From assembly GCA_036172245.1 (NCBI GenBank), contig JAYWIR010000090.1:1-64000 (forward strand): DNA of 64,000 bases, given 5' to 3'. Below are positions 1-64,000 of this stretch, piece after piece. Numbering within the stretch: the first letter of the stretch is position 1; each line of letters opens with the position of its first letter. Source of the stretch: Raillietiella orientalis. Taxonomy: Eukaryota. A program made the translations under genes and the position numbers. The notes beneath the pieces were generated by a model. That model was not told the origin of the DNA. It did no database searches and saw only the letters and a list, made by a program, of their open reading frames with translations.

Positions 1-492
1 TTGGGCGCTGTGGCAGCGGCTGCCTTCAGCGCTTCTGCATCCTGGACACACCGCACTCGATTGGATGCGCCGCTTCTTCACGCGTGGCGGTCTTTCTCTT
101 GGAGCGGTCGTTGCAATCATCTGCTGCGTCCGCGCCATTGTCAGGGCCCGCCACGTATTGCAGATGCGAGCAGTCCCAACATCGGTCCCCGACGCCGCAG
201 CCTGCAACCTGGAAATGGCTGTCGGGTGGCCACATCTTGGAGCAGAAGTGAGGACGGAGATCGGCGGCATTCACCGCCGGTTCTGAGAATAGGAACGGTT
301 AGACTGTATACCCCTGTCCCCGCCCTCCCACCCAATTTATTTATTTATTGTCCCACCTCCTGCCGTTCCGAACTCTCAGTGTGCCCGGACTGCGTTCCGG
401 GAAATCTACTTCCCATTTTCTGTTCCCCTTTCCTGGGAACACAGTTCCCAGTTGATATTATAATAAACGTCCCGGCGCAACCGGGTAATAAA
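1..492 (+). mobile_element. Element A: 3' end of L1/Tx1-like non-LTR retrotransposon (ORF2 C-terminus to TGA at 286, then 3' UTR)
   Basis: Frame 2..286 reads WALWQRLPSALL...RRFF...IAGIHRRF-like, collinear with the ORF2 ends at 3404-3685 and 56700-56990(-). The 3' UTR has a hairpin at 433-451, AATAAA at 462-467 and a CCCGG-cgcaa-CCGGG hairpin at 471-485. Confidence 0.9.
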
Positions 493-1669
493 CGACGGAC
501 GCCACCGCCGGGTCGATAGCCTCCGGCATTAATTTGCCGGAGGGCTGAAAGTCGGCAGCGACGAGTGCATTTTTGCCACTCTTTTCGACCGCAGGAATGC
601 GCTTGATGACGACAGAGCAGCGTTTCATATTTTCGCGATGCGGCAAATCCTCGCTGCGTTTCGGGACATTTTTTTTTGCTTCCTTGAGGCTTTTGTGCCT
701 CTTGGATTTTACTACCTGCCATCCAGGTTCCTGGCCGTTCTCCTCGACCTTGTCCGAGTTTTCCAAGATCTCGGAGCTGACCTTCACCTGAGGCACGATA
801 GTTGTTTTTCGAGCGGCGGCTCTCTCTCGGGCTGCCTGAACTCGTCTTTTTCTCGCCGCGTGCTTCTTCGCATTCCGTGCGGACGCGACGCGGACTTCAT
901 GTTGCGGGCACACTGGAAGAGTGTGCCCGGGTTGCTTGCATTGCTTGCACTGCAAGTGGGGGCACCTTTTTTTCAGGTGAACTGAAGAGCTGCAATGCCC
1001 GCAGAAATGCGGCTTACCGACATACCAGATGTCAATGGGTTCGCCGTTGAACTCCAGCTTGTTAGGTAGGGAGCAACCCTCGCGGACCGTGATGCGCGCG
1101 GAAGCCATACCACAATTCAGGAGATCGTACTCCCAAAACGGAGTCGGCCTTTTCCACAACGCGTGGACAGTTCCAAATTTAACTAGTTCCTTTCGGACAG
1201 CCTCTTCGGCCATCCGGAAGGTGATTCCGAGGAGGTGGATCACGATAGATCTATCCTCCGTAATGGGGAGGAGCCGGCGATTCCCTAAAGGAACAGGTGT
1301 ACGGAGCAGACGCTGGGCAAGACTTGCTTCTTTGCAAATCACCTCAACGTACTGTCCACCACCTCTGATGGTCATCACCAAGAGCTCCTCCTGGGGTACT
1401 TTGAGGGAGTGCATCGCTTTCGAGAAAGCGCGTGCACTCTCAAAGGAGTAAAGGTTGCCTACCTTGTAGAGTAGAGGGGGATTGTACCCCTCCTCCAGAT
1501 AGGCTTTTAATTCAGCCGCAGCCGCTTGCATTGGCGCCGCAGCCACGGAACTTTAGCTTCTCCCTAGCGAGGGAGACGCTTCTGTTGGGGCGGATGCCCC
1601 CACATCCATTGATTCAGGAGGCGACATAGACGTCGCCCCCTCCTTAACATTGGTGGTGGTCCCAGGCAT
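493..1669 (-). pseudogene. ORF1 (RRM-like plus two CCHC zinc knuckles) of element E, one premature TAA
   Basis: ATG at 1669 is in frame with track ORF 458..1546. A single TAA at 1555-1553 falls in RS*SSVAAA (compare LSYASVAAG in element D). Knuckles are CGHCSSSVHLKKRC and CKQCKQPGHTLPVC, and there is a WQVVKSKR motif. The last residues of the track ORF (YYPVAPGRLL) are read-through into element A. Confidence 0.85.
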
Positions 1670-1779
1670 TGCTGCCTAGCCACCACCAAATCCACTGGCA
1701 CACCAAGAAAAAAAGAAAAAAAAAATAAAAGCACAAACGCTCAAGAGCGAAACAAAAACCCGTCCGCTCTCGCTCGAGG
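493..1779 (-). mobile_element. Element E: 5' part of a related non-LTR retrotransposon (5' UTR, gag-like ORF1, cut at about the ORF2 start)
   Basis: T-rich 5' UTR at about 1690-1779, followed by ORF1 with an RRM-like region and CCHC knuckles. It runs directly into the reverse complement of element A's 3' terminus. Confidence 0.85.
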
Positions 1780-3685
1780 ACTGGGACGATCTGAAAAGAT
1801 CGGTCCGCGAGTTCTGCTGGCGGTTTCCCTTGCACCAGCTTCCGCGCGGCTTCGGAGAGGGCGTAGCCAACAGCAGAGATTTTCTGCAGGCCCGCTCCTA
1901 CTCCAGGCGCGCGGACGTTGGTCGATTATCCGAGTACAAGGCCAAGGCCGAGTGCCAGGTCTGGCAGTCAGGGGCGACAGTTCTGCTCGACGACCAGGAC
2001 CGGGAATGCTCGTCTCCAGCCGCCGTGCGACGGATAGTCAGGCGCTATTACTCTTCTCTGTATGCAGAGGCACCGACGAAACGCAGCCTCTCCCGGCTGC
2101 TTCTGCCGATTGATGCACCTGTTGTAGACGAGGAGGAACGCGCGCGTCTTGATGAGCCCTTCACGGCAGAGGAAATTTCCTCGGCCATCTCGGGGCTCAA
2201 GAGACAAAAAGCGCCAGGCGAAGATGGGCTCCCCGCGGAATTCTTCCAGTGTTTTGCGGCGGAGCTCATCCCCCTGGTGCTCCAACCCTCGTCGCTGATG
2301 CGAGACGCGGGCGATGTCCCCGCCTCGTTTCGCTCAGCGAAGGTGCGTGTACTGCCGAAAGGCGGAGATTTGCGCCAACTGAACAACTGGCGTCCGATCA
2401 CATTAGTGAATTCGGACGTCAAGTTGTTCTCGAAACTTTGGGTGGCGCGGATGGGGAGGATCACGGAGTCTTTGGTAAGTCCGGAACAGACCTACGCTGC
2501 TCCCGGGCGGACCTTGGACGCGAACCTCTTGTTCATCTGCACATTGCTGCAATTGCAGCATCGCGTGGCGTTGGACCGTCGAGCGGAAGCAACGCCTTCG
2601 ATATCTTACAGATGGAGGCGCAGCTCGCAAAGCGAAACCTCGGGAGCCTTGGCGGTTGCAATCGATTTGCACAAAGCTTTCGATTGCGTGAACCAAAAGC
2701 TTCTTCTTGAGCTCTTCGAACGTCTGGGTCTCCCGGCATCCCTGTTGGCGGACTTGCGCTCCTGCTGGCGCCACGCGATTACGTCATTGTTTTCAGTGGC
2801 TGTCTCATGAACGGCGTTCCCATACGGCGGGGTATCAGGCAGGGAGACAGCTTAAACCCCCTGCTCTTCAGCGTCTTCTTTGAGTTGGTGCTGAGGGCGT
2901 ACAGGCTGACTCTGGCCAACCTGCCAATCTCCTGTCCGGGAACTCCGGCCCTGGCCACCTATGCTGACGACCTACTTCTCCTTCTGCTCCTGTCCATCCC
3001 GACGTCCAGTATCGAAGACTTCTTCGAGCTCATTCGTCGGGGATCGGGCCTGAGCGTCAACAGGACGAAATCCACCGTTGCACCGGTTGGCTCTACGTGG
3101 GAGGGGCAGTCCGACTGGATCCGCCTGGGGATCCCCACGGGCAGGTGCCTTAAGTATCTCGGCGTTCCATTGGGCGCCTTCTGTCCAGAAGAAGCGTTGT
3201 CGGACTGCCTTCACAAGACCGAGACTGCTCTGGGCCTGTTCCCCCTTCAGTGGAAACAGGACGCTTTTCTGCTGGTGCATTGGGGTCTGTATTGCAACCA
3301 GCGTGCGCACCTGGTTTCCGTGGGAGTCGCGTTCCCGAACTGTGCGAAATGCGGAGCGGCGGAATCGCTTCCGCATTTGCTATTCGAATGCGGTGCCCTC
3401 TAAGAACTGTGGCGGCGGCTGTCTTCAGCGCTCCTGCACCCCGGGCACACCGCAGTGGACTGGATGCGCCGCTTCTTCACGCGTGGAGGAGTATCTCTGG
3501 GAGCGGTCGTCGCAATCATTTGCTGCGTCCGCGCCATTGTCAGGGCCCGCCACGTATTGCAGCTGCGAGCGGTCCCAACATCGGTCGCCGACAGTGCAGC
3601 CTGCAACCTGCAACTGGCCGCCGGGTGGCCACACCTTGACGCATAAGTGAGGACGAAGATTGCCGGCATTCACAGCCGGTTCTGA
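1780..3685 (+). pseudogene. Disrupted ORF2 (reverse transcriptase plus C-terminal zinc finger) of element B
   Basis: Motifs KAPGEDG, NWRPITL, DLHKAFD, GIRQGD.L.PLLF, YADD, KYLGV and CAKC..ES..HLLFEC. Disruptions: 1-nt frameshift near 2788, in-frame deletion near 3240, TAA at 3401 and 3644. Confidence 0.9.
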
Positions 3686-3893
3686 GAATAAGAACAGCTG
3701 AAACTGCACACCCCTGTCCCAACCCGTTCACTATATTTACTTATTTATTGTCCCCTTCCTTGCGTTCCGAACCCTCAGTATGCCCGACCTGCGTGCCGGG
3801 AACCCTCCTCCCCATCTTCTGTTCCCCTTGCCTGGGAACACAGTTCCCAGATGATTTCCAATAATAAACTTCCCGGCGCAACCGGGTAACAAA
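1780..3893 (+). mobile_element. Element B: 3' part of L1/Tx1-like element (ORF2 from the linker onward, plus 3' UTR)
   Basis: Begins abruptly at actgggacgat (the WDD.KRSVREF region of element C). The 3' UTR has a hairpin at 3832-3850, AATAAA at 3863-3868 and a terminal hairpin at 3872-3886. Confidence 0.92.
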
Positions 3894-4095
3894 CGAGGAC
3901 GCTGCAGCTTTTCAGATCCTCGCTACCCAGCTGCTTTTTGCGGCGGTACGCGAGTTTTTTCTCCTGTCTTCTCTCCTTCTTACTTTTTTGGCTGGTGCCA
4001 GTCTTTTAGGAATAACGCAACGTGCTTTATTCCTAAAAGACAAAGTGTTTACCAAAGACACTTCACCAAAGTGACACTTCAACCTTTTTTTATAC
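3894..4095 (-). mobile_element. Fragment F: probable ORF1 C-terminal remnant of a related element
   Basis: Basic peptide KARCVIPKRLAPAKKVRRRE resembles the E ORF1 tail KRCSVVIKRIPAVEK. The match is short, so the call is tentative. Confidence 0.4.
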
Positions 4096-4250
4096 ATTCA
4101 CTGTTCTCTCCTTCCCGTTCCGGACTTTCTTAAAAGCTGGCCAGTGTTCCGGTGGTAATACCTTTCGAACTTTTTCTTGTTGTTCTGTATCTGTACTCAG
4201 GGGACACTGTCCCCTGATTTGTGGTTTATTTACTTTTAAATAAATGTTAA
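4096..4250 (+). mobile_element. Fragment H: 3' UTR remnant of the same family
   Basis: ccttcccgttccgga resembles the B UTR segment ccttccttgcgttccga. There is a perfect caggggac-act-gtcccctg triloop hairpin at 4198-4216 and AATAAA at 4239. Confidence 0.6.
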
Positions 4251-4350
4251 ATTAAATTCTTAAATTCATGCTAATATATTTCAAATCGTTAGGCTTTTAG
4301 AAGATAATGCTGATCCCAAAAAATATACATATGTATGAGTGACAGTTTCC

Positions 4351-7300
4351 TCATAAATGTGGAAATAGATGCTTTTGCTTGTCTAATAATTCCTCTTGAT
4401 CACATGAATTCAAAGGTACTATTTTTATACACAAAGAATGCTTAGAAGATTTTATCGACTGAAGACAACGTTGAGCTTCTTCCACTGAGATAAAATGTAA
4501 GGTCCAAAAACCACTGCTCAAAATCTAAAAATACATATTAATATGTTCAACTTCTGTAATGCCTACCAAATAGAATGATGAATATCCCTCACTCCAGTGC
4601 ACATGAAAACATTCGTTTAAATGAATGTATGCCAACAACTGTCTGGGATAAATGTCACCATCTGCACGATGGAACATAAGCAAAGAATCTGTACATACTA
4701 ACACATATGCTGGTATAGAAATCAGTGAATCACAGCACTTTTGAACACTATTGCAAGAAATACACTGATAATCACAGGAATTTTCTCTGTTTTCCCATTT
4801 TCTCATGGTACGAAGAAGTGATATTACCAATTTTTGTATCTGACAATTATTCTCACAAGCCAGTTGGATTCTTTTATCTTCGGATATCGGAATTTGTGCA
4901 GCCTGAATGCAGTTAGGGAGATGCACTGTAAACAAATTCTCAGAAATACCATTTAATGGTACTGAAAGAACAAGTTCTTGGGGATTAATGCGATAAATCT
5001 GAAAGTAAGCATTACTGCATTCACTATAAGCAACACCTTATGTGAGGGTCAACTTACTGTAAAATAAAGTGGCCCATTTCCCAGGACTTTTGAACAGCGG
5101 CGTCATTTCTATCTGTGATTCGATATAACAGATCGACTTCAAAAATTGCTTTATGACTATGACAATGATTTTCCAACCATGCCATGCTGTAGCATAAAAA
5201 CTCCATGATGTGCTGTTTTATGTGTTACAAGACTGGTTTGCAATTTAATACTTGCTTTTTGAGAATGCAAACGGTATAACGAAGCCACATAGCTTTCAAA
5301 GTCATGATCTTGAAAACTGATATGAAAGTCATGCTTTAAATACATTGCAAGGAAGACACACATAGACACCACACTGCAGCAAGTAGCCTTACATCCCACA
5401 TCACAAGAATAGGTAACCCGAGTTTTTTTAAGATGAAAAGTAACCCTTTGATAATCCAATCCAATCTAGAATAAATAGACGAAACTCGTAACATTTTTAA
5501 ACAAAGAATTCCAAGAAATGGATGAGATGCACCACTTATTCTTTCTGCTTGGCATCTGAAAGAGATTCACAAATTATTCAATAAATAAAGGATACAGGTA
5601 AAGTATAGGAATGAATAAACATTTTGTGCAGATCCATGGATCTTTCGTATTAAGGTTTCAAATAATAATGAACGAAAACAATAGGGATATTCACTTGTAT
5701 ACTAGAGTGAAACATGAAAACAAAATACGTAAAAAGAAAACAAACAGCAATTAATAAAAAAAAAATAGCACAATTGGAACAAACTAAAAACACCATTTGA
5801 GTTTGCAAGTAACTAATCATGGTTGTACATAAATGTGAAAAATTGTTACATGTATTTAATCAAACAGTTACATCAACTGCTTTTTTTTTTTCTTTGCAAG
5901 GGAAGTAAACAATTCTTTTGGATCATGAAAAAACCAATTGAAAGAATACTTTTTAACAGAAACAAAGACACATGCTTAAATAAAGTCTTTGATTTCTCTT
6001 AATGGGAGGAAGAAGCTTTATCCTATAATAAAAAAATGGGAATCACAAACTGCAATGCTCTCAACAGTCATAATATAACATAATTTCATTTTTACAGTGA
6101 TTAATGCATTTAAGAGAACTGTGAAGCACATGCGAAAATCTACACAAATTTCAAAAACAAAATCTAAAAACACACAAACAAAAGTATAAAAACAATGGCT
6201 CAAATTACTGTTACTTTCATAGAATTGGTTTGGGTCCTTTATTATTCTGTAATATTTAAACACGAAAAACTTTAATATACTTCATAACTCGCAATGATCA
6301 AAAAACAATAGATGAAATATATCATTTTATTTACACATAAATAATGCTTTACTCGTAAAATAAAAATTCAAGCCATAATGCATTAGAATTTCTTCAATCA
6401 CCTTTTAAAATTAAGCATTATTCCACAAATGCTTGACCATACTGTGATTAAATAATTTCTACAGTGAAAATGTACACACTTTGTCCGAAAATAAAAGCCA
6501 ATTATCGGTTCATTTATCAAGACAATCAATTCACAATAATTTCAATACCATGTACAACACAGTCCATCCCATATACTTTCCAGATTGTTTCAAACTCCTT
6601 AATGCTGCATATCTAAAGGGTTCTCAGTTGTTAAACTACTCATGCACCATTTCTTTTAACTTTGCTGTCATTTAAAACTCGGATCTCCATACATTACTCT
6701 TTTTTCAGTCATCAACAAAGTCACAGCAGGGTGAACTAAGTGTCTAACTTTAATCTCAACAGCAACACTAGTCCTACTACTTTTAAGCTTCTCTTCATAG
6801 ACTTTTCATTAACTTCCCCCTTGTTCTAAAGTCCTTTCTGAATACAAGATGGTTAGCTACCTTTGGCCACAAAGACCTGACTACAGCCTCACACTCCCAT
6901 CAGAAGGTGTAATTGGAAAATGGTGCCAATACTGTTACGGCTTAATTGAACAATTCAGAGTGAATGCAAGGTTGTGGTGAAACACATCTAATCTTGCCTA
7001 ATAATTAAAAAAATATAATTAGAAAGTATGAAGACTTTGGAGTGTGTTCCGACATGAGTGTAAGCACTCATGCATAAGCTGCCTTTATTTTTTGTTTGCT
7101 CCAAACTCACGACTCTTTTAAATAGTTTGCCATAGAGAGAGAATGGTACCACACTATCTTTGTTCCAACCTCATCACAAACTTCATAAGAGCAACTGCGA
7201 TAATCAAAACATTATTTCAATTATTTCACTTAGTTTGAAAAAATGTTTTATCACTTCAAATTTTTTCTAATTTTAAAATTACTTCCAATTTTTCTTTCCA

Positions 7301-10300
7301 GTGTATTAATCCTCTTTATTTACTTAATTGAAATTGCTTGAATTTCTGAAGAAGCTGAAGTTTCTATATAAACAGTTTTAATTGAATTTCAGCTTTAGAC
7401 ACCTTTTTTTGCAATAACCAATGAAACACCTTAGAAAACATGCTAACTCAAAAAACAGTTTTGTTGTACTAAATTGGATTTCAAACAGAAAACTGCACAG
7501 TTTATATGCAGATAAGTAAATGTCTTAAATATCGAATAATGAGTTTTTTCCCTGAACTACCTTCACTTTGGGAGCTTTAACATTTTAATTTCATTTCATG
7601 TTCATCAGGAAGGAAATTAAATCAGGTGTATACAAATTTTATTGCAAAACTTTTAGAACTGCTCAGGTTAAGTGAACTCCTAAGTTGGAACTATAACTAA
7701 GTTATACATGTTATACAACATGTATGTAACCCCAAACTGACCAGACAATACTGCTTGTTTTGGATAAATAAATTTTTTTTTATTATAATTTCATTGAATC
7801 TGCATTTTCTTCTTAAGAATAACTGATTAGCATTAATAAGGAAAATATAAAAGGAAAGAAAAACATTATAAATATCAGTTTAATACGATATACATGCAAT
7901 TTTATATACGTAATTTTTAAATGGGGCAAAAAGGTTACTCTGAGAAGAGAAAAGAATTCTTACTTGACAACTGCATGTAAACAATAATCATTGACAACAA
8001 ACAGTATAAATAGAATACAACATTGTCTTTTGCTTTCTTTGTAATGTAATTTTTTCTTTTTTTTTTTTACTTTTCAATCTGTGTTTTCCATGTTTTATTG
8101 CGAGTACAAATTTATTTGCTTAAGCTACTTTAGTAGTTATGGAAGCCAGTATACTGCTAGAAATAACTGGATGAGCAACTGGAAGCAAGGAATGAACTTG
8201 TTGGATAAATGTAATTCATCAACAATATGGAACAAATGTAAATACCAAAATTAAATGTCAAATTATAAGATTCAGTTATCTGAGAAATCTTTTATTTCAT
8301 AGTAATACTGTAAACAGTAAAAAACTTACTTCAATCTTATATATCTGTTCATATGGAAAACAACATACAACAAACAAAGACTTCATAACAGGACCATGAG
8401 TTTGTTTTATCCATGCTAAGTAAACCATTGCAGAACTGAGAATACCAAGTGTCAGTTTGAGGCTGGCTAAACGGACCACCTGTAGAAATAATATGAAGTA
8501 TAAAATTGTTTTAGGAAATCACTCGCCATTTTCAATGTTTCTCCTGGAAATTTTAACACAGATAACAGTTGTGAAGTAGTTTTTTTACAAAATGAACCAT
8601 TGAGAGTAATATGTCTTTGAATAATTGCATACAAGTTTGAAGTATCCACAGTAAGTTTTGTTGGGCATAAGGTTGATATCACTCCACTTAAAAAACTACT
8701 ATTCATCATTATATCTTGATCCCTTTTTTTCATATAGGTACTTAGCAATGCATTAGTACCTTGACTATTTTTTGATGTAATGGAAAACTGTTTTGGAGCA
8801 GCATTCACAACAAATTTTTTTTCCAAAAATTCATTATTCTTAACACTAGTTTTTAATTTTAATTTCTTCTCATTCACTCTGCTTCTGATCAGCATATTAG
8901 GATTTGCGGATTTCCAAAGCTGATGCTGATGTTCACTGTGATCCGTGACATAACCGGATGTACTTAAATCATCAGTCCTATAGTCAAAACTATTTTCGGA
9001 ATTCGATCTGTGATGCCATATGCAGGAAGATAAAATATCAACAGTTTCATATTTGTTGCATAAATGGCAATTTCGTAGGCAACTGATTGCTGTTTCTTCT
9101 GCCTCTACAGCTTCCTCCAAAATGTAGAACTCATTAACCATATGACTCATGATTCTTCCTAGAATATGCGAACAGATCTAAATTACCGATTATTATACAA
9201 AAAAGGATGGAACAAAATGATACTATCTGCCAATTGTAGGCATGCATTAGTCACTGAACCGCAGATAATACATTCAGGGCACAATTCGTGCACATTCAAT
9301 GATGTCAACAATGCAGTTCTCCTGTAAGCACCAAAATTCTGCTTATTCGAAGTACCAAGTTACTTCGAATAACGCTAAATGTCACAACATCGCACGAAAT
9401 ACAAACCTTGACGGGATTCTAAAGTTGTAGTGAAGAAAATGAATTTTTTCAATAAAAATTCCTAAGTAACATCACACTAAAGTATATAAAACAGGATTCT
9501 ATTGTTTCATCATCTCAATTACTTGAGCATGTTAGTTAAACTTAAATGATGTCTGAGGAAAAGACTTGTAAAAGTAACGACTGAAAATGTATAATGATTT
9601 CTGGAGGAATTCCTGTTGGACGTATTTTGAAAAGTTTGTCCTTTCGTTGAAATTCTGAAAAATGACAGACTGTGAACTATTAGCGCAACATCTTTCGAGT
9701 ACTCGGAAGTGATCAGTTGAAACCAAATTTTCTTTTCAGGCACAATGACATTAAATCTTTTCTGAATTTGGAACTTACTGAGTGCAGTATAGAATGCTTG
9801 ATTGTGCTTGTGTAGACGTTAAACTAGCGGCTAACTCAAGAACTCATTATATGAGAATAGAGACAGCAAAACTGATGCTCACGAAATTTACCAAAATTGA
9901 CTGTATTTAGAAAAATAATAATCTTTCAAACTAACGATCTGTTATAGTAATATTCCATAACACTTACGAACATGAGTATCACGGATTTTGAAGTTATGCA
10001 AGCGGTAGTTACTGTTTGCATGCAGTAGTAAAGTTTCTTAAGTTTAAATACCATTTTTGGGTATATTGTGTCAGTATTGGAAACATGAGCAGCGATTCAG
10101 TGATAGTTATGGTGGAAGATTTTGCCCTTCGATTGAACTGGAACATTTACTTTTGAATGCAAAAGATGATAGAAAACCCATTTAATTTTTTTATAGTTGT
10201 TTATGCAGAGGGTTGCGATTAGTAGGAATAATTTGTTTCACAAAATACTCATTATTCGAATTCTTACTATTTGACCAAATAACTACATGCAAAATATGTA

Positions 10301-12037
10301 ACTGGTTCTAGCTTAAAATAAGCAATAAGCAGTTTTAATGGTAAGCTTTAATATGTTTGCTAAAGCGATATTTCAATAAAGAAGGAAAACGAATTTACTT
10401 AAGATATAAAGTTATTGCTAAAAAAGCCATTATAACTACAGAGTGCAAAACTAAAACGAACAAATTTGAAATATCATCCATGAAGACAACCTTACACTAA
10501 TAAAAATATCTTAATTGCTTTTCCAAATATTTTAGCAGCTCTTTCACTGAAGTTTTACTTTCATCTTCATACATATGTCTGTAGATACAGAATTACTGAT
10601 ATGCGGACGAAGTTGCAAGCTTCGACAGAGTTCACATCCATAATTTGTTACTTCACAACTTCTATGTCCTACAGAATATCTTAAAATTCCCTGAGGATGA
10701 ACTCTTGCACTCGACTCTTCTCACATTCTTTGATACTCTTGTCGGCTTTATCACAAGTTCGTTCTAGATCTAAAAGCGGATCATTAATCAATTCTTCCAA
10801 ATGTGAATTGACTATTTGTCGAACATGCTAATTTTCTAATTCTCCAAATTTTCCAATTCATTGATGCCAGTTGTTCTTCTGAGATTTGCTATTTCTTCTA
10901 TTACAGTTTTTTCCTCGAAATCAAATTTTCGTTCTAATGTAATAGTATGCCTTTTCTTTTTGCACCTGTAGTGCTTTTATCTGCAGAAGTTTCCTCTTGT
11001 TCATTTTCTTGGGGCAATTTTTAAAACAATTAAAACGTATCATGAAAACTGATGAACATTACGACATTCATATGCAAGGATAGATAAGTTTAGACTGAAA
11101 TTACAGTCTGGAACTCATACGGGAACCTGTCAATCTTAACTGAGAATACACTAGCCCATATTAGCTGAGTTTTGTTTTGAGCTAAAAGTGATTTGAATTT
11201 TTGAAAAATTTCGAACTAAATGGAATTCGCACCAATCATGGCTTATTTGTATTTTCCTTTTATGCTTTTGTGTTTCATATTGTGTGAGGGAGAATGCACC
11301 GTACACCATTTTCTTTATATGCGTCTTATTCGATCAGTGTGTAATAAAAAAATTATGTTATATTGTAATAAAATCTTTCACAGCAACAGACATGCAAGAC
11401 TTTATAGTTATCTCTTTCAAAAGCACTTATAAATTTGAAAACTTTAAGATTCAAGAAAGAAAGTAAGCAACATACTTTACTTGTATTTTGCATTATTTAT
11501 GGGAAAGGAATAGGTAACTCTTTATATGAAACTTTGTAAGCTTATAAGGTACATTTTCTCATTGGAGAAGTAATATGAGAACTAAGCTTTGGATGCCATG
11601 TGCAATTGAACCAGTTTTTCAAGTAGTAAAGCAAGATATGATTTAAAAATCCATGTAAAGGAAAAACATCTATTAAAAAGAAATCTAATCTCACCTGAAA
11701 AAAATGGTGGAGTTTCCATTCTTCCGAAAACATTGATTCCAAAAAGTTCTCTTTAAAAATTATGCCATATTTTAAAAGATACTTTGTATTCTCTAATTTT
11801 CTTGCAATAGCACTTAAAGTTTTCATTCCTGTTGGTGGGATGAAACGAAGATTCTGAATCTACTTTTTCCGATCAAAATATCTTTACGCTTTGACCGTTT
11901 ACATCAAATAAACATTCCGAGTTACACTCCTTGATATTTAGCTCATTATTTATGAGCGAGATTGTTTTGGAATAACAATGATTTGAAAATTGCTTACTGT
12001 CTCCTAAAATTTCAATGGTGCATTTTAGAGACGACAT
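4351..12037 (-). CDS. Multi-exon PLEKHM2/SKIP-like protein (degenerate RUN-like N-terminus, PH and PH-like C-terminus); exon structure partly inferred
   Basis: The last exon 4524-4351 ends in TGA. Upstream exon peptides SWEMGHFIL, LVLSVPLNG...IQLACEN and YVLVCTDSLLMFH...WTLHFISVEE resemble the PLEKHM2 PH and C-terminal domains. There is a large exon at about 8480-9150. Candidate first exons 12037-11998 and about 11828-11695 (KENFLESMF..KLHHFF) resemble a RUN motif. GT-AG sites are present. Confidence 0.5.
10550..11000 (-). mobile_element. Internally deleted pogo/Tigger-like DNA transposon remnant (intronic)
   Basis: The minus strand reads KKKRHTITLERKFDF (Tigger-like N-terminus) joined to VIEEIANL...IVNSHLEELINDPLLDLE (Tigger-like C-terminus). 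TIRs were not resolved. Confidence 0.5.
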
Positions 12038-12249
12038 GGATCCAGGTGTATTTAATTATGAATAATACTCACCGTATGAGTATTTCATATATGCTGATCT
12101 CAGAATTGCTTTCCAAAAGATGTGTTTGTATGGATGTTTAGTGTGTATTTCAAATGTAAGAATAAACGTATGAAAATCTAATGCTAGTAAAGTTGAGTGT
12201 TAATCTTGTATTCTTTGTTATTTAGACCAAGAAAGTTTATGTGCTAATC

Positions 12250-13746
12250 ATGGAATTAAGGATCAACATATCGGAAAAGTTGAAGAAGATTGTGCTCAGT
12301 TTTTCAAGTTACCCCATAACATTGCAATCCAAAGTTAATAAAAGTAATTTCGGCGATCATCAATTAGCGCTCACAGTTCAAGAGCTTAAGTGGGTTTGGA
12401 AAAAAATAAATGAATTGAAAATAGATTGTTCATTATATGAAGAATTGTTAGCCAGTGATGTAATCTTACCATTCCCCCCTCCATTGAGTAAAGATCCAGA
12501 GTTTGAAAAACAGATTGTTAAACTGAAAGAAAATCAAAATGAAAGAGAATACCAACGTATGATTTCAAATGTAGTTTCAGAAAAGAATTTTTCTTTTGCA
12601 GATATATCTTGTGAATGTAAGTACTCTTTGGGTTCAGATACTAATGTGTATTAAAGGTTTGTTTACTTTGTTTACAGATTTAGAGATACTTTTCTGCACC
12701 CTTAATAAAAGTATATTTGTAAAATTATTTGAAGATTGGATGTTATCAGTTGTAATTTGTATTCCAATTCTATGAGGCATTTATTCATTGCTTGCTTATT
12801 CCTGCCTTTTTGTTATATTTTTCCGAGTTTTCCACCCATCTCAATTCCTCTAAGACACTAGTTCTAAAGGGTCTTCTCGTCCCTCAAATTCACTATAGAT
12901 TTTTCACTATAATATTAAATTCAAAATCACAAAACAAGACAGCTTTGCCCAATACAATCTTCCATTCACGCTACCAATTAAATAGCTAATTATTATGCTA
13001 CCTTAACACGGTCAAAATACCGCAGCTGTTTAATATACAGTATACAATGTTTAATATCCGAGCAGACCCTACCTTATATCACTCATAAGAAAATGTTTTT
13101 AAGAAACATTTTAAACAAATGTTTGCCGAGTTCCTTGTAATATCCTTACTTCACAACTCAATCTTATTCAATATTCTTGCTAATTAAAACATTATTTCAC
13201 ATAAATTATTATTAATTACATTCAATTCCTATAATACCTTAAAATTTAACATAAATTTAGTATTAAAACCCTATAATAACTACCTCTAAGCCCATAACTT
13301 ACCGCTACCACTTTACATTTACAAAAAAAAACAAGCTTATCCCTGCTCTTTTACTCATTAATAGTTAGAAATGTTAATTTGTCAGCATATCACCTCCAAA
13401 CAAAATTCAACTATACTTTATCACACATAGCAATCACATTTTTTAACTCAGCAACATCCGAACCTACCCTTTTGTTATATTTTTCCGAGTTTTCCTGTTT
13501 CTTGTGTTATTGAGGTATAATTGTATTTCCACTGACTGTTTTTGTTTTTCAGTGAAGATGCTGAATTCTTATTTATTTATAATCTTTCAAATGCTGCTGA
13601 CTGTGGGAGGGTCATTTTGTTTTGGTTACAAGGCTGTTGAATATGCTGTTGGAAGCACCAATATGATAGCTCAACTTTTGATTGCTTTATTGTTAAGTGC
13701 TTGTGTATTTATAGCAGACTTATACTTTATAGTGAATTACTGTTGA
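12250..13746 (+). CDS. TMEM199: V-ATPase assembly factor TMEM199/Vma12 (exons 12250-12616, 13553-13746)
   Basis: LPFPPPLSKDPEFEKQIVKLK...NEREYQRMISNV followed by two hydrophobic segments ending ADLYFIV. The phase-1 GT-AG intron joins the exons in frame. Confidence 0.88.
12808..13495. repeat. 26-bp perfect direct repeat flanking the NUMT (12808-12833 and 13470-13495)
   Basis: ttttgttatatttttccgagttttcc occurs at both edges of the 16S insert. Confidence 0.9.
12834..13469 (-). pseudogene. rrnL: Nuclear copy (NUMT) of part of the mitochondrial large-subunit (16S) rRNA gene
   Basis: Reverse complements of conserved animal 16S motifs occur in the correct order: GACGAGAAGACCCT (12868-12881), ATTATGCTACCTT..CACGGTCA..ATACCGC (12992-13023) and GGAACTCGGCAAA (13122-13134). 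The + strand is strongly G-poor. Confidence 0.9.
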
Positions 13747-16696
13747 ATTATAAATGGGAAACAGTTGATTGTTCATTTTACTTTACTATGGATTTTTATG
13801 ATGGGATTATCCATGAACTAAAGTTCATGAAGAATGAAATTGTGTACTAGTCATGTAACTTTTTAACAAAGTCAAATCTAAAATGGTTATGAAGATCTAT
13901 GAAATAGATGAAACTGCATGGTTCATTAAAATGTATCTTAATTAATTATGCAGCATAGCAAAAAACCACCCTAATCACAGTAAAAAAATTAAAAAAAAGG
14001 AGCAGAAGATGGGATATTTTTGTGTATTTAAGGAATTGTAGTTCTTATTTGTTTATCATGCTTAATTGAGGAGAATTTTTTGACTAGAATGCTGATACTC
14101 CAAAAAGATAAATTTGTCCTTGCATCTAATATTTTATTGAGTTTATTTGTTATGCTTAGTTAATACTTTATGATTGAATCTGTAAAGAAGATAGCTCAGA
14201 GTCAACAATTTTCTGGCAAAGATTGTTTTGTTTTTCTGAAACCTGTTAAGGTTCTCATAGTTATTCTAATTATTAAAGTAAATAAATAAAATTGTGACAG
14301 AAGCCTACTTAAAACTAAGTGTTCTATAGCAAAGTGTTCAGGTTAATGTTGATTGCAGATGACTTCAAAATATGATAAATAAAAAAATATTTCATGTAGA
14401 TCATTCTCATATCCTGAGGACCTAGTTTGTCCCCACTCATCATTGTTCCTAATTTTCTTCCTTGATTCTTCTGGCTCCATGAAGGCAATTTAATCTGTTA
14501 ACGTTACTGAACAAATTCGATTGAGCTATTTTACATTTGTGTGGGGGCTTAAAAACAAGCTTTATTTTTGACTTTTGAAGGGAAGTTTAGGTGTTGTGTA
14601 TTTGTTTGATATTCATCACATTTGTTACTATTTCAAGGGACAGGACACAACAGGTATTGCAGCATTTTCAGGATGTTAAAAGGATTGTCAAATGCATGTA
14701 TTCTCATATAAGAATTCTATTATCAGCCTTAATATTTCTTCACACCATTATGTGTGACAGTTAACATGTACTGAACGCTGGACCAGATGAATATATGTAC
14801 AAAAAAAAGTTGGAAACAGAAACTGGAAAATCCAAAATTAAGATCCATGGATATGCATGTAGCAGCTTCAACATTGGGACATTTCACAGTGAAGCAGATG
14901 GTTGTCATTATTGTTATTCTAAGCAATAAAAATAAATGCCATTAGGTTTTTGTGAGCTTCTTTTATGAGCTGTTTTTTTTTCTCGAGAATAGCATTTATA
15001 ATATGGCAATGTGATATTTATGTAGCATGCATAACTGATGTTTGCTTGTTTTTGCCTAACAGAATAAAAAAAAATTATTGATAGAAATTTTAACATAACT
15101 CAAAAGGTAAACATTTTGACTGTTTGTAACGTGAATGTTGGTACTGTTGATAAATTTTAATGGTTTTCAATGAGGAATATGCCTCAACATACTTTTGAAG
15201 TATAAATGTTCTATATAATGTTGTATTTGATTAGCAACTACACTTTTTACTTTTCACTTAGTTCTTAATCATTCTTATAAGAAATTTTAATTATGCCCAT
15301 CAGCCTTTACTGAATTATTTAATATTTTTTATCAATCTTCTAAACTTTTGTGATATACGTAAATTCAAGTTAGAAACAGAAGCATGCAAATGTATATCAT
15401 TCATATTCTAATTAAAGGTGATTATAACATTGATGCTAGATGTTTCAGAATTTATTCTAGCACATAAGATAGCAAGTACCAGAAAGTGTCTACTTTAATC
15501 TAGACTTAAAACTGTTCTGTAAATTAAAAAGAGTATATGAGAAAAAGCCTGATCTTTGAGTGATTGTAAACAAATTGTCCTCTTATCTGTCTGGTATATG
15601 AGATAGTAATGGAATATGAATTCTAATATTTCTCATTCCATTAAAAAACATCTCACTTTAGGCAATTTACATTTGGTTGTTCTCATTTTTTACATGTAGC
15701 ATTAAAAAAAAAATTCCTGAACTTAGCTTAAAGCTACTGATTTGCATTCCTTCAGCAAACTTCACTGCATTCATTTTCCTTTGTTCATATTAATTTGTCA
15801 CCGGACAATAACAATTCATACTTTTGCCAATAATATTTTTGGATTAAAGCATCAAATTACAAAGCTGCTTCATAAATCTGCCCATCTTACCAGTGATTTG
15901 ATTCATCATAAAAGCTATTTATTCTTTTGCAGCTTAATTGTTTAGGAAAGTAGCTCAAGAAATCATTTATGCTATAATTTGCTTAAGGCTTTAGACTTAA
16001 GTGTTTTGACTCATTTGCTTGTAGCTGTAACACAATTGAACATTGTTGAAAAAATGAGCTTTTCACAAACACCATCAAGTTTTCAGATTCAGCAACATTA
16101 TGAATTTATAAAACATTTTTTATCCAATATTGTTGGCTAAGTGATTTTTTCCTTAATTCTCATATTTATTCTCACTTGCTGAGGTAACAAATTGAAAAAC
16201 ATGATCATAAGTAAAATGCTAAGCATGAGAAGTATTAATGTTTGTATTGAAAGCAAAAGTTTATTGAAGTGCAGGTTTAACATTAAATTCTGAAACGTAA
16301 TTACAGTAATAATGTAGTGTGCATCAAGTTCTACACACACAAAAATGGCCTCATTAGAAATGAGGCTCTGTTGGAGTGAAGCTGTGCATAAATGTGCAAG
16401 TTTAGAATTTTCAACACCATATGAAGTGCAAGAAACTTGTAAAATATCATTGAAAGTACCTTTCTTTTCACCAAATTTGTTGGAATATCTGCAATACGCT
16501 GAAAACCAAGTGAGGAAAGGCAAATAAATTTAGGGTATTGTCCACATCATTCTGTTTAATAATTAAACTTTACATATAAACAATGTGGCATAAAAAACAC
16601 TACTTCAAACTGTTACTGCAGAAATCATGTGAAACATTCTTTAAAAGCTTTTCGGCACTAATGATTGAACCTAGATTATTTGGTTACATACAAATT

Positions 16697-16839
16697 AAAA
16701 TAAAGAATCATGCATTTTATAAAAGAAAACCTATAATAGATGTTCACAGAAAAGTTCCCTTTTGTGAACATTCGCTTTTCTATGAACATTTCTATGAACA
16801 TATATTTTTTCTCTTTTAAAATGCATGATTCCTTATTTT
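16697..16839. repeat. ~143-bp imperfect palindrome (MITE/foldback-like)
   Basis: Left arm aaaataaagaatcatgcattttataaaagaaaa matches the reverse complement of the right arm, aaaataaggaatcatgcattttaaaagagaaaa. An inner atgttca/tgaacat pair is also present. Confidence 0.65.
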
Positions 16840-17399
16840 GCTATAATGTACATTTTAAATGTCTACTTTAAAAGCTAAAAGCCATGAAAAACAAATTGAA
16901 GCGGAAAATCACAAGTATACAAAAATTCTGGTCAAGCCTTTCAACTGTGTATGCAACAGAACATATCTTATCGATACGATGGAACATGGGTAGAATAAGA
17001 ACACTGTTACTTCTGTGCTGGCAAGGAATACATATGTTATACTAATCCTTAGCATAGCTTTTCTTAGACAATGCAAAAGCATGCCACTCACCACCGTACT
17101 CTTGCGCACTGCAATCCAAGCTTACAGAACCAAAGTGTTCCGTAAAATTTATAAGAGTAATGGAATTTTTATAGGCTAGGGAAATATTTTACTGGAGACG
17201 AAACTTTTTTTTCAATTTTGTTAATGGCAAAACTGTGTTCCCTGAGTGTGTTGGAATATAAATTTGTTACTGCCTTCAAACCACTGAACAGTTTCAGAAA
17301 ACTGAAATTTAAGCTTATAATGAGAATTACGTATACAAAGTACTTCTAAATTATATAATTTAATGGTATATAAAAATTACATTTTAATTTGCAGGAGCA

Positions 17400-19100
17400 T
17401 AAGTTGCTTTGTTTTTAAGGCTGTCAAATAAAAGGCCTCGATCATCACTACTTTTCAATTAACCTAAAAATATGTGATCAGAAATCAGTGATTAGTTGTG
17501 ATACCAGCATTGTTCAGTATAGACCTTTTTTAAATATCAAATCCCTTATGTGTACACGTCTTATATGTTAAATTGATTGTAAAAATACTTCCTTGAAGCA
17601 GACTTTGAGACCGCTTATAAACTACATATGCGAAAGCAGATGTTAATAATGGCCGGCTTACAAGTAAAGAAATCCGATAGAATTAAGTCTGGTCTGTGAA
17701 AGCACTTATGCTTTCAAATGTAAATAGTATTTTTACTGCGGCAATCAAATCCCCGCTACAACATTTAAAGGCATTTTTTTCGATTATGCTTTATGAAAAT
17801 ATTCATCATGGAAAAATCTGAAAAAACTAGTTTGCTTATATTATACAGAAAATCATTTAATTATTGTGGAGCAAATTCAAGAACCTCTTTCTCATGGTTT
17901 CTCATGTTCCCAATCTCACCTAAAATTTCAGTTTTAGCAAACATTGGAATGCTTTCACTTCAGCTTTTAAATTTCTTGAACATCCAAACTATTCTGGAGA
18001 CTTCCACATTGGGTGTTCTTAAGTCTGCCCCTGTTGATCAGTTTAAAGTTTGATTAAATCTAACACTTCTGGAATTCGTTATTGGTATCTTCATTTTCCC
18101 TCAAGGTGGTGGTACCACGATTAATTCTTTTACATTCCATGTTCTTAGATTTTAAAATATATTTAAGAGATAGCATTTTACAAATGCATCGCTTTCCTTG
18201 AAAGTGTTTGATGCATCATACTGATCTATTTTTTCCATTATATAAGTTTTGCTAAATAATACTTTCTTTAAGTATCATCAAGACAAATTAAAAATTGAAC
18301 CGAATTTATCCCCTTCCTTATGGTTCATTAAAAGGCAATGACAGGAAGACAGTTCTTTCTAGAAGAAACTTTGAGCTTATACTTGCAGCATTGAAAGGAA
18401 TTTCATTAGAAGTCATTTGAAAATGTTTCGTTTGCTTTGCTATAGAAAACAACCATATCTGAGATTCAAATCATCTTTCAACAAGCGGTGACATCTTGTT
18501 CAATTCTGATTGAGCACTGCCATAGCACACTGTTTTCCATATTGCTTGATCTGAAGCTAAGAATGTTTTCCACTTTTAAAAACTGTTATTTTCAAGTTAT
18601 GCATTTTCAAAGTAGCTTCGCTCCATCAGACTCAGAAATTATTCTTTATTGTAATCTTCCTTATAAAGAATTCCTTAATGTGGCTACAAGATTAATCCGA
18701 AAATATGTCATTCCCTTTCAGTTTTGCATATTAAGTGATTATCCTCTTGTAAGACACCCATACTTTTAATATAATAGTCCATTCAGATGATGGGCCGAAT
18801 TCCTTTCATCTTCAGGATATAGGAAGATAGGCAAACTTGTTTCGAATCTTTTCTTTTTTGATTTTGGACTTCATTTTTCAAGTTTATGATGCATTGAGAA
18901 TTCATAAAATCACTTTCAAATAGATTGGACGGTCATTATAGACCATTCTAAGAATAACCAACTATTTCTTTCTGGAGCACTGTCTGGAAGTTTTTCGTTC
19001 TTTCAAATATGTCTGAAATGATATGCACACAACGAAGTAGACTGTTCATTGTTAGTTCCTACATTAAATATAATTGTTATTAGAAGTTAGACATCAGCAT
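17400..19100 (-). mobile_element. Possible highly degenerate DNA transposase remnant (hAT-like)
   Basis: Scattered minus-strand peptides (SDGAK, AVKILFTFESI) resemble hAT motifs, but there are many stops. Weak call. Confidence 0.25.
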
Positions 19101-20639
19101 TTTGAATTTTAGGAGGGAATATTAATTTCAAGTTATGTGTGAAATTTTGTACGCTTTTGTTTTGGAGTTTTTTGTGGAAAATCATGCTTCGACATCTGAT
19201 GTAGAAATCTGATACAATGGGATGCTAATTCATTAGCTATAGTCAGATCTATAAACTCTGCTTGTTTTACAGAATTTCATTGCTAGAAAATGCTATTTCA
19301 CGATTCCGATTCCATTGAGAAATCAAACTGGCATAGATAAATTCTTCTTGATACCCCTATGGCTTTCTTTGATTTTTATTCGACTTATCAAATCACAAGT
19401 TTTGTTCACTTGAGTTCCTTAACAAAAAACCACAATTTATTATTCTACGAAATAGGCGTATGAAAACCAATACTTCGTACTACTCAATGTCATTTTTATT
19501 TGCTATTCTTTCCAGACCTTCATTACATTTTATCATTCTAATTACCTTATTTACATTTGGGCATCAATTGTATTAGTAAGTTTAATCTTGTTAACACTTA
19601 CTTGTTTCAAGTATGTCTTGGTATGACACGTTATTTTGTTCATAAATATATGCAAATATCTGTTTGCAAACACGATACAAATAGAGCGATGCTTTCAGTA
19701 ATTTGAACAAAAGTTTATAGAAGCTATTAAAATTATTCATTGGGAACCATATTCCTGACGTCATGTTACATAATTATTTGAGACTGAAAGGGAATGACAT
19801 TTTCGTACTTATAGTCGCATGCAGATATAAAAAGCATTGAAGATAGGTAACTTATCGATGGAGAAAAGTCCACGAGTATTGTAATTAGAGGACAATATTT
19901 ACTATTAATATTTTCATTATGTAAGCCATAAAGAGAGAATCAACATATGTAGGTTTTGGTTTGTTTCGTGCTTACAATGTATTTTATGGAAATTTGAAAG
20001 CAACTAAATTTTCCAGACAACTTTTTTCGATTTTCCTAAACGTAGACATCTGTATGAAAGTGAATGCCATAAACGATCCATTATGGAGCATAATACTCGA
20101 TTACTCGATCGTACTTTACTTAAGTAACATTTTTGTTAAACCTCGAGAGTTTAATAACCATTTATTCGTAGGATTTGTCAGGTTTAGTTTCGCCTGTGTC
20201 ACAAGTGTTTAACCAATTGATAAATGCAAGACTAGCCATAAGTAATGAGTTGTGTGGATTGAAACCGTAAGCGTAAAATGTTTATGAATAAACCATACTA
20301 ACATGTTTTTACGAAGCAGTAATGGGTTATTCAAAAAACACTGGTGTTTCACTGGAGAAATAAGTGGTGCAGTGATTCTTTTCAGTTAAAGTTATAAAAA
20401 ATTGATGTACAATACTACTGTTTTGTTTTCCAAATATTACAAGAAATGTGTACCAAACTGAATAAATGTTTCAAAATGCAAAGCATCCTGTAACCTTAGA
20501 CAAACTAGTCACACATGTATCCAATAGAAGAGATAAAAGAATAATTAAAGTTCTGAATGCGATAATTACAGAGCAAAATCAGTTAAATGATTAGTGGACA
20601 TGACATATGTCATGATAGTGATGTGCCTTCCTTCAAGGA

Positions 20640-23219
20640 ATGACCGCTCGACAAAGCAATAATATTTTAAGTAGGAAAAGAATACAGGTAATTCAATTCT
20701 TAAATGGATTGCTATTCAAGTAATAACGTTTTTTTGTTAGCCGGACCGAAAGTAGGTAACAAAATGTTTTCAGACATTTGAAAGAATAATCATTGTACAT
20801 TTTTTTCTTTTAAATGTTACTACTGTAATGTTAATTGGTTTTTTTATTAGGTTTCGTTTGTTATACGTGATGAAGAAGAAAGATGGCATCATTCTGGCAT
20901 TAACTCTTTGCAGTATGATCCTTCATTGAAAAGATTGTATACAGCTTGTCGAGATTCAATCATACGAGTATGGAACACCAAAACTCAGAAGGATCCTTAT
21001 ATTTTATCTATGGAACATCATGCAGACTGGGTTAATGATATTGTGTTATGTTGTGGAGGCAGACATTGTAACTATTAATGAAAATTCATGAAAAATAATG
21101 CATTTTTTGTAGTAATATCTGCCAGTTCCGACAGCACAGTGAAAGTATGGAATGCTCACAAGGGATTTTGTATGTCAACACTACGTACACATCATGATTA
21201 TGTAAAAGCTTTAGCATATGCCAAAGACAAAGAGCAAGTTGCAAGTGCAGGTTTGGATAGAGCCATTTTTCTTTGGGATATTGCCACTCTGACTTCATTG
21301 ACATCAAATAACAATACAGTAACTAGTAAGATTATTCTTTGTTGTATCAAACATCAATTACTCTCAGCATCTTCTTTGAGTGGAAGCAAAGACTCTATTT
21401 ATTCTTTGGCAATGAATCCTTCAGGGACCATATTGCTTTCTGGTTCTACTGAGAATGTGATTCGTGTTTGGGATCCAAGGACATGTGTCAAATTGTTCAA
21501 ACTGAAGGGTGAGAGTGAACCAAAGTTTTGTAATTTATAGTCCATGATGGCCTAGGTCACTCAGAAAATGTGCGAGCTCTGCTTGTGAATCATGAAGGCA
21601 CTCAGTGCTTGAGTGGTAGTTCAGATGGCACAGTGCGTCTATGGAGTATTGGCCAGCAACGATGTTTGCTCAAATTCAAAGTTCATACTGATGGTGTATG
21701 GGCACTTCAAGCTAATGATGCTTTTAACAAAGTGCTGAGTGGTGGAAGAGATGGGCAGGTTTTCTTGACTGACCTACGGGAACCTGAACATTCTGTTCTC
21801 TTGATTATGGAAAATGCTTCAATATTGAAAATGCTACTGACTCCTGATGGGAATCATTTATGGCTGGCTACTACAGATTCTTCTGTTTACTGTTGGGTAA
21901 ATTGCTGATGTACAAATGCTTTGCTGGATTGTTATTTGTAGCCCCTCAAAAACAAGTTAAATAAACCTGGAAATGGTGTTGATGTTTATAGCAGCCAGCC
22001 ATTCATTAGTCAACCAGAAATGGTGATTCAAGGTGGTACTAGCATTTTAACTTACCAGGTGCTCAATGACAAACGACATGTGTTAACCAAGGATTCAAGT
22101 GATAATGTGAAGCTGTATGATGTGTTGCTGGTCAGTGGCTGCATATTTGATCAGATAAAGTGAACAATGAATTCAGGCTCGTAAGATTGAAGATTTGGGT
22201 CTTGTTGATCTGGAAGAGGAAGTGCAGAAGCGTTTTCGAATGGTCTATGTACCCAACTGGTTTTCAGTAGACCTCCGCACTGGAGTAAGATGAGAATAAC
22301 CAAATCTTATTACTTGTTATGTTGCAGATGCTATGCATCCATTTGGCCCAGGATGAAAATGACTGTTTTTCTGCTTGGGTGTCTGCACAAGAATTGGGAA
22401 TTCCAATGGAAGATGGTATTGATCAGAAAGGTGAGTCAGCAAGTCATTTGAGAATATTACTATGATTGATAAATAGTCAATTATGGCAGTATGTTGCTGC
22501 AGGCTCTTTTGGAACACTGGCCACGTACTTTCTTGGAACGTGATCAGGAGAATGTTGAGCCTGATTGCTGTTCCAGAGATAATCACAGAAAAGCCATCAA
22601 TGGGACACTAAGGAAGGGTGGCAATGACTTTTTTAGTATTCCAGGACATACACCTGTTATATTCAGGTAAACACTGTCAATATAAATGTTGATTATGCTT
22701 TTCTAGTGAGGTTGGCAGCAGGACTTTGTATCGCTTACTATGTCAAGATGCTGGAGGAGAAACAGAACAGTTATTGCTAGCTGAAATGGTACCATCATGG
22801 GTTGTAGATGTTGTTGTTGATCACAGTATTCCACGCTTTAATAAAATTCCTTTCTATCTGATGCCCCATTCTTCTTATCTTCCCAAAAGCCTCAAGAGGT
22901 AATCTTTGTAAAGTTGTACCAATATTTATATGCTTCCAACCACAGGGACAGACTGATTGCCAATGATTTCATCCAAATTCGAAAAGTATGTGAACACGTT
23001 CTAGAAAAGGTGTTAGGATCTGGATCAGATACAAGTTCAAATTTTGCTCATCCTAATGGAGAAGGAGACAGGAATGAATGTACACTAAGTCCTGAAGAGA
23101 AAGTAGAACTGTTGTGCCAAGAACAAGTACTGAATGCTAATATGGATTTGCGAACTGTGCGTCATTTCATCTGGAAATCTTCTAGTGATCTTTCACTTTA
23201 CTATCGGCCCATTAAATAA
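20640..23219 (+). CDS. WDR48: WD repeat-containing protein 48 (UAF1), multi-exon
   Basis: Exon 1 (20640-20687) [16 protein letters not shown]; then [10 protein letters not shown]..., [50 protein letters not shown] and [22 protein letters not shown]; ends TAA. Confidence 0.96.
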
Positions 23220-26200
23220 CAATAGAGAATTTTTTCTAATTTAAGATTAAGTCTCAATAAGGTGGGAGATGTATAATTGCATCATTCAACTACCACCAGT
23301 TAATAAATTAGATCACTTTTATACTATGTGGAAGATTTTAACGTAATTTTTCACAAAACTTATCAGTTGCTACCTGCATCAACATTTTTGAAGCATGTGT
23401 CATGTTTGTGATCTCATATGAAATACTTCATTTCAGCAATTCATGCTTTTTATTTGTACTCCGATTATTTCATTCCAGCTTTATACAACCTATTATTCTG
23501 CCCTGAATGAATAATTAATATTCTTTTAGTTTCCCTTATTGTGCATCTTTAATAAGTTGAAAAGTCTCAAAATTGAAATTCATGTTTACTCAACATAGTA
23601 TGGGATTGACAAAAAAAAATCTAATTGAAGCATGTCTATTCATAACAGTTAATCATGTAAATGCTTTACAATCAGCAAATTGCATCAGAGAAATTGCTTG
23701 GTGTATTTACATCTATGTATAACATATTCATGTTTAGGGCAAGGTTTAATGCTGAAAAACTAAATCCATAATGGTGATTTTGAAATTTTTTTCTTCATAA
23801 AATTCAACATCAGAGTGAAGATTGAATACATTAAACAATTGACTCTCAGGTCACTCGGTTTTCCTACATGAACAGAAATTCCAATTGTTTGTTTTCAAAT
23901 TTCACTTTAGTTTTATTTTTCAAGCAAAATATGTAATTCGCATTTGAAACATGCTTTGCATTCGTAAGCTCACCTATTGATGGAACATTAATATTTATTT
24001 GCAAAAGCGATGTCTCAAGATATGAAATGCAAACTAATGACAAAACCATTTTGTTTCAGCAGCTGGAGCTGATGCATTCTTTAAAATTCCCTTTGTAGTG
24101 CTTCTTTTTGAAATGTAATGAATGATTTCAATTGGCAGGGTCATTAATGCATTTTGAATGCATTTCAGCCTTTGTTATCGTAAAAGAATGTCAGTTGTAC
24201 GATTATACAATCGTTTGCTGGAAAAGCATCCATTCAAAGTACAGTGTTTTCAGACAGGTAAGCAAATACATTAATAATCACTCCTATCAGTATTAGTGTC
24301 CTATAACTATTTGATTATTTTACATATGAGTTTCTGCAACTTATCTGAGAATTTATTTCCTTTGGACTAGTTTTTAATGTGATTGAAACAGTTCCACATT
24401 GGCAGATCAAAAATGAATGGCTTGTTTGTGAATACATCATTTATAAATTAAATTGTTCTATAGCAAATAATGAAAAACATTTTGCGAACACCGAGATTAC
24501 CAAGCATGAAACTATGTTTGAGCAAGCTTATATGCTACTTAATAATAAAGATGTGTAATGTTTTGCTCAATAATCACGCAACGTTTTCTTTCCCCGTTAT
24601 CAAATACCTTACAGTGTAATGATGAACTGATGTCTGATCATTAATCAAAATACCAACATGTACGAAGAAACAATGCACACAAAAGAAACTACACACTAAA
24701 AAGGGGAAGTATTTGTAGTTGATCTACCTACCCTTGATGCCTACCCAAGAAGTGCAATACGAGTTTTCCAGCTTTAATGCTTTTAATTTTGGCATTCAAA
24801 TTTTCCAATGACGGTGATTTTATTTTTTTAATGCAGGAGTGGGATACGGCTGAATTGGTGTAATTCGTTTCCTCGTACAGTTTTTCTAGATTTAAACCTA
24901 ACCAGAGCGCTAACTGCCACTCGCTCAGTGAACTTACCTTATGGGACAAAGTCTAAGGAACACATGACCATAACGGCTAAAAATTCATAAACCCTCTGCA
25001 AGTATGCAGTCAGTCGTTTGTCTTGAAGTTAGTAGTCAGAGTATTGCGAAAAAGTCTATGCCGCCTTTATAGGTTATGTATACTCTTGTCTCATTGAGTT
25101 CTCATAAAACTTATGTGAGAACTGTAGGTCATTAAGTTTTTCTATCAAATAGTTATGCATGCATTATGAGCTTGTTTCACGACCAAGGCTTTTCTGAAAT
25201 TCGTGGAAATCACATTGCTAAAAAGAAACGTAATTTTTCAATACCTCTTTCCTAAATGAAATTTGAAGAAACTGCAATGAATTATATTTTGCCTGTCGAA
25301 GCTAACCATAAGCACGGATATTAATATATTATAAGTATATTATCATAACGTGATGTCCTACATTGTTTATACTCAGTTTAACGAATGTGATTAAAGTTTT
25401 TATTAAACGATCCATAACGAAGTCCACGATTATTTTTTGGATCATATTGTGAGAACAAATAGCAGTAAGAGATAAGAAATCCCTCACAGAGGAATATCTG
25501 CGTGAGAGTCACTGAAAGCGTTCTCTTTTGTGATTATTATTGCATTCTTTCACTGATGAACAACTTGCTGGGTAATTGATCTATATGCGTTAAGCTAAAC
25601 ATAAATACTTTATAAATGCAGTGCATTTAGACGGTTTTTATTATTTGTTCTTCGATCACTGACTTTGCGATGGGTGCAGTTGATCGAATTAGTTTTTTGT
25701 GATCTGTTCTGGACTTCGAAATCATTGTAAACCCAAATGCCAAAATACCAAAGTCGAAATGATAGCATCTCCACCTAAAGACTTATTTAAGAAGTAAGGA
25801 AACCTTTGATCTCGATCCAAAAGGTTTGGGAAATGCAACAGTTGATATATTTTGAAGCTATTTAACGTACTTTGTTGATTAAAAGATCACGTCGCCATTT
25901 GCTTTAGTCAAATACAAACAAGTGTTTTAGTCAAATAGTTAAATCTATAACGAGTTGAAAAAACGTATTACGCAAGTTTCCATTAATTAATCGAACAGAC
26001 AATCGATGAAGATTTTGGAAGTGATGTATTGAAATTAATTCCGATTCAGCTTCATTCATAGTCGACATTAAATTTTCATTTTGTCACATAGCAATAATTG
26101 CATGTTCTTAAATTTATGTAATTGTTTAGGAATTGCAAGCGACAATTTTGTCACATTAAAAATGGAATGCAATTGAAGAATAAATTGTTATATCCGAAAA

Positions 26201-26434
26201 TGAAGAATTTGCAATTAAATTTATTTGTTCACACCGAGCACAAAAATTATGAAAGGTAATCAACTTTGGATGTACGATTTACTTGTGAGTCCTAGATAAT
26301 TGATTTGTTGATTTAAGTTGAAATTCAAACCTTTGGGAATATCAAAATACTGTGTTATCAATGAATTTAGTAGAATCCTGTTATCATTAACATTTATTTG
26401 TTAATGTTTCTTTTATACAGTCTTGCTGGCATTA

Positions 26435-29400
26435 ATGTCCTTATGGATAGCTTTCCAGAAGGTACAAGAAACCTTTGTTTAAACTCTTTGAGAGATTTTA
26501 ATACAGATACATAGCGCGAAGCAGAATAATCACAGCTGCAAATGTATAAAATTACTCGTCTTCTTGATTTAGAAATTACTTTCCGAAATATACTTTCTCT
26601 TCATATACTGCGAAATAAGAGATACCGGCTTTCTGCATAAAAAGAGACTGTGAATATTTCAATTTGAATTTCACCTTATTTTTGTGAAAAGTTTTAGTGA
26701 TCAACAAATAAACGTAGAATTCGTAACTGTCCTCGATTGTGCAAGGAAATGACGGTTCCCTTCAGTTAAAGGGAAGGACTCTCACAGCTTTCGATTCAAA
26801 ATAATTATCGGATAAATCGCATCACTGTACGATTTCTACCGAAATGAAACGTATTCTAATTTTCGAGACATCAAACCCCCGCTTCTGCCAGTACCTTTTG
26901 ATTGTGCAAAATATATTAGCGATTGTACTATACTGTTTAAACCCAAGACTTATGTGCAAAGAATGAAAATAGCTATACGTATGTGAGAGCCTTCTATCAT
27001 CATTTTTCACCTTAAACTCTTATATTATTATTTTGATTGGTCTATTCGATTTTTCAACAATCAGTAATCAAGCCAAATCAGAAATATAGCAATGTTCACT
27101 CATGACGTTTATGCACTTGCTTTAGTGTGTGTTTTCTATAGACTGCTTTCGTATCTTTAGTAGCTTTTCTATTTTTCATTCTGAATTTATTTTCAAAGGT
27201 GTCCATATGAAAGTGAAGTCATAAGAGCTTAAGACGAAATCTTTGTTTGCCATCCTTATTATTTTTATATCATTTGTGATTTTACTTGAACCTTCAGCTC
27301 ATTATAATGTTGATCTTCCTTCAATTGATTGTAAACTTTACCAAATCTCACTTCCCATTTTTATTCCCAGTCTTTGAGATTTTTGTTACCATTATTGTTT
27401 CCATCTCTGTCAATGAAATTACTCATGTCCGCAGTTTTCTTTTCTTTTGATTACATCATTCAAAGATACTCATTTTCTGATTACTTCTTGATTGTCAATA
27501 GATCTATTTTGATCGGCTGCGGAACTAATGAACAAAATTGTCATCTAAAAGACATCTTTTTTATCCATTTGTGATCCGAAGTAGGTGATGATGCCAGTTC
27601 CAAATGGAACTGGTAAATTGATGGTTTCAATTCATATGAATATAGAGAGAAAATCGCGTTCATATGGAGATAAAACTGTGCTTCAGTTTCAATTCATGTC
27701 CAGCATAATAGAAGTACATGTACTCCCAGCTTTCACGCGAAATACGTATTCAGACTTGTTTCTTATCACAATGGCATATTGTAAAATCAAAGTGAAAGTT
27801 TAAATCAAAGTTTCTTTGATGCAATGACCTAGGTTTTGATGTTTCTCTTTGCATAGAATCCCTTTTGGAATTTTATTCGTAGGGTAGATATGCAACATTC
27901 TCATGAATGACAACATAAAGGTTTTGCATCTTTGGATGTACAACCTTTGTTCGTGTTTGCAAAATTCAGTTGCCAGGTTGAACAATTACAGCTCCCTCGA
28001 CCAAAATTTCCATTCATTATGGTGTACCGCCTGTTTTGGTTTGGGTACATCTAGATGCTGTACCTCGACGAAACTCTGGCTCTTGACTTCTCATGTGAAG
28101 GTTTCCACATGGGAAAATGTATTAATCTAGTTACTGTCGCATTAACAGTTGAACATGATTGCAAACTCTCTGGACGCAGAGGTTGCTGAGTTTCATGTCG
28201 AACGGGTCTCATGTTCGAGTCGAGAAACGTGGTTTGCCTTTGCATTCTAAAAGAGGGCGTATGAATTAGCCTTGCTCAAATCTGAAACTATGATGTGTCA
28301 TTCTGTAGTGCAAATTAAAAATCCTTCACTAATTAATTCACAACTTTTAAGGTTTCGGAAAGAAAATTTGTATCGTCTCCGAACCAACGCAAAAATGAAA
28401 AATAGTACTGATATGATTAATATTTACCGCATACGCTAAAACTGGAAGCATCAAGTTCGTTTTTATAACTGGGTAAAATTGCAGATCTAGTAAAAACAAG
28501 ATTTCTGTATCACATTAAAGATTCTTTTAAGCGTTTCTGGCATTTAAACATTCTTTTGAATAACAGGGTTGACACACTGAGTAGTTGTCATTTTCTGGTT
28601 GAGGGATAAACGTTTTTCAAAAACGATTTGTCTTCTAGTTGACTGATTTTGCCCTCTGTATAAAGTCAAGTTTATATAAATGCAATGGTTTAGTATTGTG
28701 TTTATAGACTTTACACATTATACCACTAGAAATTCATCGGTTCACTTCGGAAACATCGCGCAGATTTTTGTTTCTTCCCCTCAGTACATTAGTTGACTTA
28801 TAAAATGGTTTCGCATGCCTAATGAGACCAAAGTTTTAGGAGAATTTCCAAAACCTTCACAAATTTTGTACCGGTAAATCAGGATTAATGTGATTAGTGC
28901 GATTCAACCTTAGTGAACATAATGTCACTCACCATGGAGAAATTGTGCTGATTCCGTTTCGATGCTGTTTTTAGCTCCTCTTCAGAAAGTTTTCGAACAC
29001 GAAATAAATGTAAATAATCGGTGAGTAGACTGTTGAAACGGTTTTCTTTTGTGGATAATTTTCACGTTTGCTGCATGCTTCCCATGACCCGGACTTCGAG
29101 AGCTCAACAGCATTCCTTTAAAAATAATTCAGTAGTTTTACAGTTAAACTAAAAATTGTCCGGAAAAAGCTGCAAATTTTTAATTCATTTTGGCTATCAG
29201 TTTACACTTGGGAATGATTTTCATCTTTGTTCTCCCCCGAATATTTCATTTTGCCATTAACAATCGGAAAAATAGCAAAACTGAAATTTGCATCAGTTCT
29301 TGGAAAAATTCATTCTAAATTACCTTTGGATTTTAATAATGATCTCATTTAATGTTTTTTGTTTCTTTTTATACATAAGGGAAAACGCGTTACTCAGCAC

Positions 29401-31419
29401 ACAGATGTCAAGTTACCATCGATAAAAGACTCATATTGTTCAGATCATTACAAATTCAAGTCAGTATTCTTTGGATGAATCAAATTTCGAATCGTCACAT
29501 GCATGCATGGAACTTTGTGTCGCAAGTGCAATCTACAGTTCGATTACCTGTTTGTCTTCTACTGTGCTCTGCCGCCTTTTTTGTGCAAATGCACCCAACT
29601 CCAGTAGAATTTCGATCTAAGTTAAAGAGTCGTTAGCCGTGAGCTTTTATGATTATACTCTTCAAGTCATGTCTTCAAGTAACTGAAACAATAAATGAAA
29701 GTTTTGCTGCTCGTTATCCGAAGCAGCAATGCAACCAGCACTTGATAAATCAATTAAGCGAATTCATTTAAGCATTCATTCTGGAAATTTAGTAAAATCT
29801 TGTGCATCTAAATGCGATTTGACGAAAAAATATCGAAGTAAAAATAAATGTTTTCAAGGGTTTCGATTTTTATGTTTAGATCCCCCAGTCTTTCGTGTGC
29901 ATGAATTGCCTCACCAATAAATGTTTTCAAGGGTTTCTCAAATTGCACCATCAGGCTTCAGATTGCATCGTTGATGTGTCTCTAATCTCTGGAATCACTA
30001 ATTAAAGCTTATCTTTCAAAACTGCAATAACAAATTAAATTGACTAGCTTTTTATAAGAACAATTTGCCTTTCATATTAGCAAGTGTTCTGAGTAATCTT
30101 TAGTTCTCATGTAATTTCGTATAATTGGTTTGTCAAGAGTCTGTTAGCATCAATTTGGTTGCGATTTCAGGATTCATCATGGGACTCGGTGATCTTGTAA
30201 GTCAACTCGCTATAGAAGGAAAATTTCCGGAATTCGAGTGGCAGAGATCCGTTAAGTTTGCTTTGCTGGGAATTTGCTTGACTGTAAGACGCATTACTTT
30301 TTTGCTCTTTCATTTTCACCTCAGGGACCTGCTGTACGAACATGGTATCTCATACTGGATAAAAAACTTGTAAAGGAAGGGTCTGCAAGCACTACAATTC
30401 AAGCCTTGAGGAAAATGATGCTGGACCAGTTTTTATTTTCTCCCTGTTTTATGCTTGTGATGCTCACTGTATTGTCAGTAATAGAAACAGGTGATGGCTC
30501 TTTAGTCAGAAGAAGACTGGAGAGCGATTACATAAGTCTTTTGCTTTCCAATTATATGGTAATTTTCTTAAAAAGTTTTCAGTGTGCTTGAATTGGTTGT
30601 GATTTACGGTCATTTATGATCAGATCGGTTTGAATTTCAGAACAGTTATTTCTATGTTAAGAGCAAAAACAGTTAGCAAGGGAGTAACATCCTAACGAGA
30701 ATAAATGAATATTTATAGGTGTGTTAAAAATAAGAAAAGCATCCTACTCGAAATCTTTGGCACCCTGACAGTTTTTAATAGTGCCCAGTTGGTTGTGCAT
30801 ATTATTTTTGCGCGCCTATAGTGGATTCGAAGACAAGGCAGGCTATTTGTGTGCGTTTGTTAAGTTTTTTATGACGAAGTTATGGATTTCATCTGAACTT
30901 AGCGCTTTTTAAACTCAGAGTTTGCAATTATCTATATCTTGAATCAAACAATTTTAGAAATCAATGGCTGTGTTCTTTAATGAATTTACATCCACAACCG
31001 TTTCTGCTTTCCTGCTTCCTTTGTTCACTCCTCCTAAAGATGCGGATATTAAGTTTCTGACCTAATGTAATCTTTATTGCTTCACTGTTCATCGTCTTTT
31101 CTCCATGAGGTTTTCTTTACTGTGTTCTAGTATAAGATTCTTCACTAGCAGTGCATGTTGTGGGCGGCAGATGATGAACTCCATGTTTCAATTACCTATC
31201 AGTAACCGTAGTAATGCCTTGTCGACAGGGCACATAAACGGTCCTCTAAAAAGCTATCTTTTTCAGGTTTGGCCTGGAGTACAGTTTTGTAATTTTTACT
31301 TTGTTCCTCTGAATTACCGCATCCTGCTCTCCCAGGCTGTGGGCTTCATGTGGAATATTTATTTTGCGTGGAAGACACATCACTCTATCACTGTTCTCAA
31401 TCAGAGTTCTGCGGAATGA
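26435..31419 (+). CDS. MPV17: Mpv17/PMP22 family membrane protein (clear exons 30171-30283, 30325-30558, 31267-31419; candidate first exon 26435-26461)
   Basis: GFIMGLGDLVSQLAIE, GPAVRTWYLILD, KMMLDQFLFSP and NY.VWPGVQFCNFYFVPLNYR..WNIY. The candidate start MSLWIAFQK resembles the MPV17 N-terminus, but the linking exon was not identified. Confidence 0.8.
29843..29937. repeat. 22-bp direct repeat flanking a 51-bp insert
   Basis: aataaatgttttcaagggtttc at 29843-29864 and 29916-29937. Confidence 0.8.
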
Positions 31420-31449
31420 AGTGGACAGTGATGAGACAATAAACTGTGA

Positions 31450-33400
31450 CTTTGGCGGGAGCTAGTTAAGGAAATATCTTTGTGCTTGTGCATGCCCAGA
31501 TGGCTCGAATTCGTGAGTTGTGGTTCTTTGGTTTATTGAATACTATCAGGATAGCTGTACTCATTCGGTGCAACGACGGCTTTTTCTTGTGTAGAAAAAG
31601 TCGCTCTCGTCGACAGGAAATTTCCAGATTCTCGGAGCATTTGCAACGAATTTCCGAAGCACAACGTCTTTTTCGTATGTCCTTGATGTTTTCAGTTTTG
31701 CGATTCTTCAGCATCAGGAGCCTTGCAAAAGTGCAGTTCATAAGGAAGCGTCTCCAAATTATTTCCTCCATTCCCTGGAGGAATGATGGAGTGAACCATT
31801 TAATCGCATCATTTTATCATAGACGTCGGTGCTCGCGACCAGAAGAGCCAAGTTGAGCTCTTTGCAGATTTCGTAGACAATTCGACTAATAGCGTTGGAT
31901 TCTGCAAGGCATTGAAGCGCTGTTGACTGATTACAAGCTAAGAGAGCTCTATGCAATTCGTGGATCCACCAAACGCTTTCTTCAGCTATTTGAATTCCTA
32001 CGGAAGTGACTCCAGTTAATATGGGAGAGCAGACGATGTGATTAAGAACGCACATCTGGATCAGCTTCGGTTACTCCGTCGCTAAAGCAGCGGAATAATC
32101 GAAGAGGAAAAATTGTTCTAACCGCAGAACGCTAATTGGTTCGAAGAGGAACAGAAAGAGGGATGAGTTTTTCCAGCCTGTTCTTTCGGGAAACTGCGGC
32201 CAAAAAAGATATTACAAGGAGCATCTTGTGAAAGAAAAACCGGGATGATTCGTTGGAACAAGCTGCCCGGAGAGGCCAAAGAGACTCTGAGGCCCAGACT
32301 CAATAGGAGATGCAAAGCACCACTCGGCAGTCGGACGAGCAGTAAAAGGAGCACCTCCGGGACAACGTTGAAATCGTTTGTGATCCTAGGAACAGTGAAA
32401 TAGGAAGAGGAACGATGGAGCGTGCTAGAAAATACTCTTTGCTCAGGAAATGCATTCTTCGCAAGTGAGATGAAGGAGAAGCGGAGCAAACAGCCAAGCA
32501 TGTCCATCTCCTCTCTGCAAAACTATCGGGGAACAGTCTCTCGAAGGCTTACTGCATGAGAAAGGTAAGCAGATGTAGGACTTTCTGATATGGACAGCAA
32601 CACGCAGACTCGCTCAGAAGCAGAGAATTTGACAAAGAGCGAACCCACCGTTCACAACGGAATTGAATCGACTTGCGGGATTAAGTGAATCCGACAGTCA
32701 TCGAGGCATATTCGAATGAGAAGAACAGTAATCCTGATCAGAGAGATCCGTAGCGTTCCACAGGAGACTGCGATGAAACCATTTCGAAAATGTTTCAGCA
32801 GATCCATTCCAAGCACCAAATCATGAAGGAGATCCTATCCTTTGGTCTCAAGAGTTTTTGATTTCAACGACACACATTTTTGGGAATTTCTCATTTAAAG
32901 GAACATGTCAGAGAACCCTTGCTTCTTGTGTTTCCGAGTTTGACACGGTTCTCTTTTATTTTGCTCCCCAACAGAAGTCGAATGATCCATGAATCATCAC
33001 TTTCAGCAAAAAAAAATTCCACAAGTATCATGTGGGGTCAAACGCTAACAGTCTTCGGCATTTTCGTAAAAATCTTATGCTCTTTTGGTGCTGCCTGTCT
33101 GTGACGACTAATCTCCGCTACAAGATTCTCATCTACTCCAACCATCTTCCTTCCCATATACTGCTGCTCTCTTTGCGCTTAAATTCCGCACGTAGTAGAT
33201 AGCGAATCCGGAGATCATATCGATCCATCGCGAACCCTTTCGTCAAGCGAACCGGGAGAAGATCGGAAAGCAAAAGTCACGGCAAGAAGCCACGTTCTTT
33301 GCTTATTTGGGACACTTTTTCGTTTCCAGGAGTGTCACGGATGGCTTTGCAGATTCCATCGTTGGTTTCCATCGTTCCTCACCTCACATCGTTCCTATGA
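31450..33400 (+). mobile_element. Degenerate ORF1/endonuclease remnant of the L1/Tx1-like family
   Basis: GC-richer than host DNA. Knuckle-like GNCGQKRYYKEH near 32190, EEERWSVL (W.VV motif) near 32410, and WGQTLTVFGIF near 33030 resembling the endonuclease W..L...NVY strand. Confidence 0.4.
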
Positions 33401-33419
33401 AAGATGGGGACGATGGAAA

Positions 33420-34640
33420 GACACTGATGGGAAAATAAGTTTGATAACATTGCTCCATTTTTCATGGGCGATCTATCCTTAGTCTCTGACAAGTAAGCCA
33501 GGAGTAACGGGTTTATCGCCTACACTTTGTCAGCCTGAGTAGCCAGTACTTGCCTTTGGGGTGAGGATGACAGTTTGTGAAGCAGACACGAACAGAGACT
33601 CGTAGCCTTCTTTTGAATCCATCGTCCAAAGCCTTGAGTGCTGGTTGACTGGAAAGGAAGACGAGGCAAGTCATCCGATCCCTTTAGAATCAAACCAGAA
33701 AGACTCCGATAATGATCCCACGCCCGAGCACTGGAGATTTCACTAACTCACCTTGCTGCCCTCCGCAAGCCCTCTCGAGAGGTGCTACGCTCCCTTTCTT
33801 CGGGCACCAGGACATCGTCCTCTTGAGCTTCCGAAAGACGAGACCTGTTGGGTTGCATAGAGTTTAGTTTGCGGGGAAGAACAAGTGCATTCTTGCTGCC
33901 CAACTTTGTAAAACAGCAGCCTGCCTGGGAGCTAAGACATCCTTGTAGAAAAAAACGATTACGTCAGAGATGCCATCTATGCCCTCTCGAGACAAAATCT
34001 TCGATCAAAAATGCCTTTCCAATTAAAAAACATTTCATGCATCAAAGCAAGAAGAAGACCCGAGCTAAACTCTAGATTTTCTGAGGCCCACACAGGTACT
34101 TTGATGCGGATGTTGCTACCCTCGCGGTTGGCACGCCCCACTGGAACCGGGTAGCAGCAATGCAGAGAAGTGCTTAACGGCTGAGACTCTGCAGAGCGCC
34201 TTCACGTGTACTGGTAGCTTGCGGCTCTCATGCTGGCAGAACCTCTCAGAGAGGGAGCTGTCACAGCGAAGTCGTCGCCCGACCTCAGAGGACTGGCGAG
34301 TCCGCCCCTGGACTCCAAGTTGGTCGTGGTTAGTCCCGCTAGCGATGAACTTACCCAGATCGGGGAACTGTCGCCGTTCTGGTATGAGGGACTGCTCACT
34401 TTATGAACTGAGCTTCTGTTGCCTCTCGTATGCCAGAAACTACCTGGCTGTTCTCACGTTCTAGCCGTCGCTCCTGCAAGGGGCGTGCTCGTCAGCGGAC
34501 CATCACTGTTCGAAGCAATGCTTGCCGTCCAGAGCAGTCACGCCCATCCGGGTCCACTGGTGGGAAGCCCCACGGCTTCCCGCTAGTGGAATTCAGCGAC
34601 ATCCATCCGAGAAAAACGCACATTTCGGTCTAAGGGATCT
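33420..34640 (-). mobile_element. Degenerate ORF2 (post-RT) and possible ORF1-tail remnants of the same family
   Basis: Minus-strand SKYL near 34100 and KDVLAPRQAA near 33930 (element C has KDLVAPRQDA). An S/T/P-rich stretch ends in MRAAS near 34230. Confidence 0.45.
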
Positions 34641-34656
34641 GGAACCGGGTAGCAGC
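34141..34656. repeat. 18-bp direct repeat (34141-34158, 34639-34656) flanking about 480 bp
   Basis: ctggaaccgggtagcagc occurs at both positions. Confidence 0.8.
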
Positions 34657-35105
34657 CTTTCATCAAACAGAGCGTAGTGACCTTTTCAGAAAATTACTCG
34701 CATTTCCTCGGTCCTAGTTTGAATCAATTGTTTTTATTTGTTTTTTTTTTTTTACTAATTGCACCTTCGGCCTTGTGTAACGAGCATTCCTTGTGTAGGA
34801 CAGTTTCCTTGTGTTGTCGCTGGTCTAGGCGCCTTTGCAAGTCACAATGTTCTCCAGGAGTCCATGAAGATAAAACACGAATTGTTGCATCTTCATTTCC
34901 TGTACGTGATATCTGTCTTTTCGTCCAACACCTTGAAATAGGTAAAGCATGCAAAAAGCTTCAGAGTGCAACCTTTTACGCAAGGCACAACCATGGCAGG
35001 CATTATTTCGTAAGAGCGGGAAGGAGGGCTGGGGATGGGAGAAAATTAATCGCGATGGACCCTGATGTCTGGAATGAGAACGCCCTGGAGAGATCTCATA
35101 TCCTT
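34657..35105 (+). mobile_element. Degenerate, internally deleted 5' part of an E-like element ending at the ORF2 start
   Basis: T-rich leader, then GRKLIAMDPDVWNENAL, which matches E (GKLMPEAIDPAVAS) and the endonuclease WNVNGL motif. Confidence 0.55.
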
Positions 35106-35425
35106 TTTCACAGGGACGTTCACTCATTAAAAATAATAATGATAGTAAAAGGTGGACATTCAAAGGTGGAGCTGAGTTTCCACCAGCATCTTGCGAAGAC
35201 GGGCATACCAGGAGGGAGGAGGGTCTGCACTGACAAATGAACAAATGAAAAATGAAAGAATCCCTTTGAATAAATAACATGAACAAAAAATGCGAAGACG
35301 GGGAAGGTTCACCAGGTTCAATTCCTTTTGACTTTCAGTCCTTGCAGGATTCAGACGACGTCTTTCTTCGCTCATAAGGTCAAGCGAGATCACGTTGCCG
35401 TTCTAGGTCTTTCAAAGATGGATAA
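35106..35425 (-). mobile_element. Degenerate 3' end/3' UTR of the family
   Basis: Minus-strand agtgaacgtccctgtg (35124-35109) resembles AATAAACGTCCCGGCG. The UTR is pyrimidine-rich and contains gtatgcccg, as in B. Confidence 0.5.
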
Positions 35426-35429
35426 AGGG

Positions 35430-36934
35430 AGGAGTGCTTCGCACCGCTACTGACACAATTCCATCGGCAAGACCGACTACCTCAATGCTGGATGTGCGCA
35501 ACATGGTTACCTCATCCGGCCGGCGTGAGTCCATCTCGGATGGCGAGACAACAGCACGATTTTTTCTGGAGTTCCACTTGGCTGGAGGTGGTTGCATTCC
35601 GAGGTCCAGAAGCAGGCTTCGCACTCTAGTAAAAGGTGAGGGATGGATCTGCACCTCAGGAAGTTTGAAGAATATTCCTTTTCCTCTCTCCCCTGCCAGT
35701 CAGGTGATCACGACGTATTCTGCACATGATTCGCACCATCGTCCTCTGAATGCAAAGCCGAAAAGTTGAGAAGGGATGGGATGGCTGTCTTTCGCCCCAG
35801 CAATCTCTTCCTGATTTGTCTGCATTGGGTCTTAGGTCGCATAATCAGTCCAATTGTGAACCAACGTATCGTCCTTCTCATGAGCACGAAAGCGATCGCA
35901 AAAGAGCGTCTACTCTTCCTACCTCTGCTGGATCATACGAACACTCGATAACAAGAGAAGATGCAGCAGCTGATGGCGTCGAAAGAGCAAAAGTCTTCCA
36001 TAGCAAATCCAGAAGATCATAATGTTTCTGGCATGCTGCGGGCTTGTGCATCCCCGAAGCTTACGTGGTATGCCCTGAATGATGCCTTACCGAGCAATCC
36101 CTTCTTGAGACATCCTCGCAGTAGAGGCGTGATGTCACTGCTCGTTGCACTAGGAACCCTAGTTTACCAAAAAGGATCTAGTAGGAAACCTGTGATCTCG
36201 AGGAGTTTTGTGGAGAACCCTCGAGGAATTCTTGCCATCTCTGAATACCTAGGGAAGTTTGATTGGACAAAGTCGTGTGCGCCAGTCGGAACCATTCCTT
36301 AATTGTGCAATTAGCAAAATGGTTTACCACCCATGTCTCAGAAGAATCCCCGACAAAGAGGTGCAGAAGAAGGAGCAGAATTACGAAAACATGAGGATGC
36401 TCTCTGATGCATGCCATCACACAGGTGTGGATGGCACGGCACTCTAGTGTCACGCAGAAAAGTAGGGGTCGAGATCGAATAAGTGAGAGCTCCAATTGCA
36501 GGATCAGGAGCAGTTACCTGCCAGTAAATAAAGGAGAACTCCACAATTTGAGAAACTTTGTGATCACAAAGTCAGTTCTCAAAGGGACTCTTGGGCGGTT
36601 GAACATCACTCTTCAGTCCTTTAGCATTATTTCGCTGGAGGCGGCGTAGGTGAAAAACTTCTACATTCTGCAGCAGAGCGAAGAGCCCGGTAACCACAAG
36701 CAGTTTATTGATACCCACGAAGCGCGGTGTATTGGTACATGCTTGGGTGGAGCTGCCTTTCCTTCAGCAAAGGACTCAATGAACCATCGGTGAGTGTAAC
36801 TGGGGGGCGAGAACGTCCACTATGAAGCATTCGGGAGAATATGCATATCTTTAAGTGCTCCATGACAAGATCCTCCTGAAGTCCGCTCTCCTTGACAACT
36901 CTTTCCCTCCCCAAGTTGTGGTTCTGCACTCACC
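35430..36934 (+). mobile_element. Degenerate ORF2 5' half (endonuclease to about RT domain 3)
   Basis: Peptides in the expected order: SMLDVRNMV..GRR, GMAVFRPSNL...GRII, EDHN, TGVDG, YLPVNKGELHNLRNF (compare LLPKGGDLRQLNNW) and KILLKSALLDNSFP. Confidence 0.65.
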
Positions 36935-37970
36935 TTTCCCACCGGGGAGTTTATTCCATAAAAGAACAAAGAAACAAATTGGAAATCAGATTCTCAATGG
37001 AAACAGCAAGCTCATGAGGAAGGATAACCTATTGGTCATAGAGAATTTTCGGAGTGGGAGGGAAGGGGACAATAAATAAATAAAAAAGGAGGAAGGATAG
37101 AGGGGAAGGGTCCTCCTCCTTCCTTTCTCGAAGCGAAGCAGATTGCTGGAGATTTCCCTTACAGCTTCTTCCCAATAGAGCCACCTCTCTTCAGTTATCC
37201 TATAAATCATGCATGTCCACCAAAGGCTCACTGTATCATCCCGTCTGTCCGAACATACACTTCCTGAAAATCAAACAGAAAGATAAAAATGCATCTTTAG
37301 AGGGGATTGATTGACTACCACTCCTTTATGAAAGAAAGGAGCTATTATCCTGGAAAGAAGTCAGGTAGCGTTCTGTCTTCTGCAAGCAACCGGGTGTCCA
37401 TGAAAGAGCATGTCATGGATTCTCTTTTTCTCAAGAAAAAATAAAATCCAATAAACCTCCAGCGAAGGCTCAATGGGGTCCATAGGAAACTTTCAGGAAC
37501 GATTCTTCAATCAAAGCCTTTCGAATGAGAAAAATCTCCAGCTTCTGTTTAGTGATCAAAGCATTCAAATCTTCTAGGAATTCTTCCAGAAAGACGTGTC
37601 AAAACCAAAACGGAAGCATCACCTGATGACCTGCTTTTTTCGGTGTCTCCGATGTGAAGTTCATGGATGCTCAATAGAGAGGGCAGAGAATACATCAGCT
37701 GGGAGACCCGGAGGAAGCACTGAATAGCGTCAATCGAACCATGAAGCAATGGAAAAAAATCCCACCTCTCAGTGTCTAATGATTATCGTTTATTCATTCT
37801 CTGATCACCTTTATCACTCAACTGTGAACACGTGTAGGAACGATCATGACCTTTGTAATTTGATCCCCATACCAGCAAATAGGCACTCTCAGAACTCAGA
37901 ACTCTCAGCACTCTCAAACATCCAACCTGGCTGAGAAACGCTCTCATGAATTCATTCATGTATCACTGGA
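36935..37970 (-). mobile_element. Degenerate ORF2 3' part and 3' UTR of the family
   Basis: Minus-strand AATAAACTCCCCGG (36955-36942). The UTR segment ttatttattgtccccttcc is shared with B. C-terminal ERWLYWEEAVREISSNLLRF compares with RWSHLRDEVKEDIAGIHRRF in element C. Confidence 0.7.
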
Positions 37971-39403
37971 AATTGTGGAAAAAAATGCGGAAATGAAATT
38001 AGAAAAAATGCAAGCACCCACTGTGGGGACTAGGACAGACTAGGACTACTTTTCCTTTGAGACCATTTTTAAGAACGTTTATTGGCCTGAAATCCAATGT
38101 TCTGCACCTGCTAACTGTCGTCACAACAATCATTGTTAAATATTTATCCTTAATTTTCTGTCTTCAAGAAGAACGCAAATCTTCTAGAGGAGCATGTAAT
38201 TTTCTTTAGATGGACACTTGATCAACAGGTCACTATTCATAATCGGTCTCCATCTTTCGGCTGTTCATCTCGATGCATGCTACTGATCTGCTTTGTGGAC
38301 CCAGATAATGATGCATGACTACAGGAAGCAGTTAAAAAAAACCGCCATAGAAGAGCCACAATTAAAAACCACTACAGAAAGAGAGTAATCGATAAAGCAT
38401 CATTTTAGCCACTAGAAGGAGATCTCAGGCAAAGCATCACTTATGAAAAAAAATGCATGGAAGCATCCTTGCATCCCCACTAGAACACTCCTCACTCTTG
38501 AACTGGCACAAAAATATGACGATCGTTGTTACAGACTCCTTCACAAATAATGAAATCAGGAGTTCACGTTACACATGAGAAATCTTTGTACAAGTAAAAT
38601 GAGCTCTTAGAGAGAGAAACTTTCCTGTAAATAAAATAAATAATGTAATCATTGTCATCGATTGCACTGCCATCCGCATCCATTCAACCTCTCGTAGTTT
38701 CACAAATTTCGCAGCTATCCGGAGAGATTCCCTCCCTCTTACGTGGTCCTAAAAGCTCCCAAATGGATTTTAAGAGGGAGAATCCAATGCGGGAATCCTG
38801 CAGATAAATCAATTGTTACCATTTGCAAGTTGCAGTGGTTTCTTTTTCTTCCGGGCTGACACAATGGATGTATGCTATTAGTTACAGAGTACATCAGACT
38901 GCACGGATGAGCAGGGTAATTTTGCCTTTGGATGAATTTGGTCACATGGCCAAATTGAGCCAAAATTCTGTGCCATATTGAAGTCAGTATTTTGCATTAA
39001 TTAAGAAGAATTCTCCCTCTTTGTTGTAAACAAAGCATTCTGTCAAGTTTCCTTTCTACTACTATCTTCATTATAAGAAAGAGTTATAGAATCTTGTTCC
39101 TGTTTTAAAAAAGCATTTGTTTTTAAATGACTTCTTTAGCGGCAACTGTGATGCTATTCTTCAGAGAAAGCAAGGTTTCTATTATAGACGATGTAGGCTT
39201 TGTTTACATTGAAATCGATGTACTACACAGCTCTCAGCGAGCTCATCCATTTGGTTGGTTTGTCCAGTACGTGTAATCCTTCATGTAAGTTTTTCTGTAG
39301 TTGCATCAAATGCTGAAATAGGGGAAACAGTCAGGAAGAAGATTTGACCTCACGGCGAATTACGCATCTACATTTCCATGGCATTAACGGTTTCATCATT
39401 TTT

Positions 39404-42400
39404 ATGAAGCTGATTTGTGTATTGCAATGTAGCGTTGTTTTTGTGTATTCACAGTTAATAATCAACGTACAAAATGAGGTAAGTCTTGCATCTCTTGAAG
39501 TGTTTTCCAAGCTTATAAGACATGGATGTGCTTTGTAAGTATTGCTTAATATTGATTTCTAGCATTAATTGCCAAGCAAACGAACTCCCATCATTCGTAC
39601 GTATTATCAAAAATCGTGAGTTTGTAATGAGATTTAAGTTATAAATTATGAATTATGTGACCCACAGAAGTCGTAGCGTTATCAATGAAACCGATCTTAA
39701 CGTAAAGGGTCCAGTTTTTGCATTTTTTTTGTTTTAGAACAATGAATTGGCAGTTTATATTTGGATATCCTTCCAGATAGTGGAAATTATTCTTTTATGA
39801 TGGTGACAGATATTCTTATCGACTTTTTGCTACATGTTGCGAAAGTTAGCGATTAATCCCATGTAAGAAATACATGAATATTTATTGCACAGACCAAGTC
39901 AACTGCTTGATGGATTAATAATTAACAAAAATTGAATGGCAGCATTGTTTAGAACTGTGATCGAAGGTTGCAGGTGTATTAGGTATTTCAAAGAAGTTTT
40001 GCAATAAAGATATCCGTATCTGATAGAAAGGTTTTTCGAGAGCTGTTCTGTAAACCGTTACAGAACTAAAGCCAATGTGGCATTTGCTTGCAGTCAGTTT
40101 GCTGTAACCATGATTTATTTAAAAAGTCTATCTAAAGAACTTCTGGACCTAATTTCGTTTGGTTTCAAAGTAATAGACCCCAGTTTTCTTTACCTTATTT
40201 CCAGTAGCCATCAGCATTATTCTCCTTATTTCGAAAATTGAGAATGCTCCAAGAAATAGCCTTTTAAAATGTAAGCCTAATTCATGTAAAGATTAAGGTT
40301 TATTGTAGAAGTTATACCTTGATGTTGATTCCAGGGTTACTATTGTTGTGTTTTGCCTGAAATTATTAATAATGCTTGGAACTGTCATTGTATGAATATC
40401 AGTTTCTACAAATTTTACCTTAGTAACTGGTTGTCGAAATTTCAATGGGTTTTGATAAGTAACTCGGTTTTATTTTAAAAATCTCCTCCAAAGTTTTTTT
40501 TATTGATATTAGCAAAAAAAAGCAAAAACAAATTAGCATCTGTTTTGGTTAATCATTAAAAAATACATATGTTTGGAAGTAGATATGGCATCATATTCAT
40601 TTATTTATTGATATTCATTTATTCATTATTGTTTTATTTTCTCACTAAAAAAAAATTCTGAGAGTATGAGGTACTTATCATAGAAAACTGAATCTTTTTT
40701 AAAGAAAAGTATTTTTTAATTTTTGTTAATTGCATCTTGCTTATAATACTCTATTGTTGCAAAGTTGTAAATATTATGTGATATATAATTGTTCTAGAGA
40801 TTATGTGATTTGAATTCCACTTTTTTTAGAGTAGAGAACCTATTAAGTCAGAGTGGGGCATAAATTCCTCAACATTCATGATATTTGGTTTTGTAGGGAG
40901 GAGATGTATTACAAGAGTATTTCTTTGCTAATGTCACAGAGGATACTGTTCAGATGACAGTATTAGGGATGGATGGTATCCAGATCACTCATTCTATGGA
41001 TTTTCGAAATGTGAGTGTAGTAAACATCAATGACTTGATGGAGTCTGGTTGTTTGAATTGAAGTTTGATAGCCTTATGGCTAATTGAATTTAAATTCATA
41101 TGAACTTGAACTTATAAATTCAACATGTAAAGTTAGTTTTCATATGGCTTAAACTTGAGAAGTAAACTTATATCATGTATGTACAAACATGAAAGTACAT
41201 CACAGTCATAGTATTATATTATGATATGCATTGATGTGCCTTGCAATTTTTGTTTGGAAACTATTTACTTTGGAGAATGCTACCTTACAAAAAAGTTTCC
41301 ACAAGAAGTTCTTTAATGGAGATGTCTTTTACAGTCACATATTTGAAGACATCTGTTTAGTTTTTTTTTTTCTCTTCTGACATTTTAAGTGATAGACAAT
41401 TCCATCAAAGACAAAGGCATTTTGTCTTGAAATTATCTTTCAATTACATTAATTATGTAATAATTGAGTAAAGTGAGATGGCATTCTTCTAGATGCTTAG
41501 TCAGCTTCTTGAGTGATAGTTCTATGAAGTCCATTTGGAACTAGTGGACTCCATAGAACTTGATGTAGCTTACTTTATTATTTTTCCCTAGGATATGCAG
41601 ATTTTCCAAGCAAAAATTCCTGGAGAGGAAGAGTTGGATCAGTCAGAAGATCAGACATTTTGCTTTGTGACAAGGTTTCCACGAATGGAATTTATCTCTT
41701 CAGATGCTTTGTCAAAACTAAAACAGGTAAATTAAGAAGCAATTTTTATTATAATTATAATTCATTTAATATGGCTATCTGCACTTCAGATAGCCACATT
41801 AAATGATTTAGTTCATTATTGTTTAAGAATCTCCAAGGTAATAAATTATGTAAAGCAGCTAGCAAAATAATTGTTCTTCAGTAGATTTTTTCTTTTTTAA
41901 GTTGATAATGTTTAGATGAGGATATTTAAAAAAGTAAAAAAAAAATGTGTTCATTTCCTAGAAGAATCCAAGAGCCATTCGGTTCCCAGATGATGATTTA
42001 GGTGAAAAGCTATATTTTATGGATGTGCAGTTGTCATTACCTAAAGCATTTACACTTAGTGAACAACTTCAGGTGCTGTGCTCTGAAGCCTGGACTTATT
42101 CACAAAAGAATGATCTCCATTCATGGCTAACCCTTCTGAGTAAGTATAAAAGAATCAATCATTCACTTTTTTTTAAGGCAATGTGAATGCTAGCATCTCA
42201 GCAAATGACTATGCTGTTACTCAGAATATGAATGGTGTTCCTATTTGTAGTGTTGTTTCTAATGAAGATAATCGTTCCTGTTTATGCACGTTCAAAATTT
42301 CTATACTGTGGTATCCGTGTACATTAAAGTATTGTCAAGATGATCTTGGCCATGGAAAAACCATTAGCTATCGTTGTGGCATTAAATCTTGTAGAAAAAT

Positions 42401-42455
42401 CCGTACATTTACATTTCTGGTTGAGGAAAGGAATCAGTGTCCTTGGAGTTTCTGA
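39404..42455 (+). CDS. OAF: Out at first protein homolog (exons start 39404, 40897, about 41592, about 41962, about 42178)
   Basis: Signal-peptide-like MKLICVLQ..QLIINVQNE|GGDVLQE; GEEELDQSEDQTFCFV...SSDALSKLKQ|KNPRAIR; WYPCTLKYC...YRCGIKSCRK...CPW. Confidence 0.92.
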
Positions 42456-45400
42456 TCCCAGAAACATCTGAAAATATTTTCTTTGTGAACGTATTTTACT
42501 CTCTTTTACATTCGCAAACAAAAATACTGGCAAGAATGGAAACTATTGGAATATTGTAGATTGCTTACAGTTAAAGAATGCTACAGTATATGCTCTAGAA
42601 ACTTCTAAGGAAAGGGATATTTTAGTTTTAGATGATTGTACAGAAGTCAAAAATTAAATAATTGGAAAAGAGAATGAAATATCACTTAAGAAAATCTGAT
42701 AATGCTCCTTTCTACTTTTGCAGTAATCAAATAACAAATACCTATCCAGATTCTCTTATTCAATGAGCATGTTAAAGAACAATACAATAATCGAAAGTTC
42801 ATTTCTGTATGTTTTGAAATTATTATTTTTGCTTGTAAAACAGTTCTTAAATATATACTTTTCACATGATGCATACCTTGATGTATCAGAATTCAATGTT
42901 CTGATTTAACTATTTTAACAGCTTTCAAAGTAGTTCCAGCAAACTTGATAACTGCAAGATCCTTACAGTGGAGATCAGTCACCAGTTAGCAAATTAGTAT
43001 CAGCTCTGTATTTGTAAAGGTATTTCCAGATCCTATCTCCTGGCACTGGATAAACCAGTTTTCTTACTGAACTCAAATTGTCAGTTATCTTCAGTTCACA
43101 AAAACAGTGTTCTGATTTTTTATTCTGCAGCAGGAAAATTCTCATAAACTTTCCAACTGAGAGGTTAAGCACAAAATTTAATTCTTCACAAAGTTCAGCA
43201 TCTTCTATTCCAAGCTAATGTGTTCCTTAAACAGTCACTTTGCTACTGCTAGCTTGCTCGAAATTTGTGATGCAAAAACTGATTAGGCATTATTGGTATA
43301 GTAAGAGATGATCTTATCAGTCTCTAGTGTTGCAAAGCATAGTTCATTGTTTCAGCATGTGTTATAAGTGTGCGATTTTTCCCTAATGTTTGACTTGCTT
43401 ACACATTAATGGTTTTACACATTTGTCATGTCTTCAAGAACAATGATGCAAATCAAAGCCAAGTTGAGCAAATCTTAAGTTAACTTGCTGCGTTTACTAA
43501 AAGTGAAAGTGTGTCATGTTCTCAATACTTTTTCGTACATTACCAAATTATACCTTTGAGAAAATGTAGAAATATTCATCACTGAATGTTTGACTAGGAA
43601 AGAAAATTCATATGACATAAATCACTACACCATTCAATGGAAAGGGTTGTTCATCTGGAATGTCTTGGAGGAATTAAGTTACTGGCCTGCAATGCTACTA
43701 GTTATGATACTTTTTATGAAGTTTGCAGAGCAAACTTATCTTTTATATATATATGAACCGTATTGCCCTGATGCCTAATACCCTTTATGTTGCAGTATCT
43801 GCAGTACATGCAATGATGGGTTGCTTACGTTTTCAGTAAATGTAAGGAACAGTCGCCAGATTTGTGTGGCAAATTTCGAGTTCAATAGTGCACCAGAGAC
43901 GTATAAGCCCGTAATTTCATGTTCCTTAGCGTACGTTCAATCTCCATAAAACGGGTAGTCCTCAGGCCTCATGCTTTGTAATACGAAATACAAGACTCCG
44001 TGCTCAAGAACTGCTTATCGCTATGGGCGAGGGCAAGGATCGAAAAATGTGGGTTTCACCAAATAACTGAAGATGCCTTCATATGATCAACACATTTGTA
44101 ATGAAGCTCCACATCACAAAAGGCTGCCCTCGTGTCGTATAAGTACTTTAATGATTAACGGGATGCAGATTTGGAAAACAAATACGAAAGTACTGCAGTC
44201 AGGGAATTTGAGTCTTTTGGTGCATATTCCTGTATGTTGGTAGATACAAACACTCCCTGAAGCGAAATTTTTGTTCACTAATGTGCATCACCTGAAAGCA
44301 GTAATATTCTTAAACAATAAACTCGCAACAAAGAATCTCAACGAGTAATTTTTCGGAATTATACGCATCACTAGTTAGCTCAGAAGACAGTCGACACTTC
44401 CACACTTACCGAACCCTTCTCCAAAATTAGAAAGTGCTCAAGCAGGTCACGGATAGGAAAACAGTCCGAACTTGAGATCCTTGGGGGTCTCTTCGAAGGA
44501 CAAGGAATAGTTTCCTGTACAGTCCTACGTTGAGGGTCATTCTAGCCTTCTTCATCCTCAGCAACCTCATTATGAGGACCAAGCTACGGAGGGGTGTGCA
44601 GGTGATAGCACGGGACAATTTTATGGATCTACTTAAAAGAGAAACTGGCATCAAAAGATACAAGAAGCGTCGCTTGCGGTGTGAATTGCATCGATATGAG
44701 CTTAAAAAATATGTAGCCAAATGCTGCTAAAACTGTTCAAACTTCTTGAAATTGTAGCTTAGATTGATAATAAATTTACTCCACTGCTTTTCGGGTTGGG
44801 AAAGAATGCCGAAGCATGATTGATATTTTGTTTCGACATATTCATCCTTCTGTAGCATTTTATGGACAAATTATAGCTGTGAAGAAGAATTGGGTACGTA
44901 TTGTTTTGAAAAGTGTAAGGATAGTGTAGAACTCTAACTCTTATCATTATAACTCCCATAAGCTGCAATGTAAATCACGAATGAGTACAGAATGTTTATT
45001 TCACCACTATGCATTCAGCTACATTCTTATATAACAATCTTTTATGTCTAATGTTTTCTCTGTAACTTTGCCGGTTATACACACAATCAAGGAATGAAGA
45101 TTCCAAGGTTCATTAAGTTTATTTTGAAAATATGGATACAGATTCTCAATATTTAAAATTATGCTGCTACAGAGCATGCAGGAATCTTAAATATAATATA
45201 TATTTCGGAATTGGAATGCTAAATAATAATGTTAACATTAGCAACATATTAGTATTTGACTTTTTTATTGTAGAATTTTCAAGTGAAATTTTGGATTGGA
45301 GCATATTGAGAAATTATAATGAACATCATCATTATTGACAGACGTATAGGAATATCACTATAGAGGAAAACATTCCAAAAATTAATATTTTTTATCATTA

Positions 45401-47010
45401 TTGCAGACAATTAAATTCCAGTCTTCTTGTATCGATCCATCTTTATTGGAATAATTGAGTATTCCGATTTGCTTTTATTTGCAAATTTGAAAACATCTTT
45501 TCATTACTCTTGTTATTTATCAATTTTTCAAACAGTTACCTTATTGGCATTCAAAACTGATCATGTCAATATCGCGATTTATATTACTCAGCTGACTAAC
45601 TGATAAAGAACAGAAATTTCCAATCTCTAATTGAGCAAGGTCTGAAGCCATTTTTGGAGAAAGGATCTAAGCAAATATTTTTTTTTAAAAAGGACTTGCT
45701 CAACAGGCGAAATCTAAATACGAATCCGCATTTCTCTGTGCTGATATGGAATCAAAATCAACCCCCTTCTCCCCCTCCAAAGGATAACAGTTCGATAGAA
45801 TCGTAGTTTCAATCCATAATTTATTTTCCCTACTTTATTATTTTCATTCGAACTATGGTAGGTCGAAGTTCACATTCTCTAAAGGAGACAAAGATACTGT
45901 AAAATTTGGTAATTTGTAATGTGAAGGCTAATTTGTATGATTTCATTTTAAACAATTTGCTCATTTGAAACCTGCTTTGGAAGTTTTTCGTTAAAGAGCA
46001 AGGATGATTTTAAACATTTAACGCAAGTGAACTGAAATTGAATTAGTCGTTAACTATCTGTATGGAAGCAATCTTGTAGTTGTACTTGCTCTCTAAACTG
46101 TATTAAGTTTTAGTTTCTAATTAAGAAATTACGTTTGATTTGAATTACATTCCAGAAAATGAAATGAAAAAAAAAAAAAATTAAGTGAACTAGGTGGATG
46201 ACTCTGAAAATAAATTCTTTGAATTGCTTTGAATTTATCAGCATCACTTTGGTGACGAAAACTTTTTTTTAGCCATTTTCTTGCGGGACGTTTGCGTTGT
46301 GGAATAGTTTCCGGAAGCTATCCCTTAAAAATTTCCATATGGAAGGAGAGTTTGTAAAGCCCATTTGTTGCGTCAGGCGTCGCCGGAGTCTGATGTGATT
46401 TGTTTGTTGGAAGACCATATCTTTTGAAAAAAAAAAGTAATCAGATTTCTTTTGATAGAATTATTAGAAAGTTCCGGTTTATTAAGAATTTTATGAATTA
46501 CCATATTTATTTGAATTCCATATGTTTTTAAATCTGTAAAGTGTACTGTGCTCGTATTTGATAAGTGGCATCACACGGCATTGAATTCTTGTGATAAGTA
46601 TGTCATAATTTTCCAGTGAAATTAATCATGCTGTGATTTACTCAAACATAGAAACATTGTTTCGTTATGTTGTAGATGGTTTGATGTAGAAAGCTGTATC
46701 TTAAAACTTTTTAAAATGGCGTATCATTTTCCATGCCCAAATTCGGTTTAAAGTAAAAGTTCAGCCGCAATTCAAACTTTTTTTATTGCAGAGTTCTGCG
46801 TTGATTTCTTGGAAACAGAAAAGTTAAAAGCAACGTGGTAGCATGAGAAAACTTTAGGATTTCTGGAATCCGGAAGAAAACAGTAAGAAAAAAATCGATT
46901 TTATTTTATTTGGTTCATTATAGATAGTTGCTGCCTTTGAAGTGTATAAATAATGAGGCAGTTTAAAGGCATGTATTGATCAATTGAGGGATTTTTTTAT
47001 CCATCAAAGT

Positions 47011-49559
47011 ATGTGGAATTTTTTCAAAGACATCACATCATTAAGTAGTAATTATGAATTCATTAGTAATAGTCCAGAAAAATGTGATGTGTACATTTGG
47101 AAATGTCAAAAAGGGAGAAAAAAGGTATCAGAATGTGATTAAATATATTTATCCTGTATCCCATTAGCATTCAGAAGAAATCGTTTCAGTATTTACAATA
47201 AATCTGAAGACAGCTGGCAAAACTCAAATAGATTTGGCACGAAATGCAATTCGTAATGCCAAAATCTTGAAGCATCCTAGTGTAATTACCTTTGTGGATA
47301 GCCAGGAAGTAAGTTTCTAATGCACAACATTTGCTTCATGTCTGTATCTAGACAGACTCCACCTTACACATGATAACAGAATATGTTCAGCCTCTATCCA
47401 TTTATCTACAACAAAATGAAAAGATGAGTGCAGTTCAGAAAAATGGAAGCATTTCGTGGGGATTACATCAGGTGCTGGTCAGTTGATCTGCAACAAAGGT
47501 CCCATAGTCAACTGTGTAGATCTGTAGAAAGGTCTTAGCTTTCTCCATGATCAGGCTACTATGATCCACTTGAGATTGCAAGTGGATTCCATTTTTGTGA
47601 ATCAAGCAGGAGAATGGAAAATAGGAGGTCTGGAACATCTATGTCGCATGTCAGATGTACAAGTTTTGCCACCTACTGATGTGTATACATGCCCAGAATT
47701 GAGAAACTTTTCTACTTCAAATAAGTTGACTTGGGCTGTTGATATGTGGGGACTTGGATGTCTCCTGTGGGAACTCTTCAATGGCCAGCTGCAGACATCT
47801 TCACAGTTAGATTCTATCAGGAAGGTAATAATTAGGGATGACATATTAGGGATTAAATGCTTTAGATCCCTACATCTGTGGTTCCATTATACAAGTCATT
47901 AGTATCATCACAAGTCACTAAGCGCCCTAGTGCAAAGAAATTGTTAAGCACTCACCTTAATAATTTCTTGTGCAATGATCTTGTGAATACTCTGTTGTTT
48001 CTTGAAGAAGTACAATTGAAGGACAGTCATGAAATCAGTCGCTTCCTTTCTGCCTTGCCTCAAATGCTTGATGCCTTCCCCACAGATCTATGTTGTTACA
48101 AAGTGCTACCTCTACTTGTTAATGCATTGGATTATAGCAATGCTGGATCAGCAGTTCTCACTCCTTTGCTGCAAGTACACATTTGGGATCCCAGTGGGCT
48201 CCTATCTGTTGCAGATAGGCAAACAGCTTGATAAAGAAGAATACCAGCGTATGGTGCTTCCCTCAGTAGTGAAGTTATTTGCATCACCTGACCGTGCTAC
48301 TCGAATGAAGTTACTTCAGCAGCTAGAATTATTTATTCCCCATCTGCAGTCTTCACTAGTGAATGATAAAATCTTCCAGCAAGTGGCACAGGGTTTTCAT
48401 GATAGTAATGCAGCAATTCGAGAAGCTACTGTGAAGGTGATCTTGGTCTTGCTTTGTAATTCAAAATGATGCTCTCATAGGCAGTGCTTCCTTTGGCTCC
48501 CAAGCTTAATCATAAGAATTTGAATGTGGAACTGCTTAGACATTTGGCTCGACTACAATCTCGGGATGAACAGGTGAATTGCATGTGTGTGAATAACTGG
48601 ACATCGTTATATCCAGGGTGGCATCCGCACCAATACTACGATTTGCTTAGGAAAAATTGCTTGCCACTTGCATCCTAGCACTCGTTGTAATATTCTTATT
48701 CCTGCCTTTATACGTGCCATGAAAGATCCTTTCCCTCCAGCAAGACTTGCAGGTCTGCAAATACGTCATCATTATAATTGGTTTAACCTTTTTAATGGAT
48801 GCAGGAATATTGGCTCTTATAGTCACTCAAAATTACTATATGCTGGAGGAAGTTGCTACTCGTATCCTACCAGCCCTCTGTTGTTTGACTGTAGATATTG
48901 ATAAATCAGTCAGGGATCAGGTTTTTCGGACCATCAAGGGATTTGTTGCCAAATTAGAAAAAGTTTCTGAAGATCCTGATCTCAAGGATGTCATGGGTAG
49001 ATTGAGAGTATCTTGTTATATATATTTAGCTGTAGAAAAGGATGTCCATGCTGCTGGTGGAACTGTACTTGATGTTTCCAGCTGGGCTTCTTGGGCCCTT
49101 GGTGCTCTCACTTCAACATTTTACAAAAGTGATCGAAGCAGCAAAACTTCTCAAAAAGAACATGTGGAGAGTCCTGAACAAGGAGAAAACAAAAATGAAT
49201 CGAGAGAGGAAGAATCCGTTCAAGGGAACCTGAGTGTGAGAACTAGCAGCTTAATGCATATGCATTGTCTGTTTAGGAAGGTGTTTCCGGAGTGAATTTG
49301 GAAGACTTGGACAGCTGGGAAAATGAGGAATGGGGAAGTCTGGAAGAGCAAACAGAAGAACCTTCTTATAGCCATGCAAGTGGTGTACAAGATCCTAGGT
49401 GGGGACTTATGCAGAAAGCATCTGTCATGAATTCAAGAAAGGATCCAATTAATCAGGTCGTTTTGAATTCATTTTTTTTGTTTTGAATATGTAGTTTAGG
49501 CTGCTGATGGTTGGGATGAGTGGCCTGATGAAGAGTTGGGCAGTTCTTTGAAGAAATGA
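47011..49559 (+). CDS. SCYL1: N-terminal kinase-like protein SCYL1 (pseudokinase plus HEAT repeats), multi-exon
   Basis: MWNFFKD..., [75 protein letters not shown] and [12 protein letters not shown] at 49557-49559. Confidence 0.95.
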
Positions 49560-50099
49560 TGCATCCCTGCATATCCCTCAAAATGCTACAAAACATGCTT
49601 GACCAAAACTGTCATCAGGTAAACATTAAATACGATGTAGCGCATTTTGTAGGAAGTGTTGTCAGTTTTGATATTGCATTAATACAGCAACACATCTGCA
49701 TTACTAGCATTCACGTACATTTATCTTTATATTGAACGCAATTATGCATTTTCTTTCGTGTTTTTATGTAAAAGAATTGTTGAGAAAATATATGTGCTGA
49801 TATATCAATCAGGGCAGAATTTCCCATCCAAATTATTTTGTAGACCAGTGAAATACCTCAATTTTTTTTTCAGACTGTTAAGATTATGTACTACACACAT
49901 AGTGTATGTGTATATTCTTGAATGTATGTGTATATTCTTCAATAAGGAGAGTAAAACTTTTATTCAAACAATTTGGTTCGTTTCATTTATTGCTGAAATA
50001 ATTTATTTCCGCATTAAGAAATTGTGAATACACACATAAGTGGTATGCAAGCATCTGTGACGAGTTGCAGAACTTTATCCCTCGGTTACTCTGGGGCAC

Positions 50100-50870
50100 T
50101 TATTCATGAAGTGAACAAACATGTTGAGAACGAAGTTCCCGAAAGCAAACAAAAAGTTCAAGGGAGAGTTTCATCGACACTCAAATCGGTCATTAAAGAA
50201 GTCGGAAACGGGAGGCAGAGGAAGATCTGCTCGATCGCAGGAGTGGAGAAACTTTGCGCATAAACCAATGCTACTCCGCTGGGCGGAAACTGTGAGTGTT
50301 CCAGAAAGGCACTTGTTTCTCCCCGTCTTACGCCTGGACAGTTCCGTGCTCCACTCAGATGGCAGGATTACGTGGTGCTTCCCTTGCAGTGGTTCCTCTT
50401 GCTACGAACGTATGCAACATGCGTTCACCGTCGGTTGTGGGAGCAGCTGGTTTCGGCACTTTTGCGCAGTAATAATTTGCAAGCTGAATTTCTGCGTCGG
50501 TTCTTCTCGAGCGAGGGTCTCACTCCTGCCGCAGTGATCACGACTTTGTGCAGTGTGGCATCATCAAGGCCTCCTACTCGCAAGAGTACACCAGTGGCAA
50601 CGTGTAGCCATCTGCATAGCATTCTCTCTCATGAAGAATACTTGTAGGTGGCTCGATGTATGCAAAGAATTCATCAAGGAGATCGCTAACATCTTGCGGA
50701 GGTTGTGACGCCGGAGCAATGATTTCGATGTTCCTATCCCCCACCCACCAGCTATTTCTTTCTGTCTTTCACCCTCCAATGCTGCAGACAGTTTCTTCGG
50801 CCAACCCGCGTGTTGGGGTGCTCCGCAAGTTCAACAAGGTTTTTTTTTTGTTTTTGATTCACAAGAAACC
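50100..50870 (+). mobile_element. Solitary degenerate 3' fragment of the L1/Tx1-like family
   Basis: KICSIAGVEKL, LLRWAETVSVP...LDSSV, LWEQLVSALL...FLRRFFSSEG and KEIANILRRL are collinear with the element C ORF2 C-terminus; several frameshifts. Confidence 0.8.
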
Positions 50871-53509
50871 TACTTCCTTGACCAAATGTAGTTTCATTTA
50901 TATAAGTAAAATACTTGGTGCAACCTGCTGAAAAGCTTTTTGAAGGCAGTCCAACCATATTCACCAACGCCCGACAGAATGCCAAGGTACATATGTCCAG
51001 GCGGATCTATTCGAACTTCCTCTGCAAAGTCGAGAGTTGCTGAAATTCAAGATACTGCGAGTGCTTATTTTTCGGCAACCTATTTTTCCAAGCTAAAGAC
51101 ATGACAGTAAGATGTATAACAGATTCCAAAACGACTTGATTTCGTAGATTCTGTCGGAATCGGAATGTCCACAAGGGTGTGCAGTTGAAAAAAGCGAATG
51201 GGATTTTCATTATTTTATCGTGGATATTGGTTACGCTGAAGCTTCAAAGTGGATCGCATTGATAAAATTCGGTTCTGATTGTGAATGCAAAGCTTCAATC
51301 AGGTAGAAACTTTTACAACACGGAGTTGTGATGTCGATGTTTCATAGACCGATAAATCAATTTAATGAACCATTTACACTTCTGATGTTCTGTTGGATCA
51401 TGGCACATTCCCGAAAGTGCTATCCAGCATTCATAAATTGATTCAATAAACTTTGTGACACTCATCATAGCGAGATAGTACAAGTTTAATTCGGGAAGTA
51501 GTATTTTCACACCTTTAACCTCTGATGCCAGTTCGTAAAATTCAAAACAGTGCTTTGGAGGCTCGTGTAAATTTTCTTAACAGAGCAGGCTTTCAAACTA
51601 TATACCACAAAAACATCAAGTCAAATGCGAATTATTCGATTTAAAAGTGTTTTTATTAAGAAACTTCAAGTTGGAATTCCAAGATGATCTCAATTTCAAG
51701 TCTGTAAAGAGAAATTTTCTTTCAGACCCAATTTGAAGGTTCCTCGTGAAAGCACGCACGCAAATGCAATTAGTGAGAATTGAGCGTTCCTGACTCACTC
51801 GCGTATGCATGCTTCGATAAAGGAGTAATCATATCTTTCTGTCTTAATTCGCTTTCACTTTCATCTGTTTTGGGCAAAGCTAGACACTAAGAAAGACAAT
51901 TCGTAATACTAATTAAAGTATGACATTGCATCATAAAATGTGAGGAAATAAAAAGTAATTTTATGAAGAATGACAGAACGCCATTGCAAGATGATTTCAG
52001 TTTTTTTGCCTGTGCATTCAAACATTCAATGGTTGAGAACGCTATTTGAGTGCCTCTATATGATTGCTGCAAGCGGTTGCAACTAGTTGGTTTGGAAACT
52101 TTCGATTTCTTAGGTTCATGCATAAGATTCAACATGATTTATAAACAAAACGATGATCCCTGTTTGAAAGAATTCGATTTCATTTTTTGGATCAAAGCTC
52201 AACTGACCAACAGAAAACATGGATACATTCAGCGTACACTTCGACGAAAGAAAACCAATTTTATTCAAAATACGAGAATGCATTCCCAAAATCATTTCCC
52301 TTTTTTTTCTGCGAATAGAAATACAAAACGTCAGAGAACGTTATTTGAGTGCAACTTCCACCTTGGTCATCTGATGTAGGAACACCTAGTGAAGAAGAAC
52401 AACGATATGCTACAATGCTACAAATACAATACATGCAACATAAAGTGCGAGGAAGAAAAGGTAATTTCATTGTGGATGAAAGATGGCCCTTGTAAAAAGA
52501 TTTCACTTTCAAAATTGTAAACAAAACCTATTTTTTTAAATCTCCACATGATGCCTTCTGTCTCAAGACTGTATGATCGCGAATCGGAATAATAAGATCT
52601 AGGTGCTAATTATCTGTGAATGCATGCTTATTGGTGTTCCGCTATCAAGCAAATACGGTTACCATTGATCGTCATGCGGTTTTGAAAGCTCTGTGACAAG
52701 CCGAAGTCAACGAAAAAGAATAGGCCACACAAGGGGAAACAAGAAGTCTGAAACGCAAGAACCGAAAAAAATACAATTGGTCTATGAAAGAAAGGGAACA
52801 ATTGAAGGAGATCTTAGTATCGGATCTTTCAAGGAAAACTTCTAGTTTTTGGGACCTATTTGCGCCTTTCTCCATCAAGCATCCTGGATACGGGAAGAGA
52901 TAAAAAGAATTGTGTTGGTCAAACGTTCGAATTTTTGTCCTATAGAAAGTAATGGGACAAAAAATGAATAATTTCCACTAATCGCAATGAACCTTGCTCT
53001 GCGTTGGAAAGAACTGAAGACCAAGAAAAAGAACACACGATTCCACTGGACGTATCGCATGTCCAAGCAAGCGCGTGAAAAAAAAAAGTGAGGGCATCAC
53101 GAACAAAAAAAGGCAATTCTAAGATTATCTCAGCTGGAAGTCATCGAGAAAAGACCTACACTATTGTGAAACCCGATTTATAGGCTTCCCTTTCATGACC
53201 TCATGCCTTGAAAAGAAACTAAATGGAATTGTCTGTTTCGGAGGTTTGTGTGCCGTGGTAGATAACTCGACAAAACAACGCTGATATACGGTGAGAGCAT
53301 CTCGCCAGGATAGCATTTCCAAAAAGAACAGAATTAATGAAAGCAACATACAATAATATTTTACTTGTGACATACTCTAAACAAACTCAAAGTAAAAACA
53401 AAAATTTCATGCTGAATGAAATAAACAAGTATCAAAGCAGTGAAAAAATCCTTCCTGAAAAAACAAACATTCAAGGAATCAAAAATCAGTGGACATATAG
53501 GTGGACATG

Positions 53510-55790
53510 AGGTGTGAGAGAACCCCTAATGTTGCATTTAGGAAGAATTCTGAATAGCAGCCAATAGCAGTACATTTGGAAGATGCATTCGCATGAATTC
53601 TTCCTCGCATGTCATTCAAAAATGCGCTTCCATGGAAAACATTTCATACAATATGCGCTTCACGCTTTGCTTTGTCCGGGAACGTAGAGACCTAAACTCA
53701 ATCCACCTAATTGCTATTCTTTGCTACTGTTTATAATTGAACATGCTTTCGAGTTTGCAAATTGCAATCGACGAATAAGACCAACATGAATGCAGGATAA
53801 ACGCAGATGTCCTATTTTGCATAAAGATGAATCCTACGTTCTGCTCGGACATACCGAGGTCAATTCGAAGGCGTGGTGGTCTTTGTGTGTTTTGAACCTT
53901 AAGGAGACCTGGATTCGAAGATCTGTGCATTTTTTGCGTACTGCAGTAGCCGCAGAGAGAAATCGAGCCGCATTTTACATCTACGATTTCCAAGTCAGCT
54001 GACATGAAATTCCTGAAGAATAGAGGTGTGCATCCATTTACGTTTCTTGAATTTGTACATCCCTTTTGTGAGATCAATGTTCGCTATAGAAATTGAGAAG
54101 AATTGCGGATAGTAGCCACTTAAGATCCATAAGCAGAAGGTTTGGAATACATCCTTTTCCCCATGTCATTCTAGTTGTCGTTTCCTTGGTAAAAAACAAG
54201 AAACACAACTTCCCACACATTACTTCTTACCGTGAAGCATGGGGCATCAACAGGATGCCAAGAATTCGAAGACATTGCGAAGGTATCGAATGAATTTGTC
54301 TGCGGACAGCGGAAACATTTACTGACTAATTCAATTTACCTACATGCAGGATATCTGGCGATCGTTTATAGTGTGAAAATGCATATCAAACGGTGATCTC
54401 ATTCACAGTCACGATCAACTCGAAAACGTAGTGGTCGTTGTGGGTTTAGGACTTTACACAAGCATTGAATGAAGTAGCTCTTCTTGTATTTCATATTGAA
54501 GTAGCTGCAATCAGAAGACAAACCGCAATTCAAACCGAGTATTTCGGAACCTTCTCATGAAACTTTGTTCGAAAAACCTGGGCCTATCCACTGTCACTAT
54601 CACCATTTCTACGAAACTAACGTGTGATACGAACTATGGCGTTGCAATTGAAAAGAATACCAATAAGTACCGAATTCCAATCAATTTCTAGGATGTCATG
54701 GTACGAACCATTTTGCATGTCACTCAAACATTCGCATCCATGCAAAGGAACCATGTGCTATGTGGCTCACAGATTTTATCAGCTATGGACGTTTGAGCCT
54801 AAACGGAGACCATGAAATTAAAAGACATGGCGACTGCATGTTCTTGTAAAAAGTTTACGACTACGATAATGCCTACCGAGGATCACGATTATTCTGGGTA
54901 GAAAATAACTGGCGACGTCTAACTGCTGAAAAAACCAAACCTACGTGGTTCTCTGGAATTTCATTGTCAATTCGAAAGTGTAATGGTAGTTGTGTTCTTG
55001 TGCACGTTTCAAAGAAACTGAATCTAAGTTCCACATCTCTTGCATACCGAGGTACCTGCAGAAATACGACGGGCCCCAACTGAAAACTAAAATTTCCAAA
55101 TCAATTCAGTTGACATTCTTCGTAACAAGCGGTGTGTTCTACTTGACATTGCCTGGAATCTTAGAAGCAATATGAGAGAAGAGGGTGCGGTTTTGTATTT
55201 GAGAATGGTGCATAGTACCGTACTGCAATCCATGTGAAGGTTGTTCTGGTATGAAAACTTTTTCCCATGTCATTCAAACAGTCGTTTCCATGGTGAACAC
55301 AAGAGAAGAAAAGGCGTTCCATCAATCATTTCTTCTTTCGAAGAACACACTCATATCAACGAAATCCGCAGAATTCGAAAAAACTGCGTAAGCATCTAAT
55401 TAGTGATTCTTTTTTGTGCGGCAGCATTACCTTACAAATGCGATTTACTTACGATGCAAGATAACTGGCTGTGTTCTTTTATGTCAAAATGTGTAAAGCA
55501 AGCTCTTCTCATTCATTGTCATGGTCAAATCAAAAGAGTAGTGTTGGAATCTGTGTTGTACACCCGAAACAGACACTGCTTGAAAAAGATCAACATTTCG
55601 TTCATACTGAAGCATCTGCAGAAAAACGACGAACCTTATTTCAAACGAAGAAATTCCAATTCAGTATAGAATTCGTTATTCGTAAACTGCCGCACAGACA
55701 TCAAGCGTACCTACACCTGTACTTAATTGAGGTGCGAGAGAACCCCTAATGTTATATTTAGGAAGAATTGTGAATAGCAGCCAATAGCAT
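53510..55790 (+). repeat. Degenerate tandem array of ~555-bp units with coding-like content (more diverged relatives at about 51400-52400)
   Basis: catgtca[tc]tc recurs near 53608, 54161, 54717 and 55267. atgca[ga]gata recurs near 53790, 54344 and 55454. A 59-bp segment at 53511 recurs at 55731 (2220 bp = 4 x 555) with 4 mismatches. Confidence 0.75.
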
Positions 55791-56326
55791 ACGGCAAGAA
55801 GGTTGTGAGGCGGCCGGCGGAAGGCAAAGGCCCGGAAACATCCGAGTCCGAAGCGGAAGCCGGAAGCGCTCCCTCCAGTACCCTCCCGAAAAGGAAGGCG
55901 GGGCGGAAGTCCCAGAACCCTGGGCGCGTCGTTCCCCCTCAGGTGGAGGAGGTAATGCCCTCAGAGAACGAGGAGGCAATGTCCGCGATGTCACGCGACT
56001 CCTCGGTGGAAAAAAGAACACCGCCGGAGGATACTAGTTTACAATGTCCAGGAATGCACGAGACTCCTTTAGCCGAAGCGATGCCCGTCGACCAGGACAA
56101 CGACCATCCGCCTCCCGAACAGGAGATGGAAACAAAATCGCCACCAACATCAACAGAGTGATGCGTGGAATCGCCTCTTGCCGGCAATCAAGCATAGCCT
56201 GTTGGAATGTCAACGGGCTGCCTGACGAAGGCAAGAGGCGCGGGATGGCCGACACCCTGCGACCTTTCGACCTGGCTCTTCTCCAAGAGACGCATGCGCT
56301 CAGAGGAGAGGACGTCCAGGAGATTT
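55790..56326 (+). mobile_element. Element G: ORF1 tail and first ~55 codons of ORF2, cut by the 3' end of element C
   Basis: The ORF1 tail ends in TGA at 56161, overlapping the ATG of MRGIASCRQSSIACWNVNGL...ALLQETH. Confidence 0.85.
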
Positions 56327-56699
56327 CTCACCCGGTCACGCCGGGGCGTTTATTTCATATAAATAGAAATAGAAATATATATATATATATAATATTTCAT
56401 ATAAATAGAAATAAATATATAAAATAAACCAGTTGGGGACAATGCCCCCAACCGACGACGGCACAAGTATCAAGAGAATATTGCTGGCACGCAGGCCAGA
56501 ATTACACAGAACGGTTTGTGGGAACTGGGAAAACAAACAAACAAATACAAAATAAAAAGAAATCAACGGGGACAAGGGTCTTTGGGATCGCTCTGGTTCT
56601 TTCCGGTATAATAGTAATGGCACCGGTATTTTAGCAGAGCGAGCGGGGAAGGGGTATGGGTGGGCTTCAGGACGTAGTGGTCACCGGATTAAGCCGTTC

Positions 56700-59600
56700 C
56701 TAAAAGTGTGTAAACCGGCGGTGGATGCCGGCAATGTCCTCTTTGACCTCGTCACGAAGATGAGACCACCTAGCAGCGTTTTTCATGGATTCCGCTGCAA
56801 ACCGGTGAGCCTCCCTTCGCTGCGCTGACAACTCCAGGGCGTAGCGGGCCTCCACGATGGCGCGAATGCAACACATGGTTGCGACAATCGCGCCTACCGA
56901 AAATCCATTGCTCCTGAAGAAGCGCCGCAGCACATCAATGGCAGTGCCTCCCTGCGGCAGGATGGCTGAAATCAGCCTTCGCCACAGTTCACGGAGGTCA
57001 CCGCAGTCCATCAAGAGGTGCGGAAAAGACTCGATCTCACCGCACCTCAAACAGTTTGGCGGAGCAGCTCCCCCGGAAACGATGCTTCGCTGCCGATTAC
57101 AGTGGAAGCCCCAGTGTAAAAAGAGCAGCACATCTTGTTTCCACTTTAAGGGGAACACGGAGCTGTCCAAACAAACGGGGGGGACCACTATCACTTCGGG
57201 GGGTACACTTAAATGTTCACTCCACCGAAGCAGGCCATTCGCCCGATTACGAGGAGTGGCAGCTTAGAACAGCTCCTTTGTCGTCCAGCAGCCGAGGAGC
57301 TTACTGACTCCCGCTATTGAGCAGAACTCCCATTTCGCCGGTAGGCAACTGTCGTTGCTTGCCCTGAGGGCAGACAGCGCTGCGGCGAGCGGTGTGGCGG
57401 CCAGACGATCCGACATCTTCTTGTCCTGCATGACTTCGTCCATTGGATGACTGAGGAGAAGTCGCAGGCGCCGAAGATCTTCCGGGCGCGTTCCTTCGGA
57501 AGCTGCCCACGATGAAAAAGATTCCTGCCGCCATGCATTAATGTTCATGGGGCGGCAGGAGATCCAGCTTTGGGCTTCTAGCAGTGAGGACAGCTGCCTC
57601 AGCGGGAAGCCAAACCCTATTATGGTGTGCCGAAAGTGGGGCAGCAACGAAAGCAGTCCCTCGCTTCTTGTGCAGTGCCTCAGTATAAGTCGTGCGGGTA
57701 AGCACCACGGCGTACACCACAGCTTGGCACACAGCCGCAGCATTCGAAACTGCACCTGCAGCTCGATGCTTTTTAAGTCTAGGGTGCCCAAGCCTGCATC
57801 CTGACGTGGCGCCACCAAGTCTTTAAGTCTTACGCGGGATCTTGCAGCGCCCCACAATGTTTTGCGTAGAAGGTGCTGCGCCCAGACTTTGACTTCCTGG
57901 GGGGGTGGACAAACAAAAAACAGGGGACGGAGGAGGGAAGCAACGAAGGTGTTCCAGATGCTGGCTCGTTCCGGCAAGACGAACTCGCCTCCTGAGAACG
58001 GGCCAAGTGCACGCTCTGCCTTCCGAAGGCAGTCCGACCACGCTTCTGAGATGCAGAAGTCGCCCAACGGCACGCCAAGGTACCTTAGATACCTGCCCGT
58101 GGGGATCCCCAGGCGGATCCAGTCGGACTGCCCCTCCAAAGTCGCTCCAACCGGAACAACCAGGCTCTTGCTCCTGTTGACGCTCACGCCCGCACCGCGA
58201 CGGATCAACTCAAAGAAATCTTCAAGCGACGCCGCCGGGGTGGACATGGGCAACAGAAGAAGCAGGTCGTCGGCATAGGCTGCCACGGCCGGCGTACCTG
58301 AAGAGGAGCTCGGCAGGTTGGCTAGCGTCAGCCTGTAAGCCTCCAGAACCATTTCAAAATAGATGCTAAAGAGCAGCGGCCTCAAGCTATCGCCCTGCCT
58401 AATTCCTCGCCTAACCGGCACGCCGTACACGTGACAGCCACTGGAAACAATGGATGTAATCGCGTGGTGCCAGCAGGAGCGCAAGTACGCCAACAGGGAT
58501 GCCGGGAGGCCCAGACGTTCCAAGAGCTCAAGAAGAAGCTTTTGGTTCACGCAATCGAAAGCTTTGTGCAAATCGACTGCAACCGCCAAGGCTCCCGGTG
58601 TTTCCCTTTGCGACCCGCGCCTCCGTCGGTGAGAGATCGAAGGCGTCGCTTCCGAACGACGATCCACCGCCACACGATGCTGCAATTGCAGCCATGTGCG
58701 GATGAACAAGAGATTCGCGTCCATGGACCGCCCAGGAACAGCGTACGTCTGCTCCGGACTTACCAAGGATTCCGCGATCCTACCCATCCGCGCCACCCAA
58801 AGTTTCGAGAACAACTTGACGTCCGAATTCACTAATGTGATCGGACGCCAGTTGTTCAGTTGGCGCAAATCTCCGCCTTTCGGCAGTAGACGCACCTTCG
58901 CTGAGCGAAACGAGGCGGGGACATCGCGCGAGTCTCGCATCAGCGACGAGAGCTGGAGCACCAGAGGGATGAGCTCCGCCGCAAAACACTGAAAGAATTC
59001 CGCGGGGAGCCCATCTTCGCCTGGCTCTTTTCGTCTCTTGAGTCCCGAGATGGCCGAGGAAATTTCCTCTGCCGTGAAGGGCTCATCCAGACGCGCGCGT
59101 TCCTCCTCGTCTACAACACGTGCATCGATCGGCAGAAGCAGCTCGGAGAGACTGCATACCGTTGGTGCCTCTGCATACAGAGAAGAGTAATAGCGCCTGA
59201 CTATCCGTCGCACGTCGGCTGGAGCCGAGCATTCCCGGTCCTGGTCGTCGAGCAGAACTGTCGCCCCTGACTGCCAGACCTGGCGCTCGGCCTTGGCCTT
59301 GTACTCGGATAATCGACCAACGTCCGCGCGCCTGGAGTAAGAGCGGGCCTGCAGAAAATCTCTGCTGTTGGCTACACCCTCTCCGAAGCCGCGCGGAAGC
59401 TGGTGCAAGGGAAACCGGCAGCAAAACTCGCGGACCGATCTTTTCACATCGTCCCAGTTAGCGAGCTCACTTATGGCGAAGCCGCGGAGGTCCTGGAGAA
59501 GATGCTCCGCCGCATCCGGGTGACTTAGCCAGTCTGCCGGCATCCTCCAAACATAGTTTGGAGGCCCCTTGCCTGGCGGGAGCAACTCGAACTCGAGCCT

Positions 59601-60269
59601 GTTGTGGTCTGAAAGCACGGACGGCATGGGAAATCTCCGACCCACTCGAGAGAGCAAGTGTTCATCGAGGAATACATGGTCCGGTGATGTCGCCATAACA
59701 GGGTCCTTAGCGAACAAGCTGCACGCGTGCACGGACGCGTACATCTCTTCCACTAGCAACTTTTCCCTTTTGTGTGCGCTATTCCCGGTCAGCAGTTGGA
59801 CGTTTAAGTCCCCCGCAATGAAATGCGCCACAGTAGGGTGAGAACGAGTGAGCCACTGGCTCTGAACGGTACCGAAGAACTCAATCCTTTCGGCCCATCG
59901 TCCAGCACCGCTCGGCGCGTACACGTTGGTTACGACAAGGTCGGTCGAGTCGGACCACTTGAGTACAAGCTGTCCCACTCGGCCTTTCGTGTCGAAACGA
60001 ACGCTGCGCACCGCTCCCGCCAAAGTTCCTCGCACGAGGAAAGCGACGCCGCACGTACGTGCAGCGCCGTACCTATAAAGTAGCGTTCCGCCTGCGCGCC
60101 GTTCGATTTCGGCAGCCTGCTCTCCAGAGATGCTGTGAATCTCCTGCAGGAGCGTCAAGTCGAAGGCGCGCAGAGCGTCAGCCACTAGTCGCCTCTTCTC
60201 CTCGTGTTGGAGCCCGTTGACGTTCCAAGACGTTACGGCAACACGACGAGAACACGCGATTGCCCTCAT
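56700..60269 (-). pseudogene. ORF2 of element C: APE endonuclease, reverse transcriptase, C-terminal zinc finger (~1190 codons, one premature TAA)
   Basis: SWNVNG, LQE, NVYAP, GDLN, PDH, SDH; PGEDG, WRPITL, DLHKAFD, RQGD, YADD, RYLGV; CLRC..ES..HLLMDC. Track ORFs 57264..60272 and 56700..57194 share one frame, separated by TAA at 57266-57264. Confidence 0.93.
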
Positions 60270-60961
60270 CACGGCTGGGAAAGCGAGGCCGTGGTGTTCG
60301 CCTCACCCGGCGAGCGGGCAGTAAGTAGCACGACGGGCTGGAGGGCGCGGTCGCCACCGGCCTCAACTGTGCTGCACGTAATCGGGTGCTCCTTCCCGGG
60401 TGCAGAACCTGTGGGTTCCGGGGTGAGCACTCGCCGTTCCGCAGCGAATGTGTCACGCCTCAGGACTTTAGCCCTGCGGGCGCTCGCTCCCGCGTGAGTA
60501 ACGCGTCGTTCAGCGGCGCTATCGGACTCCTTGTCGGAGTCTGATGCTCGCACGATCGACGTGCGCTTGCATCCGTCCGATTGCACCGGAATGGTCTTCT
60601 CGGCCGTCACAGAAGCGGACTTGCAAGCGTTGAAGGCGCTGGCTTTTTCCTTGGAAGAGGTACAAGCCGCGCGTGTTTTCGTATTCACGCGAGTGCTTTT
60701 TCCTTTGGAAGAGTTCAGGGATGGATGTTGCGAAGCCTTTTTTGGAGATTTTTCTTTCCTCCTCCCCACAACCTTCCATTCGCCTTTGCGATTTTCGGAG
60801 GCTTCCGCGACGATAGTTGCGGAAACCTCCGGGATTTTCGCTGCTTTCTCTGGGGGCGTTGCTTTCGCTACGCTTTTGAAAGGCGGCAACGGAGTCACCT
60901 TCTTGACAGTCGGGAGATCGCTCCTCTCCTGCCGAGTCGGTGAACTTGCTTCGCGGCTCAA
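60269..60961 (-). pseudogene. C-terminal half of ORF1 of element C
   Basis: Low-complexity basic region with GEWKVVGRRK. Its TGA overlaps the ORF2 ATG (TGATG). Confidence 0.75.
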
Positions 60962-61110
60962 AGTCTTGTGCGCTCGACAACATAATCAGTTAATTGTGCT
61001 CGTGTGTGCCCGGAGAGGGGAAGTTTTCCAGACGAAACTACAAAAGAAGCGGCGAGGAGATCGCGGCAAAAGACCTGCAGTGGTCCCGTGCAGCAAGACC
61101 AGCTGCGAGG

Positions 61111-62897
61111 ATGCAGGCACCTAGAGGAGGAGTGGAGAGACCGTCGTCCCCCATGGAAGCCATGGAGGTAACGTGCGGCAACGGCGAGGCGGTGGCAAGC
61201 ATGCCGAGGATCGCGCCCGCGGCGGGCTTTGCTGCGCCGGCGACGGCGATGCCAAGGGTCGTGCCCGCGATGACGACGGCGGAGTTCGTACCCGCGGCGG
61301 CGACGCCGAGGATCGTGTCCGCGGCGGGGAAGGTCGCGCCTGCGGCGGCGATGCCGAGGGTGCCGCCCGCGGCAGCAGCGGTGGCGACGTCGAGGGTTGC
61401 GCTCGCGGCGGCGGCGTCCCAGGCAGGACCCGCGGGCGTCCACGCGGTGCAGGGCGAGACGCCATCTTGTTCGGCTGCGGCGGCGCAGCCCTTGTCCTAT
61501 GCGTCGGTGGCGGCTGGACAAGCGAGTGTCCACCCACCAAGAAAATTCGGGAAGCCGCTATGCGGCAAAGTCCAAAAGGTGGATCGGCAAATCGCGGAAT
61601 TAGGGCCGAATGTGAAGCCCATCATTTTCAAGACAGGGCTGATCAAATTTAATAATATCAGGGAGGTGTATCTGTCCCTCGATAAAACGGATATCAATTT
61701 TGATAGCATACAGGCGATCATACCGGCAAATAAAGGGTTCACAGTCTTCACAGACTGTAAAAATATTAGAGAGCATTTGATCCAGAAGGGGATCAATATA
61801 CAAGGGAGGATGGTTTGTGGTATTGGCGAAATGCCATACACAACCGTGTTTCTGAACGGCATCTCCATCCTCACACCGCAACTAACGGTGTGGAACTTTT
61901 TGGAGCAGTATGGGGAAGTTCTGGACCTTGAATTCCAGAACTTCTCTGGAAATATATTTTCTGGCGACATGATCGCCAAAATGAAGTTGAAAGAGGGAGC
62001 TGTGATCCCTGGATAAGCCGTTCTTGACGAACAATCCCAGGGAGTGAACGTGCGTTACCGGCAACAACCGATATTCTGCACCGGGTGCAAGCAGTTCGGC
62101 CACAGGGCCGGCGCTTGCCCAACGTGTCGTTGTTTCCGCTGCGGCAAAGTAGGACATCAAGTCCGAAACTGCCCGCAGCCGGAGGTGTGCTCCTTCTGCA
62201 AGAAACACGGACATGCCAAATGGAGCTGTCCGGAGTTTGCAAACTGCAGAAGGATTCGAGGTCTCTCTCCCGTGAGAGAGAGAAACACCAAGGAGGCGGA
62301 ACAGCCTCAGAAGGCAGGAAGGCCGAAGAAGGTGAAAGGAGCCGTCCCGGTATCAGAAGACGGCTTCATACAGGTAGGGAGAAAGGAAAGAGGAGGATGC
62401 TCGTCAAGGAGCAAGAAACCCCTCTTATACTACAAGGTGAAGAGCAAGAAGGCGAGAAGATGGAGGTAGCGCAGGAAGGCGCGGAAGAAGAAATAGCCGA
62501 AGCCACTCCGGTGTCGCAGGAGGCCCTGCAATCTACGGAGGAGTTGGCATCACTGGCTAATGAAGTCCTAGAGGTGCAGAGCGGTCCCCAGCAAGAGAAA
62601 ATCTTGCAGAAGATCTGCAATGCACAGGAGAAGGTCAACCAGGTTGTGAAGGTCACCGAGCGCGAAAAGCTAGAGGAACAGCTTCTCGACGTAAAGGCGA
62701 ACTTCTGCGCCAAGGTCCAGATAAAGACGCTATCTCGAAAACTGATCGCGCGGGCCGAACACTCGACGGAGGAGGCGGAAGTAACCGACCTCACCGGAAC
62801 AGAGAGTGATGCCGGCAGCGAGAAGCCCACTGCTTCTTTATTGTCTGGAAGAGCACGCTCTCTCAGACAGAAAAAGCTCAGGAAGGCCAAGAAATAG
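61111..62897 (+). pseudogene. ORF1 of element D (Ala-rich repeats, RRM-like domain, three CCHC knuckles, acidic/coiled tail); one TAA and one frameshift
   Basis: SYASVAA, FLEQYGEV, CTGCKQFGHRAGAC, CFRCGKVGHQVRNC and CSFCKKHGHAKWSC. In-frame TAA at 62014-62016; probable frameshift near 62390 into the 62085..62897 frame. Confidence 0.85.
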
Positions 62898-62910
62898 GTC
62901 TTCCCCTTTT

Positions 62911-64000
62911 ATGGCCTCTTCCCTATCGACCGCCAGGAGGCTGAACATCGCCTCCTGGAATGTAAACGGTATGGTCGACCAGGGAAAAAGAAAAAGGATT
63001 GTGCGGACCATCGCAGAACAAGACATAGTGTGCCTGCAGGAGACCCACAAGATGGGTCTCGAGATTAGTCAGCAAATGGAACGGCGATTCAACGGGCAGA
63101 TTTTCGTCAGCGAGGGAGAACGGAACACGCAGGGCGTGGCGGTCCTAAAGAAGAACAACTTGGCCCCCACTATTCTGGAAGTGTTCTGTCCCCAACCCGG
63201 ACGAATCATCGGCGTGCGACTGGCCTGGTCCGCTACTGTTCACCTCATCCTGGTGAACGTGTACGGGCCGCACAGGCTAGAACATCGTTGTGTGGAGGCG
63301 CTGCATGCAGCACTCCGTGAAAAGGTTGCTTCCAAGGACGTCGTGATTGTTGCTGGCGATCTCAACATATTGGATGAGATCACTCACTCCGATGACGCCA
63401 GAGGAAGGACGGCGTATCGGCGGTTATCCGACGAGTTCGGACTGGTGTGGCGAACTGCAAGTCACAAGCCGATCGATCACGTCCTGCACAGCACCGAACT
63501 TGGGAATCGCATCCAGGGTTTTCGAGACATTATGACCACGGTGTCCGATCACCCCCTGGTGCGGTTTTCCCTAAGAACGGAGAATCCTCGGCGGAGGCAA
63601 GGCACCAGGGCGGCGCTCATCAGCATGCCCGCCTGGTTCGAAACCCATCCCGGACATCAGGCTGTCCTGGAGACGATTCTGAAGGCAACAACAATCCGAA
63701 GAGTCGCCGACTGGGACAGCCTGAAACACAGGAGACACCTGTTTGCAAACATGCAGTTCGGAGATTGGCGCTTGAGGCAGGAGGCGTACCGGGAGCTGAA
63801 CATCCAAGATTGCTCACTCTCAAAGTACTTCGATCAGTACGAGAGTCGGTACGTCTTCAAGAACATAAAAGGGGGAGTCGGTGTGCTGGAGAAGAGAAAT
63901 CTGGCAACAGATATCTTCTGCATCCAGTACGACGGTCAAAAGCGACAGTCGTCTGAGGACATCGTGAATGCCTTTCAAAGGCATTACACGAAACACTTTA
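62911..64000 (+). CDS. ORF2 of element D, APE-type endonuclease and linker (open to the window end; absent from the ORF track)
   Basis: Manual translation from ATG 62911: MASSLSTARRLNIASWNVNG...CLQETH...GVAVL...NVYGP...AGDLN...IDHV...SDHP...DWDSLK; no stop up to 64000. Confidence 0.92.
   Translation, partial: MASSLSTARRLNIASWNVNGMVDQGKRKRIVRTIAEQDIVCLQETHKMGLEISQQMERRFNGQIFVSEGERNTQGVAVLKKNNLAPTILEVFCPQPGRIIGVRLAWSATVHLILVNVYGPHRLEHRCVEALHAALREKVASKDVVIVAGDLNILDEITHSDDARGRTAYRRLSDEFGLVWRTASHKPIDHVLHSTELGNRIQGFRDIMTTVSDHPLVRFSLRTENPRRRQGTRAALISMPAWFETHPGHQAVLETILKATTIRRVADWDSLKHRRHLFANMQFGDWRLRQEAYRELNIQDCSLSKYFDQYESRYVFKNIKGGVGVLEKRNLATDIFCIQYDGQKRQSSEDIVNAFQRHYTKHF

Follow-up and report, generated by a model that had tools for sequence, protein, structure and literature searches.

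In green algae, Zepp and Zepp-like LINEs of the L1 group are described, in excerpts of two reports, as targeting existing copies, which produces GC-rich nested clusters of mostly 5'-truncated elements whose 3' ends lie in tandem, each chromosome carrying a single such cluster at its putative centromere (PMC8226300, PMC3446292); self-nesting LINEs are thus already known. The locus analyzed here resembles these excerpted descriptions in holding L1-group LINEs in GC-rich, apparently nested clusters, most of them 5'-truncated, and differs from them in its arthropod host, in robust junctions that are all antisense, two of them at the ORF1/ORF2 boundary, and in the presence of solitary copies. Insertion into copies of the group, as described for Zepp, is suggested by two robust 3' and two head-to-head LINE-in-LINE junctions whose complementary halves would lie outside the window; the elements do not form a tandem array of 3' ends in one orientation. 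A second comparison is offered by the target-specific LINEs of the Tx1 and R1 clades (Keno, Tx1L, and others), whose APE endonuclease is described as selecting a defined sequence within a target present in many copies, transposons being among the targets (PMC4640811). The elements studied here are likewise APE-type LINEs with multicopy targets. The Tx1 and R1 elements, however, each use a single exact site, located in some other repeat or in an RNA gene, whereas the insertions examined here lie at unlike positions (about codon 12, about codon 54, and the piece called F below), only a pentamer is common to them, the targets are related LINEs, and three of the six 3' flanks examined are free of the motif. 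Tx1L resides in the DNA transposon Tx1D. Two less specific arrangements are also relevant: L1 twin priming, in which an inverted 5' segment is joined directly to a direct 3' segment, and ordinary nested transposon clusters, repeat-rich islands where older copies are broken up by younger ones, as seems to be the case here. Our search of literature listings found no description of antisense-specific LINE self-nesting.

The window, that is, the whole stretch of 64,000 nt that was analyzed, begins at positions 1-4250 with pieces of GC-rich L1-like LINEs (APE endonuclease and reverse transcriptase) amid an AT-rich arthropod genome; the GC content is 56-59% in LINE DNA and roughly 31% in the genome. 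A second LINE cluster occupies 55.8-64 kb. The full length of the element is about 5.5-6 kb, and both clusters continue past the window ends. The pieces, with the evidence for each, are the following:

1-494, plus strand: A, the 3' part of an L1-like LINE (identity to the tail of B, tblastn, hit of the covariance model R1)
497 to about 1772, minus strand: E, the 5' part of a LINE, with 5' UTR, ORF1, and the start of ORF2 (ORF list, tblastn, junction sequence)
1772-3895, plus strand: B, a 5'-truncated LINE that starts at ORF2 residue 280 and reaches the 3' end (tblastn, Pfam RVT_1, model R1, terminal pattern)
3897-4086, no assignable element or strand: F, 190 nt
4087-4246, plus strand: H, an old, AT-enriched, 3' UTR-like LINE piece (model R1, alignment)
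55800-56322, plus strand: G, an internal LINE fragment, spanning the ORF1 tail and ORF2 up to about codon 54 (tblastn, translation, junction)
56323-60985, minus strand: C, a near-complete LINE (ORFs, Pfam, L1 ORF2p as best solved relative)
60995-64000, plus strand: D, the 5' part of a LINE of another lineage (ORFs, Pfam zf-CCHC and Exo_endo_phos)

Assignment to the L1 group relies mainly on C and D. ORF2 of C (1012 and 187 codons, separated by one in-frame stop) has an N-terminal APE-type endonuclease (Pfam Exo_endo_phos, residues 25-233, E-value 1.5e-10) followed by a reverse transcriptase (RVT_1, 1.4e-17), and its closest solved relative is the human L1 ORF2p (1e-41, as compared with 1e-15 for the R2 protein). 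Upstream of ORF2, an ORF1 with CCHC knuckles is found in D, which comprises a 5' UTR, an ORF1 with three such knuckles and one stop (zf-CCHC in its ORF1b, E-value 1.7e-5), and ORF2 up to codon 405, where the window end truncates it. The ORF1 of E by itself gave no Pfam match above cut-off, and is related to that of D (23% identity, E-value 3e-11 by tblastn; 3e-6 for D ORF1b against E 893-1057). The endonucleases of D and C share only 27% identity, and several sub-lineages are involved among these LINEs. A protein homologue search gave a best match with 58% identity, and a protein-guided search found 78 loci, none of which exceeded 38% identity over more than 40 residues.

In the left cluster, A and the tail of B (3407-3902) are 85% identical over 498 nt and end identically (..AAYAAACG), then diverge completely, so that both termini are precise; that of A reads ..AATAAACG, with 494 as its last base and 495-496 ambiguous. 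The ORF2 C-terminal tail of A is open up to the stop at 284-286 (50% identity to the tail of C by tblastn), and its 3' UTR holds two hairpins and a terminal stem-loop (model R1 at 340-458, 3' terminal pattern at 465-488). E follows directly, as the original prediction had it for the meeting of an A 3' end with an E ORF2 start: only codons 1 to about 12 of this ORF2 are present, at about 497-530, and the interruption falls immediately ahead of the W in the endonuclease motif WNVNG. The ORF1 of E is a 364-aa open frame with CCHC knuckles (458-1552), preceded by a single in-frame stop (1553-1555) and a likely start ATG at about 1670; its 5' UTR is short and its 5' boundary falls anywhere in 1707-1781. 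B, on the other side of this boundary, shares about 94% identity with C over 1772-2771 and about 78% over 2772-3241, then lacks approximately 277 codons (approximately 830 nt) at about 3237 and is 66% identical to C thereafter. Its reading frame shifts near 2711-2810 and is broken by a stop at 3401-3403, and it reads as a degenerate mosaic with an internal deletion. Its 3' UTR again matches model R1 (3740-3857) and the terminal pattern (3866-3889). A 7-nt word, CGAGGAC, is repeated around B at 1775-1781 and 3894-3900 (P = 0.018), which is suggestive of a target-site duplication around B in an E that would have been hit twice; the order of the E and B insertions would then be reversed. The repeat overlaps bases common to the A and B termini.

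F opens with GGACG, adjoining the B terminus, has a GC content of about 52% to position 4000 and 34% beyond, and contains a 41-nt palindrome (4001-4041). It shows no significant similarity to the LINE pieces on either strand, at the nucleotide level (z at most 3.0) or at the protein level (best z 2.9, with an uncorrected P value of 0.015 among 60 comparisons), and no match to Rfam or tRNA models. Two candidate identities, an antisense ORF1 tail and a sense ORF2 tail, were rejected for want of significant similarity. H, at 4087-4220, matches model R1 with both hairpins retained (27.4 bits, E-value 1.9e-4, the model being trained solely on the A, B, and C 3' UTRs) and is probably an old 3' UTR belonging to this LINE group; to its right lies AT-rich host DNA. 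The original prediction had seen in this region five abutting fragments of one retrotransposon family, with no host DNA between them and a strand flip at each junction, every plus piece being a 3' part and every minus piece a 5' part, and had itself named F as its weakest link. Since F is unassignable, the count of five fragments, the absence of host DNA, and the flip at each junction are not established. What stands is that A, E, and B are solid LINE pieces and H a probable one, that A and B are 3' parts and E a 5' part (H probably conforming), and that A|E and E|B join opposite strands. The E 5' end does face mid-ORF2 of B, with the boundary placed only to the interval given above, and the 3' end of B is precise, what lies against it being assignable to no element. 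A single family is not borne out, as B is itself mosaic and E overlaps neither A nor B, so that its family identity with them is not comparable.

The right cluster has the arrangement G+/C-/D+. C is 5'-truncated within the ORF1 tail. Its 3' UTR extends to a terminus at about 56323-56325, and this exact terminus adjoins G, which is cut at about ORF2 codon 54; at its other end C lies head-to-head with D. G is only 57% identical to the corresponding start of the C endonuclease (ORF2 residues 11-66, E-value 1e-13 by tblastn) and thus was not copied from the RNA of C, which rules out a template switch on a single RNA for C/G. Further 3' UTR-like copies lie in host-like DNA at about 36.9 kb and about 50.07 kb. 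Beside the 36.9-kb terminus no plus-strand endonuclease coding sequence was detected, only a weak ORF1-like match (35106-35222).

The explanation that we favor, giving it about an even chance of being right, is that the clusters consist of dead or dying L1-like LINEs accumulated by successive target-primed insertions, newer elements having landed antisense inside older LINEs. A short motif recognized by the endonuclease probably steered these insertions, and the target pieces E and G are copies or sub-lineages other than the inserted elements. In such a scenario, the element endonuclease would nick the target copy on its coding strand, a few bases to the 3' side of CGTCC (GGACG on the other strand), and the exposed 3' OH would prime cDNA synthesis from the structured 3' end of the incoming RNA, aided by 1-2 nt of microhomology. 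GC-rich motifs would be concentrated in LINE DNA, given the contrast in base composition with the genome, and we propose that LINEs consequently serve as landing pads for one another; the antisense bias would stem from the motif having a strand-specific context close to the ORF1/ORF2 boundary. In the left cluster, A would have inserted into E; the next event would be the entry of E into B or, alternatively, an insertion of B at the E 5' edge. A gradient of decay, from the open tail of A through the single stop of E to the frameshift, stop, and deletion of B, fits the inner pieces being younger. Antisense nesting is the simplest reading of the robust junctions, and to this extent the Russian-doll nest of the original prediction survives, its depth of five being unestablished.

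The main rival, which we hold possible but doubtful, is ordinary unspecific nesting in tolerated, gene-poor repeat islands, the patterns of strand, breakpoint, and pentamer being coincidences of a small sample. Orientation does little to separate the two readings: all four robust LINE-LINE junctions (A|E, E|B, G|C, C|D) join opposite strands, with a P value of 1/16 (about 0.06), so that orientation by itself is weak evidence beyond chance. Position and motif argue against the rival, since ordinary nesting would predict neither repeated antisense ORF2-start targets nor a common pentamer at the nick. The 3' termini of A and C are each joined to an antisense ORF2 start (about codon 12 in E, about codon 54 in G), the two targets being about 118 nt apart; two independent antisense targets would fall this close in an element of approximately 6 kb in about 4% of cases, from position alone. 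GGACG lies within 14 nt of all three GC-rich 3' termini (A, B, and C). For any 5-mer common to three random LINE flanks the P value is 0.0017 (post hoc for GGACG), and for GGACG in one random flank it is 0.017, which serves as an independent test at the B|F junction. In G and E, codon-by-codon homology indicates that the motif derives from the target, and on the sense strand CGTCC is scarce, with only 20 occurrences in 12,451 nt of LINE sequence. The recurrence in two clusters of a 3' terminus at an antisense ORF2 start, together with a common pentamer, is unlikely by chance.

Several observations nonetheless weigh for unspecific nesting. Other copies with the same type of 3' UTR sit in host-like DNA, and GGACG is found in none of the three flanks of the older 3' UTR-like copies (H, about 36.9 kb, and about 50.07 kb; the copy at 50.27-50.85 kb, whose terminus is not placeable, was left out of the count), hence in only half of the six 3' flanks examined; targeting is thus at most a preference and not strict. 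The three targets read from 5' junctions are scattered (B ORF2 residue 280, C ORF1 tail, H 3' UTR), unlike those read from 3' junctions. CGTCC is equally frequent on both LINE strands (20 sense and 21 antisense occurrences), so that the pentamer alone cannot account for orientation, and it lies at variable distances from the nick (0-2, 0-1, and 5-7 nt). No sense CGTCC was found in the ORF1/ORF2 boundary region of the intact copies C and D, which speaks against the favored explanation. No single defined nucleotide position is common to the three GC-rich 3' junctions, which have only GGACG in common. Consequently, the self-targeting, orientation-specific integration that had been predicted draws support from the recurrence of the junction type in G+/C-/D+ and from the motif at three of three termini, and is weakened by the scattered 5' targets and the motif-free older copies; given several sub-lineages, "self" in any case means "related LINEs".

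A bolder form of guided nesting, which we regard as unlikely, holds that the endonuclease would prefer the coding strand of sister or rival LINEs 3' of CGTCC near the ORF1/ORF2 boundary, so that an antisense landing decapitates the older ORF2, LINE DNA offering both a safe harbor in a compact AT-rich genome and a ground for competition between lineages.

It is improbable that the pairs E-/B+, C-/D+, and one near 50 kb each arose in one integration, by twin priming, by two RNAs on both nicked strands, or by template switching. The geometry of E(-)|B(+) is indeed that of an inverted 5' segment adjoining a direct 3' segment, the window holds three head-to-head pairs (E|B, C|D, and 50117-50234 on the minus strand with 50271-50705 on the plus strand), and the mosaic B suggests template switching in the LINE group. 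Twin priming, however, expects adjacent breakpoints on one RNA, and E stops at about ORF2 codon 12 while B starts at residue 280, a gap of about 270 codons; C and D, for their part, belong to different lineages, and G did not come from the RNA of C, as the identities given above indicate. Twin priming also sets the 3' terminus beside target DNA, with target DNA as flanks, and so leaves unexplained a terminus at an antisense ORF2 start, such as that of the preceding element A against the inverted piece E. Around the 50-kb pair we found no target-site duplication longer than 6 nt, the length of the best shared word.

That repeat-induced or chimeric joins produced the strand flips is very improbable, even if repeat clusters at both window ends are difficult to assemble, since mis-joins need shared same-strand sequence or perfect fold-backs and here exact termini meet unrelated antisense coding sequence, twice and with different elements, in adjacent pieces that are not reverse complements of one another. 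DNA reads of the run X1, whose word share with the window is small (0.16) and beside which no RNA run was listed, yielded 55 short contigs on positions 1-6000 (90-100% likeness), patchy over 1-3800 and absent from 4001-5600. Among those listed (8 pieces out of 57, with 6 loose ends out of 23), none spans 494/497 or 3895/3897; a 372-nt contig on 1622-1802 extends just 30 nt beyond 1772 and does not fit the window over its first 193 nt, which could point to an artefact at E/B, and one loose end lies at 1707, near the E 5' boundary. We base no conclusion about assembly or copy number on these contigs.

If the preference is real, guided antisense nesting would provide an animal example of LINEs landing in related LINEs, under a rule of orientation and position unlike the tandem arrays of algal Zepp and the single sites of Tx1/R1 elements. 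It would mean that a short motif and a contrast in base composition between element and host can yield self-targeting without a dedicated target gene, and it would prompt the idea of insertion as a means of disabling competitors. Otherwise, the locus is an ordinary nested repeat island, of value for annotation only (several lineages, one mosaic copy, and a 3' UTR structure that is conserved). The 3' stem-loop pattern has three matches in the window and none in metagenome contigs. G has host DNA on its left flank, and its right end lies beside the palindrome GGACGTCC (56310-56317). C also gave a weak Pfam match to zf-RVT (E-value 0.0058; 17.7 bits, under the 27.5-bit cut-off), and a Cys-X2-Cys...His-X4-Cys pattern is discernible in the tails of both C and B.

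At both ends of the window, exact 3′ termini of LINE copies adjoin, in antisense, the ORF2 starts of unrelated copies. The window is AT-rich over most of its length (28–40% GC), with GC-rich blocks of 54–59% GC at 1–4000 and 56000–64000. The principal LINE pieces are as follows.

Principal LINE pieces, with coordinates, strand and content
1–494, plus strand: A, last 94 ORF2 codons and 3′ UTR, relative to C
497–1772, minus strand: E, 364-codon open frame matching the ORF1 of D (E-value 3e-11)
1772–3895, plus strand: B, ORF2 residue 280 to the 3′ end, relative to C
about 55800–56322, plus strand: G, ORF1 tail to about ORF2 codon 54
56323–60985, minus strand: C, near-complete copy used as reference
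60995–64000, plus strand: D

The ORF2 of C comprises 1012 and 187 codons with one in-frame stop between them, and contains Exo_endo_phos and RVT_1 domains (Pfam), a zf-RVT match being sub-threshold. Because its best solved relative is human L1 ORF2p (E-value 1e-41, vs. 1e-15 for R2), and because the nearest public protein, which is unnamed, is only 58% identical (all others ≤30%), C is, judged by protein similarity, an undescribed L1-group LINE lineage. An AT-rich microsatellite-like insertion of about 12 ATATAA-type units (56357–56428), absent from A and B, separates the second hairpin of the C 3′ UTR from its terminal stem-loop.

The original prediction read positions 1–4250 as five fragments of alternating strand with no host DNA between them. 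For A(+), E(−), and B(+), these identities were borne out by ORF, self-comparison, and ORF1/ORF2 matches. Within the window, 8–502 is 85% identical to 3407–3902, and 1772–3241 is 88% identical to 59466–57996 on the opposite strand. One in-frame stop separates the likely start codon of E, near 1670, from the open frame, and the downstream end of E translates as M-P-E-A-I-D-P-A-V-A-S-V, which aligns with the first ORF2 residues of C, G, and D. This ORF2 piece ends directly before the conserved endonuclease W-N-V-N-G, at the junction (494/497) where the exact 3′ terminus of A adjoins the antisense ORF2 start. The fourth fragment, F (3897–4086), gave no nucleotide alignment above z = 3.0 with any LINE piece on either strand, and no Rfam or tRNA match; its best protein comparison, F(−) with the ORF1 tail of E, reached z = 2.9 (uncorrected p = 0.015, 60 comparisons). 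Since F matches no LINE piece significantly, the last two junctions of the predicted series are unproven. A near-perfect 41-nt palindrome (88%) lies within F at 4001–4041. A covariance model of two hairpins, made solely from the 3′ UTRs of A, B, and C and showing compensatory change in 4 of 14 pairs, matched two older 3′ UTR copies, 36972–37080(−) (E-value 1e-5) and 50117–50234(−) (0.005). It also matched the fifth fragment, H, at 4087–4220(+) (1.9e-4), which makes H a probable decayed 3′ UTR.

The right end of the window repeats the architecture of the left cluster in mirror image: host DNA is followed by G(+) and then by the exact 3′ terminus of C(−). C lacks its 5′ part, being truncated in the ORF1 tail at about 60985, where it faces the 5′ end of D(+) head-to-head. 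The endonucleases of C and D are only 27% identical, and by this measure D is a different lineage, which excludes a twin-priming pair. G is not a rearranged part of C, which has its own ORF2 start, nor a copy of the RNA of C, being only 57% identical to that endonuclease start; single-RNA template switching at the G/C junction is ruled out for the same reasons. The N-terminal part of the D ORF1 contains a GC-rich tandem repeat (61201–61416; periods of 27, 36, and 48 nt; 2–3.5 copies) encoding a repeated Pro/Ala/Val-rich motif.

B itself is a mosaic. Its identity to C is about 94% over 1772–2771 and about 78% over 2772–3241, with a frameshift near the first change-point (2711–2810); at about 3237, it skips some 277 codons in frame, at a short microhomology, beyond which identity is 66% and an in-frame stop occurs (3401–3403). 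These discontinuities, colinear and on the same strand, suggest sub-lineage recombination or template switching, plus a deletion. They were left out of the between-element junction count; counting them as sense junctions would weaken the orientation tally.

Orientation, position, and motif statistics all come from one window. The four robust LINE–LINE junctions (A/E, E/B, G/C, C/D) all join opposite strands (p = 1/16). In the two robust 3′ junctions, the target is cut just before the W codon (E) and some 39 codons beyond it (G). This separation of about 118 nt, in an element of about 5.5–6 kb, has a chance of roughly 4%. Targets at the 5′ junctions are scattered (residue 280 in B; the ORF1 tail of C, about 700 nt upstream of ORF2), and a third, the 3′ UTR of H, which counts only if F does, likewise shows no clustering. 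The single 5-mer common to the 14-nt flanks of the GC-rich 3′ termini of A, B, and C is GGACG, or CGTCC on the nicked (target sense) strand. Three random LINE flanks share any 5-mer with a frequency of 0.0017 (200,000 draws); GGACG occurs in one random flank with a frequency of 0.017, the proper test for the B/F junction once the motif is taken from the A and C flanks. Within G and E, it is clearly target-derived, because it is located in codons homologous to C. Its distance to the nick varies (0–2, 0–1, and 5–7 nt). Sense-strand CGTCC is rare, with 20 occurrences in 12,451 nt of LINE sequence (two in E, one each in F and G); there are 21 in antisense, and CGTCC thus has no overall strand bias. 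It is absent near the ORF1/ORF2 boundary of C and D. Three older copies whose termini can be inferred (H, about 36.93 kb, and about 50.07 kb) all lack the motif in their flanks; a fourth, 50271–50705(+), was excluded as its terminus could not be placed.

The most likely reading, which we hold with middling confidence, is that the LINE copies form a nested island and show a genuine, though modest, target preference. Plain chance nesting of LINE copies, against which the above frequencies are set, is a lesser possibility that still deserves weight, and one-event inversions seem improbable. An assembly artefact is very unlikely on structural grounds: in two places, involving different elements, an exact terminus is joined to unrelated antisense coding sequence, and self-comparison of the window revealed no fold-back palindromes.

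The original prediction went further, proposing a Russian-doll nest in which each new copy inserted antisense into an older member by self-targeting, orientation-specific integration. Part of this stands: A inserted into E under either order of events. The full nest requires that E inserted into B. Alternatively, B may be an ordinary 5′-truncated insertion: the heptamer CGAGGAC occurs at 1775–1781 and 3894–3900, spanning both ends of B, and random pairs of 22-nt windows share 7 nt with a frequency of 0.018. The repeat coincides in part with bases (..AAACGA) that the A and B termini share, so it is not decisive. If it is the target-site duplication of B, then F directly adjoined the 5′ edge of E until B was inserted, and A and B both hit the E locus in antisense. 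In a single public DNA sequencing run (short contigs; word share 0.16), the LINE sequences are multi-copy at 90–100% likeness, and the host flank is covered at 5743–5893 only; no contig among the matches listed crosses 494/497 or 3895/3897. The E/B boundary is bracketed only, by the start of B–C homology at 1772, three mismatches at 1777–1779, and the loose end of one contig at 1707. Another contig, of 372 nt, matches 1622–1802 with 4 differences and 2 gaps. It extends past 1772 by just 30 nt, and over its first 193 nt it departs from the window sequence; all or part of the join between the E 5′ UTR and B may be present in more than one place in the genome.

Under a modest target preference, the endonuclease would cut the coding strand of a LINE already in place, a short distance 3′ of CGTCC, and the 3′ OH would pair with the last 1–2 bases of the incoming RNA. 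Recruitment of the reverse transcriptase presumably falls to the conserved 3′ hairpins and the terminal stem-loop of that RNA. Synthesis of cDNA would often proceed to full length (E, D) or leave 5′-truncated copies (B, C). As the AT-rich host has few GC-rich motifs, LINE DNA would be over-represented among targets. The strand and position bias, if real, would need some factor beyond the pentamer.

The evidence comprises the 64-kb window, published literature, and the one public run. Protein similarity places the host among the arthropods, because an exon-like frame at 48723–49295 is 53–56% identical to insect N-terminal kinase-like (SCYL1) proteins; a second exon-like host frame, at 30256–30591, may resemble Mpv17/PMP22-type membrane proteins. 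Self-nesting L1-group LINEs are already known: in green algae, Zepp and Zepp-like elements are said to target existing copies, forming GC-rich clusters of nested elements that develop into tandem 3′-end arrays, one on each chromosome (PMC8226300, PMC3446292). Target-specific APE LINEs of the Tx1/R1 clades are described at defined sites in rRNA, snRNA, and tRNA genes, and in microsatellites, telomeres, and transposons (PMC4640811). Compared with these accounts, the present case would differ in its arthropod host, its antisense orientation, its choice of the boundary between ORF1 and ORF2 in related LINEs as target, and its looseness, which amounts to a preference. A literature search, at listing level, found no description of an antisense self-nesting rule for LINEs.

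Further LINE copies lie in the window. At 50073–50850, two short 5′-truncated tails are arranged head-to-head, 3′ ends outward, with host-like DNA on both sides and no flanking duplication longer than 6 nt; they comprise the 3′ UTR-like match at 50117–50234 on the minus strand and the ORF2 tail at 50271–50705 on the plus strand (tblastn E-value 6e-9). An old tail with its 3′ UTR (36972–37270, minus strand; terminus near 36930) is preceded by a weak ORF1-like match on the plus strand (35106–35222; E-value 0.009, z = 5.7). No endonuclease coding was detected between the two, and 35106–37270 may be another arrangement of the G/C type.

Follow-up and report, generated by a model that had tools for sequence, protein, structure and literature searches.

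The last 8.2 kb of the 64,000-nucleotide stretch of Raillietiella orientalis contig JAYWIR010000090.1 analysed here (hereafter the window) is a cluster of three defective LINE copies of different families, termed G, C and D, that came to lie within or beside each other, with the strand alternating from piece to piece (55790-64000). The cluster is an ordinary LINE pile-up, for which a nest, with D inside C and C inside G, is plausible but unproven. The three pieces and their G(+)/C(-)/D(+) order, put forward in a preliminary description of this DNA, are borne out by open reading frames with Exo_endo_phos and RVT_1 domains; identities, strands and lesions can be read directly, and the joint between G and C is the true 3' terminus of C. 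With a GC content of 54-59%, the copies form a GC-rich island within intergenic DNA, and the surrounding host DNA is AT-rich, gene-dense and animal-like. All three are now defective, and no sign of a host function was seen for G, C or D. The features are as follows.

55730-55789, no strand: 60-bp host repeat copy, ending exactly at the G start; second copy at 53510-53569
55790-56322, plus: G whole, a short internal fragment
55790-56158, plus: G ORF1 tail, ~123 codons (ORF 55778-56161)
56161-56322, plus: G ORF2 codons 1-54, N-terminus of an AP-type endonuclease, broken off after ...GEDVQE
56323-60985, minus: C whole, from the exact 3' terminus through ORF2 into the ORF1 tail
56323-56699, minus: 3' UTR of C down to its exact 3' terminus, with two conserved hairpins and without poly(A)
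56331-56345, minus: C terminal hairpin (5-bp stem, 5-nt loop), then U-R-A-N-AAA
56357-56428, minus: C AT-rich tandem repeat (TRF)
about 56431-56453, minus: C second hairpin (folds and alignment)
56700-60269, minus: C ORF2 (endonuclease, RT, C-terminal Cys/His motif), start ATG 60269-60267
60269-60985, minus: C ORF1 tail, 238 codons (ORF 60269-60985)
about 60986 to beyond 64000, plus: D whole, with a short leader, ORF1 (broken twice) and the ORF2 start
60986-61110, plus: C/D joint and D leader; the first base of D falls somewhere here
61111-62897, plus: D ORF1 (ORFs 60994-62016, 62017-62469 and 62028-62897)
61201-61416, plus: Ala/Pro-rich repeat of D ORF1 (TRF)
62911-64000, plus: D ORF2 start and endonuclease domain, frame open to the window end (ORF 62785-63999)

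The three copies belong to distinct L1-like families

The ORF2 of C matches Exo_endo_phos at residues 25-233 (E 1.5e-10) and RVT_1 at residues 474-744 (E 1.4e-17), with a zf-RVT match under the Pfam cut-off (E 0.0058). It is interrupted by a single in-frame stop at 57264-57266, on either side of which the ORFs 57264-60302 and 56700-57263 share one frame. The C ORF1 stop overlaps the ORF2 start in TGATG at 60271-60267. The ORF1 tail carries a GEWKVVGRRK motif, as do the tails of D and of B, a LINE copy in a left cluster (1-4250, pieces A, B and E); it contains no Met and no zinc knuckle and matches no Pfam family. The form of a whole ORF1 in this LINE group is displayed by B and D. At its 3' end, C can be aligned to the copy ends lying at 200-620 and at 3600-4020 (fold z -3.5 for C), and its last ~30 nt match the termini of two other window copies, at 502 and 3902, the 3' hairpins being kept across subfamilies in the window. 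A poly(A) or A-rich 3' tail is absent in C, A and E, all three of which end in a hairpin plus U-R-A-N-AAA; these ends fit the hairpin-ended minority of the L1 group and not the poly(A) type.

G is much shorter and looks like a 5'-truncated copy. Its start falls within a conserved K-V-V-x-R-R motif that is also present in the C and B ORF1 tails, so that the preliminary view of the plus-strand pieces as 5' parts fails here: G has no real 5' end and begins inside an ORF1 tail. Its ORF1 stop and ORF2 start overlap in TGATG (UGAUG in RNA) at 56159-56163; because G and C have this overlap in common, the ORF upstream in G is a genuine ORF1 tail, and G derives, in truncated form, from a C-related family. 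The endonuclease fragment aligns with C ORF2 residues 11-66 (57% over 56 aa, tblastn E 1.2e-13), and its own Exo_endo_phos match is weak and under the Pfam cut-off (E 0.0057). On the host side, the repeat that ends at the G start is 93.5% alike in its two copies (53508-53569 vs 55728-55789, blastn), and the likeness stops sharply at both ends.

D has zinc knuckles in ORF1 (zf-CCHC, Pfam E 1.7e-5), and B ORF1 resembles D at 61618-62187 (23%, E 2.8e-11); thus D carries an ORF1 protein with knuckles and B likeness upstream of ORF2, and C and G keep the tail only. The D endonuclease is recognized at E 1.8e-16 (Exo_endo_phos, Pfam). Two lesions disrupt ORF1, an in-frame stop at 62014-62016 and a frame change between 62379 and 62470; a contig of the public run X1, which provides independent data, differs from D by one letter in length at 62379, and an X1 contig extends D ORF2 by 206 letters past the window end. 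D, supposedly the youngest copy, has two lesions in 1.8 kb of ORF1 vs one in the 3.6-kb C ORF2, too few to weigh.

As previously noted, the endonuclease N-termini of the three pieces differ (G/C 57%, G/D 40% and C/D 27% at the amino-acid level), and blastn finds no nucleotide-level likeness among G, C and D. This amino-acid divergence, together with the lack of nucleotide likeness, upholds the view that they are distinct subfamilies and not one folded-back copy. The best solved relative of C ORF2 is human LINE-1 ORF2p (E 1.2e-41, against 7e-15 for R2), and by this closest solved structure the G, C and D families appear L1-like. They are poorly represented among retrievable sequences. A protein search retrieved a single metagenome protein, P0001, at 58%, with all other matches at <=29%. 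An ORF2-alignment scan of metagenomes yielded 74 loci, all distant, the best sizeable segments being 22-31% identical; the P0001 contig is not among them, and the scan gave no extra copies that would define termini. An atlas look-up returned nothing beyond generic APE-RT clusters.

C is inserted in the endonuclease-coding region of G

The G frame and its likeness to the C endonuclease extend to 56322-56325, in agreement with the proposal that G is cut inside its endonuclease; the cut lies at 56322, after ORF2 codon 54. That the cut is made by the exact 3' terminus of C also holds, both from the likeness of this terminus to the copies ending at 502 and 3902 and from an X1 contig that matches from 56323 rightwards and differs before. 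The terminus of the inner element, at 56323, thus adjoins ORF2 codon 54 in the interior of the outer one. To our knowledge, a LINE 3' terminus is made by integration only; since the C terminus lies in the G endonuclease, C integrated into G, and an antisense insertion of C in the endonuclease-coding region of G is well supported.

The two 12-letter words earlier noted as target-site duplications (TSDs; about 60950-60961 and 56315-56326) each occur once in the window, with partner sites expected beyond 64000; none of the copies lies in the window with both of its ends. The longest word common to 56285-56335 and 60950-61030 has 7 letters. C by itself is thus not bordered by any TSD-like repeat, as no such word exceeds 7 letters, and the plus frames after 60986 show no endonuclease continuation (tblastn E 0.72). 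On these two grounds we rejected the reading in which C simply entered a contiguous G-D sequence.

The C/D joint recurs in independent data

At the C/D joint, C is open on the minus strand as far as 60986-60988, where its frame closes, and on the plus strand the D frame is open from 60994; no zinc knuckle is readable on the minus strand past 60985. The proposal that C is cut inside ORF1 by the 5' end of D stands in part: only the ORF1 tail of C remains, ending at 60985, and D starts somewhere within 60986-61110. Because the window holds no second D copy, this approximate 5' start is not demonstrable as the true 5' terminus of the family. A plus-strand ORF spans the joint; a protein search with it gave no match, which carries no weight either way.

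X1 record 7 bridges the joint (60717-61232), with 268 and 240 letters either side, so that the joint exists as DNA and was not created by assembly. The bridging copy is ~6% diverged from the window, and the tiling records 6 and 7 share the differences. These two records together account for the full depth of the bin 60701-61000, and the sole X1 cover of 60808-61232 at a likeness of at least 90% is the joined C/D form. All long X1 contigs across C and D show a likeness of 91-96%, with depths between 7 and 23. The ~6% diverged bridging contig suggests that the C/D joint is not unique to the window locus. A second C/D copy of this divergence would be unexpected of a one-off D insertion unless the locus was duplicated or shared by descent.

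X1 also contains a 3' end of the C type that is followed by 17 letters of non-G sequence, the flank beginning exactly at the C terminus. This non-G flank is an observation that speaks against the nest. The flank can be read as Q-A-E-I-E and aligned to C endonuclease codons (15/17 letters, two gaps) within 6 nt of the site homologous to the G cut; 92 of 8248 LINE windows (1.1%) match it equally well, and an 11-letter exact match to the C RT region scores higher than the endonuclease alignment. The diverged C/D bridge and the differently flanked C-type 3' end together raise the possibility that C and D were copied jointly, as one unit. For 55001-56200 (host DNA and most of G), X1 offers no cover, a hole that is no proof of absence.

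Strand alternation and the left cluster

The pattern was thought to be repeated independently, in mirror image, at 1-4250. An A(+)/B(-)/E(+) series does exist there; a same-strand fragment probably comes next, and the alternation is not statistically remarkable. Strands alternate at 2/2 adjacencies in the right cluster and at 4/5 in both clusters (one-sided binomial p about 0.19), a count in which 3903-4245, tentatively assigned to the plus strand, supplies the fifth adjacency, the same-strand one; strand alternation is therefore within chance. As a LINE 3' UTR, 3903-4245 gives no alignment above shuffles and resembles the others by a similar hairpin only. The cut sites within the window lie at G endonuclease codon 54, in the B ORF1 tail, in the C ORF1 tail and at E ORF2 codon 280. 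The left and right clusters as halves of one nest were rejected, as B overlaps the C ORF1 tail in content and E begins at ORF2 codon 280, not codon 55. Both clusters contain a head-to-head joint (C/D at about 60986, B/E at about 1772), each with one 5'-complete and one 5'-truncated partner.

Proposed history and alternatives

On balance, the cluster is probably a dead-end pile-up in which three L1-group (APE + RT) copies, each of its own family, accumulated through one target-primed reverse transcription event after another. G, truncated at its 5' end, would have entered host DNA first; a nick in the G sense strand after ORF2 codon 54 would then have primed on C RNA, and the resulting antisense C would have split G; finally, a near full-length D would have entered C ORF1 in antisense, just downstream of the zinc-knuckle region. 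We infer this order of events, as we do the presence of the C 5' half and the G 3' half to the right of the window. It is plausible that D is inserted in C ORF1, in which case these two halves follow rightwards; the window ends inside D.

A stereotyped C-D pair, either a chimeric unit retrotransposed via the C 3' hairpins or the outcome of families homing into antisense LINE coding sequence, is unlikely. Only slightly more doubtful is that the pair is one retro-copied unit, formed by 5' transduction or as a chimeric subfamily, that integrated into G. C and D would have lain head to head at a source locus, where a minus-strand transcript from in or beyond D to the C 3' hairpins would have been moved by the C machinery; rightwards, antisense D should end and G ORF2 resume directly, without a C 5' half. 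The ~6% diverged C/D joint in X1, tiled by records 6 and 7 with common differences, agrees with such a unit, and so does the X1 C-type 3' end, whose flank differs from the exact terminus onwards, as expected of a reverse-transcribed and not a DNA-duplicated copy. Yet the 3'-end contig and the bridging contig are not necessarily the same copy, the latter might come from the corresponding locus of a related organism or from a segmental duplication, and window D, at least 3 kb with a full ORF1, would be a long 5' extension. The recurrence of the joint in X1 would also follow if these families preferred defined antisense sites in the coding sequence of other LINEs, giving recurrent stereotyped stacks, and the 17-letter X1 flank can indeed be aligned (15/17, two gaps) near the C site homologous to the G cut; APE-encoding, target-specific lineages with transposon targets are on record (PMC4640811). 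We regard such targeting as quite improbable, however, given that 1.1% of LINE windows (92/8248) match the flank as well, that the 11-letter match to the C RT scores higher, that each event in the window has its own cut site, and that the endonuclease sites of C and D themselves are unoccupied.

Less probable again is a double event, a two-template form of twin priming in which both 3' ends of a staggered break in G prime, one on C RNA and one on D RNA, and the cDNAs are joined head to head, with G directly after D and no C 5' half. It would account for the head-to-head joints of a 5'-complete and a 5'-truncated partner in both clusters (C/D, B/E) and for the true 3' terminus at the outer end of C; but independent events would join at different points, whereas the same joint recurs in X1, and classical twin priming uses one RNA, whereas the two arms here belong to separate families (C/D 27% aa). 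Finally, a rearrangement, or an error in assembling repeats, might have created the adjacency: repeats are frequent in the region, and neither the host/G nor the G/C joint has independent read support. This is highly improbable, since the G/C joint falls on a LINE terminus to the exact base, an independent contig crosses the C/D joint, and no shared sequence that could mislead an assembler is present at the joints.

Significance and comparison with known systems

At present, the value of these data lies in routine repeat annotation: the 8.2 kb at the window end are dead copies of three poorly represented L1-like families, for which landmarks are supplied (3' hairpins, the UGAUG ORF1/ORF2 overlap and lesions). 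Should the C/D and C-into-endonuclease joints recur genome-wide, an animal L1-like lineage would seem either to copy such pairs as units or to target LINEs into other LINEs; if the C-D pair is stereotyped, the mechanism of this LINE group would produce alternating-strand stacks reproducibly and not by accident.

The window families share with the L1 group an ORF2 with an N-terminal AP-type endonuclease, RT and a C-terminal Cys/His motif, CCHC knuckles in ORF1 and 5'-truncated copies. They differ in being very distant in sequence from anything retrievable and in their UGAUG overlap; their clade is provisionally L1, with Tx1 as the alternative. Their structured, poly(A)-less 3' ends, with hairpins conserved across subfamilies, resemble the 'stringent' type of the group; PMC3472496 deals with an L1 lineage whose 3'-end recognition is stringent. 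As in nested transposon clusters, the terminus of a young element lies inside the coding sequence of an older one, within a GC-rich intergenic island of defective copies; here, however, only the left half is visible, and one joint recurs, diverged, in X1. A joint that recurs in diverged form is common where clusters have been duplicated but unusual for one nest. Repeats are the preferred sites of Tx1- and R1-clade elements. Like the target-specific LINEs of these clades, the window families encode an APE-type endonuclease, but no common target sequence is shown in the window, and the cut sites differ between events. Known targets of such APE-type LINEs include other transposons (PMC4640811). 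The head-to-head arrangement of C and D, with 3' ends outward, resembles the twin-priming inversions of L1. Such 5' inversions yield head-to-head LINE sequence with 3' ends outwards, and their classical form uses one RNA. In contrast, the C and D arms are different families with overlapping content, both carrying an endonuclease N-terminus, and hence are not two parts of one RNA; with N-termini at 57, 27 and 40% aa (G/C, C/D and G/D) and no nucleotide likeness, a twin-priming inversion of one element was rejected.

Three distinct LINE pieces at the right end of the window

Three LINE pieces, G (plus strand, from 55790), C (minus strand, 56323–60985) and D (plus strand, from about 60986 to past 64000), adjoin one another with the following features:

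55778–56161, plus strand: tail of G ORF1, a 127-codon frame
377 nt, minus strand: C 3′ UTR
1012 + 187 codons, minus strand: C ORF2 (Exo_endo_phos, RVT_1), one frame with a single stop at 57264–57266
238 codons up to 60985, minus strand: tail of C ORF1, with neither Met nor zinc knuckle
At most about 125 nt, plus strand: D leader
From 61111, plus strand: D ORF1, with an Ala/Pro-rich repeat and CCHC knuckles (1.7e-5)
From 62911, plus strand: D ORF2, open to the window end, with an endonuclease (1.8e-16)

The G ORF1 stop overlaps the next ATG as TGATG at 56159–56163, and the 54 codons downstream of it encode part of an AP-type endonuclease and resemble the N-terminus of the C endonuclease (57% over 56 residues, E 1.2e-13). 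C carries the same overlap at 60271–60267 (minus strand), and this shared UGAUG suggests that ORF2 translation is coupled to ORF1 by termination-reinitiation in both; in contrast, 13 nt lie between the D ORF1 stop (62895–62897) and the ORF2 ATG (62911). The D ORF1 region resembles the ORF1 at 458–1552 (23%, E 2.8e-11) and is damaged by a stop at 62014–62016 and a frame change between 62379 and 62470. Its N-terminal part (61201–61416) consists of imperfect 27–48-nt tandem repeats encoding Ala/Pro/Arg-rich units.

In C ORF2, Pfam recognizes Exo_endo_phos (1.5e-10), RVT_1 (1.4e-17) and, below the cut-off, zf-RVT (0.0058). The closest solved structure is human LINE-1 ORF2p (E 1.2e-41), with R2 proteins at 7e-15 or worse, and of 8000 candidates scored in a large protein collection, 11 reach E ≤ 0.001, one at 58% identity and the rest at 29% or less. 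These few, mostly distant matches, together with the proximity to LINE-1, point to poorly represented families of the L1 group.

The three endonuclease N-termini are 57, 40 and 27% identical pairwise at the amino acid level, with no nucleotide likeness among them. A folded-back copy and classical twin priming are thereby excluded, which bears out the preliminary description of three distinct elements. That description also took G for a 5′ part; the first base of G instead falls within the tail of ORF1, at a K-V-V-x-R-R motif also present in C and in B, a copy near the left end, and G is not a 5′ end but looks like an ordinary 5′-truncated copy. Directly adjoining its first base is a 60-bp direct repeat (55730–55789), 93.5% identical to 53510–53569, 2.2 kb away, with sharp ends on both sides; a host repeat, a small element and the ends of a 2.3-kb unit are candidate natures.

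C is integrated antisense into G

C shares its 3′ architecture with two further copies in the window, ending at 502 and 3902: a strong hairpin (8–11 bp, 3-nt loop) is followed by an A/T-rich spacer, then by a second hairpin of 5 bp with 5 nt in its loop, and finally by U-R-A-N-AAA. In C the spacer is enlarged by an AT-rich tandem repeat (56357–56428, units of 6 and 18 nt), where the related copies at 395–505 and 3795–3905 have only about 20 nt. The last base of C lies at plus-strand position 56323. A contig from an independent public sequencing run, X1, matches the window from this base to the right, and its 17 letters to the left of that base differ. The frame of G and its homology to C extend up to the same joint, so the claim that the exact C 3′ terminus interrupts the endonuclease of G stands. 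The primed nick is where the 3′ terminus of a LINE forms; since that of C abuts G, C integrated into G DNA, antisense, and a nest is a reasonable reading of this joint.

The 17 flanking X1 letters read Q-A-E-I-E in one frame and match C endonuclease codons (Q-A-A-E-I-E) in an alignment with two gaps and 15 of 17 letters agreeing, no more than 6 nt from the position homologous to the cut in G. However, 92 of 8248 LINE sequence windows (1.1%) score equally, and an 11-letter exact match of the flank to the C RT region scores higher, so an endonuclease origin is not singled out; insertion of C-type elements into other LINEs is no more than hinted at.

The C/D joint is real and has a diverged second copy

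The minus-strand frame of C closes at 60986–60988 and the plus-strand frame of D opens at 60994. No zinc knuckle is readable beyond 60986–60988 in the minus-strand reading of C; with B as a guide, where about 60 residues separate the last knuckle from the G-W-x-V-V motif, the break in C falls at the knuckle region or just after it. Of the proposal that the 5′ end of D cuts C within ORF1, the end of C in its ORF1 tail at 60985 thus holds, and the first base of D, a single copy in the window, is placed only approximately. A simple insertion of C between contiguous G and D was rejected: no continuation of the G endonuclease is seen in the plus-strand frames past 60986 (E 0.72), and the longest words common to the two flanks have 7 letters.

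The X1 run, kept as contigs, contains 0.21 of the sampled words, and its cover gap over host DNA and G carries no weight, as holes in cover prove nothing. Altogether 131 contigs match the window (27 at ≥99%, 42 at 95–99% and 62 at 90–95% likeness); their differences are mostly transitions, marking diverged copies rather than read errors, and the eight longest over C and D are 91–96% alike at depths of 7–23. One contig, record 7 (519 letters at depth 12.4, with 31 differences and 3 gaps), spans the C/D joint, its whole length being placed on 60717–61232. Record 6 (60395–60808) overlaps it with the same differences, and their depths sum to the full depth of bin 60701–61000, so the joined C/D form is the sole X1 representation here at ≥90% likeness. 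These data show that the C/D joint is real DNA and that there is a second C–D pair somewhere, with about 6% divergence; a retro-copy, a duplicate and the same locus in a relative are the candidates.

Strand alternation is within chance

The left cluster comprises:

1–502, plus strand: A, 3′ end of a copy
458–1552, leader to about 1771, minus strand: B, whole ORF1
1772–3902, plus strand: E, collinear with C from ORF2 codon 280

E is 88% identical to C over 1772–3241 and then lacks about 840 nt present in C (57158–57995); over its 3′ 500 nt it shares 85% with A (8–502) and only 66% with C. E is a mosaic, which could be a recombinant, a template-switched element or a deletion. Directly after its terminus, a moderately GC-rich segment (3903–4245) ends at AT-rich host DNA and carries, on the plus strand, a 9-bp hairpin resembling that of the LINE 3′ ends and then an A/T-rich tail; in sequence it resembles none of the other LINE 3′ UTRs in the window and is tentatively a short 5′-truncated LINE fragment on the same strand.

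The preliminary description took the right-hand stack for an independent repeat of the pattern at 1–4250. A, B and E do alternate, but with this probable same-strand neighbour four of five adjacencies over both clusters are antisense, and a fair coin gives at least four of five with p = 0.19; strand alternation is within chance. The anatomy given in the preliminary description was largely right, and its nest is reasonable for G and C and a candidate reading for C and D. The two clusters as halves of one nest were rejected, since B overlaps the content of the C ORF1 tail and the codon at which E begins does not fit.

Order of integration and alternative explanations

We narrowly favor an ordinary pile-up by successive integrations, in which G would have entered host DNA, C would then have entered G, and D would have landed in or against C; the diverged second C/D joint would be left to later duplication or common descent. 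It is improbable that the C–D unit was copied whole through the 3′ hairpins of C, and decidedly more improbable that a single break primed two templates, one from each side; either way, G would come directly after D to the right of 64000. Targeted LINE-in-LINE insertion, compatible with a nest, has a slim chance, a little above that of the two-template route: target-specific APE LINEs are known, with transposons among the targets named in PMC4640811, and recurrent sites are predicted, but the cut sites differ within the window. Misassembly or rearrangement is very unlikely, given the base-exact C terminus in G and the independent contig across the C/D joint. Such transposon clusters are common; this one consists of poorly represented L1-like families and is noteworthy only if its joints recur genome-wide.

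Host setting

Most of 4–56 kb is AT-rich (29–42% GC), between GC-rich blocks at both window ends (56–58% at 1–4000, 54–59% at 56001–64000). Matches of stop-to-stop frames identify host genes between these blocks as exon-like frames:

12226–13743, plus strand: Vma12
21082–23216, plus strand: WD40 + DUF3337 protein
31066–31416, plus strand: Mpv17/PMP22
42177–42452, plus strand: Out-at-first C-terminal domain
47528–49292, plus strand: protein kinase domain

These matches indicate an intron-bearing, gene-dense, animal-like eukaryote. The two LINE clusters flank the five genes, all on one strand within about 37 kb. A block at 32000–38000 (45–49% GC) holds several long frames on both strands that neither match Pfam nor resemble the LINE proteins of the window. 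Just downstream of the kinase-like gene, in otherwise AT-rich DNA, 50271–50705 (plus strand) is an older LINE copy, a degraded ORF2 C-terminus in three pieces with 39–52% amino acid identity to that of C.
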